A DNA stretch of 64,000 nt from Macrostomum lignano (Eukaryota): positions 62,001 through 126,000 of the forward strand of contig NIVC01000401.1 of the NCBI GenBank assembly GCA_002269645.1. The letters are read 5' to 3'. The notes under the pieces were generated by a model, which made no database searches, was not told the origin of the DNA, and saw only the letters and a program-made list of their open reading frames with translations. Each line of letters opens with the position of its first letter. Position 1 is the first letter of the stretch. A program made the position numbers and the translations under genes. This document shows, piece by piece, positions 1 to 64,000 of the stretch.

Positions 1-145
1 ACTCTACAGAGTTGCTTCCACTCTACAGAGATGCTTCCACTCTACAGAGATGCTTTTACTCTACAGAGTTGCTTCCACTCTACAGAGATGCTTCCACTCT
101 ACAGAGATGCTTTTACTCTACAGAGTTGCTTCTACAGAGTTGCTA
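1..145. repeat. 19-bp minisatellite (ACTCTACAGAGTTGCTTCC), truncated by window start
   Basis: About 7 tandem copies with A/T variants visible from base 1. Confidence 0.9.
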
Positions 146-312
146 CCATATAGTACATACTGTCGAGCAAGATCTTTAAGTTCGCATAAACGTGATAATT
201 TGAACGTTTGCTAGTGTCCTCAATCATTTTATGTGCACTTTTACGCCTAAACCTTTAACGTACAGCTCAACTATTTTCCGAAAATCTCAACACTCCCTTA
301 CCTACCCTGCAG

Positions 313-1903
313 CTCCCGCGGCGCCGGATAATTGGAAACAGGGCGACCTGCTAGGCCAAGGCGCATTCGGCAAGGTGTACAAATGCCACGATCAGGACTC
401 GGGCCGCCTGTTCGCAATGAAGGTTGTACAATTAGACGCTAATCAAGATCCGGCCACTAGTCGCGAAGTGAAAGCGCTGGAGATTGAAATTCAAACGTTG
501 AAGAAATTTTCTCACGAGCGCATTGTACAGTACCTAGGCTATCATCAGGATGCATATAGACTGTGTATTTTTATGGAGTACATGGACTGTGGCAGTTTGC
601 GGGACGAAATTAAACGATTCGGCCCGATCAGGGAGATTCTGGCTAGAAAGTACACCAGAATGGTGCTGGAAGGACTCAGCTTTCTTCATAGGAACACCAT
701 TGTGCACCGAGACATTAAAGGTAAGCTGTGGCTAACACCTTTAGCACCTTTTCTATTGACTGTGTCTAATAAAGAGCATGTCTGTGTGTCCATTAGAGAA
801 TATGTCTGTGTCCAACAGAGAGTATGTCTGTGTGTCCAATAGAGAGCATGTCTGTGTCCAACAGAGAGTATGTCTGTGTCTAATAGAGAGCATGTCTGTG
901 TCCAATAGAGAGCATGTCTGTGTGTCCAATAGAGAGCATGTCTGTGTGTCCAATAGAGAGCATGTCTGTGTGTCCAATAGAGAGCATGTCTGTGTCCAAT
1001 AGAGAGTATGTCTGTGTCTAATAGAGAGTATGTCTGTGTCCAATAGAGAGCATGTCTGTGTGTCCAATAGAGAGCATGTCTGTGTGTCCAATAGAGAGCA
1101 TGTCTGTGTCCAATAGAGAGCATGTCTGTGTGTCCAATAGAGAGCATGTCTGTGTGTCCAATAGAGAGCATGTCTGTGTGTCCAATAGAGAGCATGTCTG
1201 TGTGTCCAATAGAAAGCATGTCTGTGTCCAATAGAAAGCATGTCTGTGTCCAATAGAAAGCATGTCTGTGTCCAATAGAAAGCATGTCTGTGTCCAATAG
1301 AAAGTATGTCTGTGTCCAATAGAGAGCATGTCTGTGTCCAATAGAGAGTATGTCTGTGTGTCCAATAGAAAGCATGTCTGTGTGTCCAATGTGTCTGTGT
1401 CCATTAGATATAGAGGCCCTGAGGCGTCTGTTTAACGCATCAAATAGTTTTAAATACTTGTTTAAATTCATTCCAAATACACAATTTACCCAGGCGCCAA
1501 CATCCTGAAGGACAGTCAAGGCAATGTAAAATTGTCCGACTTCGGCTCGGCGAAGCACATTAAAACGCTTCAATCGGCAATGTCAACAACATTTGCTGGA
1601 ACTGCGCCCTACATCGCGCCCGAAGTGATTAGGGGCAAGAAATATCACTATAAAGCCGATATCTGGTCGTTGGGCTCCACAGTTGTTGAATTTCTTACCG
1701 GACATCCGCCTTACCATCAGCTGGAAAATGCAGTCTCCGTCATATACAGGATTGTTAGCGATCAGAAAGTTGACTACACCCTGCCTAGCGAAGTCACCGA
1801 GACTGCTCGACAATTTATTGATGCTTGTTTTACTCACGCCCTAGAGCAGAGGCCGGATGCGGACAGCCTCCTGCGCCATCGCTTCTGCACTGAGGCCCTT
1901 TAG
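313..1903 (+). CDS. MAP kinase kinase kinase, MEKK2/3 (MAP3K2/3)-like, last two exons (5' partial): 313-720, 1494-1903
   Basis: Kinase motifs GQGAFGKVY, AMK, FMEYM, HRDIKG|ANIL, DFG, GTAPYIAPE, DIWSLG. Acceptor CTGCAG at 312; intron 721-1493 is GTAAGC...CCCAG and joins G+GC=Gly in frame. PAAPDNWKQGDLLG resembles MEKK2/3 PRAPTNWRLGKLLG. Stop TAG at 1901-1903. Confidence 0.9.
770..1400. repeat. 22/24-bp minisatellite (AGAGAGCATGTCTGTG[TG]TCCAAT) filling the kinase intron
   Basis: About 27 tandem copies inside intron 721-1493. Confidence 0.95.
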
Positions 1904-2139
1904 CTGCCCCCCCCCCCCTACCTCTGACCCACTCTGTTTCAAGTTAGTCCCAATTGTGTCTAGCGCCATCTGTTCGGCTAAACCCCTGTAATTGCTGCGT
2001 CATTGTTCTTATTATTGTTTATCTCATGCAGCGTTTTCCCCTTGCCTGCCTACCCATTTGTTCACTTTGTTCTGCCCAAAATCCATTTAAATCATTTTTG
2101 TCTATACGAGACCTCGTTGCATGCACTTCAAACCCTATG

Positions 2140-2510
2140 AAAATCAAACCCTTACCCCATCACCTCAATGTACATGCGTCGTCGACAAACCCCTACCCCT
2201 CACCCCAATGTACATGCATCCCCAACAAACCCCTAGGCCTCACCCCAATGTGCATGCATCCCCGATCATCCCCTACCCCTCACCCCAATGTACATGCATC
2301 CCCAACAAACTCCTACGCCTCACCCCAATGTACATGCATCCCCGACCATCCCCTACCCCTCACCCCAATGTACATGCATCCCCAACAAACTCCTACGCCT
2401 CACCCCAATGTACATGCATCCCCGACCATCCCCTACGCCTCACCCCAATGTACATGCATCCCCGACCATCCCCTACGCCTCACCCCAATGTACATGCATC
2501 CCCGAAAGAC
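2140..2510. repeat. 40-bp minisatellite (CCTCACCCCAATGTACATGCATCCCCAACAAACTCCTACG)
   Basis: CACCCCAATG recurs at 2201, 2241, 2281, 2321 and so on; about 9 copies. Confidence 0.95.
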
Positions 2511-3369
2511 CCCTGCCCTTACCGCAGCGCAAAGGCAGGCTAACACTGAGGCTCGGGTGGCACTACCTGTACCAAATCGGCGCTAGTTTCTCTGGCCCAT
2601 TTTTTCAATTTATTTTCGATCTCGTGTTTGCTCGTTGCTCCTGTTATGATAGAAAACAGCAAGTATTTTTGTCCACTGTGTAAATAACAAAGGCTGCCCT
2701 ATAAAACTATTTGGGCTTTATGCCTCCGCGATAGTACGCTCACTGGCTTTACTAAATGCTTGTTTTAGTAGTAAATTATATTACGGTATGCACAAATGAA
2801 GTGGCATATTTCCTATTAGATACATGCGTTTTATATACTGTAATATTGATTTACATGATTGTCCGTTTGGTCTGGCACCCAATCGCTAGTTCTTTTGTGA
2901 TACTATAAATTGTAATATAGCAAATTTCAACTGGGGACCATTCCGCCTTTGAGTAGCCTTTTGAATTATATTATATTATCGGCCTGATTAATTTTTTTCT
3001 GAGATGGCAACCATGCGCGGTGTGTGCTTATTTACTTATCTACAGCAGGGCTTCAAAATTTTGATTTTCATTTCAATTCTTGCGTATCGCTTATGCTCGA
3101 TAGTTGCTTTTCTCTATTGTTTTTTTTTTCATTTTTTATACTTTAACTACTGTTTTTCTACACTTACTACAATAAGATTATTCTAGCTTTAGAAAATTGA
3201 AGATTGTACGCATGGAAAAATGCCTAATGATTATTAACTTTAATATCAATTTTGGTTCGAAACTCATTGTCTGTTCGAATGCACTGGCCGTGTAAGATTA
3301 GTGGTATATCAGATTTAGTTATATAGATTAACAATTAAATAAGTATTATGCCACCTATTATGCCCCTAT

Positions 3370-4530
3370 CCCTCACCCTCCCCAGATGTACACAGCCTAT
3401 CCCTCACCCTTCCCAGTGTACAACAGGCAACTCCTCACCCTCCCCAGTGTACACAGGCAACCCCTCACCCTCCCTAGTGTACACAGGCAACTCCTCACCC
3501 TCCCCAGTGTACACAGCCAACTCCTCACCCTTCCCAGTGTACAACAGCCAACCCCTCACCCTTCCCAGTGTACAACAGCCAACCCCTCACCCTCCCCAGT
3601 GTACACAGCCAACTCCTCACCCTTCCCAGTGTACAACAGCCAACCCCTCACCCTCCCCAGTGTACACAGCCAACTCCTCACCCTCCCCAGTGTACACAGC
3701 CAACTCCTCACCCTTCCCAGTGTACAACAGCCAACCCCTCACCCTTCCCAGTGTACAACAGCCAACCCCTCACCCTCCCCAGTGTACACAGCCAACTCCT
3801 CACCCTCCCCAGTGTACACAGCCAACTCCTCACCCTTCCCAGTGTACAACAGCCAACTCCTCACCCTTCCCAGTGTACAACAGCCAACTCCTCACCCTTC
3901 CCAGTGTACAACAGCCAACCCCTCACCCTCCCCAGTGTACACAGCCAACCCCTCACCCTCCCCAGTGTACACAGCCAACTCCTCACCCTTCCCAGTGTAC
4001 AACAGCCAACTCCTCACCCTTCCCAGTGTACAACAGCCAACTCCTCACCCTTCCCAGTGTACAACAGCCAACTCCTCACCCTTCCCAGTGTACAACAGCC
4101 AACCCCTCACCCTCCCCAGTGTACACAGCCAACCCCTCACCCTCCCCAGTGTACACAGCCAACTCCTCACCCTTCCCAGTGTACAACAGCCAACCCCTCA
4201 CCCTTCCCAGTGTACAACAGCCAACCCCTCACCCTCCCCAGTGTACACAGCCAACTCCTCACCCTCCCCAGTGTACACAGCCAACTCCTCACCCTTCCCA
4301 GTGTACAACAGCCAACCCCTCACCCTCCCCAGTGTACACAGCCAACTCCTCACCCTCCCCAGTGTACACAGCCAACTCCTCACCCTTCCCAGTGTACAAC
4401 AGCCAACTCCTCACCCTCCCCAGTGTACACAGCCAACTCCTCACCCTTCCCAGTGTACAACAGCCAACCCCTCACCCTTCCCAGTGTACAACAGCCAACT
4501 CCTCGCCCTTCCCAGTGTACACAGGCTCAG
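3370..4530. repeat. 30/31-bp minisatellite (CCTCACCCTCCCCAGTGTACA[A]CAGCCAACT)
   Basis: About 38 tandem copies with a few interleaved variants. Confidence 0.95.
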
Positions 4531-5629
4531 CCTATTACACCATCGCCTATTTAGTGCATGTATCAAGCAGACACAATAAACGTGTTGGCAATTCACAGTC
4601 TTAGCGGCTAATAATTGCACTTAATATTAAATGCAATCGGATATATTCTTTCTTCAAAGCAAATTCAGTTTTGCACTGCGTGCCTTCTGATCTATCTTAT
4701 ATAGTTACGCCTTGACAACGCAAAAAAACTAGTTTGGTCGATTTATTACTCAAAATATTTCCCGACTGCGTCTTGGCTGTGCAAATGCAAACAGTTGTGT
4801 TTTTATAGGCCTTTAAAACTGTTCTAACCTGGCCAGCCTATCCGTCTTGAGTGTTCTCATCTAGAAGCCTTTATTATTATATTTCTATTTCTCACTTCTA
4901 TCTGGCTGTGGCTATTCAAGTAGTTTTTTGTGCGGCCAAATAAAACCGCTAACTCCTAATATTTTCCAATCCATTTTTCCAGCCTGCTCAGCATAGTAAA
5001 GATGCGTATGATTGAGTTGTTGAATATCGATTGTTATTTTATTGACGTACTAAACATGTTTTTAGTATAATTTATTATCTAAATAACTGGAATATCTGTT
5101 TGCTGTATAAAGGTTGGTTAACTGTTAGCCAAAATTTTTTTATATACTAATAACTATCTGTGAGAGGCATTGATGATAAATAATTCTCCCCTCCACTGCT
5201 CGTCTCCGCCCCCTCTTGTACTCCCACTCTCCCGCTTGTGTCCTGTTTTTATTCGCCGCTCGTAATACGATCTAAATTCGGCTCCTTGATCAGCTCGTAA
5301 TGGCAGTCCAGTTCTGTTTCTTTTTGTGTTCGATTTGCTGTTGTGTTTTGCTTTTTCTATTCTGTCACATGATGACGCTTGTCATACTCCTGTGCCCTAT
5401 CTGTGTCGTATTCTTTATTAGCGTTTTTACTAAATCTCTTCTCTTTGATGGCCTTCTAGTTAGACTGTCCTTAATGTTTGGGCTTTATCTAATATAGTAC
5501 CGATATTATTGAGCTAAGATTGCTCCCACTGCACTCCACTATTTGCGTTCCCTGGCTGTGGATAAAACTCCTAGCAAAAAACTTATTCAGAAAGTGGAAA
5601 AGCCCCCGCTCTCCCATGCACAAAGTTAA

Positions 5630-6385
5630 TTCCTCAGCCCCTCCCCAACCTACACAGCCAACCCCTCAGCCCATCCCCAATCTACACAGCCAACCCCTCA
5701 GCCCCTCCCCAATCTACACAGCCAACCCCTCAGCCCATCCCCAATCTACACAGCCAACCCCTCAGCCCCTCCCCAATCTACACAGCCAACCCCTCAGCCC
5801 CTCCCCAACCTACACAGCCAACTCCCCAACCCTTCCTAGTGTACACAGCCAACCCCTCAGTCCCTCCCCAATGTACTCAGCCAACCATCAGCCCCTTCCC
5901 CAATGTACACAGCCAACCCCTCAGCCCCTCCCCAATCTACACAGCCAACCCCTCAGCCCCTCCCCAATCTACACAGCCAACCCCTCAGCCCATCCCCAAT
6001 CTACACAACCAACCCATCAGCCCCTCCCCAATCTACACAGCCAACCCCTCAGCCCCTCCCCAATCTACACAGCCAACCCCTCAGCCCCTCCCCAATCTAC
6101 ACAGCCGACCCCTCAGCTCCTCCCCAACCTACACAGCCAACCCCTCAGCCCCTCCCCAATCTACACAGCCGACCCCTCAGCCCCTCCCCAATCTACACAG
6201 CCAACCCCTCAGCCCCTCCCCAATCTACACAGCCAACCCCTCAGCCCCTCCCCAATCTACACAGCCAACCCCTCAGCCCCTCCCCAATCTACACAGCCAA
6301 CCCCTCAGCCCCTTCCCAACCTACACTGCCAACCCCTCAGCCCCTCCCCAACCTACACTGCCAACCCCTCAGCCCCTGCTCAATG
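5630..6385. repeat. 32-bp minisatellite (CCCCTCAGCCCCTCCCCAATCTACACAGCCAA)
   Basis: About 23 copies; related to the 3370-4530 unit. Confidence 0.95.
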
Positions 6386-7119
6386 CATGTACACTTCAGC
6401 TATTAGTGAAAAGCCGATGTTAAATTACGAGTAATTGATAGTCTAATCCCTAATCCTTATTTTTCATACTTGGTCGGTACAAATTTAATAGCGTATATGA
6501 AGGCTGTTCCTCTGTCGAAGATTGCGTCACTCACATATCCATTCCCTAATTTTCATCTTCATCCTGGTTTTTTGCCTTCGCTTCGATCAGATTGATTTAT
6601 CACTGGCTCTGCTGTGAAAGAAACTTTACACCATTTACTAGAATTACTTGTACCTTTTTAATAACCTGATAACCATCATTGCACACCTGAATAATAATAA
6701 TAATGGTAATACTTATAATAATACGAGTAATAACAGACGGTAATGATTCTCGGTTCTGAGTAACTGATACGGTAGCTGCAATACCAAAGAGCCCCGCGCC
6801 ACCTTTCCTTTGTCACCTGTTTACCGCTTTTTTCGTGACTCTTTGGTTTCCATTTTTTCGGGCTGTGTTATTACATTGCAACTTAGCTAAATTTGCTGCT
6901 CCCTAAAAGACTGTGTTAACCAACAGATTTAATGAGAGAAGCCTATATTTCACTACTTATTTAGCTGTGGTTTTTTACATTGCCTAAATTTAGATTTTGC
7001 GATTGTAAGCATATTTATTTGTTTTGCAGCATGAATAAAGATGTGTTTCAAATCATGAATTTATTGAGTTCTTAACTGAAACTTTGCGCTTTTCCTACGT
7101 GTTCTGCGTCTGTGATTTT

Positions 7120-7600
7120 GCCAGATCCTCAGGTACATCTCCCTACCCTCCCAGATCCTCAGGTACATCTCCCTACCCTCCCAGATCCTCAGGTACATCT
7201 CACTACCCTCCCAGATCCTCAGGTAGATCTCCCTACCCTCCCAGATCCTCAGGTACATCTCACTACCCTCCCAGATCCTCAGGTACATCTCCCTACCCTC
7301 CCAGATCCTCAGGTACATCTCACTACCCTCCCAGATCCTCAGGTAGATCTCCCTACCCTCCCAGATCCTCAGGTAGATCTCCCTACCCTCCCAGATCCTC
7401 AGGTACATCTCACTACCCTCCCAGATCCTCAGGTACATCTCACTACCCTCCCAGATCCTCAGGTAGATCTCACTACCCTCCCAGATCCTCAGGTAGATCT
7501 CACTACCCTCCCAGATCCTCAGGTACATCTCCCTACCCTCCCAGATCCTCAGGTAGATCCTACTACTCTCCTAGATCTTCAGATAGATCCCAATACCCTA
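7120..7600. repeat. 30-bp minisatellite (CCAGATCCTCAGGTACATCTCCCTACCCTC) just upstream of LTV1
   Basis: About 16 copies ending roughly 140 bp before the LTV1 ATG. Confidence 0.95.
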
Positions 7601-7740
7601 TCAGATCCTCGGTAGATCCGACAACCCTCTCAAATCCTCACTGTTCCATTTTTAGTGTTCAGTTGGCTTGCATTTATCCAATAAAGCTGTGTCCTCATTC
7701 TAAATATCTTCAAAATATTCATCATAAATTCTCTTTCTGC

Positions 7741-10133
7741 ATGCCGAAGCGCAAAGCGAAGTTCATCGACAAGAAGAGCGCGGTCACTTGGCACCTGTTC
7801 GACCGCGCCCAGAATGACGTCATGTGCGGCGACGCCGCCATGCCGCAGGTGGCCATGGTCGAGGTTGAACGAGGCCGCAGGCTGAAGGAGCGAAGAAAGT
7901 ACGGCATCTTTTACGAGGACGACTACGACTATATGCAGCATTTGAAGCCTAGAAGTGGCGCGCCGATTGTTGAACAGGAGAGCGACAGTGACGGCGAGGA
8001 CGAAGGCGACGACGACTCCTGCTGGCCGGACGATGGCGGAGAGTCCTCAGTGACCGCCGCCTCGGCTCGCGCTCGTCTTGTTCAGGCTCAGGCTGCTCAA
8101 AGCTTCGTCCTGCCAATCGAATTGCTGCCGAATGAGCCGCCGCGGCTAGCCGAAGTTCTAGAGGACGGCGACGGCGACGCGGACGGCGAAGAATTCTTCG
8201 ATCCGGAAATTGCCGAGGCGATCGCTGCGGCCGAGGCCGGCGAAGCCGATGACAACGATTGGGACGGCGAAGTCGGCGGCGAGATAGTTGAAGAAGGCGA
8301 AATCGAAGACGACTTTGTGGCGCTGGCCAGCGCTCCGGACGCGGACGGCCGGGCCAGGCGGCCTCTGGTTGGACCCGGCGCCGCGGCCGCCTCCAAGCGC
8401 GACATTTTCAATCGATTCTTTGACGAAGAAGGCGACGAGGACGACGAGGATGCTGATGAAGAAGATGCTGGGGAGGCTGACAGGCCGGCGCCAGCGGCTT
8501 CCGTGGCCACCAGCAGGCGAGGCCGGCCCCTCACTTACCATGAGGAGGTCATTGAGGACCAATTTGACCGCTTGTTGCGCGAATTCCAACGCGATTCAGC
8601 GGATCCGATGGCCGCCGACAATCTGGACGATGACGAGGATCCGGGCGCGGTGGACGACGACTGTGGATCAGTCATGACCAAGTCGCTCTATCAGGTGAGT
8701 CTGAACTTTTTGGTCGAAAATTTGTTGTTAACTTTTAGACAGGATGCCCTAGATTAGTTTCCCATATCCTAGTAAGCTACTTAACATTCAGTAGTATTAA
8801 TTTCTTTTTTCGAAAATAAACAAAAATCGGTTACTTTTGCTATTTCGAAACTAACAATTTCGACTATTTGAATATCTTAAGCCTGTAAACTTTATTATTA
8901 GTGAGCATTTGAATAGAACTTTCATCTAGACGCAATGGCAAGCCGAAACGGAAACTGTATAATTCCACCCACCCAATGTACATTTACCCCATGTACAAAT
9001 GGCAACACTTGACTGCTTTCCACGTTTATTTATCTGCCTCTCCTTATCTTTGCTTAAGTGTGGAATAATGGCGTCTATCCTAAACAAAATACATATTGCA
9101 TATACAATGCACTTGTTTAGTGAGATTATTCCACACTTGTTTCACGCAAATACAAAGATAAGAGGATGGATAGATGGGAAAGCAGTCACGTGATCAAATT
9201 TGTACATAGGTGAATGTACATAGGAGAGCATACGTTATTTAATGCAGGCCTCGGCTTCCCTGACTTGATTTTTTTACTGCCCCGTGGGGGAGTGGAGTGA
9301 GCCACGTACATTACTTGTCTGACTGACAAAATGTACATTCTGTCGCTTAAAAACATGTGTACAATTTTATTTCTTTGCCCTGTTTTGAGCAAAGTTTGTC
9401 ACGTGATACTCCAATCTTTACAAAACATCGGCTTACTTTCACTACATACTACTTCAGTAGGATAGTTAACATTATTTTGTATTTTTATTGAAATTGCCAG
9501 GTTCTGGAACGGCACGACAAAGAGCTGGCCTCGGCATCCATCACCAAGGAAACGCTGGACGATGGTCGACTGCCGGCTAGCGATACTCTGCGAATTCTGG
9601 CCGCGACAGCCGAAGTAGGCGACGGAGATGCTGACGATATCGACGACGATGAAGATGCTTCATCGTTGGACACGGACGAAGAGTTAAGTCTGTGGGGTCC
9701 GACTGTGGCCGCGGCCGCCGCACCCAAGCTGCTGCCGTCCGCCGGCGCCCTTATCGGCTGCAGCGGCGACAGCACATGTAAAAGTCGGCGGAACATGCCC
9801 GCCCTGCTAGACGCTGTTGAACGCCGGCCTCACGGGCAGGAAGACGACAACGTTGATGATGATGAAGAAGACGACGAAGGAGAGGCGGCCAGCGACGCCG
9901 AAACGGCAGACGGGGACGCCAATTCAGAGAGACAGTCGGCAGCCTCGGCTCTGGCCATCAAACTGGCTGGCGTCTCGGACAAACGCGAACGGAAACGCCT
10001 GGTCAAGGAGCACCAGCGGGCCAGACGGCAGCAGAAGAAGCAGACTAAATTGTGCTATGGCCGGGCTAAAACTGAGCTAAATAGTGCCAGTAGGAACGAT
10101 CCTTTCCAGCAGGGTCGAGTATTGAAACTTTGA
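7741..10133 (+). CDS. LTV1: Protein LTV1 homolog (40S biogenesis factor); exons 7741-8694, 9501-10133
   Basis: N-terminus MPKRKAKFIDKKSAVTWHLFDRAQND and RRKYGIFYEDDYDYMQHLK match LTV1 conserved motifs; acidic middle; basic C-terminal KRERKRLVKEHQRARRQQKK...LKL. Phase-0 intron 8695-9500 (GTGAGT...GCCAG). Confidence 0.9.
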
Positions 10134-10795
10134 CCGAGAATTTAAATGTAGTTTCTCCTGATATTAATTTATCGCAAACTACTGTTAGTAGACTTAATGA
10201 ACATTTTGCTATAATCTTGTTTTGCGCAAGTATTATTATGTCATAGTGGGTTATAGTTGCAGATGCTTGTTAAAATAGTTTTTGTTCGCTGTTTAACCTG
10301 TCCAGACGGAACGCCCTCGCTGTTTTCTTAGAAACAGGTGTCAAAAATACTAAATAAATTTGGTAACCTTTTTCAACTGGCCTGCTCTGAAAAGATTGAC
10401 TCACTGGCTGTCGCTATTGCATTTTCTGCAAAAAAAGCTTTTTTGACCGTCACCTGGACATTAAAAAACCTGAATTGCTTGTCAATTATTTTAAACAAAG
10501 TGAATAAAGTAACGGTAAATAGCTGTTATTTATTTGTAAAAACACAACAAAACGGCAAAATAACTACAGGAAGAATATACTTGTATGAAGGATTTTTGAA
10601 CATTTTTAAGAGCAAGCAAGGCAATTCATATGCAGTTAGGGAAGCTATACATTCGCCCCTAAGGGGGGCTTTAAAGTACACTAAAAACCTGTTAACATAT
10701 TGAGAAGTTATAACTCAGTGATCATGTAGGAATTTGTGTAGGAAATATAGGCAGACACTCGAAATCCAGCAATATTAAACAAATTTTCTCTTTGA

Positions 10796-11305
10796 TCACG
10801 ATTTTCGTGAGTAGTATGATTTGCGCACATGCTGACGCATGCAGACTCGCTGCAGAGTTGGCGGCGAGTTGCTGTCGTCGTCGTTATTGCCAGTACTGCG
10901 CCCTGCAGCTCTGCGCCGTGGTTTCGGGTCGTCAATAATGCGCGTCAGGCGCGGCAGCACCAGCTCAAGCAGCGGGATGGCGCCTTGCTTCAGCCGGCTC
11001 GTGACCGAGTTGCCGCCGCGAACCGCCACAGGAGCGGGCCGGGACTGCGTGTAGTCGGCTGGGTCAAAATGCCGACTGCAAACCTTCCAGCCGCGTCGGC
11101 GAATCTCTTCTAGCGGTACCGGCGTCAGCTCTAGGATTGACCGCCAGCGTAGTGCGGTAGCGTCGTCTCGCGGAAACGGATGCAGCCGGACCGGGGCGCC
11201 GTCCGGGCCGGGCGGCGAGAGGGCGGTGCCATCGCAGGTGCTGGCGCAACAGCGTCGAGGGCTGAAGGCAAAGCTGTGTGCTTCAGCTTCAACAGCGTCT
11301 AACAT
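10796..11305 (-). CDS. THAP-domain (C2CH zinc finger) protein, about 169 aa, single exon
   Basis: RRCCASTC...LHPFP...W...KVCSRHF...LKQGAIP fits the THAP signature (C-x-C, FP, W, CxxH-F, AVP-like box). ATG at 11305; GC-rich coding-like composition; AATAAA downstream on the minus strand near 10530. Confidence 0.75.
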   Translation of the reverse strand: MLDAVEAEAHSFAFSPRRCCASTCDGTALSPPGPDGAPVRLHPFPRDDATALRWRSILELTPVPLEEIRRRGWKVCSRHFDPADYTQSRPAPVAVRGGNSVTSRLKQGAIPLLELVLPRLTRIIDDPKPRRRAAGRSTGNNDDDSNSPPTLQRVCMRQHVRKSYYSRKS

Positions 11306-11953
11306 TGCGTCGCGTGCCAATTTTAAGTGGGACGGGTTTAGTTTAGTTTGGATTTTAAGCTTCTTTAATTCCTTGATTGCCCCGCTCAAGGCTCAATTAA
11401 AAGTCCCGTCCCTCTCCTTTAAGCTAAGTGAACAAAGTTGCCTTATATACGAGCGTAGTTGTTTACTCTTTAATTGCTGGCGTGGTTGGGTGTTGGGGTG
11501 ATATCGAGCCAAAACCCCTCAACCAGCGTCTCCTCAGGGCTCGCTTATCATTGGTTGATGGCTCTACCGCGATCCACCCCTCCCCTTCCCCGTCTAAATG
11601 TACATTTTCAGATTTGTACATTCCCTGCATATAAAGGGAATCAGTGTAGATAAAACGGGCGGGCTGGCTGAGTTCTCAAAGCGTCTCCCACCCGCCTCTA
11701 CGTTAAAACAAACACAAAGCAGTATTCAAATGCATGTAGGTTATAGCGGTATTTTCATTTCTCTATCGAGTTCTAATTTCGTCCTTTTGAAGTTCTAAAT
11801 CTAAAAAATAAGTGCATACGAGCGTATGTAATTCCAGCTCCTCCTGGATTTTTGCATCTTGCATGTAGATGCATAGGGAGGGGGGCTTTCACAATCCCGA
11901 ATTTTACCAGCGTCGCAATCACAACCCCGATAACCAGTGCAGTTTTATGTTGT

Positions 11954-12256
11954 GGGCCTGTCAACTTAAGCTCATAAAGTGGAGCCCGAGTAACTATGTA
12001 CACAAATGATGCGTCATTCTGTTCACAGTGACACCAGGAAGCTGGATTTCGATAATAAGGGACTACTTACTACTTTATGAGCTTAAGTTGACATAATATT
12101 CCCAATCATCCCCTTGCTTGTTCTCCCTTATCCCAATTCCAACTTTCGTCACTTTTGCCAAACTCAACTTCCTGGTGTCAATGTGAACAGAATGACGCAT
12201 CAGTTGTGTACATAGGTTACTCGGGCTCTACTTTATGAGCTTGAGCTGACAGGCCC
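11954..12256. mobile_element. MITE-like element with about 88-bp terminal inverted repeats
   Basis: 11954-12041 (GGGCCTGTCAACTTAAGCTCATAAAG...GACACCAGGAAG) is the near-perfect reverse complement of 12168-12256; a partial third copy lies at about 12070-12093; no convincing TSD. Confidence 0.75.
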
Positions 12257-12272
12257 TTTGAAATGTTGTAAC

Positions 12273-13383
12273 TAGGGAATACAATCCCGGGATACCGAAA
12301 TCCCGGGATTAGGCCCAAATCCCGGGATTCTGAATCCCGGGATTTCGATTATGCCTGAATCCCGGGATTCTAAATCCCGGGATCACACTTGTCCGGGATT
12401 GACCATCGGGATCCCAATCCCGGTTTGAGGATCTGCAGCTGAGCTACTGTCAGGTGAAAATCATAACCCAGTTGGGCTGCTTTGATTTATTAATCTTTTA
12501 AACACGCAGGCTTAGTGAGTTGGCTAGGGCTGCAGGGATACAAAACTGAAGGTGTTGGCATATCGAAGGAGATTTCAGGTGTAATAATTTATGTGCAACT
12601 GTGTACATATGGTACTCGCAGACTAATGTAATTATGTTATTCTAAAACCTGTGCACAGAGCCTAAAGCAATAGAAGCCAATTCCTCATTGTTTCCGATCA
12701 CAGCGCTATAGCTTGCCAGACGGGAGTCAAATAATTGCTCATTTGAGCTCCCCTCTATCTCAAACCCAGCTAAAAAGTCCCCCTCTATGCGAAAGACCTC
12801 ATTCTCAGCACCTCAGCACTGTCAGGACACCTTTGAGATGCCCAGCATAGGGGCGGTGGCAGAACTACATGTACATTAAGCAGACACTACCTTCAAAACT
12901 CCTTGGCCGTAGTTGGGATTAGAACAGTGGGACCTTGCTATCGGACCGCAATCCAAGCTAGCGCGGTTTGCCTCTGGGTGAGGTCTGATCCCCTTCTACC
13001 CTGACATCAGTACCTCGGGTCATAGCTCTGTAAGCTGTCATTCCCCAGGTTACATCGCAATCAAGTGTGATTTTCTTGAGCTGATACTGGCATGTAAAAA
13101 CACGTCTAATACTCCAGTCCGTACATCACACTCCAATTCAGAGTTCACTGTCAGCTTCTTGTTAGCAAAATATTTTATTCTGTTCTATTTAATTATTGAA
13201 AGCCATTTAAAATCAGACTATGTAGATGGCTTCGTAAACCAAAATTGCACCAACAATGATTACAAAATTTTTTAATCACGGGATCCCGGCCCAATTTGTC
13301 GGGATCCCGGGATTGGCAAAGTCCGGGATATCCCGATCCCGAGAATTCCGGGATTGGCAAAACTCGGGATTTTGTATTCCCTA
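12273..13383. mobile_element. Non-autonomous hAT-type DNA transposon, 1111 bp
   Basis: TIRs TAGGGAATACAA(AA)TCCC at both ends; exact 8-bp TSD GTTGTAAC at 12265-12272 and 13384-13391; subterminal ATCCCGGGAT repeats at both ends; no transposase ORF. Confidence 0.9.
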
Positions 13384-13677
13384 GTTGTAACAGCCCCCAC
13401 CAAAGGAAGGACTTACAAAATCACCTAGGTAAACGGTAAAGTTCTTCGTTCGTTAGAACGGAAGTAGCAATACGAGTATTATTCTTCCTCTATGCCTATA
13501 TATATCTTTCATCCACGGTCTCAAATTGGTTCCTGATTTGGCCCACAAACGATGCAGCTATCAAATATGTTGTGCTAGTAGTTTAGATCCATAATAAATC
13601 GGCTGGCAAGAAGACTTATTGAAACGCGTAGACCTTGTGTTAACTCTTTTGGGATAAAAAGGCGGCGCGTAGTCGGA

Positions 13678-16014
13678 ATGATCCAACACAAGGTTGGTCG
13701 ACAAAACGACCGAGTTGTATTCGCCGAGAGTCTGTCGCGCGGCCTGCAGATCGTGGTCGACATGCCGTGCAACAAGGTGCTGGACAGGCTCTACGTTGGC
13801 AGCATAGAAACCCTGACGCCCTACTACCTGACTCTGTACAACATCCGTCAGATTGTCAGCGTCAGCGACTGCGGCGAAGGCTACGAGGAGCTGGTGCACA
13901 CCACCATGCACAATCCGGCTACTGGCGAGGACCTGCCATTGCTGCAGTATTACGTTGGAGATTTGACCAAGTCCCAGATCAGCATGCACTTTGACAGCTG
14001 CGCTTTGTTCACTCACCACGGCCGAGTTCACGATAAGAATGTGCTGGTGCACTGCAATCAGGTGCGCGGCATAGGCCTTGGTTCCACGGTGCCACTGTGG
14101 GTGTCAGAGGCTGCCACTCACATGCAAATTGGGTGTCAGGGGTCCCAAGTTGGGTGTCAGGGGTGCCACTCACATGCAAGTTGGGTGTCAGGGGCGCCAC
14201 TCACATGCAAGTTGGGTGTCAGGGGGTCCCAAGTTGGGTGTCAGGGGTGCCACTCACATGCAAGTTGGGTGTCAGGGGCGCCACTCACATGCAAGTTGGG
14301 TGTCAGGGGGTCCCAAGTTGGGTGTCAGGGGTGCCACTCACATGCAAGTTGGGTGTCAGGGGCGCCACTCACATGCAAGTTGGATGTCAGGGGCGCCACT
14401 CACATGAAAGTTGGGTGTCAGGGGCGCCACTCACATGAAAGTTGGGTGTCAGGGCGCCACTCACATGCAAGTTGGGTGTCAGGGCGCCACTCACATGCAA
14501 GTTGGGTGTCAGGGACGCCACTCACATGAAAGTTGGGTGTCAGGGCGCCACTCACATGCAAGTTGGGTGTCAAGAACGCCACTCACATGCAAGTTGGGTG
14601 TCAGGGGCGCCACTCACATGCAAGTTGGGTGTCAGGGGCGCCACTCACATGCAAGTTGGGTGTCAGGAGCGCCACTCACATGAAAGTTGGGTGTCAGGGC
14701 GCCACTCACATGCAAGTTGGGTGTCAGGGGCGCCACTCACATGCAAATTGGGTGTCAGGGGCGCCACTCACATGCAAGTTGGGTGTATTCCCGGGATCCC
14801 CGAGTATTCCCGGGATCCCGAGTATTCCCGAGTCAGGGGTGCCACTCACATGCAAGTTGGGTGTCAGGGGCGCCACTCGCATGAAAGTTGGGTGTCAGGG
14901 GTGCCACTCACATGCAAGTTGGGTGTCAGGGGTGCCACTCGCATGCAAGTTGGGTGTCAGGGGTGCCACTCGCATGCAAGTTGGGTGTCAGGGGTGCCAC
15001 TCGCATGCAAGTTGGGTGTCAGGGGTGCCACTCGCATGCAAGTTGGGTGTCAGGGGTGCCACTCGCATGCAAGTTGGGTGTCAGGGGTGCCACTCACATG
15101 CAAGTTGGGTGTCAGGGGTGCCACTCGCATGCAAGTTGGGTGTCAGGGGTGCCACTCGCATGCAAGTTGGGTGTCAGGGGTGCCACTCACATGCGTTAAG
15201 TGTCAGGGGCACCAAGTTGGGTGTCAGGGGCGCCAATTTGGGTGTCAGAGGCGCCACTCACATGCAAGTTCAGTGTGATACTTATAAACAACAAAAAATG
15301 ATCGACAGGGCGTATCGCGCTCGCCAGCAATTGTCACCGCCTATCTGATGTGCCTGGCTGACGACATGGAGCTCGTTGAGTGAGTCAATAAAGCGCTTTT
15401 TCAGTGTCGATTTATAAGACTTGGTTTTAGCATTGCTACGAATGTTTGACTAAGCAATGAGGCAGGCACGCACTTATACACACGCTCACACAGGGTGTAC
15501 AACTGCCCTGACTTTCCAATCGTCAGGCATGTACACTCTCTGTGTCTTGAGAGTTCGACCCTCGTGACTGTAAATCGTACAACCCCTAGGGCCAATTTTC
15601 GTGCACAAGTCCCAAATTAGTGTGGCCGCGTTTTACAGACAGATTAGGGTTAGCAGTCAATTTGGGCCATTCGAATTTCGCAAAACCTCAGACTCGTGCT
15701 AAATCCAATTTATCCAATATGTCACGGAGAAATCTCAATTCTTCCCGTTAATCTCCCGCCGCAGAATCCTCCAAGCGCTGAAGGTGATGCGCAGCAAGAT
15801 CAACATCAACACTGCATTCATCAGCCAGTTGTTGGACTTCAAGACCAAATGGGCCAGGAAGGTCTGGTCCAATATTAAATACGAGCTGGGCGACTGGTGG
15901 AAAGTCGGACTGGATCGCAGCAGACTCGAGCGCTACTCAAAGCGATTTGTTGAGCGCGGCCTGCAGCTGCAGGAGATGCCGGAGATTCAGCGCTGCCAGA
16001 ATCAGGACGAATGA
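13678..16014 (+). CDS. Atypical dual-specificity protein phosphatase, about 234 aa; exons 13678-14061, 15309-15379, 15765-16014
   Basis: KVLDRLYVGS, YVGDL (general-acid Asp), catalytic loop VLVHCNQ|GVSRSPAIVTAYLM (intact Cx5R) and RSKININTAFISQL. Intron phases 0 and 2 join in frame (384+71+250=705 nt). Confidence 0.85.
14090..15270. repeat. 31-bp minisatellite (GGGTGTCAGGGGCGCCACTCACATGCAAGTT) filling DUSP intron 1
   Basis: About 38 copies with truncated variants and a 47-bp foreign insert at 14787-14833. Confidence 0.95.
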
Positions 16015-16219
16015 CTCGATCTGCCGGCCATTTGATCCATTATTAGCGATCAAGCCACAGAGCCCGATTTTTGAGACGCTTCCTGATTTCGAGTGTCTGA
16101 TAAAAATTATTTATGCTCCGATTCCGAAGCACCACTCAAATTAATAAGTTTTTATACACTGCTTAATAGCTAAGCAAAGATGCTTTTCACTTTGAAAAAA
16201 TAAATATTTAACTACCTTG

Positions 16220-18080
16220 GGTACTCTCTCCTCACTCCCTTCCGCACTCTCCCTCACTCCCCTCCTTACTCTTTCTCACTCCCCTCCTCTCCCTCACTCC
16301 TCTCCCTACTCCCCACTCTTCCTCACTCCTCTCCCTACTCTCCCTCACTCCCCTCCTCTCCCTCACTCCCTCCCTACTCCCCACTCTTCCTCACTCCTCT
16401 CCCCACTCTTCCTCACTCCTCTCCCTACTCTCCCTCACTCCCCTCCTCTCCCTACTCTCCCCTCCTCTCCCTACTCTCCCTCACTCCCCTCCTCTCCCTC
16501 ACTCCCCTCCTCTCCCTACTCTCCCTCACTCCCCTCCTCTCCCTACTCTCCCTCACTCCCCTCCTCTCCCTCACTCCCTCCCTACTCCCACTCTTCCTCA
16601 CTCCTCTCCCTACTCTCCCTCACTCCCCTCCTCTCCCCCACTCCTCTCCCTACTCTCCCTCACTCCCCTCCTCTCCCTCACTCCCTCCCTACTCCCCACT
16701 CTTCCTCACTCCTCTCCCTCACTCCCTCCCTACTCCCCACTCTTCCTCACTCCTCTCCCTACTCTCTCTCACTCCCCTCCTCTCCCTCACTCCCTCCTCT
16801 CCCTCACTCCCTCCCTCCTCTCCCTCACTCCCTCCCTACTCCCTACTCTCCCTCACTCCCCTCCTCTCCCTCACTCCCTCCCTACTCCCCACTCTTCCTC
16901 ACTCCTCTCCCCACTCTTCCTCACTCCTCTCCCTACTCTCCCTCACTCCCCTCCTCTCCCTACCCTCCCCTCCTCTCCCTACTCTCCCTCACTCCCCTCC
17001 TCTCCCTCACTCCCCTCCTCTCCCTACTCTCCCTCACTCCCCTCCTCTCCCTACTCTCCCTCACTCCCCTCCTCTCCCTCACTCCCTCCCTACTCCCACT
17101 CTTCCTCACTCCTCTCCCTACTCTCCCTCACTCCCCTCCTCTCCCCCACTCCTCTCCCTACTCTCCCTCACTCCCCTCCTCTCCCTCACTCCCTCCCTAC
17201 TCCCCACTCTTCCTCACTCCTCTCCCTCACTCCCTCCCTACTCCCCACTCTTCCTCACTCCTCTCCCTACTCTCTCTCACTCCCCTCCTCTCCCTCACTC
17301 CCTCCTCTCCCTCACTCCCTCCCTACTCTCCCTCACTCCCTCCCTACTCCCCACTCTTCCTCACTCCTCTCCCTACTCTCTCTCACTCCCTCCCTACTCC
17401 CCACTCTTCCTCACTCCTCTCCCTACTCTCTCTCACTTCCCTCCTCTCCCTCACTCCCTCCTCTCCCTCACTCCCTCCTCTCCCTCACTCCCTCCCTACT
17501 CTCCCTCCCTACTCCCCACTCTTCCTCACTCCTCTCCCTACTCTCTCTCACTCCCCTCCTCTCCCTCACTCCCTCCCTACTCTCCCTCACTCCCCTCCTC
17601 TCCCTCACTCCCTCCCTACTCCCACTCTTCCTCACTCCTCTCCCTACTCTCCCTCACTCCCCTCCTCTCCCTCACTCCCTCCCGACGCCCCACTCTTCCT
17701 CACTCCTCTCCCTACTCTCTCTCACTCCCCTCCTCTCCCTCACTCCCTCCTCTCCCTCACTCCCTCCCTACTCTCCCTCACTCCCTCCCTACTCCCCACT
17801 CTTCCTCACTCCTCTCCCTACTCTCTCTCACTCCCTCCCTACTCCCCACTCTTCCTCACTCCTCTCCCTACTCTCTCTCACTTCCCTCCTCTCCCTCACT
17901 CCCTCCTCTCCCTCACTCCCTCCTCTCCCTCACTCCCTCCTCTCCCTCACTCCCTCCCTACTCCCCACTCTTCCTCACTCCCTCCCTACTCTCCCTCACT
18001 CCCTCCTCTCCCTCACTCCCTCCCTACTCCCCACTCTTCCTCACTCCCTCCCTACTCCCTCCTCTTCCTCACTCCCTCCC
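16220..18080. repeat. Pure C/T/A low-complexity polypyrimidine-rich tandem array (CTCCCTCACTCCCCTCCT and variants)
   Basis: About 1.9 kb essentially without G on the plus strand. Confidence 0.95.
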
Positions 18081-18477
18081 TACCTGAAAAATTCTGGGTT
18101 AAAAAAGTAACAAACTGCAAGCTGCGTTGATTAATATGTTTGCTTATTGATGCACAAGAAGGAAAAAGACTGGAAAAATAATTTAGCACACACTTTAATT
18201 AATTAGCGATCAGTCAGCCACACGCGGAGAAACATTTCATTAGCAACAAAGTTGAACCAGATGATGGGTAATACGTTCGTACATTACACAAGTGACAACT
18301 AATCAAGTTGAAGCTTCATTTCTATTTTTCACAATTAATTAAGTAAAATTTGTAAACGGCTCTGTTCGCCATCGCGGCGTCTTGGACCAATCAGAATGTC
18401 GGACGCGAATAGAGAATCCGATTCAAGAGCATTTACTCGCATGGTTGCTGCGGTGACTGATGAAACATAGAGTGCGG

Positions 18478-21085
18478 ATTAGATGTGGAATCGAGGGGAT
18501 TAGATGTGGAATCGAGGGGATTAGATGGGGAATCGAGGGGATTAGATGTGGAATCGAGGGGATTAGATGGGGAATCGAGGGGATTAGATGTGAAATCGAG
18601 GGGATTAGATGGGGAATCGAGGGGATTAGATGGGGAATCGAGGGGATTAGATGTGAAATCGAGGGGATTAGATGGGGAATCGAGGGGATTAGATGTGAAA
18701 TCGAGGGGATTAGATGTGGAATCGAGGGGATTAGATGTGAAATCGAGGGGATTAGATGTGGAATCGAGGGGATTAGATGTGTAATCGAGGGGATTAGATG
18801 TGGAATCGAGGGGATTAGATGTGAAATCGAGGGGATTAGATGGGGAATCGAGGGGATTAGATGTGAAATCGAGGGGATTAGATGTGGAATCGAGGGGATT
18901 AGATGTGAAATCGAGGGGATTAGATGTGGAATCGAGGGGATTAGATGTGAAATCGAGGGGATTAGATGTGAAATCGAGGGGATTAGATGTGAAATCGAGG
19001 GGATTAGATGTGGAATCGAGGGGATTAGATGTGAAATCGAGGGGATTAGATGTGGAATCGAGGGGATTAGATGTGGAATCGAGGGGATTAGATGTGGAAT
19101 CGAGGGATTAGATGTGAAATCGAGGGGATTAGATGTGAAATCGAGGGGATTAGATGTGGAATCGAGGGGATTAGATGTGAAATCGAGGGGATTAGATGGG
19201 GAATCGAGGGGATTAGATGTGAAATCGAGGGGATTAGATGTGGAATCGAGGGGATTAGATGTGAAATCGAGGGATTAGATGTGGAATCGAGGGGATTAGA
19301 TGTGGAATCGAGGGGATTAGATGTGGAATCGAGGGGATTAGATGTGGAATCGAGGGGATTAGATGGGGAATCGAGGGGATTAGATGTGAAATCGAGGGGA
19401 TTAGATGTGGAATCGAGGGGATTAGATGTGGAATCGAGGGGATTAGATGTGGAATCGAGGGGATTAGATGGGGAATCTAGGGGATTAGATGTGGAATCGA
19501 GGGGATTAGATGGGGAATCGAGGGGATTAGATGGGGAATCGAGGGGATTAGATGGGGAATCGAGGGGATTAGATGGGGAATCGAGGGGATTAGATGGGGA
19601 ATCGAGGGGATTAGATGGGGAATCGAGGGGATAAGATGGGGAATCGAGGGGATTAGATGGGGAATCGAGGGGATAAGATGGGGAATTGAGGGGATTAGAT
19701 GGGGAATCGAGGGGATTAGATGTGAAATCGAGGGGATTAGATGTGGAATCGAGGGGATTAGATGGGGAATCTAGGGGATTAGATGTGGAATCGAGGGGAT
19801 TAGATGGGGAATCGAGGGGATTAGATGGGGAATCGAGGGGATTAGATGGGGAATCGAGGGGATTAGATGGGGAATCGAGGGGATTAGATGGGGAATCGAG
19901 GGGATTAGATGGGGAATCGAGGGGATAAGATGGGGAATCGAGGGGATTAGATGGGGAATCGAGGGGATTAGATGGGGAATCGAGGGGATAAGATGGGGAA
20001 TCGAGGGGATTAGATGTGAAATCGAGGGGATTAGATGTGGAATCGAGGGGATTAGATGTGAAATCGAGGGGATTAGATGTGGAATCGAGGGGATTAGATG
20101 TGGAATCGAGGGGATTAGATGTGGAATCGAGGGGATTAGATGTGAAATCGAGGGGATTAGATGTGAAATCGAGGGGATTAGATGTGGAATCGAGGGGATT
20201 AGATGTGAAATCGAGGGGATTAGATGTGGAATCGAGGGATTAGATGTGGAATCGAGGGGATTAGATGTGGAATCGAGGGGATTAGATGTGAAATCGAGGG
20301 GATTAGATGTGGAATCGAGGGGATTAGATGTGGAATCGAGGGGATTAGATGTGGAATCGAGGGGATTAGATGTGGAATCGAGGGGATTAGATGGGGAATC
20401 GAGGGGATTAGATGTGAAATCGAGGGGATTAGATGTGGAATCGAGGGGATTAGATGTGGAATCGAGGGGATTAGATGTGGAATCGAGGGGATTAGATGGG
20501 GAATCTAGGGGATTAGATGTGGAATCGAGGGGATTAGATGGGGAATCGAGGGGATTAGATGGGGAATCGAGGGGATTAGATGGGGAATCGAGGGGATTAG
20601 ATGGGGAATCGAGGGGATTAGATGGGGAATCGAGGGGATTAGATGGGGAATCGAGGGGATAAGATGGGGAATCGAGGGGATTAGATGGGGAATCGAGGGG
20701 ATAAGATGGGGAATTGAGGGGATTAGATGGGGAATCGAGGGGATTAGATGTGAAATCGAGGGGATTAGATGTGGAATCGAGGGGATTAGATGGGGAATCT
20801 AGGGGATTAGATGTGGAATCGAGGGGATTAGATGGGGAATCGAGGGGATTAGATGGGGAATCGAGGGGATTAGATGGGGAATCGAGGGGATTAGATGGGG
20901 AATCGAGGGGATTAGATGGGGAATCGAGGGGATTAGATGGGGAATCGAGGGGATAAGATGGGGAATCGAGGGGATTAGATGGGGAATCGAGGGGATTAGA
21001 TGGGGAATCGAGGGGATAAGATGGGGAATTGAGGGGATTAGATGAGGAATCGACGGGATTAGATGGGGAATCGAGGGGATTAGAT
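18478..21085. repeat. 21-bp minisatellite (ATTAGATGTGGAATCGAGGGG) with a higher-order duplication of about 1028 bp
   Basis: About 124 copies; identical ORF translations at 19686-19928 and 20714-20956 show the 1028-bp period. Confidence 0.95.
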
Positions 21086-21754
21086 AGGAAATCAAGAGAT
21101 AGTATGCGACGAATTGAGGGAGGAATCGGTGGGGAATCAAGTAGACAGAGGGAGGAGAGAATTTAAGCAGGAGACGGTGACGGTGACGGAACGAATTGAG
21201 GGAGGAATCGGTGGGGAATCAAGTAGACAGAGGGAGGAGAGAATTTAAGCAGGAGACGGTGAGCTCTTTATTAAGTAATCAGAGGTCATCAAGCACGAAA
21301 AGCCGCTAACTTAATAAAGGCATATTAGAAGTGCAATAAATCAAAATTGGCACACAAAAAACTAATTAATTCCGATTATATCTGGTGACAAAGCTTTGCC
21401 AAAATTACACAGACCGACAGTGAAACAGACAGTGATAACAGATATAACACATTAGTGTCCGCGAGCAGCTAGATGACTAGGCTAATGCGGAGCCGTGCTG
21501 CATGCACGCTACTGGCGACGAATCAAAGAGGTACTACGAACACAGGGATAGCTCGTAGAATACGGGTTATGCGAGCAATAAAATAGGAGAACTACTTTTA
21601 CTAAGTCAAGGCCACAATTATAATCCTGAAACTATAACACGTACGAAAGCTAAGCAAACATCTACATGTATTTATCAAAGCTAGAAAAAATTTCGTCAGT
21701 TACCAAATCCTAATAAGCAAGACATTCCTTAATGAGAGAGTAAAGACGCTTTTC

Positions 21755-22470
21755 ATAGTCTATGGCCAAAATGGGGTCTTATGGGGTATCACCATAGTCT
21801 ATGGCCAAAATGGGGTCTAATAGGGTAATCACCATAGTCTATGGCCAAAATAGGGTCTTATAGGGTAGTCACCATAGTCTATGGCCAAAATTGGGGTCTT
21901 ATACGGTAATCACCATAGTCTATGGCCAAAATGGGGTCTTATAGGGTAATCACCATAGTCTATGGCCAAAATGGGGTCTTATAGGGTAATCACTATAGTC
22001 TATGGCCAAAATGAGGGCTTATGGAGCAACTATCATAGACTATGGACAAATAAATAGGGTCTCATGGGTAATCACCCTAGTCTATGGCCAAAATGGGGTC
22101 TTATACGGTAATCACCATAGTCTATGGCCAAAATGGGGTCTTATAGGGTAATCACCATAGTCTATGGCCAAAATGGGGTCTTATGGAGCAACCAACATAG
22201 TATATGCCCAAAATGGTGTTTTATGGGGCAACTACCATAGTCTATGGCCAAAATGAGGACTTATGGAGCAAATATCATAGACTATGGACAAATAAATGGA
22301 GTCTCATGGGGTAATCACCAGTCTATGGCCAAAATGGAGTCTTATGGAGCAATTAACAGTCTATGGCCAAAATGGGGGCTTGTGGAGCAACCAACATAGT
22401 CTATGGCCAAAATGGGGTTTTATTGGGCAACTACCATAGTGTATAGCCAAAATGGGGACTTGTGAAGCAA
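21755..22470. repeat. 40-bp minisatellite (CCATAGTCTATGGCCAAAATGGGGTCTTATAGGGTAATCA)
   Basis: About 18 moderately diverged copies. Confidence 0.9.
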
Positions 22471-22918
22471 ATGTGGAAAAGCAAGTATTTAACGGCTTGA
22501 TTCTCCATTCTCCATCCAAGGCTCAAATTGGCTGGCGAAATATCGCTCGGTTGATACAGCAAAATACCTAGAACTATTTAAATCTATTGCAGCTAACAAC
22601 ACACAAGACAACACTAGATAAAAAATAAAGGCTGGCACAGGATGTTTTCAATAAAAAAATGTTGATAGTTCCATTTTTGACAAGGACGCATTTAAAATTA
22701 GAAATCTGCTGACTGAATTATTAGCAAGAGAAGCTCTGGTCTGGGGATATGCAATTGCATGGGGAGCTATCCAGGAGAGGTCAAGGGGGTCAGAGGAGGT
22801 CAAGCTGCCCCCCTGCTCCAACCCTAAATTTTTTCATAATCTATGTACTAGGACTAGCCAGCAACCAGAGCTCAGTTGCCAGTTCGAACAGATTCCCAGT
22901 CTCTATGCTGCATCTCGG

Positions 22919-23869
22919 CTATCTCGGCTTCACCGAATTATAGTGCTCCCCAGATCGCATCAGGTGACGATGAAAGGTCACAGTCAATGTGGCGTCTTCG
23001 CCAACCTCGGCGAGGAACTCTTCGCCAACTAGCAAATCTGGCGGGCCGGCTTGCAGCACCCGGATGGGCAGCCGGAGGGCTTCGCTCAGAGCCCGCAGCT
23101 CCAGCTGGCCGCCCCATTCGGACGAGGATTCCACCAAGTTGGCGTAGGCCTCCAGCTCTACGTCTTCGTCTAGGAATGGCGCGTAGTGACCCGGGCTGGC
23201 GCGGATGGCCTCAGCGGCCAGGCGCCGCAGTGCCGCTACGGACTCGTGCCGGCCGCGCCGCTGGCCCAGCTGGTGCTGTACAGCCGCGTACAGGCAGCTG
23301 CCGTCGGCTGCCACTTCGTGCAAGTCGAAGCCCAGAGCGGACAGGCGGTCCCGGATTCGAGCCAGCTCGATGGCGCTTTCGCTAGGATTCTCGGCTTCTT
23401 CGGCGGCGCGACGTTCCGCCTCCTGGCGCTGCTTGGCGGCCGCTTCGGCTTTCTTCTCGCGACGCTTGGCCGCTTTGGACTTCTTCTGTTGCTGCTGCTG
23501 CTGGGGCGCCAGCTGTTCGTCTTCTTCTTCACCAACCTCTCGCCGGTCTTCAGCATCGGCATCAGTAGTGCTCCCATTGTTTCCAATATTCTTATCGTCA
23601 GCGCCGTTTTTATTATTGTTATGCTCGGCAGATTCGCCGCCGCCCAGACGGAGACAGCCGGCTCGAAGTTCGGCTAATTCAACAGACTGGCGATCGTCCA
23701 GTTCGGCCTGCAGCCGGGACGATTCCAATTGCACTTCGCGGGCACGCCGCTTGTCGCCTTTTGGCGTCGTTTTCTTTAATCTTTGCAGCTCGGCTTGCAG
23801 AGCCTTCTGCTCCTGCTTGTGCCGGGCTAGCAGCGCCTCCTCCTCCGGCGGAGACTGCAATTCAGCCAT
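22919..23869 (-). CDS. OTUD6B: OTU deubiquitinase OTUD6B/Otu2 ortholog, about 316 aa, intronless
   Basis: N-terminal EEEALLARHKQEQKALQAEL...KGDKRR, KKSKAAKRREKK, and OTU catalytic motifs ADGSCLY, WGGQLEL, GEHYNSV. The ATG at 23869 is preferred over the upstream in-frame ATG at 23950, which lies in the repeat edge. Confidence 0.92.
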   Translation of the reverse strand: MAELQSPPEEEALLARHKQEQKALQAELQRLKKTTPKGDKRRAREVQLESSRLQAELDDRQSVELAELRAGCLRLGGGESAEHNNNKNGADDKNIGNNGSTTDADAEDRREVGEEEDEQLAPQQQQQQKKSKAAKRREKKAEAAAKQRQEAERRAAEEAENPSESAIELARIRDRLSALGFDLHEVAADGSCLYAAVQHQLGQRRGRHESVAALRRLAAEAIRASPGHYAPFLDEDVELEAYANLVESSSEWGGQLELRALSEALRLPIRVLQAGPPDLLVGEEFLAEVGEDATLTVTFHRHLMRSGEHYNSVKPR

Positions 23870-23939
23870 TGGGATTGGCGCCTGTTGGCTATCTGTAACT
23901 AAGGCAGTTCTGCAAGCAGACTTGCCGCCATTATTGAGG

Positions 23940-26160
23940 AATGGGGCCATTTTTGGGGGGATGGGGCGATTCTTGGGGGATGGGGCGATTCTTGGGGGGA
24001 TGGGGCGATTCTTGGGGGGATGGGGCGATTCTTGGGAGGATGGGGCGATTCTTGGGGGGATTGGGCGATTGTTGGGGGGATGGGGCGATTCTTGGGAGGA
24101 TGGGGCGATTCTTGGGGGATTGGGCGATTCTTGGGAGGATGGGGCGATTCTTGGGGGATGGGGCGATTCTTGGGAGGATGGGGCGATTCTTGGGGGGATT
24201 GGGCGATTGTTGGGGGATGGGGCGATTCTTGGGAGGATGGGGCGATTCTTGGGGGATTGGGCGATTCTTGGGAGGATGGGGCGATTCTTGGGGGATTGGG
24301 TGATTCTTGGGAGGATGGGGCGATTCTTGGGGGGATGGGGCGATTCTTGGGGGATGGGACGAATTTTGGCGGGATGGGGCGATTCTTGGGGGATGGACGA
24401 TGGCGATTCTTGGGGGATGGGACGATTCTTGGGGGATGGGGCGATTCTTGGGGGATGGGGCGATTCTTGGGGGGATGGGGCGATTCTTGGGAAAATGGGG
24501 CGATTCTTGGGGGATGGGGCGATTCTTGTGAGGATGGGGCGATTCTTGGGGGATGGGGCGATTCTTGGGAGGATGGGGCGATTCTTGGGGGGATGGGGCG
24601 ATTCTTGGGGGATGGGACGAATTTTGGCGGGATGGGGCGATTCTTGGGGGATGGACGATGGCGATTCTTGGGGATGGGACGATTCTTGGGGGATGGGGCG
24701 ATTCTTGGGGGATGGGGCGATTCTTGGGAGGATGGGGCGATTCTTGGGGGATGGGGCGATTCTTGGGGGATGGGACGAATTTTGGCGGGATGGGGCGATT
24801 CTTGGGGGATGGACGATGGCGATTCTTGGGGATGGGACGATTCTTGGGGGATGGGGCGATTCTTGGGAAAATGGGGCGATTCTTGGGGGATGGGGCGATT
24901 CTTGGGAGGATGGGGCGATTCTTGGGGGATGGGGCGATTCTTGGGGGATGGGACGAATTTTGGCGGGATGGGGCGATTCTTGGGGGGATGGACGATGGCG
25001 ATTCTTGGGGGATGGGACGATTCTTGGGGGATGGGGCGATTCTTGGGGGATGGGGCGATTCTTGGGGGGATGGGGCGATTCTTGGGAAAATGGGGCGATT
25101 CTTGGGGGATGGGGCGATTCTTGGGGGATGGGACGAATTTTGGCGGGATGGGGCGATTCTTGGGGGATGGACGATGGCGATTCTTGGGGGATGGGACGAT
25201 TCTTGGGGATGGGGCGATTCTTGGGGGATGGGGCGATTCTTGGGGGATGGGGCGATTCTTGGGGGATGGGGCGATTCTTGGGGGGATAGGGCGATTTTTG
25301 GGAATGGGACGATTCTTAGGAGGAATGGGGCGATTCTTAGGGGGATGAGGCGATTCTCGGAAGGGGGGTGGAGCGATTTTTTGGGGGATGGGCCGATTGT
25401 TGGGGGGTTGGGGCGATTCTTGGGGGGATGGGGCGATTCTTGGGGGGATGGGCCGATTGTTGGGGGTTGGGGCGATTCTTGGGGGGTTGGGCGATGGCGA
25501 TTCTTGGGGGATGCACTGATTCTTGGGGGATGCACTGATTCTTGGGGGATGCACTGATTCTTGGGGGGTGCACTGATTCTTGGGGATGCACTGATTCTTG
25601 GGGGATGCACTGATTCTTGGGGGGTGCACTGATTCTTGGGGGATGCACTGATTCTTGGGGGATGCACTGATTCTTGGGGGGTGCACTGATTCTTGGGGGA
25701 TGCACTGATTCTTGGGGGGTGCACTGATTCTTGGGGGATGCACTGATTCTTGGGGGTGCACTGATTCTTGGGGGGTGCACTGATTCTTGGGGGTGCACTG
25801 ATTCTTGGGGGATGCACTGATTCTTGGGGGGTGCACTGATTCTTGGGGGATGCACTGATTCTTGGGGGGTGCACTGATTCTTGGGGGATGCACTGATTCT
25901 TGGGGGTGCACTGATTCTTGGTGGGTGCACTGATTCTTGGGGGGTGCACTGATTCTTGGGGGTGCACTGATTCTTGGGGGGTGCACTGATTCTTGGGGGG
26001 TGCACTGATTCTTGGGGGGTGCACTGATTTTTGGGGGTTGGGGTGATTCTTGGGGGATGCACTGATTCTTGGGGGATGCACTGATTCTTGGGGGATGCAC
26101 TGATTCTTGGGGGATGCACTGATTCTTGGGGGATGCACTGATTCATGGGGGTTGGGGTGA
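23940..26160. repeat. Compound 18-21-bp G-rich minisatellite: GGGGGATGGGGCGATTCTT (to about 25500), then GGGGGATGCACTGATTCTT
   Basis: About 110 copies between RPS23 and OTUD6B with an abrupt switch of unit type at about 25510. Confidence 0.95.
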
Positions 26161-26438
26161 TTCTTAGCCGATACGGCGAAATTCTAAAGCCGGTAGATGG
26201 GCCGATTATAATGGAAGCTCTATATTCATTTATCTCTTAATCTGGCCTAAATCTGCACAAAAACGTCAAAGAAATAAAAAGACAAGCAACGCAAGCCAAT
26301 TGATCCAATCCCAGTAGCAGTTGAACTGAACTCAAATCTTTCATCGTATTCGATTATCATCATGCAGGCATCATTGAGCTCATTGGCAATCAATCAAGCT
26401 ATCCATCGGCCGTCACCACATCAATCAATCAATCACAA

Positions 26439-26870
26439 CTAGCTCCTCGGTCGCTCCTTCTTGCCGCGGAACAGAGCCCACAGCGACACGTTGGCCACCT
26501 TGACAATCTTGAACCGGACGCCGGGGATATCGCCGACGGCGTGGCCGGCCCGGCCAAATCCGGACACCAGCACTTCGTCGTTCTCCTCGATAAAGTTCAA
26601 ACAGCCGTCGTTAGGCACGAAAGCGGTGATCTTCTTGCCATTCTTGATCAGCTGAACTCTGACGCACTTCCTAATGGCACTGTTAGGCTGCTTGGCTTCA
26701 ACGCCGATCTTCTCAACTACGATGCCCTTGGCGTGGGACGCGCCGCCGAACGGGTTGGCCTTCCAACGGGTGCCCAGGTGAGACTTTTTGTAGTCCTTGT
26801 CTGCCCAGCGCTGCTCGCGTCTGTTGTTGCGTAGCTTGCGGGCTGTGCGAATACCGGCCGGCTTGCCCAT
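26439..26870 (-). CDS. RPS23: 40S ribosomal protein S23 (uS12), 143 aa, no CDS intron
   Basis: Near-canonical sequence [13 protein letters not shown]...[23 protein letters not shown]...GDIPGVRFK...KKERPRS; GCCGCCATGG context. Confidence 0.99.
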
Positions 26871-27014
26871 GGCGGCTGCGGGGCGAGAAGGGCAGTTTAT
26901 GTATTCAATACCCTACTAACAGTAGCCACTTGTGTCTATGGAAATTTAAAATATCTATAAAGACCGAGTGATAAGCTGTGTCTGTTTAGTGTCTCGATGA
27001 TACTCCTAAAGAAA

Positions 27015-28235
27015 AACCCTGACACTACCCGAGAGACCCTGACACACCTCAAGAAACCCTGACACGCCTCAAGAGACCCTGACACACCTCAAGAGACCCT
27101 GACACACCTCAAGAGATTCTGACACTACTCAAGAGACCCTGACACACCTCAAGAGACCCTGACACACCTCAAGAGACCCTGACACGTCTCAAGAAACCTT
27201 GACACTACTCAAGAGACCTTGACACTACTCAAGAGACCCTGACACTCCTCAAGAGACCTTGACACTACTCAAGAGACCCTGACAAACCTCAAGAAACCTT
27301 GACACTACTCAAGAGACCTTGACACTACTCAAGAAACCCTGACAAACCTCAAGAAACCTTGACACTACTCAAGAGACCTTGACACTACTCAAGAAACCCT
27401 GACAAACCTCAAGAAACCTTGACACTACTCAAGAGACCTTGACACTACTCAAGAGACCCTGACAAACCTCAATAAACCTTGACACTACTCAAGAGACCTT
27501 GACACTACTCAAGAGACCCTGACACTCCTCAAGAGACCTTGACACTACTCAAGAGACCCTGACAAACCTCAATAAACCTTGACACTACTCAAGAGACCTT
27601 GACACTACTCAAGAGACCCTGACACTCCTCAAGAGACCTTGACACTACTCAAGAGACCCTGACAAACCTCAATAAACCTTGACACTACTCAAGAGACCTT
27701 GACACTACTCAAGAGACCCTGACACTCCTCAAGAGACCTTGACACTACTCAAGAGACCCTGACAAACCTCAAGAGACCTTGACACTACTCAAGAGACCTT
27801 GACACTACTCAAGAGACCCTGACACTCCTCAAGAGACCTTGACACTACTCAAGAGACCCTGACAAACCTCAAGAGACCTTGACACTACTCAAGAGACCTT
27901 GACACTACTCAAGAGACCCTGACACTCCTCAAGAGACCTTGACACTACTCAAGAGACCCTGACAAACCTCAAGAAACCTTGACACTACTCAAGAGACCTT
28001 GACACTACTCAAGAGACCTTGACACTACCCAAGAGATCCTGACACACCTCAAGAGACCCTAACGATACTCAAGAGACCCTAACGATACTCAAGAGACCCT
28101 AAGGATACTCAAGAGACCCTAACGATACTCAAGAGACCCTGACACTACTCAAGAGACCCTAACGATACTCAAGAGACCCTGACACTACTCAAGAGACCCA
28201 GACACTTACTCATGAGACCCTGACACACCTATAGA
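27015..28235. repeat. 20-bp minisatellite (GACACTACTCAAGAGACCCT)
   Basis: About 60 copies in 20-bp register with 60/120-bp higher-order patterning. Confidence 0.95.
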
Positions 28236-28889
28236 GAACCTGAAATTCTTCTAGAATATAATTGGCATGAACAGTTCCGTTATGGATATAGGAAATAACT
28301 AAATAAGTTGAGGAAAAATAAGATAACTAGTTGGTATGAAACATATTGAACAGATGTTATATTAATAATTATGAATTACAATAGAATTAGCACTCCTACA
28401 TATATCCATAATAATATCAAATTCAAAAACAGCGCGATAAATAATCACTAACTTTGACAAACAGTTGGAAGTATTAAAACAAATTTTAAACAGACGTACA
28501 AAATAGTAAAATTAACTGAGGAACAGATTTGGCTGACATATATAATAGAATAAGCGCAAATATGAAAATTAGTTAAACCAAGGCACCCAATTTAAATCTT
28601 GGCGAGCTATTAAATAATTGCAGATCGCTAAAATGCAGACTAAAAAGATCACCATTATATCAGTAGTACTTGTGGTTTTTTCCGAAAAAGATCAGAAAAT
28701 TACAAATCAAACAGTTAAAGATGCGATTGGTGAACATGTTTGCTGAATATTCTACACGGAAGGCCGTAAGAACTACGTATATTTTGTAAACAAAATAAAA
28801 ATACTAGAATTCCCTATTCTAAAAAACTAGACTCTAAAAAAATAAAGACTTCTTTTATTCGTCATAAGTTAGTACTAAATTAACATTGT

Positions 28890-29165
28890 GGGAATTCTAG
28901 GGCTGTTCTAGACACACGAGTGTACATTGTGGGGAGGCTAGGGTTGTAGATGCACACGAGTGTACATTGTGGGGAGGCTGGGGTTGTTGCTTGTTGTAGA
29001 TGCACAGGAGTGTACATTGTGGGGACGTTGGGGTTTTTGTAGACGTGCATGAGTGTACATTGTGGGGAAGTTGGGGTTTTAGACACACACGAGTGTGCAT
29101 TGTGACTCTTGTGAGGAGGTTGGGTTGTTATAGATGCACTCTAATGTACATTGTGGGGATGATGG
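28890..29165. repeat. Degenerate approximately 40-bp repeat (GAGTGTACATTGTGGGGA core)
   Basis: About 6 copies; reverse complement shares CCCCACAATGTACAC with the 2140 and 3370 arrays. Confidence 0.8.
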
Positions 29166-29829
29166 TTTTTCTCCAAGTACACAATAGAACAAAGGTTGGA
29201 GCTATTCCGCAGAAAAGAGATGTGCATTGTACATGTAAAAAAGGAGATAAGAAAACTAAAAGGAGATTAGATTGCGATTGGTATTAAAAACATAGCAGTG
29301 CCATTATACGGTTCTTTGCTAAATTATTTTGTGCATATTTGGATCAATACACTATAAAATATTGTCAATAATAATTTGCAGCCAAATAATTCGCACTAAT
29401 ACATGAAAAAAACTAAGACTATAAAATCTGCCAATCAAGCCAATACAGAAAAATAATTCGATTAATTGCATATGATAAAGTATAAATTAGAAAAGTTTTT
29501 GGTAGTATGCAACGTACAGAGAAAATCTCTTATCGAAATATCGATGCGTTGGCTCTGAACTATAGATGAGATGAGTGCGGCAGTGAAACTGGGATGCTGT
29601 TTATTGTGTGCCCGTTCACTTCATTTGGAAGCCTCAAAAAGACTTTAGATAACCATTGATGGACGAAGAAACAGACAAGCGGTTAGACGGAGACACGACA
29701 CTAAGACAGACAGACAGACAGAGGCAAATAGATTGACACAGGCAGACACTAAATCAGACAATAAAACTGAAAGACAGCCAGAACTGCGCGCACTGAATAG
29801 AGCCCCAGACCCTGCAGCAAGCTATATAA

Positions 29830-32800
29830 CTACTGTTTCTTTGGCTTCCCCTTATCCGGAGCCGTTACGCCACCGCCGCCGTGCCGGATGCCGTAATAGT
29901 CGCTGCTCAGGTAATAATCAGTGACAGATATTCCGCGCTGTCTGCTATGCCGCTTCTTAGCAAAGAATACACACAGGAATACGATGAAAAATGACGACAG
30001 TACCTGCGCAGGGGAGTGGGGCAATCAAAGCTTCATTTTTGTAAACATGAAAAATACTCGTAACTTTGTATCAAGCATTCTTTCCAGGTCCTTTTGTTGG
30101 GGTCACTGTCCCCTTCCAGGTCCTTTTGTTGGGTCACTGTCCCCTTCCAGGTCCTTTTGTTGGGTCACTGTCCCTTTCCAGGTCCTTTTGTTGGGTCACT
30201 GTCCCCTTCCAGGTCCTTTTGTTGGGTCACTGTCCCCTTCCAGGTCCTTTTGTTGGGTCACTGTCCCCTTTCCAGGTCCTTTTGTTGGGTCACTGTCCAC
30301 TTCCAGGTCCTTTTGTTGGGTCACTGTCCCCTTCCAGGTCCTTTTGTTGGGTCACTGTCCCCTTCCAGGTCCTTTTGTTGGGTCACTGTCCCTTTCCAGG
30401 TCCTTTTGTTGGGTCACTGTCCCCTTCCAGGTCCTTTTGTTGGGTCACTGTCCCCTTCCAGGTCCTTTTGTTGGGTCACTGTCCCCTTCCAGGTCCTTTT
30501 GTTGGGTCACTGTCCCTTTCCAGGTCCTTTTGTTGGGTCACTGTCCCCTTCCAGGTCCTTTTGTTGGGTCACTGTCCCCTTCCAGGTCCTTTTGTTGGGT
30601 CACTGTCCCCTTCCAGGTCCTTTTGTTGGGTCACTGTCCCCTTCCAGGTCCTTTTGTTGGGTCAATGTCCCCTTTCCAGGTCCTTTTGTTGGGTCACTGT
30701 CCCCTTCCAGGTCCTTTTGTTGGGTCACTGTCCCCTTCCAGGTCCTTTTGTTGGGTCACTGTCCCCTTCCAGGTCCTTTTGTTGGGTCACTGTCCCTTTC
30801 CAGGTCCTTTTGTTGGGTCACTGTCCCCTTCCAGGTCCTTTTGTTGGGTCAATGTCCCCTTCCAGGTCCTTTTGTTGGGTCACTGTCCCTTTCCAGGTCC
30901 TTTTGTTGGGCCAATGTCCCCTCCCAAGTCCTTTTGTTGGCTCAGTGTCCCTTTTTATAGGTCCTTTTGTTGGGCCAATGTCCCCTCCCAAGTCCTTTTG
31001 TTGGGTCACTGTCCCTTTCCAGGTCCTTTCGTTGGGCCAATGTCCCCTCCCAAGTCCTTTTGTTGGGTCACTGTCCCCTTCCAGGTCCTTTCGTTGGGCC
31101 AATGTCCCCTTCCAGGTCCTTTTGTTGGGTCACTGTCCCCTTCCAGGTCCTTTTGTTGGGCCGCTGTCCCTTTCCCAGTGTTTTGCAGGGCCGCTGACTA
31201 CCATATAGACACGAAGCTAGAGTTCGCGATCCTACTTACCGAGTAGATCACCCAGAGGACAATGTACAGCGTGACCGTTCTTTCAAAAAAGTGCCGACCG
31301 AACTTTAAACAGACAATGGCTTCGGTGATGACAATTGCGCTGTAAGGGATGGATTCACAGACTAACAGTAATATTTCTGACATGCTTGTATAAACGGGCA
31401 AGACTGCAAAAGCTTACACAAATAGCCACAGCTGAGTACCAACGCGTGTAACCAATGGATCCGTGACGTACAGATAGTACTGACTGCAACGTTTTAATTA
31501 CATTACAATAGGTCAGGTGGGATACCAACACACAAATGTCAGAAACTCCATGTCAGGTGGGACACCAACCCAATGTCAGAAACTCTCTGTCAGATGGGAT
31601 ACCAACCCAATGTCAGAAACTCCATGTCAGGTGGGACACCAACCCAATGGCAGAAACTCCCTGTCAGATGGGACACTAACCCAATGTCAGAAACTCTCTG
31701 TCAGATGGGATACCAACCCTATGTCAGAAACTCTCTGTCAGATGGGATACCAACCCAATGTCAAAAACTCCCTGTCAGGAGGGATAACAACCCAATGTCA
31801 GAAACTCCCTGTCAGGTGGGACACCAACCCAATGTCAGAAACTCCCTGTCAGGTGGGACACCAACCCAATGTCAGAAACTCCCTGTCAGGTGGGACACCA
31901 ACCCAATGTCAGAAACTCCCTGTCAGGTGGGACACCAACCCAATGTCAGAACCTCCCCAAAATCGCATACCGGATGCCGGGAGCACTAATTGTGGATATC
32001 AACGCCAGCCTAGCCATAGTGGTCACGTGACCAGGCCGCACAATGAAAATATGCTTCAAAAAGAAGCAATTAAGCTCGGCAATTTGCCACAGTACAACAA
32101 GAATTGAGACGCCAATAACGCGCATAAATGAACTCTCGGGGTCGAGCCAGCGGGTTGGAGTCCAACTGGAAATCAAGGTGTGAAATCTTATAGGACTTAC
32201 AGGTGATAACGACTCAATTAGAAGGTTCATAAATGATTAAATACCTGCCGGGTGTAAACTGAAAGAATGCGCGCTTAATTTTAGCGGAAGTCGAACTCAA
32301 TGACCTGAAAAATTTCGTAGGGACAAAATACTTCACTTTTTTAAATTTGCGTTGAAACTCAGAAGTTAGAACTGAAATAGCTATTAGTCTGTGATAGGGG
32401 CGAGTAGAAAGAGTCTAAAGAAGACTTATCAAAACAGTTTTCAAGATAATAGCAGAAACATTAGGATAATATCTGAAATAATCTTCTATACAATCCCAAG
32501 CATACGATTATCAGGAAATCAACATAATCTCGGAGAGATTATCAAAATAATCTCAGAGATTATCAACATAACCTCAGAGAGATTATCTACATAATCTTAG
32601 AGACGTTGTCAACAATCTTAGAGAGATTATCAACATCTCAGAGAGATTATCAACATCTCAGAGAGATTATCAACATCTCAGAGAGATTATCAACATCTCA
32701 GAGAGATTATCAACATCTCAGAGAGATTATCAACATAATCTCAGAGATTATCAACATAATCTCAGAGATTATCAACATAATCTCAGAGATTATCAACATA

Positions 32801-35800
32801 ATCTCAGAGATTATCAACATAATCTCAGAGATTATCAACATAATCTTAGAGACGTTATCAACAATCTTAGAGATTATCAACATCTCAGAGAGATTATCAA
32901 CATAATCTCAGAGATTATCAACATAATCTCAGAGATTATCAACATAATCTCAGAGATTATCAACATAATCTTAGAGACGTTATCAACAATCTTAGAGATT
33001 ATCAACATCTCAGAGAGATCATCAACAAAACCTATCAGAGAGATTATCAACATAATCTCAGAGTTTATCAACAGAACCTCAAAAGAGATTATCAACATAA
33101 TCTCAGAGTTTATCAACAGAACCTCAAAAGAGATTATCAACATAATCTCAGAGTTTATCCACAGAACCTAGCAGAGAGATTATCACCAGAACCTATCAGA
33201 GAGATTATCAGCAGAACCTATCAGAGGGATTATCAACAGAACCTATCAGAGAGATATCAGCATAGCCTCAGAGATTATTAGCAGAACCTGTCATTAAGAC
33301 GGATAACAAAGCTCACCGAATGCTCTCCCAGTGATAGCTGCGCATTTCCAACCAGCGGCACAGTTGCATTCCAATAAAAATGCCCACCCCGTTGCACACG
33401 AACACGTCTAGAATGACAATGTCCCACCAGCACTCTTGAAAGTTGGGCAATATATGCGAGAATGCCATCTCGGTAATTTCCCAATTGATTGATAGCAGCC
33501 AGGTTAGACCGTAGTGCCTAAGCAATACGGCTTTCATTACCCAGCCAAATAGGTGAGCAACGGCGAATACGTCCAGGTGAGAATAGAGTCTGGACAGAGT
33601 GATTTCGGAGCAATTGGCCGCGTATTCCTGCGTAAGAAGTTTACATACATAGATGATGAAATTAAAAGTACAAAAGCTTTTACAAAGCGTTGCAGTACCA
33701 AGTTTTTCAAAAATCACTCAGAAAATAATAAACAAAACATCTATTTCTAACCCTATATGATAAACGAACACCATCCTTTATAATAGATGGACATCTCAGA
33801 TTATCAGTAAATAATAATAACAATAATACTAATTACACACACCTGCCCCGATTGGGCCAATGTGCAACCCCGACAGCTCAGCCGCAGCTATTGCGTAAGG
33901 CTGCGTACGGCTGTTCAGTCCAAGGACTGGGGGGGGGGGTCACCAAACACACCCTCAATTACCCCAGATAATTGCTGGTATTTTACAGCTGGGTGAACTT
34001 AAGTGTCTTGCTCACAAGGACACAAATTGTTAGAGTGGGATTGGGAATCGAACCCCCGACCTTCAAGCTGAGTCCAATGCTCTAGTCTAACCACTAGGCT
34101 TCAACCCCATACCATATCCATTATCAGTGAACACTCCATATAATAGATGTACGTCTCTGATTTTCAGTGGACACCCTATACACTGTATTAAACGGACACC
34201 TCTGCATTTTCTGCAGACAAAGCCAGCTGATCAATAACTAGCTAAATACCTTATCCAGAATATCATCGTATGTCATATTGGCCAGGTCAGGGTACATCCA
34301 AACCAGTGCCCGCCTGGCGTCCTCATAGCTCAGGAAGCACACAAAGACCATGACAAGAAAGTACAGCACGCTGATGCCTAAAATAAAAAGTATAAAGATT
34401 TCTTGTTCTTGTAATAGCTTATAATGGCTCTATTCTTTAGTTAAAATATTCTAAGAAATTAGAATAGCCAAATTAAATACTGACCAAAAACCACACGCCA
34501 AATGGCTGGATGTGGTCGAATAAATGGCCCTAAAATGAAGAAAAAAAATATATTATTCATATTCCTGAAGTTACAATAAATAGGTACTACAATTATAAAT
34601 CAAACTTACCATTTGGCATAACAAGTATAGAAATGATGAGAAAAACGGTGCATACAGCAATGCTTCCATGCCAAACATCTTCTTTTAGTGTGGTGTCAGT
34701 TCTAAACAAAGGAAATTATTAGTTTGCCTTAATTATAAACACAGCACTATGCATAGTTTATTGATGAATAATAAGTTAGTCCAATTATTTCAGTCATTAT
34801 ATTTTAGTCTAACCTTCCTGGATAGCTTATAATAACAATTAGGATCCATGATACACAGAAGCTTATCAAAAATATGTAATAGACTTTATACTAAAATTTT
34901 GTCTTCTTGTGGTAGCAATAAAGACAAAAATATATTGTAAATGTAGTATATAATAGCACCACTATAAATTAACATGCTTTGTAGTGTAATTTATTTTTAC
35001 AAAAGCCTATTCTTTAAGAAAAGAAATTTTACTTTATGGTATAGCATTGAACATGGATACAACTGGATGCAAAAATGGATACAATTTTTTATATCAAGTA
35101 ATAAAAATGTATAACTTTTTTAATTCAAAGAAGAAACACACTTTCTTTATTTTAATACTGAATTTTGAATTACTAAATTCAATAGTAAGAAGACCAATAA
35201 CTTAATAAGGTGCAATTTTATACCTTATTATATTGAAAAATCTAGGCCCATGCAATCAAGGTATAAGCAAGTTAGTATAAATTAGGGGTTGAATGAATGT
35301 GATCACAATCATAATTAAAATTTATAACCTTTTTTCAAAATCATGATTTCCTTAAAACCCATTCATGACATGAGGTCATGAATTTTTACTTACTTTTTTA
35401 TTTAAATTATAACTTTTCTATTTGATTTACTAAAATAAAAATGAGAAAATGAATGTATAAATCAGCAATGCATTTTAAATTTGTTGACTTGACAGCATTA
35501 CCAAGTATCTATTATCTAATATATAATGTTTTCTTTATTGTTTTGTTATTTTCTACACTTTTAACTTATGAGCTTGTAACACACATATATATATATTGTA
35601 TTATATGTATTATATTATATTATAATAAATGGTGAAAGAAGACAGTGCTGACAATTTAATTATATATAGTGCAATTATAACAGTGTCTATTTGGCATGAA
35701 TTTGGCAGGAATATAATTCAGATTTTGTATAAACATAAAAATAAATATAAATTCATGTTTACAATCAAGATCATGCCTAACTTTGAAAATTTCACAAAAT

Positions 35801-38800
35801 TTCATGCCAGCCAAAGTTTTTTGCTTGTCTAGCCTCTAGTATATATAATGCATATAATGCATTTTCATATATAATTCTATAATTAAAAATGAATTTGGGC
35901 TATTTAAAACATGTTTCAATCTAAGCCCTATGAAAAAAAACATTCAAAATTCATAATTGCATTTCTTTATAAAGTCTGAACTGGTTCTAACTAGTTTGTA
36001 ATCAGTTCAAAAATGGAACATACTTTATAAAGTTGGAATTTATATTTTGGAAAAAAAATTCTTAAGATCTTATCATTGACATTAACATCCACTTATCCAA
36101 ATGTTTGCCAACTTAGGTTCAAGTTGTCATTGTTAGTGCAACATTTGAGCGTAGCTTAATGAAAAATTAGATAATAAAATTAAAACACCTTTAATTTTTT
36201 TTAATTAAAAACTTTTGCATCTATCATTTGTCATCTATCAGCCATTGGCATTAGAAATTTATGTGTTTAATAAAAATATATGCAATTATAAATAAAGGGA
36301 CTTTTAAATCTATAAACATAGTCCAGCAGCTAGCTAGAATCCATAGATTCAGAGATTTCATCTATAGAACCCTAATTGAAAACTTCAGTTCAAGCATTAT
36401 TTTTTGAAGTTTAATTATTTGTCTTATCCTAAACCTAGTTCCAAAACTTGACCCTAAACCCAACCTGACCAAGAACCCCAAATATCCCTAGGTAAAATTA
36501 CCTTACACCTATATGTGAGAAATAAAGAATAAAGGCAAAAGATATTGGGTATGTACAACCACCTAATGATATACAAACATAGTCTGGCTTGTTAGTGCAC
36601 ATGTACTTAGATGTGCATATCTGGCTTATTTGGGGATTGGGGTTTAGTGCTGCAACATGTGTGTGCTTAAGTTGGTTATACTTACCCCAACTTTGGCAAT
36701 AAAAATATTGATATAAGCCTGTGAGATCTCCTTACAACTTGTTATTCACTGCAACTCAACCCATGGTATTACACAAAGAATGTTATGATAGCCAAAATGA
36801 AATTTTTTCCACTATCTATATGCTCAAATAAGTATAAAATAAGAGTACTTGAGGCCTTGTATATAAAATTGCATAGGCTTAAACCAATCTTAAATAAGCA
36901 ACTTGCAAATCATGATGCCAGTGCCTTCCTTAGAATATTCTAGGTATATACTTGTGCAGCCTTCTTGAACTTTAGGTACATAAAATATTTCCAATTTTCC
37001 AATTTTTCTGAACCTTTTGCCAGAGTCTTAGAGGCTGTCCAAAATGATAATAAAGCAAAAAACTACAAAAAATTACCCTCAGAGGTAACAGGAGCTCGAT
37101 TTGTTAATCTCTTATATAACTAGTTAGTAATTTGATCCAAGCAGTTTCGGAGAATTGTGTATTTGAAAGTTGAACTTTTTTAGAATCATAACTTTCTAAT
37201 GTAAATATTTTACAAAATTTGATGAATTCATTCTAAAAAAACATTTAGAGGGTTCAAATTTTATCTCTGAAAAAATAATGTCTATTCTACTTTTTTCCAC
37301 TCAATTTGTTATAATGCAACAAGAGTGCCATATCAGTTTACTTTTTAAAATAAATGCTAACTAATGGTTTGCCACCCACCCTCACCACCTGCTTTTTGAT
37401 TCGCTGTTGTTCTTTCATTGTTGATGACTATTAGCTGAACATTCTTTACTTGTTTACTTATACTAATTTCTACTAATCTGCATTGTCTCTATTTTGAAGG
37501 TAACTATAGCTGCTAATATCAATTAGTTTTGATAAGATTATAATTTTTTCTCCATGGTTGTATTTTTGATAAATTATTGAATTTTTTATTTGAACTTCAT
37601 TTCTAGGACCCCTTTTAGTCTTTGAATTTATCTACATAATCTTTAATAGACCTCTATGCCTCTATTAAAGTTTAGCTATATAAAATCTATCCCCATGAAG
37701 ATTCTCCCTACCCTAAAATCCCACATTCCCCATGCCCCAGTTGTTGACAGTTGTCAGCCCCACCCCCCAAGACCTCCCAGTCTCCGAATTTATCTACCTG
37801 ATCTTCAATAGACTTCCATGCCTCTATTGAAGTTTAGGTATATAAAATAAATCCCCATGAAGATTCTCCCTACCCTAACACTTTCCATTCCCTATGATGG
37901 TAGTTGTCAGCCCCCCCCCCCTGAGACTTGCCTCCTAACCCCGTCAGTCTTTGAATTTATCTACCTAATCTTCAATAGACCCCTATACCTCTATTGAAGT
38001 TTAGGTACATAAAATCAACATAAAATCTACATAATCTTTAATAGACCTCCATGCCTCCATTAAAGATGAAGAAGATTCCATGAAGAATCTCCCCACCCTA
38101 AAACCCTCATTCCCTATACCCTGGTAGTTGGCTTTAAGCTACAAAAAAATGAAGCTTAAATTTGAAATAAGCACTATCAAAAACCTTTATAAAGACAAAA
38201 TTATGATCCTATTGAAGCTACAATTATTTTATCTACCTAAAGTTCAAGAAGGCCACTTGTGCTCATCTTAATCTTTTTTCTCTCTATCTATATATTTTTC
38301 AATTTTATCAACACACTTTCATTTTAATTTTTAAATAAAAATAAATAAACAAATAAATTGTTACTAATTTTTTGTAGTCTAACAATGCTTAATGCAAGAT
38401 AAAATATTTCATATAACAAAAAATGATGGTGCTTAGGTTTTTAATTTTGCTTTTTATCAGACACACGACTTTGTTATAAAACATTTTTATATATTTCAAA
38501 TTAAAAAATCTCACTAGACATGCTTGGGCGCAACCTAAAGATTCACCTGGCCATTTCTATTGGCAATATACACATAAGTCGCTATTGGATGGAATATTAG
38601 TCACGTGACTGCTCTCAGCCAATAGCAACTTACATGTGTGTCTTGCCAGTAGAAATGGCTTAGTGATTCCCAAGGTTGTGCATGTATATCACTGGACCCC
38701 CTTGCTATAATGATAGTATTATATATTTATTACTTATTATTTTAGAAAACACTTAGAAGAGAATAAATTGAAGTAATAATTCCTTAAGAAGTAGGTCTAG

Positions 38801-39238
38801 TATATGTCCAACCATTTGATATTATTAGAGAACAAACCAATAATAAAAAATATTAGATAGATAAATTATTTTTAAATTAGGATACCTTATACTAATACTA
38901 ATATTATAATAGTAATACCTAAGTATTATATAACTTTTTTATATTGCTATAAACCATAAAAAACACACATACCTGCCAAGTGCCAAATATATTAATCCAC
39001 AAATTATACAAAAAAGTAGACTCAATGTATGGGGCTTATAAAAGAATTCAATTGTAATATTGTCAACTTTATGGTTTTCAATAAGCTTTGCAAAGTGACA
39101 CCTTTCTTCTTCACTTTTGCTAACACTGTCAGTGTCACCTACATTTAATTTTGATTTTTCTAGCTTCTGCCTAGACCTACTTAAGCCTGTTTCATAAACC
39201 TCATTAGTACTTTCATTAAGTTCATTGGTAGCTTCCAT
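29830..39238 (-). CDS. PTDSS1: Phosphatidylserine synthase 1 (PSS1), about 478 aa; exons 39238-38973, 34701-34610, 34529-34485, 34377-34250, 33627-33317, 32304-32245, 32165-31971, 31483-31418, 31339-31240, 30003-29830
   Basis: Motifs [102 protein letters not shown]. All nine introns are GT-AG with consistent phases; total 1437 nt. Confidence 0.93.
30080..31175. repeat. 31/32-bp minisatellite (TTCCAGGTCCTTTTGTTGGGTCACTGTCCCC) filling PTDSS1 intron 9
   Basis: About 35 copies inside intron 30004-31239. Confidence 0.95.
31510..31955. repeat. 37-bp minisatellite (GTCAGGTGGGACACCAACCCAATGTCAGAAACTCCCT) filling PTDSS1 intron 7
   Basis: About 12 copies inside intron 31484-31970. Confidence 0.95.
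32520..33290. repeat. 20/21-bp minisatellite (AGAGATTATCAACATAATCTC) in PTDSS1 intron 5
   Basis: About 35 copies inside intron 32305-33316. Confidence 0.9.
33810..34108 (-). mobile_element. tRNA-derived SINE in PTDSS1 intron 4
   Basis: Minus strand reads A-box-like AGCCTAGTGG, B box GGTTCGATTCC, then a CORE/Meta-SINE-like TGTGTCCTTGTGAGCAAGACACTT, ending in a (TTA)n-type tail. No intact tRNA cloverleaf or acceptor stem. Confidence 0.8.
37615..38110. repeat. Old diverged tandem repeat of about 165 bp (3-4 copies) in PTDSS1 intron 1
   Basis: GAATTTATCTAC...AATAGAC...CCTCTATT.AAGTTTAG...CCATGAAGATTCTCCCTACCCTAA recurs at about 37620, 37785 and 37950, with a partial fourth copy. Confidence 0.75.
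38520..38690. mobile_element. Palindromic MITE-like element (arms of about 40-65 bp, central AGTCACGTGACT)
   Basis: GCCATTTCTATTGGCAATATACACATAAGTCGCTATTGG (from 38550) pairs with CCAATAGCAACTTACATGTGTGTCTTGCCAGTAGAAATGGC (to 38659). Confidence 0.65.
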
Positions 39239-39299
39239 TATATTTGGCAAAAAACTACAACTTAAACCTTGAAAATGGAATCCAGAACAACAAAAACTC

Positions 39300-40560
39300 T
39301 GTAAATATAGGTTTAGTCAAGCGAACTTCAAATATTTTACAAATTATACATAGAAATGATGTTATATGTGTTAGGTGTATTGTATTATAATACTTTCTGA
39401 CAATTAAAGAAAAATGAAAAACTAGACACAAAGTCCTTTATACACAATATATACCCTCTTAGTCTTAGGCGTCCTAGTCGCTATCTACTTCAATTTTATT
39501 GATATTCATTATTGTACACAGCATCACGTATTAGAAAAATTAATGCTGGTCCACTTTTTTCGAATTATGTTTTCGTCTGCTAATTAATTTTATTTAAATA
39601 AAATATAAAAACTCGTTGCTATTCTTAACAAAGCTGTAATTTTAATTATCAAAGTGGCAACAGGAGTAGTAATAAATGTGGTCAAAAAAATTGTCCGACA
39701 AGCTGTAAGTTTGGTTGAAAGAGTGACTTTAGATATTGTTGAAGAAAGTTCTGAAAAGTACTTTTAAAAGTGTTCAGTAGCGGACACAGAAAAATTGTTG
39801 AGGGGTGGGGGGCAAGCTAATACCATGCAATTACAACACAATATCAGAAAATATACCTTGCATAGTTACAGGCCATAAATATGACAATTTTTTGGGCACG
39901 GGCTGATCGAGGAGGAAAGTACAGGCTAATCGGATCCTAACTCAATAGGGGAATTGCCATTCCTTATTAGCAGTCCATTCGATTCATCTTTTACATGGAT
40001 CTAAAGCTTTTCATTTAAGCCTTGAGCCGTGAAATTATCGAAACTTCCGACGCAGACGCAATCAAGTTACCATCAATGCTGGCTGCTTCTGACCTGGCTG
40101 CTGTAAAAATCCTAGGTAATATAAGTGTGTAAATACCAAACACAGTGAAAGCCCATGCGCGCTATCGATAAAGGACTTGCAAAAGTGTGTTAATATGCTA
40201 ATATTTAATTTTTTAGGGTGATGGTACTTGCTGTACTAGGCGCATTCTAACACGGAACCAGATCTTATACATTATACAAAATTAGCTGGAACATCAAACA
40301 AACCCGGAATTTTTTCAAGAAACGTCAAATTCAAACTCATCTTTTTGTAGTATAAATCCTGGAAAGTTGTGACAAACTATTCAAGAGTTCCGTAAAATAA
40401 GGAAGTAAATTAGATTTTATTATACATATACATGCTTTTGATTCTTGACTGCAGAGAATAACAATCATTAGCGTACTACTTAACGTTTTCTGCTAGATGC
40501 AATGCACCGTTTTGCATTTCTTAGACTGTTAATGTAATTGATAAACTACCAATTGAATAA
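39300..40560. promoter_or_regulatory. Putative bidirectional promoter region between head-to-head PTDSS1 and USP12/46
   Basis: Lies between divergent start codons (39238 minus; 40849 plus) and retains CpG dinucleotides that are nearly absent in both flanks. TSS positions not determinable. Confidence 0.5.
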
Positions 40561-40848
40561 CCATAGCATCTTCAACAAATACAATTTATCTAAGCTTTGC
40601 CAACTTATTTTAGTGTATTTTCTTTTATTGTAGTAAGGCAAAGCCTAATTATCTTTAACTGACTGTAATCAATTGCGCTTCCTGTTCATGTTTGCTAAAC
40701 TTATTCTTGACTTTGTTGCTATTGCTATTGGCAAAAAGCAACAATTTACTAATCATATAGTTCTACTGAAGTGAAAGTTCCAATTCAAGTTGTTTTGGAA
40801 CAATTATTTCATTTTAGTTGGTATTTTCTCCATTATTAATAACCACAC

Positions 40849-43800
40849 ATGCAATTCTTCTGCTTGAGAATGGTAAGTTTCTTATATAACTGTTTTATTT
40901 TTTAGCCTTTGATGATTATCATAGTATCATTTTGGATTGGAATCCTTAAATTAAAAAATCAAGGATCTCTTAATAAATTAGACTTGAAATTGATTGATTC
41001 TATGCCACATTTAGGAAGGTGTCACATGTATGAGATGCACTTAAATTTGGCAACAAACAAATATGGTGACAGAAATTTTATATGGACAAATTTGGGGAAA
41101 GCAAATTCAGCCACAATCTAGGAAAATTTGAGAACATGCCAACACATCCTTTTATAGCTAAAGAGTCCCAAAGATTGTACAAAGCTGCCCAATCTTAAAT
41201 TAATAAACATTTCTTAGAAAAAACTTTTAAAACTCATAAGGATAAATGATAAATAAAACAAGCTCAATTAAAAAAGAAAGCTAATATGCATTGAAGAATA
41301 CCATTATACTAAATGAATTATCCAAATTATATATAATTGTTTTTCCTTCATTAATCATTGCCATATTTGCCTAGATTGTTGCCAAATTTGCTTTTGCCAA
41401 ATTGGTCCATTGACAATTGTCAATCTTTGTTACTAAATTTGTTTGTTATCAGATTAGTCAGTCAGTACTTATAAGCTATATATATACAAAGATATTTCAA
41501 TAAATTTTTGATTATATCTTATATGCTATGTTCCTATTATATAGAAGCCAACCAGGATGGCAATCTTTGCATGAAAAGTTTGGAACAAAAAGTTGGGCGC
41601 AATTTTTTCGCACAAGTTTTTTACCCATGAATGCGCAATTTTTTGCCACTTGAATTTCTTAGCAACTATTTAACAATGTTTTATTAAAGTTTAAATAAAT
41701 CTTAAAAAATAAATAATATTATTCTTTTTTAGTTTAATATAGTTCCCAGTAGCTTTGTTTTTCAATTTGCAATAACTTTGTTTTACTGTAACAACTGCAA
41801 TATTCAAAATTTAAATGACATTATGCAAGATTTCTTAGAATATTAAGCTGCGCGCACATAAGCTTTTTAAAGTTGCACAAGTTTGCTAGAAATATGTGCG
41901 CAACTACGCAAGTTTTTGTTAGCGCGCACAGAACATGTCTAGGATTTTGTACAAAGATTCCATCCTGGGAAGCCAATAACCATTATCATGGACAGTGGCT
42001 AGTGCCAATTGGCCCTTGATAGTATAGATGTAGTCTTATATGCTGTATAGTTTAGTGTATAAAAAGGGATGTCTAGCGCTGTTTAGATGGCTAAAATAGG
42101 ATATAAAGCTAAAATACAAATTAGTATACTAAGCCTTAACATTTATTATTTATAAATGTATAGCTAGAAAGCCCTAGTGTATAACATTGCTAAAAATCTA
42201 GTCAAATATGGAATTATCAATAGTTAAAATAATAGATCCTTTTTGTAGCTTTTGTATATGCTTTTTAATTTAAAATCATACATGCGCAATTGCTAGCTGA
42301 CTTGGCCAATCTGGCCACTATCAATTGTGGTGAATTAGAGCTAAGTCTCAAAAATTCCCCCTAAAAATATAGACATAGTACTAATTAGATTATGGGGCAT
42401 TTAGAAATAATAAGATAGTCATAGACAGTTACTTTTGCCATTTATCCAAAATTGCAATAATTTTTGCTTTAAGGTTTTTTTAAGTAAGTGGCATTTTTTC
42501 AAAAAGTAAGTTGCATGGCTAATGTAAATCATGAAGGTTGTACATATATGTTTAAAACTCTGTTTTTTAGCTTACCTTAAAAATTGTCAAAATAAATTTG
42601 CCAAAACTAAGTTCAACTAAATTAAAACTATTTGATATAGGTAGGTATAAATGAATATTGCTAGTTTCTAAGTGTAAGGAGCTCTTAAGTCCCTAAAATT
42701 TAGCATCTAAGCAATGTGAGATTTTTAATGCAATGTCCATGCTGTGGTTGGGTGGTAAGAGCTAATGATAAGATATTATTTTTCACTTTCAAGAGGGAGC
42801 TCTAAGGTCCATGCATGCATTTAAAAACTTAAGCAATAGAGTTTTAATGCCATATGTATGTTATGGTTGGGTGGATAAATGAAGCCAATAGAAAAGCCAC
42901 CTAGCATTTGCTATTATCAAAGAAGGCCAGATTGTAAAAAGAGGCTTCCTAGAAACCAACTGATAAGCAAGCCATTACTCTCACAGATGTTAAGTGATCA
43001 TAGTTTAGTGAACTTATCAAAATGATACCTTGTATTTTTTCTAATGCTCTTTTTTATTAGTGATTTGCTTCTAAGTCATAAAGAGGAATAGATTAGAAAT
43101 TCAAATATCCTTTTCATATATATCTATACCCTTTAATATATATAATTAAATTCTTCTTCCAAAGTGCTTAGAAATAGTAATGCTTTGCATATTTTTTTCC
43201 TTCAGGGTCAAAGTGGTTCACAATTAGAAAAGGAGCTGGCATCATCACTCAATGAACATTATTTTGGACTAGTAAATGTAAGTGCCATTTTCCTAACTGT
43301 ACTTTATCTTTTGTATCTCACACTGCTAAATGTATGTCACTATTGGCTATGGGCATTTGAGACAGACAGACAGAAGCGATTTATGACTTGTGTGTGTGTG
43401 TTGCCAGTAACAGCCACCTTAATTGGAAAGTTGCATTTCTGTGCATTTTAATTGGCTCTAGATAGTTTATTGGAATATTATTTTTAAGTGTAAAAAGACA
43501 GGTAGAGGGGCTGTCTCTAGACTCACCAACAGGGCAGGTTGGGGGCTGTCTCTAGACTCACCAACAGAGCAGGTAGAGTCAGTGGCTGGCAGTGACTCAC
43601 CAACAGTGAGCAGATAGAGTCAGTGGCTGGCAGTGGCTCACCAACAGTGAGCAGGTGGAGTCAGTGGCTGGCAGTGACTCACCAACAGTGAGCAGATAGA
43701 GTCAGTGGCTGGCAGTGGCTCACCAACAGTGAGCAGATAGAGTCAGTGGCTGGCAGTGGCTCACCAACAGTGAGCAGATAGAGTCAATGGCTAGCAGTGG

Positions 43801-46800
43801 CTCACCAACAGTGAGCAGATAGAGTCAGTGGCTGGCAGTGGCTCACCAACAGTGAGCAGATAGAGTCAGTGGCTGGCAGTGGCTCACCAACAGTGAGCAG
43901 ATAGAGTCAATGGCTAGCAGTGGCTCACCAACAGTGAGCAGATAGAGTCAGTGGCTGGCAGTGGCTCACCAACAGTGAGCAGATAGAGTCAGTGGCTGGC
44001 AGTGGCTCACCAACAGTGAGCAGATAGAGTCAGTGGCTGGCAGTGGCTCACCAATGTAAAAGGCAGAGCAGGGAGTGTCTTTAGTAAAGAACAAGCTGTT
44101 TCACAAATGTCTGTACTTACACCCCTTTCCCTGACCCAGTTCGGCAACACCTGCTACTGCAACTCGGTGCTACAGGCGCTATACTACACAATGTTTCGCG
44201 AGCGGGTCTTGGTGTACAAGCAGCAGACCAAAGGCGGCAAGAAGGACTCTCTATTAACCGCATTAGCCGATTTATTTCACAGCATCGCCTCGCAGAAGCG
44301 CAAAGTTGGCACGTTGGCGCCTAAGAAATTTATTCAAAAATTGAAACGCGAAAACGAAGCGTTCGACAACTTTCAACAGCAGGACGCGCACGAGTTTTTC
44401 AATTATTTAATAAATCATATTGCCGATATACTTGTCGAAGAGCGTAAAGCTCAACAAAGCCAGGCTGGCCAAGGCTCCGGCGGATTGCGCGGCTCGCATT
44501 CAAAAGCGGCAGCAGCTGCAGCAGCCGCCGCCGCAGCAGCAGCAGCGGCTAATGCTGGCTCGGGCGAAGGTTTGACAGGAGACTCAACTGAGCAGCCGTC
44601 AACCTTTGTCCACGAAATATTTCAGGGCACTCTGACTAATGAGACGCGCTGTCTTAACTGCGAAAATGTAAGCCATTGGTTTCTTATTGCTGTGGAAGTA
44701 AGCGGTTCTTAATGTAGCTTTGCTAACCCCACTGTGTCCTTCGGTGGGGCGCCACTACCCTCCACTGTGTCCTTCGGTGGGGCGCCGCTACTCTCCACTG
44801 TGTCCTTCGGGGCGGCGCTACCCTCCACTGTGTACTTCGGTGGGGCGCCGCTACCCTCCACTGTGTCCTTCGGTGTGGCGCCGCTACCCTCCACTGTGTC
44901 CTTCGGTGGGGCGCCGCTACCCTCCACTGTGTCCTTCGGGGCGCCGCTACCCTCCACTTTGACTTCGGGGCGCCGCTACCCTCCACTGTGTCCTTCGGGG
45001 CGCCGCTACCCTCCATTGTGTACTTCGGTAGGGCGCCGCTACCCTCCACTGTGTCCTTCGGTGGGGCGCCGCTACCCTCCACTGTGTCCTTCGGTGGGGC
45101 GCCGCTACCCTCCACTGTGTCCTTCGGTGGGGCGCCGCTACCCTCCACTGTGTACTTCGGTAGAGCGCCGCTACCCTCCACTGTGTCCTTCGGTGGGGCG
45201 CCGCTACCCTCCACTGTGTCCTTCGGGGCGCCGCTACCCTCCATTGTGTACTTCGGTAGGGCGCCGCTACCCTCCACTGTGTCCTTCGGTGGGGCGCCGC
45301 TACCCTCCACTGTGTCCTTCGGTGGGGCGCCGCTACCCTCCACTGTGTCCTTCGGTGGGGCGCCGCTACCCTCCACTGTGTACTTCGGTAGAGCGCCGCT
45401 ACCCTCCACTGTGTACTTCGGTAGGGCGCCGCTACCCTCCACTGTGTCCTTCGGGGCGCCGCTACCCTCCACTGTGACTTCGGGGCGCCGCTACCCTCCA
45501 CTGTGTACTTCGGTGGGGCGCCGCTACCCTCCACTGTGTACTTCGGTAGGGCGCCGCTACCCTCCACTGTGTCCTTCGGGGCGCCGCTACCCTCCACTGT
45601 GTACTTCGGTGGGGCGCCGCTACCCTCCACTGTGTACTTCGGTAGGGCGCCGCTACCCTCCACTGTGTCCTTCGGGGCGCCGCTACCCTCCACTGTGACT
45701 TCGGGGCGCCGCTACCCTCCACTGTGTACTTCGGTGGGGCGCTGCTACCCTCCACTGTGTACTTCGGTAGAGCGCCGCTACCCTCCACTGTGTCCTTCGG
45801 GGCGCCGCTACCCTCCACTGTGACTTCGGGGCGCCGCTACCCTCCACTGTGTACTTCGGTGGGGCGCTGCTACCCTCCACTGTGTACTTCGGTAGGGCGC
45901 CGCTACCCTCCACTGTGTCCTTCGGGGCGCCGCTACCCTCCACTGTGTACTTCGGTGTGGCGCCGCTACCCTCCACTGTGTACTTCGGTGTGGCGCCGCT
46001 ACCCTCCACTGTGTACTTCGGTGGGGCGCTGCTACCCTCCACTGTGTACTTCGGTGTGGCGCCGCTACCCTCCACTGTGTCCTTCGGGGCGCCGCTACCC
46101 TCCACTGTGTACTTCGGTGTGGCGCCGCTACTCTCCACTGTGTCCTTCGGGGCGCCGCTACCCTCCACTGTGTACTTCGGTGTGGCGCCGCTACCCTCCA
46201 CTGTGTTTTTCGGGGCGCCGCTACCCTCCACTGTGTCCTTCGGGGCGCCGCTACCCTCCACTGTGTACTTCGGTGTGGCGCCGCTACCCTCCACTGTGTC
46301 CTTCGGGGCGCCGCTACCCTCCACTGTGTCCTTCGGGGCGCCGCTACCCTCCACTGTGTCCTTCGGGGCGCCGCTACCCTCCACTGTGTCCTTCGGGGCG
46401 CCGCTACCCTCCACTGTGTACTTCGGTGTGGCGCCGCTACCCTCCACTGTGTACTTCGGTGGGGCGCTGCTACCCTCCACTGTGTACTTCGGTGTGGCGC
46501 CGCTACCCTCCACTGTGTCCTTCGGGGCGCCGCTACCCTCCACTGTGTACTTCGGTGTGGCGCCGCTACCCTCCACTGTGTTTTTCGGGGCGCCGCTACC
46601 CTCCACTGTGTCCTTCGGGGCGCCGCTACCCTCCACTGTGTCCTTCGGTGGGGCGCCGCTACCCTCCACTGTGTCCTTCGGGGCGCCGCTACCCTCCACT
46701 GTGTCCTTCGGGGCGCCGCTACCCTCCACTGTGTACTTCGGTGTGGCGCCGCTACCCTCCACTGTGTCCTTCGGGGCGCCGCTACCCTCCACTGTGTCCA

Positions 46801-48771
46801 ATTTCAATAGAATCTGTTCAACATTTACTGTTATTTGCATGTATTGAAAGGCTCAATGCGCTCCAGAATATAAATTATGTATAAATTATTTTTCCAGGTC
46901 CGACAGAAAGACGAAAACTTTCTAGACCTCTCCGTAGACATCGAGCAAAACTCCAGCTTACTCAGCTGCTTAAAATGCTTCTCTAATTTAGAAACAATGC
47001 AGCACGAGAATAAGTACTTTTGCGAATTCTGCTCCTCAAAGCAGGAAGCTACGAAAAGAATGAAGCTAAAAAAGCTGCCCCTAGTATTGGCTTTGCACCT
47101 GAAGCGATTCAAATTTATTGAACAAATGTCCCGTCACGTGAAAGTTAATTCTCGGGTTGTATTTCCTCTGGAGCTAAGCCTGTCGTCAACATTTGATGAG
47201 AGCAATCCAGAGCGAGTGTACGACCTGGTGTCTGTAGTTGTCCACTGCGGCTGCGGCCCGAACAGGGGGCATTACATCACCATTGTGAAGTCGCACGGCC
47301 TCTGGCTTCTATTTGACGATGATATTGTTGAGGTAAGCTATCGGTCTGAAACCTGTGTAGCATACCCCTGGATGAGCAGGGAGTAGCATAACACCTGGAT
47401 GAGCAGGGAGTAGCATAACACCTGGATGAGCAGGGAGTAGCATAACCCCTGGATGAGCAGGGAGTAGCATAACCCCTGGATGAGCAGGGAGTAGCATAAC
47501 ACCTGGATGAGCAGGGAGTAGCATACCCCCTGGATGAGCGGGGAGTAGCATACCCCCTGGATGAGCAGGGAGTAGCATACCCCCTGGATGAGCAGGGAGT
47601 AGCATACCCTCTGGATGAGCAGGGAGTAGCATACCCCCTGGATGAGCAGGGAGTAGCATACCCCCTGGATGAGCAGGGAGTAGCATACCCCCTGGATGAG
47701 CAGGGAGTAGCATAACACCTGGATGAGCAGGGAGTAGCATACCCCCTGGATGAGCAGGGAGTAGCATACCCCCTGGATGAGCAGGGAGTAGCATACCCCC
47801 TGGATGAGCAGGGAGTAGCATACCCCCTGGATGAGCAGGGAGTAGCATACCCCCTGGATGAGCAGGGAGTAGCATAACACCTGGATGAGCAGGGAGTAGC
47901 ATAACCCCTGGATGAGCAGGGAGTAGCATACCCTCTGGATGAGCAGAAAGTAGCATACCCCCTGGATGAGCAGGGAGTAGCATAACCCCTGGATGAGCAG
48001 GGAGTAGCATAACCCCTGGATGAGCAGGGAGTAGCATACCCCCTGGATGAGCAGAAAGTAGCATACCCCCTGGATGAGCAGGGAGTAGCATAACCCCTGG
48101 ATGAGCAGGGAGTAGCATAACCCCTGGATGAGCAGGGAGTAGCATAACCCCTGGATGAGCAGGGAGTAGCATAACCCCTGGATGAGCAGGGAGTAGCATA
48201 CCCCTGGATGAGCAGGGAGTAGCATACCCCCTGGATGAGCAGGGAGTAGCATACCCCTGGATGAGCAGGGAGTAGCATACCCCCTGGATGAGCAGGGAGT
48301 AGCATACCCCTGGATGAGCAGGGAGTAGCATACCCCTGGATGAGCAGGGAGTAGCATAACACCTGGATGAGCAGAGAGTAAGTAGGCTACCTGTCTGTCA
48401 ATTTGAGACACAAAAATGAAATAAAAGAGAGACGAGCTCGTAATTGCGTCCTCGCCCATTCGCTGTCTCAACCAACCTCCCCCCCTCTCTTGGCCTTGCA
48501 GAAAATCGACCCCTCCCATATTGAGGAATTCTACGGCCTGGGCTCCGACTCGCCTCGCAGTAACGACAGCGGCTATTTGCTGTTCTACCAGGCCAGGGAC
48601 CCATCGGCCCCGCCTCAGCCTACCACTGCCGTCCCGGCCGCTAGCGCTGCTAGCACTGCAACAACCACAACCGCTACTGGCAGTAGTACTGCGACAACAA
48701 CCGCTGGCAATTCTGGCCACAGTAATCAGGGTTCGAATTCGGCCAGACCGGCTAGAGGTGACCGGGCGTAG
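40849..48771 (+). CDS. USP46: Ubiquitin-specific protease USP12/USP46 ortholog, about 442 aa; exons 40849-40872 (tentative), 43206-43277, 44140-44667, 46898-47332, 48502-48771
   Basis: GSQLEKEL...NEHYFGLVN|[14 protein letters not shown] (Cys box), [23 protein letters not shown]...FDDD (His/Asp box), GYLLFYQ. All introns are phase 0 GT-AG. The first exon MQFFCLRM|G mirrors the conserved M|G junction but is less certain. USP12 and USP46 cannot be distinguished. Confidence 0.9.
41552..41968. mobile_element. hAT-type MITE, 417 bp, in USP12/46 intron 1
   Basis: TIRs CCAGGATGG(C)AATCTTTG; exact 8-bp TSD GAAGCCAA at 41544-41551 and 41969-41976; internal TGCGCA subterminal motifs. Confidence 0.85.
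43500..44055. repeat. 41-bp minisatellite (GAGCAGATAGAGTCAGTGGCTGGCAGTGGCTCACCAACAGT) in USP intron 2
   Basis: About 12 copies inside intron 43278-44139. Confidence 0.95.
44725..46800. repeat. 30/33-bp minisatellite (CTTCGG[TG]GGGCGCCGCTACCCTCCACTGTGTC) filling USP intron 3
   Basis: About 65 copies inside intron 44668-46897. Confidence 0.95.
47355..48380. repeat. 27-bp minisatellite (TGGATGAGCAGGGAGTAGCATACCCCC) filling USP intron 4
   Basis: About 38 copies inside intron 47333-48501. Confidence 0.95.
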
Positions 48772-49284
48772 CTGGCTTGAACCTGATTAAAAATAACGAA
48801 GCTTTCATTATTAATTTAATTATAAATATATCTTATATCTAAAGCTGAGTGGATCGATCGACCGGCCGGGTTTAACGCGTATCTCCTCCTAAACGGCTGG
48901 CAACTCAAATGCGGGACTTATATATAATATATAATTATAAATATTATTAGAATCATCATTTAAAATCCATTGCCCTATAGTTTCAAAAAACGTTTTCATA
49001 GAGTAAAAAAATATAATCTATTTAAAGAAAGGCTAGAAAAGAACCTTTTCACTTTTAAAACAGTTTTGAAAATTTTCGGATATAATTATTTGGCACTAAT
49101 TGCCTGTCCCCGTGTGTCTATTCATTTATAATAATAAGTTGCAAGTGTTTCAAATGTCCAGATGAATTTTTTAGTTATATTTCTTTCATGCTTTTTTATA
49201 GTTTCAAAGCAAATAATAATACCGCTAGAGAAACGTATTGTTGCTTATGTGATATTTGACTGCCACTTGTGATGTCGAAACCCT

Positions 49285-49450
49285 TCTTAATCTAGTTGAA
49301 TTCTTAGAAATCGTTAATTTAAGGCCTAGTTGAATTCTTAGAAATCGTTAATTGAAGGCCTAGTTGAATTCTTAGAAATCGTTAATTTAAGGCCTAGTTG
49401 AATTCTTAGAAATCGTTAAATGGAAGCCTAGTTGAATTCTTAGAAATCTT
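49285..49450. repeat. 34-bp tandem repeat (CCTAGTTGAATTCTTAGAAATCGTTAATTTAAGG)
   Basis: About 5 copies. Confidence 0.85.
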
Positions 49451-50019
49451 TTAAAAGAAGCCTCGTTAGATTCTTAAAAACATTGTATGGGATTCTAATC
49501 ATTTCTAAGAGTTTTGTTAACTGGAATGTGTTAAAAAAAATAGACAGTCTGTTGAGTTTCTTTGCAGTTTTTCTTTACGACAATGTAAACAGTGTTTCTA
49601 GCTCGCGAAATCTTTCACTATAATTCAGGAGCATTCTCTATCTTACTCGTAATAACTAACTTAATAAAAAATTATTAGATTCAATTGAATTTCCGCAACT
49701 ACTCATACAGTAGCAAGTTTCGCGCATTCGACTTTTTAATTTGTCTTGTTTTTCTACACTTTCCGACTGTAACTACTTATTCGATTAAATAAGTAGTGTG
49801 CGCTACAAAGATTTAATAATTATTTATCCTGGTGGTTCATGTACACTTTTTTTACGTTTTGTGCCGCGCTAATGTAATATCTGACATATCGTGTTTGAAA
49901 ATGTGTGGTTTTTCTTTTGGCACTGTAAAACTGACTTTAATTTTTTATTTGTTTAACTATGCATCAAAACAAAATAACTAGCCACTTTAACAGTCTGATG
50001 AAGCATAAATTTAATCATA

Positions 50020-51110
50020 GCTTAGATCCTCACCTCCTCTAATTGAATCCCAGCTAGATCCTCACCTCCCCTAATTGAATCCCAGCTAGATCCTCACCTG
50101 CCCTAATTGAATCCCAGCTAGATCCTCACCTCCCCTAATTGAATCCCAGCTAGATCCTCACCTGCCCTAATTGAATCCCAGCTAGATCCTCACCTCCCCT
50201 AATTGAATCCCAGCTAGATCCTCACCTGCCCTAATTGAATCCCAGCTAGATCCTCACCTCCTCTAATTGAATCCCAGATAGATCCTCACCTCCTCTAATT
50301 GAATCCCAGCTAGATCCTCACCTGCCCTAATTGAATCCCAGATAGATCCTCACCTCCTCTAATTGAATCCCAGCTAAATCCTCACCTGCCCTAATTGAAT
50401 CCCAGCTAGATTCTCACCTCCTCTAATTGAATCCCAGCTAGATCCTCACCTGCCCTAATTGAATCCCAGCTAGATCCTCACCTGCCATAATTGAATCCCA
50501 GCTAGATTCTCACCTCCTCTAATTGAATCCCAGCTAGATCCTCACCTGCCCTAATTGAATCCCAGATAGATCCTCACCTCCTCTAATTGAATCCCAGCTA
50601 AATCCTCACCTGCCCTAATTGAATCCCAGCTAGATTCTCACCTCCTCTAATTGAATCCCAGCTAGATCCTCACCTGCCCTAATTGAATCCCAGCTAGATC
50701 CTCACCTGCCCTAATTGAATCCCAGGTTGATTCTCATCTCGCCTAATTGAATCCCAAGTTGATTCTCATCTCGCCTAATTGAATCCCAGGTTGATTCTCA
50801 CCTGCCCTAATTGAATCCCAGGTTGATTCTCATCTCGCCTAATTGAATCCCAGCTAGATCCTCACCTGCCCTAATTGAATCCCAGGTTGACTCTCATCTC
50901 GCCTAATTGAGTCCCAGGTTGATTCTCATCTCGCCTAATTGAATCCCAGGTTGATTCTCATCTCGCCTAATTGAATCCCAGGTTGATTCTCATCTCGCCT
51001 AATTGAATCCCAGGTTGATTCTCATCTCGCCTAATTGAATCCCAGGTTGATTCTCATCTCGCCTAATTGAATCCCAAGTTGATTCTTATCTCGCCTAATT
51101 GAATCCCAAG
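50020..51110. repeat. 32-bp minisatellite (CTAATTGAATCCCAGCTAGATCCTCACCTGCC)
   Basis: About 34 copies; switches to a CCCAGGTTGATTCTCATCTCGC variant after about 50720. Confidence 0.95.
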
Positions 51111-51929
51111 TATATTTATTACAAGTTACATTGAAGCGTTAGTTAAACTTGTGTCTTAACTGTTGAGAGGTTAATTTTATTTTAATTTTAACAATAGTGA
51201 AGGGCTTAATTAATGTTAAATAGGGAAGCAGGTAATTTGTGAAGTATGCTCATCTTTCTCGTTTTATACTAAATCTGTGGGTAGATGCGTGGGCTGTTAC
51301 GCTTATTATTTATATAACAGTTAGTAAGAATGCTATTGTATGTATAATTATTAGTACTAAGACAGAAATTAAAACACTAACTAAATCTTTATTCCTTCAT
51401 TTTTCATACGCGGTACTTCATTTTTTTGCTTTAGAAAAGATACGTAATCTGACTGCGCAACTGACTCGATTCTAACTTTTTTAATAACAAATGTAAATGA
51501 AACTAATACTGCTTGCAAATTAGTGCTGTTTAACTTAATTATAAATGAATAAGATTTCTCCCCGTATTGCATTGCTTAATGTATGCAAATTGCTACATAT
51601 TATTATATTTATTAAGTTTATTGTATTTTTAACTTGCACTGTGACATTGTCAAGATTAAAGAGTACACTATATAATTACATATTATATATAAAGCATATT
51701 TTGATGCCTTAGATTAAGAGTGTCAGTAGATTTACATGGCTTTTCGTTTTTTTATTTTCTGAAATTCTAATAGATTCTTAGAGATTTTAAAAAATGAGTT
51801 AGAAGTGCAAAGAACGACGCTTCATAATGTTCACATCTAACAGTGCGTACACTTTGTGTGATGATGCTTTAAACCGCCTAATTGTCTGTACTAATAATAT
51901 TAGTGACTAAAAACGTTTGCCTAATGATC

Positions 51930-52270
51930 CATAAAATCGCCTAATAAGTCAGAAAATCGGCTAATATTTCGTAAAATCACCTAATAATTCATAAAATCGG
52001 CTAATATTACCTAAAAATCGCCTAATCCATAAAATCGTCTAATAATTAAAAAAATCGCCTAATAAGTTGGAAAATCGGGTAATAAATCTTAAAATCGCCT
52101 AATATTTCCTACAATCGCCTAATGATCTGTAAAATCGCCAGATAATCCATAAACTCGCGTAATACTTCATAAAATCAAATCACCTAAAAGCATAAACTCA
52201 ACTAATAATCCACAAAATCGACAATGAAATCCTAGAAATTGCCTAATATACTCAAATAACAAAATCGCCT
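51930..52270. repeat. Degenerate approximately 21-bp repeat with AAAATCGCCTAATA core
   Basis: More than 10 diverged copies upstream of the caspase gene. Confidence 0.7.
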
Positions 52271-52517
52271 GATGAATGTATGGAATCGCATAATATTATA
52301 TAAGTGCATACACTCAATTCATAATTCAGCTAATCGTCAAATGCTTGAGAAACTAACATGCAATCTGTAATTAGCTAATACTTTAGCTTATACTTTATAT
52401 TAGGTTGAAATTTTATGGTAGGAATTCATTTGATAGATTGAATCTGCAAGGTTGTCTGTCTTGGAGCATATCTAAGTAAAACTTGCTCGTGAAACTATGC
52501 ATGCGCAAGAGTGCACA

Positions 52518-55500
52518 ATGTCCGACTCCGTCAGTCAGCAGGACGCCGATCAGGTTGACGCCGGATTGTTCAGGCGCGGCGGCGGAAGGCGAGACCCCCC
52601 GCCTCCGCTGGAACCGCCAACGGGCGGCAATCCGGCGCCCAAACTTGCCGAATATCAAATGAATCACCCGAAACGCGGACTCTGTCTGATCTTCAATCAG
52701 GTTTGAGTTATGGATTTTAACCTCGGGTGCTGGCGCCTCTGGTGCTGGCGCCTCTGATGCTGGCGCCTCTGGTGCTGGCGCCTCTGATGCTGGCGCCTCT
52801 GGTGCTGGCGCCTCTGGTGCTGGCGCCTCTGGTGCTGGCGCCTCTGGTGCTGGCGCCTCTGGTGCTGGCGCCTCTGGTGCTGGCGCCTCTGGTGCTGGCG
52901 CCTCTGGTGCTGGCGCCTCTGGTGCTGGCGCCTCTGGTGCTGGCGCCTCTGGTGCTGGCGCCTCTGGTGCTGGCGCCTCTGGTGCTGGCGCCTCTGGTGC
53001 TGGCGCCTCTGGTGCTGGCGCCTCTGGTGCTGGCGCCTCTGGTGCTGGCGCCTCTGGTGCTGGCGCCTCTGGTGCTGGCGCCTCTGGTGCTGGCGCCTCT
53101 GGTGCTGGCGCCTCTGGTGCTGGCGCCTCTGGTGCTGGCGCCTCTGGTGCTGGCGCCTCTGGTGCTGGCGCCTCTGGTGCTGGCGCCTCTGGTGCTGGCG
53201 CCTCTGGTGCTGGCGCCTCTGGTGCTGGCGCCTCTGGTGCTGGCGCCTCTGGTGCTGGCGCCTCTGGTGCTGGCGCCTCTGGTGCTGGCGCCTCTGACTC
53301 TCCAGCAGTTCAGTGTAAAGGTAATCTAAAACTCGCCCCGTCCGCAGGTGACATTCGACCCCCGCACTGGCCAGTCCACCCGGATCGGCTCAGACGTTGA
53401 CGCCGACAATCTGGAGCGCAGTTTCAAACAGCTCGGCTTCTCCATCATGCCGTTTCGCGATCTCAGCTGCGAAAAAATCGTCTCTGTTATTAAAGAGACC
53501 GCCCGCAAGGACCACTCGAACTACGACTGTGTGGCAGTTGTCCTGCTGTCGCATGGCGAGAATGGCGCCATCTACGGCTCTGATGGCAAGATTAAAATGG
53601 AGAAGCTCTTCCGCCTGCTGCGGCCCGACTACTGCCCCACTCTGGCTGGCAAGCCGAAGCTGTTCTTCATCCAGGTCTGCCTGCTCTGTGTATCTGTCGT
53701 GTTCTGTGGTGGATTATCTGCCTTTCCTTTTCCCAGATCCTCAGTTGCTGGGCCAGCCTCCCAGATCCTCAGTTGCTGGGCCAGCCTCCCAGATCCTCAG
53801 TTGCTGGGCCAGCCTCCCAGAGTGTCAGTTGCTGGGCCAGCCTCCCAGATCCTCAGTTGCTGGGCCAGCCTCCCAGAGTGTCAGTTGCTGGGCCAGCCTC
53901 CCAGAGTGTCAGTTGCTGGGCCAGCCTCCCAGAGTGTCAGTTGCTGGGCCAGCCTCCCAGAGTGTCAGTTGCTGGGCCAGCCTCCCAGAGTGTCAGTTGC
54001 TGGGCCAGCCTCCCAGAGTGTCAGTTGCTGGGCCAGCCTCCCAGAGTGTCAGTTGCTGGGCCAGCCTCCCAGAGTGTCAGTTGCTGGGCCAGCCTCCCAG
54101 AGTGTCAGTTGCTGGATCAGCCTCCCAGATCCTCAGTTGCTGGACCAGCCTCCCAGATCCTCAGTTGCTGGGCCAGCCTCCCAGATCCTCAGTTGCTGGG
54201 CCAGCCTCCCAGAGTGTCAGTTGCTGGGCCAGCCTCCCAGAGTGTCAGTTGCTGGGCCAGCCTCCCAGAGTGTCAGTTGCTGGATCAGCCTCCCAGATCC
54301 TCAGTTGCTGGACCAGCCTCCCAGATCCTCAGTTGCTGGGCCAGCCTCCCAGAGTGTCAGTTGCTGGGCCAGCCTCCCAGAGTGTCAGTTGCTGGGCCAG
54401 CCTCCCAGAGTGTCAGTTGCTGGGCCAGCCTCCCAGAGTGTCAGTTGCTGGGCCAGCCTCCCAGAGTGTCAGTTGCTGGGCCAGCCTCCCAGAGTGTCAG
54501 TTGCTGGGCCAGCCTCCCAGAGTGTCAGTTGCTGGGCCAGCCTCCCAGAGTGTCAGTTGCTGGGCCAGCCTCCCAGAGTGTCAGTTGCTGGGCCAGCCTC
54601 CCAGAGTGTCAGTTGCTGGGCCAGCCTCCCAGAGTGTCAGTTGCTGGGCCAGCCTCCCAGAGTGTCAGTTGCTGGGCCAGCCTCCCAGAGTGTCAGTTGC
54701 TGGGCCAGCCTCCCAGAGTGTCAGTTGCTGGGCCAGCCTTCCAGAGTGTCAGTTGCTGGGCCAGCCTCCCAGAGTGTCAGTTGCTGGGCCAGCCTCCCAG
54801 AGTGTCAGTTGCTGGACCAGCCTCCCAGATCCTCAGTTGCTGGGCCAGCCTCCCAGAGTGTCAGTTGCTGGGCCAGCCTCCCAGATCCTCAGTTGCTGGG
54901 CCAGCCTCCCAGAGTGTCAGTTGCTGGGCCAGCCTCCCAGAGTGTCAGTTGCTGGGCCAGCCTCCCAGAGTGTCAGTTGCTGGGCCAGCCTCCCAGAGTG
55001 TCAGTTGCTGGGCCAGCCTCCCAGAGTGTCAGTTGCTGGGCCAGCCTCCCAGAGTGTCAGTTGCTGGGCCAGCCTCCCAGATCCTCAGTTGCTGGGCCAG
55101 CCTCCCAGAGTGTCAGTTGCTGGGCCAGCCTCCCAGAGTGTCAGTTGCTGGGCCAGCCTCCCAGATCCTCAGTTGCTGGGCCAGCCTCCCAGATCCTCAG
55201 TTGCTGGGCCAGCCTCCCAGATCCTCAGTTGCTGGGCCAGCCTCCCAGATCCTCAGTTGCTGGGCCAGCCTCCCAGATCCTCAGTTGCTGGGCCAGCCTC
55301 CGAGAGTGTCAGTTGCTGGGTCAGCCTCCCAGATCCTCAGTTGCTGGGCCAGCCTCCCAGATCCTCAGTTGCTGGGCCAGCCTCCCAGATCCTCAGTTGC
55401 TGGGCCAGCCTCCCAGAGTGTCAGTTGCTGGGTCAGCCTCCCAGATCCTCAGTTGCTGGGCCAGCCTCCCAGAGTGTCAGTTGCTGGGCCAGCCTCCCAG

Positions 55501-56161
55501 AGTGTCAGTTGCTGGGCCAGCCTCCCAGAGTGTCAGTTGCTGGGCCAGCCTCCCAGAGTGTCAGTTGCTGGGCCAGCCTCCCAGAGTGTCAGTTGCTGGG
55601 CCAGCCTCCCAGAGTGTCAGTTGCTGGGCCAGCCTCCCAGATCCTCAGTTGCTGGGCCAGCCTCCCAGATCCTTAGTTGCTGGGCCAGCCTCCCAGAGTG
55701 TCAGTTGCTGGGCCAGCCTCCCAGATCCTCAGTTGCTGGGCCAGCCTCCCAGATCCCTAACCCGGAGCCACCGCTGGCATTCGCAGGCTTGCCGCGGCAG
55801 CGAGTACGACAAAGGCTGCGAAGTTGCCGACGGAGATAACGGCACCGGCAGAGACGAGGAGGACGGCGGCAAGCTGTCGCGCATTCCGCTTGAGTCGGAC
55901 TTCTTGTACTTTTATTCAACACCGCCAGGGTACTACAGCTGGCGCAACGACATCCAGGGCAGCTGGTTCATCCAGCAGCTGTGCCACGTGCTGCAGAGGT
56001 ACGGCGACTCCGATGAGCTGGGGCACCTGCTGCTGATGGTGCAACAGGCTGTGGCCGGCAATTATCAGAGTAACACAAATGACGACAGCACCAGCGGTAT
56101 GAAGGAGATACCCGTGTCCGTGAGCACTCTGCGCAAGTTGGTCTATTTTCGACGCAAGTGA
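52518..56161 (+). CDS. Effector caspase (caspase-3/7-like), about 294 aa; exons 52518-52700, 53348-53674, 55787-56161
   Basis: Short prodomain with DQVD|A site, YQMNHPKRGLCLIFNQ, LLSHG (catalytic His), GKPKLFFIQ|ACRG (catalytic Cys), linker EVAD, ESDFLYFYSTPPGYYSWRN...GSWFIQ. Both introns are phase 0. An alternative ATG exists at 52497. Confidence 0.93.
52726..53297. repeat. Near-perfect 15-bp minisatellite (GGTGCTGGCGCCTCT) filling caspase intron 1
   Basis: About 38 copies, only two with a GA variant, inside intron 52701-53347. Confidence 0.97.
53730..55755. repeat. 28-bp minisatellite (AGTTGCTGGGCCAGCCTCCCAG + AGTGTC or ATCCTC) filling caspase intron 2
   Basis: About 72 copies inside intron 53675-55786. 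Confidence 0.97.
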
Positions 56162-56759
56162 ATGAATTGAAGTATTAGAGTGACTGGAAATAATACATTG
56201 TTGGAGTGTCTGTAATGGCTTCAACTTAGCGCCATAAGAGGGATCTTAAAAGGGTTAAAATGGTACCTTAGGAGGGTCAGTATGGCACCTTAGGAGGATT
56301 AATATGGCACCTTAAGTAGGAGGGTCAATATGGCACCTTAGTAGGGTTATAAGTTTATTTGACCAATTGAATTTGAAATTGAACAAGTTTTTGCGATTTT
56401 ATTCAATATTTGCTACTTTGTTTATTTTTTATAATACGATTTTACTCAACTTCTTTATATTCCGACATTGAATAAGACTTTGAAATTTTGTGCCTTCTAA
56501 CTGTGTTTTTTATCTTTTTTATTCATCCATCTGGACCCTGAGAAAAAAATGTGAGCGAAAACCGTATTTTACTACTTACTGTTGCTATTCTAGGACATTT
56601 TTTTTCTTTTCTAACTAAAATTATATCATGAATTGAACTCATACAATGCTTTGTTTGAATTTGGCTTTTTTCAGCACACTTTTTTATTGTAAGCGAATCC
56701 TGCTTGCTATTTTTATTCATACATTTATCCACGCAACTTAGACTAGATCTGAGTCCATT

Positions 56760-57290
56760 TCAATCGGTTTGAGTCGATTTGAGTCGGTTGGAATCGGTTG
56801 GAGTCGGTTTATTAGAGTCGGTTTGAGTCGGTTGGAGTCGGTTTGAGTCGGTTTGAGTCGGCTTGAGTCGGTTTGAATCGGTTTGAGTCGGTTTGAGTCG
56901 GTTTGAGTCGGTTTGAGTCGATTTGAGTCGGTTGGAATCGGTTGGAGTCGGTTTATTAGAGTCGGTTTGAGTCGGTTGGAGTCGGTTTGAGTCGGTTTGA
57001 GTCGGCTTGAGTCGGTTTGAATCGGTTTGAGTCGGTTTGAGTCGGTTTGAGTCGGTTTGAGTCGATTTGAGTCGGTTGGAATCGGTTGGAGTCGGTTTAT
57101 TAGAGTCGGTTTGAGTCGGTTGGAGTCGGTTTGAGTCGGTTTGAGTCGGCTTGAGTCAGTTTGAGTCGGCTTGAGTCAGTTTGAGTCGACTTAAATGGAT
57201 TTGAGTCGACTTGAGTGGGTTTGAGTCAATTTGAGTTGGTTGGAGTCGGTTCGAGTTGGTTTAAGTCGATTTGAGTCGGTTTGAGTGGAT
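56760..57290. repeat. 10-bp repeat (GAGTCGGTTT) with a 140-bp higher-order period
   Basis: The marker block GTCGATTTGAGTCGGTTGGAATCGGTTGGAGTCGGTTTATTA recurs three times about 140 bp apart. Confidence 0.9.
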
Positions 57291-58309
57291 TCTTTCGATC
57301 TGATATGAGATATTAATCGATCTGGATTGATTAATCTTAATAAACTTTTCCTTTTTGCCAAGTAGAATATACTGTCTATATTGTCACGGCTAAGTAACAA
57401 GAAAAATACACTTGACTTAATCAATATCTAACTCTAATAACTAAATAGCATGTATTGTGGCGTTGAACATTATGTCACTATTTCTTCGTCATTTAACAAA
57501 TTTTATACTTTAAAAGACATTTTATAGCTAGAATATAGCTGCTTTGCAAGATATATGTAAACTACTCTACTTTAAGTAGCATCCAACGACTGTTAGTAAA
57601 GCCTAGTTGTAAGTAAGTTAATGCAAAGATCCGGAAAGCGGCGGGCTGTCTGGCGCGCCGAATTTTTCAGTCGCCTTTCTTTCAAGCTTCAACATCGAGT
57701 CATTTCCAATTCCGACGCCGTCTCTCAATGGTCGGGCGCACACTTTGAAGATTGCGGGCGATACCCGCGTTGCGAGAGTGCGGCGGCGGCACCCTTGTTA
57801 TAAGAGGGCGAGAGCAAGAGACGGAAAGGGTCACTTGTCTCGAGTCTCGAGTGCCGCTTATAGGCTAACCGCAGTTAGTAATATGGAGCGGCGTGTGTGG
57901 GTCCTGCTTGTGCTCAAGTATCTGACTGGCCTATCGCACACACACACCGACTCTAATACCCTGTCCCCTATTACGCAATCAGCCTTTTCAAACCCTGCCG
58001 CCACCCCCCCCCCCCAGCTCTCCTCCCGCTTTGGTGGCCGCTGCCGCCGCCTCAGCCCCGGCAACGTCTCCCCACCGCCGGACTCAGTTTCCAAATTTTT
58101 CGACTCTCTCCCTCTTTCTCTCTCTCAGCTCTCCTCGAACCTGCGCGCGGCTTTTGGTTCGAGTATTCAAAATAATCACTTGAATGGCCCTGAAGAGGAG
58201 GTCGATTCCTGGCTTTTTCGCGCCTTTTTGCTATCTTTAATAATTCTTGTTGGTCTTGCTCTCTACTCCATCGTTAGCTGCAAAGTCGGACTACTTGCAG
58301 GCCCCACAC

Positions 58310-59950
58310 CGCAAGAATCGCCCTCAAACCACCGCAAGAATCACCACCCCAAACCAACTCAAGAATCGCCTCAAACCACCGCAAGAATCGCCCTCAAACC
58401 ACCGCAAGAATCACCCCAAACCAACTCAAGAATCGCCTCAAACCACCCCAAGAATCGCCACAAACCACCCCAAGAATCGCCACAAACCACCGCAAAAATC
58501 GCCTCAAACCACCGCAAGAATCGCCTCAAACCACCGCAAGAATCGCCCTCAAACCAACGCAAGAATCACCCCAAACCAACTCAAGAATCGCCTCAAACCA
58601 CCGCAAGAATCGCCCTCAAACCACCGCAAGAATCACCCCAAACCAACTCAAGAATCGCCCCAAACCACCGCGAGAATCGCCCCCAAACCACCCTAAAAAT
58701 CACCACAAACCACCCTAAAAATCACCACAAACCACCCCAAGAATCGCCTCAAACCACCCCAAGAATCGCCACAAACCAACTCAAGAATCGCCACAAACCA
58801 ACTCAAGAATCGCCTCAAACCACCGCAAGAATCGCCACAAACCACCCAAAGAATCGCCACAAACCAACTCAAGAATCGCTTCAAACCACCGCAAGAATCG
58901 CCACAAACCACCCCAAGAATCGCCACAAACCAACTCAAGAATCGCCACAAATTAACTCAAGAATCGCCACAAACCACCCCAAGAATCGCCACAAACCACC
59001 CCAAGAATCGCCACAAACCAACTCAAGAATCGCCTCAAACCACCGCAAGAATCGCCACAAACCACCCAAAGAATCGCCACAAACCAACTCAAGAATCGCT
59101 TCAAACCACCCCAAGAATCGCCACAAACCACCCCAAGAATCGCCACAAACCAACTCAAGAATCGCCACAGACCACCGCAAGAATCGCCACAAACCACCCA
59201 AAGAATCGCCACAAACCAACTCAAGAATCGCCACAAACCAACTCAAGAATCGCCACAAACCACCCAAAGAATCGCCACAAACCAACGCAAGAATCGCTTC
59301 AAACCACCCCAAGAATCGCCACAAACCACCCCAAGAATCGCCACAAACCACCCCAAGAATCGCCACAAACCACCGCAAGAATCGCCACAAACCAACTCAA
59401 GAATCGCCTCAAACCACCCCAAGAATCGCCACAAACCACTCCAAGAATCGCCACAAACCAACTCAAGAATCGCCACAGACCACCGCAAGAATCGCCACAA
59501 ACCACCCAAAGAATCGCCACAAACCAACTCAAGAATCGCCACAAACCAACTCAAGAATCGCCACAAACCACCCAAAGAATCGCCACAAACCAACGCAAGA
59601 ATCGCTTCAAACCACCCCAAGAATCGCCACAAACCACCCCAAGAATCGCCACAAACCACCCCAAGAATCGCCACAAACCACCGCAAGAATCGCCACAAAC
59701 CAACTCAAGAATCGCCTCAAACCACCCCAAGAATCGCCACAAACCACCCCAAGAATCGCCACAAACCACCCCAAGAATCGCCACAAACCACCCCAAGAAT
59801 CGCCACAAATTAACTCAAGAATCGCCACAAACCACCCCAAGAATCGCCACAAACCACGGCAAGAATCGCCACAAATTACCCCAAGAATCGCCACAAACCA
59901 CCGCAAGAATCGCCACAAACCACCCCAAAAATCACCACAAACCACCGCAA
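58310..59950. repeat. 22-bp minisatellite (CCACCCCAAGAATCGCCACAAA)
   Basis: About 75 copies; the core is the reverse complement of the 23940-25500 core GGCGATTCTTGGGG. Confidence 0.95.
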
Positions 59951-60456
59951 GAATGTGCCATAGTTGTCCCGCCTAGCAGCCGACTGACCCCCAATTATTG
60001 CGCTTGTATTTCACAACGGCAACTAGAATAAAAAAACGGCATGAACCCGCCAGTGCGCACCAATCCTAATGAGAAGTGAGGGATCTGTGCAAGCTCCAAT
60101 CGGATGAAAAAGACAGTTTAGCGCGGAGCGAGAAAAATTGCTCTTTTGCATTGACTGGCAAAAGGCGTCGGCAAAGAAGGAGGGCCGCATCTGCTTCAGG
60201 CTTCGGGCGGCAAACATGAGAGAAATCGGACGACGGGTGGGGCGTCCGGGCGGCGCGACTGACTGAGACAGCTGGCGGCGGTGGGCTGCATCAATTTCGT
60301 CCATCCTGATCCCCTCCCCACTCCATGCGCGGCTTTCATCCCATCTAGATCCATTCATTCAGTTCCATTCCATTCATCGCATAAATTCTCCTTCTTCTCC
60401 GAGCTGTCTCAGAGATGGCGGCGGCGGCTGTGCTCACACAGAGATGCAGACGGACG

Positions 60457-60487
<31 letters not shown>

Positions 60488-60620
60488 AGGCCTCGGACCA
60501 GGAACTGGAGTCACAACTCTCAATTGAACTAATTTAAAAGAAAATAAAGAAATAATTAAGATTTCAATATCTCGGTTTAAACCTAGATCACTGCCGGACT
60601 GGGAGAAGGGGCAATACTCG

Positions 60621-61198
60621 CAGGGGCGTCGCCACCGGGGGACAGGGGGGACATGTCCCCCACCAGTAAAAGCTATGGGGGTACTCCCTCCCAACCCCAC
60701 CTTGTGACCCATTGTGAAAATCAATAGTTTTGCTAATGCAAAATAAAGCGCATTTGGCGCCAAAATGAGTGTCTGCGGCACCAAAATGAGTGTCAGCAGT
60801 GCCAAAATGAGTGCCTGCCCATGGCGCCAAAATGAGTGCCTGCCCATGGCGCCAAAAGGAGTGCCTGCTCGTGGCGCCAAAAGGAGTGCCTGCTCGTGGC
60901 GCCAAAAGGAGTGCCTGCCCATGGCACCAAAATGAGTGCCTGCCCATGGCGCCAAAAGGAGTGCCTGCCCATGGCGCCAAAATGAGTGCCTGCCCATGGC
61001 GCCAAAAGGAGTGCCTGCCCATGGCACCAAAATGAGTGCCTGCCCATGGCGCCAAAAGGAGTGCCTGCCCATGGCACCAAAATGAGTGCTAACAACACCG
61101 ATTCTCAAAATAATGTACATGTAGGAATTTAGTCATGTACATGAGAAATTCTTGGCTTTGTCCCTCCCCCCACCATAAAATCCATGGCGACGCCCCTG
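60621..61198. mobile_element. Non-autonomous TIR element (578 bp) containing an internal 25-bp tandem array
   Basis: Perfect 14-bp TIR CAGGGGCGTCGCCA / TGGCGACGCCCCTG; internal array ATGGCGCCAAAAGGAGTGCCTGCCC (about 14 copies, 60755-61090); no TSD match found. Confidence 0.75.
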
Positions 61199-62019
61199 GG
61201 GAGGTCCAAGTGCCCCCGCTACATCTAGTAAACTTTTCTGAATCAATTTTTTATGTCCAATTTCGACAAAATCCTTATTTTAAACCCGAGGAACTGACGG
61301 ATTTGAAATGATTTGAATGGTTTAAAAAGCCGTACGAGCCGTTATTTACTGTGTCCAGCTTCTATCTCGAGATCTTTTTGAATCCTCAAGGACGCCAGGC
61401 GCGCACAAGCGAGAGAGAGAGAAAAGGAAGAAAAAGGCAGAGAAAAATGAAATAAGGAAGTTTGCACTGCGAGCTGTCTCTCCCCCCCCCCCGGTATACT
61501 CCGCCCAGCTCAAACTGGCTGTCTTCCTCACAGCAAAATACGGCTTTTTATTCCATTTCTCCCGTCTCGTATTGAGCCGAAATTGAGTCTGAGTGAGCAA
61601 TTGCGGTTGGGCGGTCGGCTTAAAAAGAAAGAGCTGAGGAGGGGCGTCTGCCAGCAATTTCTAAGCACTGCAGCGCTGCTGGCTGAGCCCACAAAAGACA
61701 ACTTCCTCCCTCCATTTTTTCCTCATCCGATCTTCGCATCCCCCAGTTTGGGGGGGGGGGAGTTGCCGTCTCCTGCCGCGGCAAGCTCTGCAGCAGTCGG
61801 CTGGCAACAAAGGAAAAGAGGAAAAGGAAGGATTGCGGAACCGGACCTGGGAGTTTGGGGAGTTGGGGGTTGGCTATGCGGTTCGATCGATAATTTCATT
61901 TTCAGAGTTTGAACAGATCGAACGGGAGAAGGTTCTGCTTCTGCCCGAGGTTAGCGGCTATTCTGGTCACAAGCACATGGGTGAGGAGAGAGCAGTGCGT
62001 GAAACAGTCTGATCACTCA

Positions 62020-62240
62020 TGCAGGGAGTGCAGTGTGACAATCTGGTCACTCAAGCATGGAGTGCAGTGTGACAATCTGGTCACTCAAGCAGGGAGTGCA
62101 GTGTGACAATCTGGTCACTCAAGCAGGGAGTGCAGTGTGACAATCTGGTCACTCAAGCAGGGAGTGCAGTGTGACAATCTGGTCACTCAAGCAGGGAGTG
62201 CAGTGTGACAATCTGGTCACTCAAGCAGGGAGTGCAGTGT
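62020..62240. repeat. 34-bp tandem repeat (GGGAGTGCAGTGTGACAATCTGGTCACTCAAGCA)
   Basis: About 6 copies. Confidence 0.9.
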
Positions 62241-62319
62241 GACAATCTGGTCACTCCAATTGGAGGTTTCGTGTGAAGCAGTCTGGTCTCTCATTCTCAC
62301 ACACGGTAGGCGATCTGGG

Positions 62320-62725
62320 ACCCAGAGTCGATCTGGCATTCGGAGGCGATATGGGATCCTGAGTCGATCTGTCATTCGGAGGCGATATGGGATTCTGAGT
62401 TGATCTGGGATCCTGAGTCGATATGGGATTCTGAGTCGATCTGGGATCCTGAGTCGATATGGGATTCTGAGTCGATCTGGGATCCTGAGTCGATCTGGGA
62501 TTCTTAGTCGATTTGGGATCCTGAGTCGATCTGGGATCCTGAGTCGAAATGGGATTCTGAGTCGATCTAGGATCCTGCGTAGATCTGGGATCCTGAGTCG
62601 ATCTGGGATCCTGAGTCGATTTGGGATCCTGAGTCGATCTGGGATCCTGAGTCGATCTGGGATCCTGAGTCGATCTGGGATTCTTAGTCGATTTGGGATC
62701 CTGAGTCGATCTGGGATCCTGAGTC
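62320..62725. repeat. 18-bp minisatellite (GAGTCGATCTGGGATCCT)
   Basis: About 22 copies. Confidence 0.9.
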
Positions 62726-63739
62726 CCTAAGCGACTGTAACGGGCGAGTACGAGCTACTTGAGCATAAAAACCTCAGCTTCTGAACTCCATCATTTTTCC
62801 TCACAAGTCGTATAATAGCTTGCAAATAGTTCAAAAGTTAAAAAATAGTTTTAATTGCTTAGCTAAAAATTCAGCTTAACAAAATTTTTTTTCGCAAACT
62901 GTTGAAATGAATTCTCGATTTTTTTTCGGTACCAATTTCAAAAAAATCTCACCCATGATCTGCTTTAAGCCTGCGCCGCGCCGCCATTGGGTGGTCGAGC
63001 CTGACCTTCTCCACCTTCCTCTCTTAGCACACAACACGCACCTCAGGCACACACACACACCCGACTGCTGCACTGCGCAGTGCTAATATTTTTTCTATAC
63101 CTTTTAACGGTTGCCGCCGCCCGCCAGCAGGGGGTCGCCTTTTTGCCCCACAAGAGGGACGCCCAACACCAACCCCCCCCCCAACACCGCCGCCGCCGCC
63201 CTCACCTCGCCCGCCTTCCACCTTCCAGGTGCAAGCGGCATCTCTCTTTTTTCTTCTTTTTTCTTCTTTCTCTCCTGTCTGTTCTTCTCGTCTTTCCTGT
63301 CGGTCGCCTCAAATTTGCTGATCCTGCACTGCACACGAGGAGGCATAAGAAATATGAAAGAAAAAAACACAGTGGTGCTGAGTCTCTCTCTCTCCACTTA
63401 CTCTGGCGGATCCTTCTGCTTTGCCACGTCTTGGGCCGTTGCTCTCCAGTTGAAAAAGCCTCATTAGACTTAAACCGCTCCGCTCCGCCCCTCTACACTG
63501 CTACTGCTGCTGCTGACCATTCTCTGCGTTATAGACAGGCTGGGTGTGTCAGGCATCTTACATTTGAAGTTCGGTTTCAATCTTTTATTCATTATACAGA
63601 AGCTAGAACCCGCGACTTCTAGAGATAATCACCGCTATGGATGCTAGTTCGTATTTTTAGGAGTCCCTGCCAGAACCCCGCCTTCTGTTTTTCTTAGGCC
63701 TTTATTTCTTGGAAAAAATTTAAAGGCTTCATTTAAATC

Positions 63740-64000
63740 CGCCCCCCCTTCAGCAAGCTTGGCGCCCCCCCTCCTTTTCAGCAAGCTTGGCGCCCCCCCC
63801 CTTTTCAGCAAGCTTGGCGCCCCCCCCCTTCAGCAAGCTTGGCGCCCCCCCCCCTTTCAGCAAGCTTGGCGCCCCCCCTTTTCAGCAAGCTTGGCACCCC
63901 CCCTTTTTAGCAGGCTTGGCCCCCATTTTTCAGCAAGCTTGGCGCCCCCCCCTTTTCAGCAGGCTTGGCGCCCCCCCCCTTTCAGCAAGCTTGGCGCCCC
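63740..64000. repeat. Approximately 24-bp minisatellite (TTTCAGCAAGCTTGGCGCCCCCCC), truncated by window end
   Basis: About 11 copies with variable C and T runs. Confidence 0.9.

Follow-up and report, generated by a model that had tools for sequence, protein, structure and literature searches.

In the mosaic gene-body methylation of invertebrates such as annelids and molluscs, seen as a bimodal CpG observed/expected ratio (o/e), a CpG-retaining promoter adjoins CpG-depleted transcribed DNA. Its typical footprint is a CpG-specific loss with an excess of TpG/CpA over the whole gene body toward the 3′ end. Arthropod methylation is confined to 5′ parts: in some of the genes it affects the first exons and leaves the later parts unaffected. 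It is described as exon-enriched. Vertebrate CpG-island promoters, including bidirectional ones, have a GC content above 0.5 and an o/e above 0.6 and stand between CpG-poor flanks in a globally CpG-poor genome. Flatworms are usually cited as having lost DNA methylation, and Macrostomum lignano is an accessible exception, for which transgenesis and RNAi are available. According to three papers (PMC11292947, PMC9246332, PMC10658182; all cite Wasik 2015), DNMT1 and DNMT3 are retained in M. lignano and 5-methylcytosine (5mC) is present at a low level. According to a 2022 review, the methylation pattern has been described for no free-living flatworm.

We analyzed a window of 64,000 nucleotides of M. 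lignano DNA (assembly Mlig_3_7, contig NIVC01000401.1), in which PTDSS, on the minus strand, and USP12/46, on the plus strand, lie head-to-head. As in invertebrate gene-body methylators, a CpG-retaining, presumed promoter region adjoins depleted transcribed DNA, the depletion is CpG-specific with a TpG/CpA excess, and, according to the literature, the genome encodes DNMT1 and DNMT3. However, the usual extension over the whole gene body is absent, as the downstream exons have an o/e of 1.00-1.04. The restriction to first exons resembles the arthropod pattern, as judged by CpG loss as a proxy, but depletion is no weaker in the first introns, and the block covers several kb. As at vertebrate bidirectional islands, a CpG-retaining stretch separates divergent genes with CpG-poor flanks; in contrast to these islands it is AT-rich (GC 0.34), and the window background has an o/e of ~1, the depletion being a local exception. 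We consider it probable, at roughly 70%, that this depletion is the footprint of long-term germline 5mC limited to the 5′ gene body of both genes.

PTDSS orthologues of two other species served as controls. Gene-body methylation has been reported for the annelid Owenia fusiformis; its orthologue shows an o/e of 0.9-1.2 in the promoter and the initial 3 kb, and of 0.2-0.56 from there to the 3′ end. Thus, in Owenia the first ~3 kb are spared and the remaining 30 kb moderately depleted, whereas the M. lignano depletion is 5′, deeper, 3.5-4.8 kb long and sharply ended. In Schistosoma mansoni, a fluke that to our knowledge lacks DNMT1/3, the profile is flat (o/e 0.57-0.95). These controls fit the expectation for species with and without methylation enzymes. 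Capitella teleta USP12/46 was dropped as a second control, as this compact gene has a uniform o/e of 0.54-0.66 and was uninformative. The "unusual mosaic methylome architecture" proposed in a preliminary description of the locus was half right, and the interpretation given there is supported in part.

CpG-specific depletion on both sides of the intergenic stretch

PTDSS exons were placed by tblastn with the M. lignano proteins P0121 and P0122. The assembled coding sequence is stop-free, its 478 aa equal the length of PAA83859.1, and Pfam PF03034 is on record for the product. USP exons 3-5 are 100% identical to M. lignano UniProt A0A1I8I802, and the assembled coding sequence of 435 aa has the conserved MG... 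N-terminus. The features are as follows.

29,830-39,238, minus strand: coding span of PTDSS (phosphatidylserine synthase), 10 coding exons, 478 aa
34,250-34,701, minus strand: PTDSS exons 2-4 with two short introns, at the outer edge of the depleted domain
34,702-38,972, minus strand: PTDSS intron 1, 4.27 kb, AT-rich, CpG-depleted, nearly without arrays
38,973-39,238, minus strand: PTDSS coding exon 1, 266 nt, GC 0.33, GC3 0.25, 0 CpG, within the depleted domain
39,470-40,676, no strand: CpG-retaining intergenic stretch, presumed shared promoter region, 1,207 bp, 28 CpGs, GC 0.34, o/e 0.80
40,849-48,771, plus strand: coding span of the USP12/46-type ubiquitin hydrolase; the GenBank gene range starts at 40,849
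40,873-43,205, plus strand: USP intron 1, 2.3 kb, AT-rich, CpG-depleted, array-free
41,541-41,979, no strand: element of ~440 bp with 17/18-nt terminal inverted repeats, 9 CpGs, GC 0.31, o/e 0.84
43,206-43,277, plus strand: USP coding exon 2, 72 nt, GC3 0.17, 0 CpG, within the depleted domain
43,278-44,139, plus strand: USP intron 2, with a single CpG (43,377), includes a 41-bp array
44,140-44,667, plus strand: USP exon 3, the first CpG-rich exon, at the outer edge, 42 CpGs, o/e 1.23, GC3 0.55

The depleted arms (34,647-39,469 toward PTDSS, ~4.8 kb; 40,677-44,139 toward USP, ~3.5 kb) are limited to the first exon(s) and intron(s) of each gene, and the depletion begins within ~200 bp upstream of the start codon. 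CpG o/e is ~0.1 per arm (about 0.07-0.12), with 10 to 12 CpGs in 4.8 and 3.5 kb. When the expectation was taken from the non-coding background of the same window (o/e 0.93), observed and expected CpGs were 8 vs 74 (Poisson P 1e-22) and 3 vs 49 (Poisson P 1e-17). The manual count of about a dozen CGs in 34.7-39.25 kb given in the preliminary description was accurate, with 10 CpGs in the 4,601 bp of 34,650-39,250 (GC 0.293, o/e 0.10). So was its view of 40.6-43.5 kb as CpG-poor apart from a young MITE: 40,600-43,500 contains 13 CpGs, 9 of which lie within the element at 41,541-41,979. Its figure of about 28 CpGs between the divergent start codons holds (30, with 28 in 39,470-40,676), but the length of this region is 1,631 bp and not 1.3 kb.

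All 29 non-array segments of the window outside the domain have an o/e of 0.74-1.19, and AT-rich segments elsewhere in the window (GC 0.28-0.31) keep values of 0.90-1.18; AT-richness alone therefore does not explain the depletion. Within the genes, o/e is 0.24 for PTDSS exons 1-3 and 1.00 for exons 4-10, and 0.00 for USP exons 1-2 and 1.04 for exons 3-5. As exons of equal age differ in this way, a simple effect of sequence age is excluded. The first introns (o/e 0.09-0.11) match the 5′ exons (0.00-0.24) or fall below them, and the downstream non-array introns of both genes have an o/e of 0.51-0.72. PTDSS intron 1 holds 10 CpGs in 4,268 bp (GC 0.289, o/e 0.11), and USP intron 1 holds 11, nine within the inverted-repeat-bounded element and the others only at 42,077 and 42,285. 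No Pfam match was found for the ORFs of PTDSS intron 1 and the other domain ORFs, and the depleted introns gave no Rfam match and no tRNA, so that hidden genes or RNAs were not found there.

The dinucleotide profile bears out the earlier proposal of a CpG-specific depletion with an excess of TpG/CpA. The symmetrised CG odds ratio is 0.09 in the domain introns vs 0.93 in AT-rich non-coding DNA elsewhere in the window, and TG/CA is 1.18 vs 1.05, near the value expected from converting the missing CpGs. CC/GG is also raised (1.29 vs 0.94), and the remaining dinucleotides are alike. The profile differs from that of a RIP-like block: the fungal RIP signature is a loss of CpA/TpG and a gain of TpA in duplicated sequence, whereas here TG/CA is in excess, TA is unchanged (0.92 vs 0.93) and the blocks are unique sequence.

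Changepoint analysis confirmed the confinement of the depletion to the 5′ 3.5-4.8 kb of the divergent genes, with a CpG-retaining middle and sharp outer edges. The inner changepoints bordering the CpG-retaining stretch are at 39,469 and 40,676. On the USP side the outer changepoint, at 44,141 (support 44,111-44,164), coincides with the exon-3 acceptor, and o/e rises from 0.07 to 1.13. On the PTDSS side it is at 34,646 (2-lnL support 33,908-34,818, across exons 2-4), with an o/e of 0.07 inside and 0.63 outside. Codon usage changes with it, as had been described from A/T-ending codons in the domain exons and GC3-rich exons downstream (GC3 0.17-0.29 vs 0.50-0.70). GC3 is 0.25, 0.29 and 0.27 in PTDSS exons 1-3 vs 0.50-0.70 in exons 4-10 (Fisher P 2e-11), exons 3 (0.27) and 4 (0.70) being separated by a 107-bp intron; in USP it is 0.17 in exon 2 vs 0.55-0.60 in exons 3-5 (P 2e-4).

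A probable methylation footprint and base composition

A methylation footprint would arise as follows. In PTDSS and USP12/46 alike, CpG methylation of the first exon(s) and intron(s) would have persisted for a long time in the heritable lineage (neoblast/germ line), and deamination of 5mC would have turned ~90% of the domain CpGs into TpG/CpA. The same deamination would have made third codon positions richer in A/T. The intergenic stretch of 1.2 kb, which is presumably the promoter region, would have remained unmethylated and thereby retained its CpGs, and methylation would end abruptly inside each gene, where the rest of the exons have an o/e of ~1.0. A single round of CpG loss would not lower GC3 as far as 0.17-0.29, so that a further pressure toward AT, or long-term flux, must be assumed in addition.

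The same values could be read as those of a compositional domain without methylation, caused by AT-biased mutation or a lack of GC-biased gene conversion, with the array-rich downstream parts recombining more and being driven to high GC3 and more CpG. The 5′-exon GC3 equals the intronic GC (0.29), as if by neutral AT-rich drift, the downstream parts are packed with minisatellites, and the GC of the domain introns (0.284) is slightly below that predicted from simple CpG loss from the background value of 0.342. However, equally AT-rich non-coding segments of the window keep their CpGs, only CG, TG/CA and CC/GG are shifted, and AT bias does not produce a ten-fold CpG-specific deficit. We regard a purely compositional origin as improbable.

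Recurrence at other M. lignano loci

The window and two other contigs (L003 and L004) are three near-identical copies. Their identity varies in a mosaic between 96 and 100%, and over 37.5-42.5 kb they do not differ. Among them, CpG and TpG/CpA alternate at 5 of 46 domain CpG positions vs 10 of 320 outside. These differences are unpolarised and few in number, and the excess within the domain is suggestive only.

An old, diverged paralogue of PTDSS (L002, 65% identical) repeats the layout of the depletion. Its exon 1 is CpG-free (GC3 0.31), its intron 1 of 4.4 kb is array-free with a GC of 0.27-0.35 and an o/e of 0-0.3 over most of its length, and CpG is regained at exon 2. Only exons 1 and 2 of the two paralogues align, and the alignment of the window with L002 revealed no conserved intron 1 sequence.

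Further loci were sought with a chimeric kinase+OTU+DSPc query, by which one new locus was gained. A caller applied uniformly to 152 kb of independent M. lignano DNA identified seven depleted regions. Three contain 5′ coding exons (both window arms and L002), and another three, two at RPS23 and one at MAP3K, precede an annotated ATG by 0-1 kb, where 5′ UTR exons are unannotated. The seventh covers a transposon-like ORF in L009, which indicates that depletion is not exclusive to gene 5′ ends. Sampled genes without a depleted block include LTV1 (ribosome biogenesis), an AAA ATPase and the window's own RPS23 copy.

The L009 region raises the possibility that methylation targets old transposon-derived or heterochromatic DNA filling the first introns and not the 5′ gene body as such. 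Its block at 564-2,540 overlaps an intact transposase-like ORF of 635 aa (1,440-3,347) with a weak DUF4218 match, and self-matches revealed old dispersed repeats in first introns. On the other hand, no similarity was found among the depleted blocks, which rejects a shared repeat family and leaves the blocks as unique sequence. With no transposon domain in the domain ORFs either, the depleted DNA does not appear to consist of transposon copies. The coding exons are depleted too (PTDSS 1-3, USP 2), and the one clearly mobile-looking element of the domain, at 41,541-41,979, keeps its CpGs. Targeting of transposon-derived DNA is thus an unlikely source of the pattern. In a gapped comparison the terminal repeats of this element are CCAGGATGG(C)AATCTTTG; an ungapped inverted-repeat search gave none, and a second copy was not found in the window and the other M. 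lignano sequence collected. "Young MITE" is a plausible label only.

If CpGs in 5′ transcript regions or in regulatory DNA of the first intron were selected against, for instance to keep off CpG-reading factors or to avoid cryptic initiation, no methylation-driven mutation would be required. Such selection would suit a depletion that tracks transcript structure, with a boundary at a splice acceptor, and a layout kept between old paralogues. Nevertheless, such selection would have to act uniformly over more than 4 kb of unalignable intron, the TG/CA excess fits mutational conversion, and we know of no mechanism of this kind in flatworms; we therefore give this explanation very little weight. 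The abrupt change of composition at 44,140 might suggest faulty assembly, a chimeric join or the insertion of foreign AT-rich DNA, but the same structure in three independently assembled contigs of 96-100% identity, and native conserved exons in the block that splice in frame with exons outside it, make this next to impossible.

Possible consequences of a 5′ footprint, and array content

The data show the CpG-specific loss, where it ends and that it recurs at other loci. Returning to a germline 5mC footprint, we infer that 5mC is the cause of the depletion and that both genes are constitutively expressed in M. lignano; in other animals, expression of PTDSS, USP12/46, RPS23 and MAP3K2/3 is broad. 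If the footprint is general, the low-level 5mC would sit in short 5′ domains where few CpGs are left, and this would account for its low overall level. Wasik 2015 is reportedly the only bisulfite study of M. lignano. The distribution along the gene would be the opposite of that in the annelid orthologue, and within single genes an abrupt change of codon usage would be linked in a testable manner to the first intron and a chromatin boundary. In practical terms, 5′ and 3′ exons of one M. lignano gene are strongly dissimilar in codon usage and GC.

Tentatively, M. lignano may have a promoter-proximal methylation of exon and intron that is undescribed in spiralians, running near-complete from about the transcription start through the whole first intron and ending at a defined splice junction. 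It would be the mirror image of the 5′-spared whole-body pattern of annelids, and may be the sign of a chromatin state without expansion of minisatellite arrays. The longest introns lack fresh minisatellites, as the preliminary description had noted: the sole array of PTDSS intron 1 is a degenerate 162-bp x 2.4 repeat (37,617-38,015), and USP intron 1 has none. The downstream gene parts are dense in minisatellites. The suggestion of the preliminary description that array expansion may be suppressed here is not supported. No other 9.5 kb of the window is as poor in arrays as the domain (0.10 vs 0.43), but this is a ranking among only about six independent placements of that length, and a CpG-rich 4.7-kb stretch (7,641-12,306) is likewise array-free. 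The unit of the first array on the USP side is CpG-free as reported (41-bp array at 43,499-44,054 in intron 2; 0 CpG, TG/CA o/e 1.95), but this is uninformative, as 17 of the 34 arrays of the window are CpG-poor irrespective of position.

CpG depletion at the PTDSS-USP locus

The CpG-depleted DNA is occupied by the 5′ ends of two genes arranged head to head, with start codons 1.63 kb apart: a phosphatidylserine synthase gene (PTDSS) and a USP12/46-type ubiquitin hydrolase gene (USP). Mapping of their exons and introns showed that the "5′ gene-body domains" of the preliminary description correspond to the first exon(s) and first intron(s) of these genes. The joined PTDSS coding sequence is open throughout (478 aa), and UniProt entry A0A1I8I802 (Macrostomum lignano) is 100% identical to exons of the plus-strand gene. 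A locus from contig NIVC01000401.1 (GenBank assembly GCA_002269645.1, Mlig_3_7) matches window 49,238-24,001 at 100% identity, which assigns the DNA to line DV1 of this free-living flatworm.

Gene models at the locus
39,238-38,973, minus: PTDSS coding exon 1
38,972-34,702, minus: PTDSS intron 1 (4.27 kb)
34,701-34,250, minus: PTDSS exons 2-4
to 29,830 (stop), minus: six further PTDSS exons
40,870, plus: ATG of the USP12/46-type ubiquitin hydrolase
40,873-43,205, plus: USP intron 1
43,206-43,277, plus: USP exon 2
43,278-44,139, plus: USP intron 2
44,140 to 48,771, plus: start of USP exon 3, then two more exons

In GenBank, USP12/46 starts at an upstream ATG at 40,849 (MQFFCLRM-); the proteins of relatives begin with MG-. 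The A0A1I8I802 model lacks USP exons 1 and 2 and omits the latter half of exon 3 (44,140-44,667). This exon encodes a run of 15 alanines, part of an insertion rich in Gly, Ser and Ala at the catalytic domain's variable linker. For PTDSS, the UniProt model A0A1I8IDS3 lacks the 60-nt exon 32,304-32,245, and the annotation is partial, without exon 1, in two of the three GenBank copies.

Observed/expected CpG ratios (o/e) were determined after cutting the window at its tandem minisatellites (arrays) into non-array segments. The PTDSS arm (34,650-39,250) contains 10 CpGs (o/e 0.10) and the USP arm (40,677-44,139) 12 CpGs (o/e 0.12), of which 9 belong to an element of 440 bp with inverted repeats at its ends, as opposed to 28 CpGs (o/e 0.80) in the stretch between the genes (39,470-40,676). 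The manual counts that had suggested depleted arms around a CpG-retaining intergenic stretch were thus confirmed. All 29 non-array segments outside the domain have higher ratios than the arms (0.74-1.19), as the preliminary description had anticipated for the flanks, and equally AT-rich segments outside the domain (GC 0.28-0.31) have ratios of 0.90-1.18. Among non-array segments, low values were restricted to the two containing the domain, where the deficit relative to the non-array background of the window has a Poisson P of 1e-22 for the PTDSS arm and 1e-17 for the USP arm. Low values elsewhere in the raw sliding-window profile are entirely due to CpG-poor array units.

Terminal inverted repeats of 17/18 nt and recurrent GCGCA...TTTTT motifs characterise the element at 41,541-41,979 (approximately 440 bp), which keeps its 9 CpGs (o/e 0.84) within USP intron sequence that is otherwise almost CpG-free. 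Either it inserted recently or it is protected, i.e., unmethylated; no second copy was found in the window or the other M. lignano loci examined.

The depletion extends to coding sequence. PTDSS exons 1-3 have a CpG o/e of 0.24 and a third-position GC content (GC3) of 0.25-0.29, compared with 1.00 and 0.50-0.70 for exons 4-10; the values for USP are 0.00 and 0.17 in exons 1-2 and 1.04 and 0.55-0.60 in exons 3-5. The reported shift from A/T-ending codons in the domain (GC3 0.17-0.29) to GC3- and CpG-rich downstream exons (0.50-0.70) is significant in both genes (Fisher, P = 2e-11 for PTDSS and 2e-4 for USP). As the exons within a gene do not differ in age, this difference is regional, which excludes an effect of sequence age. 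The scarce non-array part of the downstream introns has an o/e of 0.51-0.72, at most a mild deficit.

A likelihood changepoint placed the outer limit on the USP side at 44,141 (support 44,111-44,164), i.e., at the exon-3 acceptor (44,140), and that on the PTDSS side at 34,646 (support 33,908-34,818), with the PTDSS GC3 step falling between exons 3 and 4, over a 107-bp intron. The boundary is therefore as sharp as had been proposed. The inner limits, 39,469 and 40,676, indicate that depletion starts some 170-230 bp upstream of the respective ATG.

Other loci and species

A single caller was run on independent M. lignano sequence totalling 152 kb, comprising the window, the locus of an older PTDSS paralogue (L002), two RPS23 paralogue loci (L005 and L009) and the DNA upstream of MAP3K (L013), a gene that extends past the left end of the window. 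It returned seven depleted regions, all with a GC content of 0.28-0.35 and an array fraction of 0-0.11. Coding exons from the 5′ end of a gene fall within three of them (both window arms and L002). Another three are situated upstream of an annotated ATG, at a distance of 0-1 kb (RPS23 for L005 and L009, MAP3K for L013), and the seventh overlaps an intact transposase-like ORF of 635 aa. The three upstream regions may represent introns of the 5′ UTR or outrons, 5′ UTRs being unannotated. LTV1, OTU, an AAA ATPase, an EF-hand gene, a 627-aa gene and the RPS23 copy of the window have no such block; the pattern is mosaic.

The PTDSS paralogue of L002 shares 65% protein identity with that of the window. 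Its exon 1 has no CpG and a GC3 of 0.31, its 4.4-kb, array-free intron 1 has a GC content of 0.27-0.35 and an o/e of 0-0.3 along most of its length, and both CpG and GC3 (0.62-0.86) recover from exons 2-3 on. The first introns of the two paralogues could not be aligned, which argues that the layout is maintained or re-created by a process rather than inherited as sequence. Just inside this otherwise depleted intron lies a 470-bp CpG-rich islet (L002 10,437-10,904; 24 CpGs), analogous to the CpG-retaining element of USP intron 1; the islet might serve as an alternative promoter or have been inserted recently.

RPS23 is found with an identical protein at several loci (window 26,442-26,870; L005 10,001-11,192; L009 10,001-10,432). 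The copies in the window and L009 are intronless and that of L005 has a 0.76-kb intron partly filled by arrays. In the window, a CpG-poor 1.2-kb array (27,016-28,226) takes the place of the CpG-depleted unique block of L005 and L009.

Invertebrates typically methylate gene bodies and spare promoters, with a bimodal distribution of CpG o/e. From this standard pattern, the M. lignano locus differs by the full inclusion of the first intron, the depth of the depletion and a sharp boundary coinciding with exon structure. The PTDSS orthologue of the annelid Owenia fusiformis, for which gene-body methylation is reported (PMC11292947), has an o/e of 0.9-1.2 at the promoter and first ~3 kb and of 0.2-0.56 over the remaining 30 kb and beyond. 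That of Schistosoma mansoni, which lacks DNMT1 and DNMT3 (PMC9246332), has a flat profile (0.57-0.95). The deep, short, 5′-only profile of M. lignano resembles neither and is roughly the mirror image of that of Owenia. What may be new here relative to known gene methylation rests on sequence footprints at a handful of loci.

Arrays

Arrays detected with Tandem Repeats Finder make up 43% of the window (34 after merging, units of 10-445 bp), mainly in introns and intergenic DNA. Seventeen of the 34 are CpG-poor and the others CpG-rich, irrespective of position. The first array on the USP side does have a CpG-free unit, as described, but this is uninformative about the domain. The 9.5-kb stretch has an array fraction of 0.10, the lowest in the window for that length (mean 0.43; about six independent placements), and the depleted blocks at other loci are all array-free, some of these loci being array-poor overall. 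The low array content could reflect methylation, chance or a regulatory constraint acting on first introns. Arrays are equally absent from a CpG-rich (o/e 1.14) coding stretch of 4.7 kb at 7,641-12,306, which contains a ribosome-biogenesis gene of LTV1 type (Pfam LTV recorded for the L013 copy) and, on the opposite strand, a THAP-domain ORF (10,799-11,392).

Origin of the depletion

Domain introns, after removal of arrays and of the inverted-repeat element, were compared with the other AT-rich non-coding DNA of the window using symmetrised odds ratios. CG was 0.09 versus 0.93, TG/CA 1.18 versus 1.05 and CC/GG 1.29 versus 0.94; all other dinucleotides agreed with the background. The anticipated TpG/CpA excess is thus present, and its size agrees with the value of ~1.2 predicted arithmetically if the missing CpGs became TpG/CpA. 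Unchanged TpA rules out a RIP-like spectrum.

The simplest and most likely reading is that 5-methylcytosine in a heritable cell lineage, limited to the promoter-proximal gene body, would have left this mutational footprint. The germline methylation proposed in the preliminary description is supported as to a 5′-confined, CpG-specific footprint with TG/CA excess; 5-methylcytosine as its cause is what we infer. Published work reports DNMT1 and DNMT3 and low-level adult 5-methylcytosine in M. lignano (PMC11292947, PMC9246332, PMC10658182 and PMC5327563, all citing Wasik 2015). A low genome-wide level would be expected from short domains in which 90% of CpGs are already lost, in agreement with these statements. 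An o/e near 0.1 implies strong, long-lasting CpG hypermutability. Among three copies of the locus, CpG transitions number 5 per 46 CpG positions in the domain and 10 per 320 outside, a suggestive difference in the expected direction from few, unpolarised events in an underpowered comparison. Quantitatively, the weakest point of the methylation reading is GC3, since values of 0.17-0.29 need long-term flux through CpG or extra AT pressure.

Selection against CpG is unlikely, as it would have to span 4 kb of unalignable intron. Methylation directed at transposons would fit the depleted transposon-like DNA of L009 but fails to explain why coding exons are depleted too and why the blocks have no common repeat identity; no sequence similarity was found among them. 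Located in an AT-rich block depleted of CpG, the L009 ORF (1,440-3,347) has no gene annotation and weakly matches the transposase-associated DUF4218, under Pfam's cut-off; it is possibly a methylated DNA transposon. A methylation-independent AT-rich compositional domain fails because the deficit is CpG-specific and AT-rich segments elsewhere keep their CpGs. An assembly artefact is excluded by two other contigs of the assembly (L003 and L004) that carry the locus at 96-100% identity with the same CpG profile.

Over 31,512-44,712, the window, L003 and L004 form a mosaic: 37.5-42.5 kb is 100% identical in all three, and in other stretches varying pairs agree and the remaining copy diverges by 2-4%, a pattern suggestive of recombination or gene conversion between the chromosome copies that are duplicated in line DV1.
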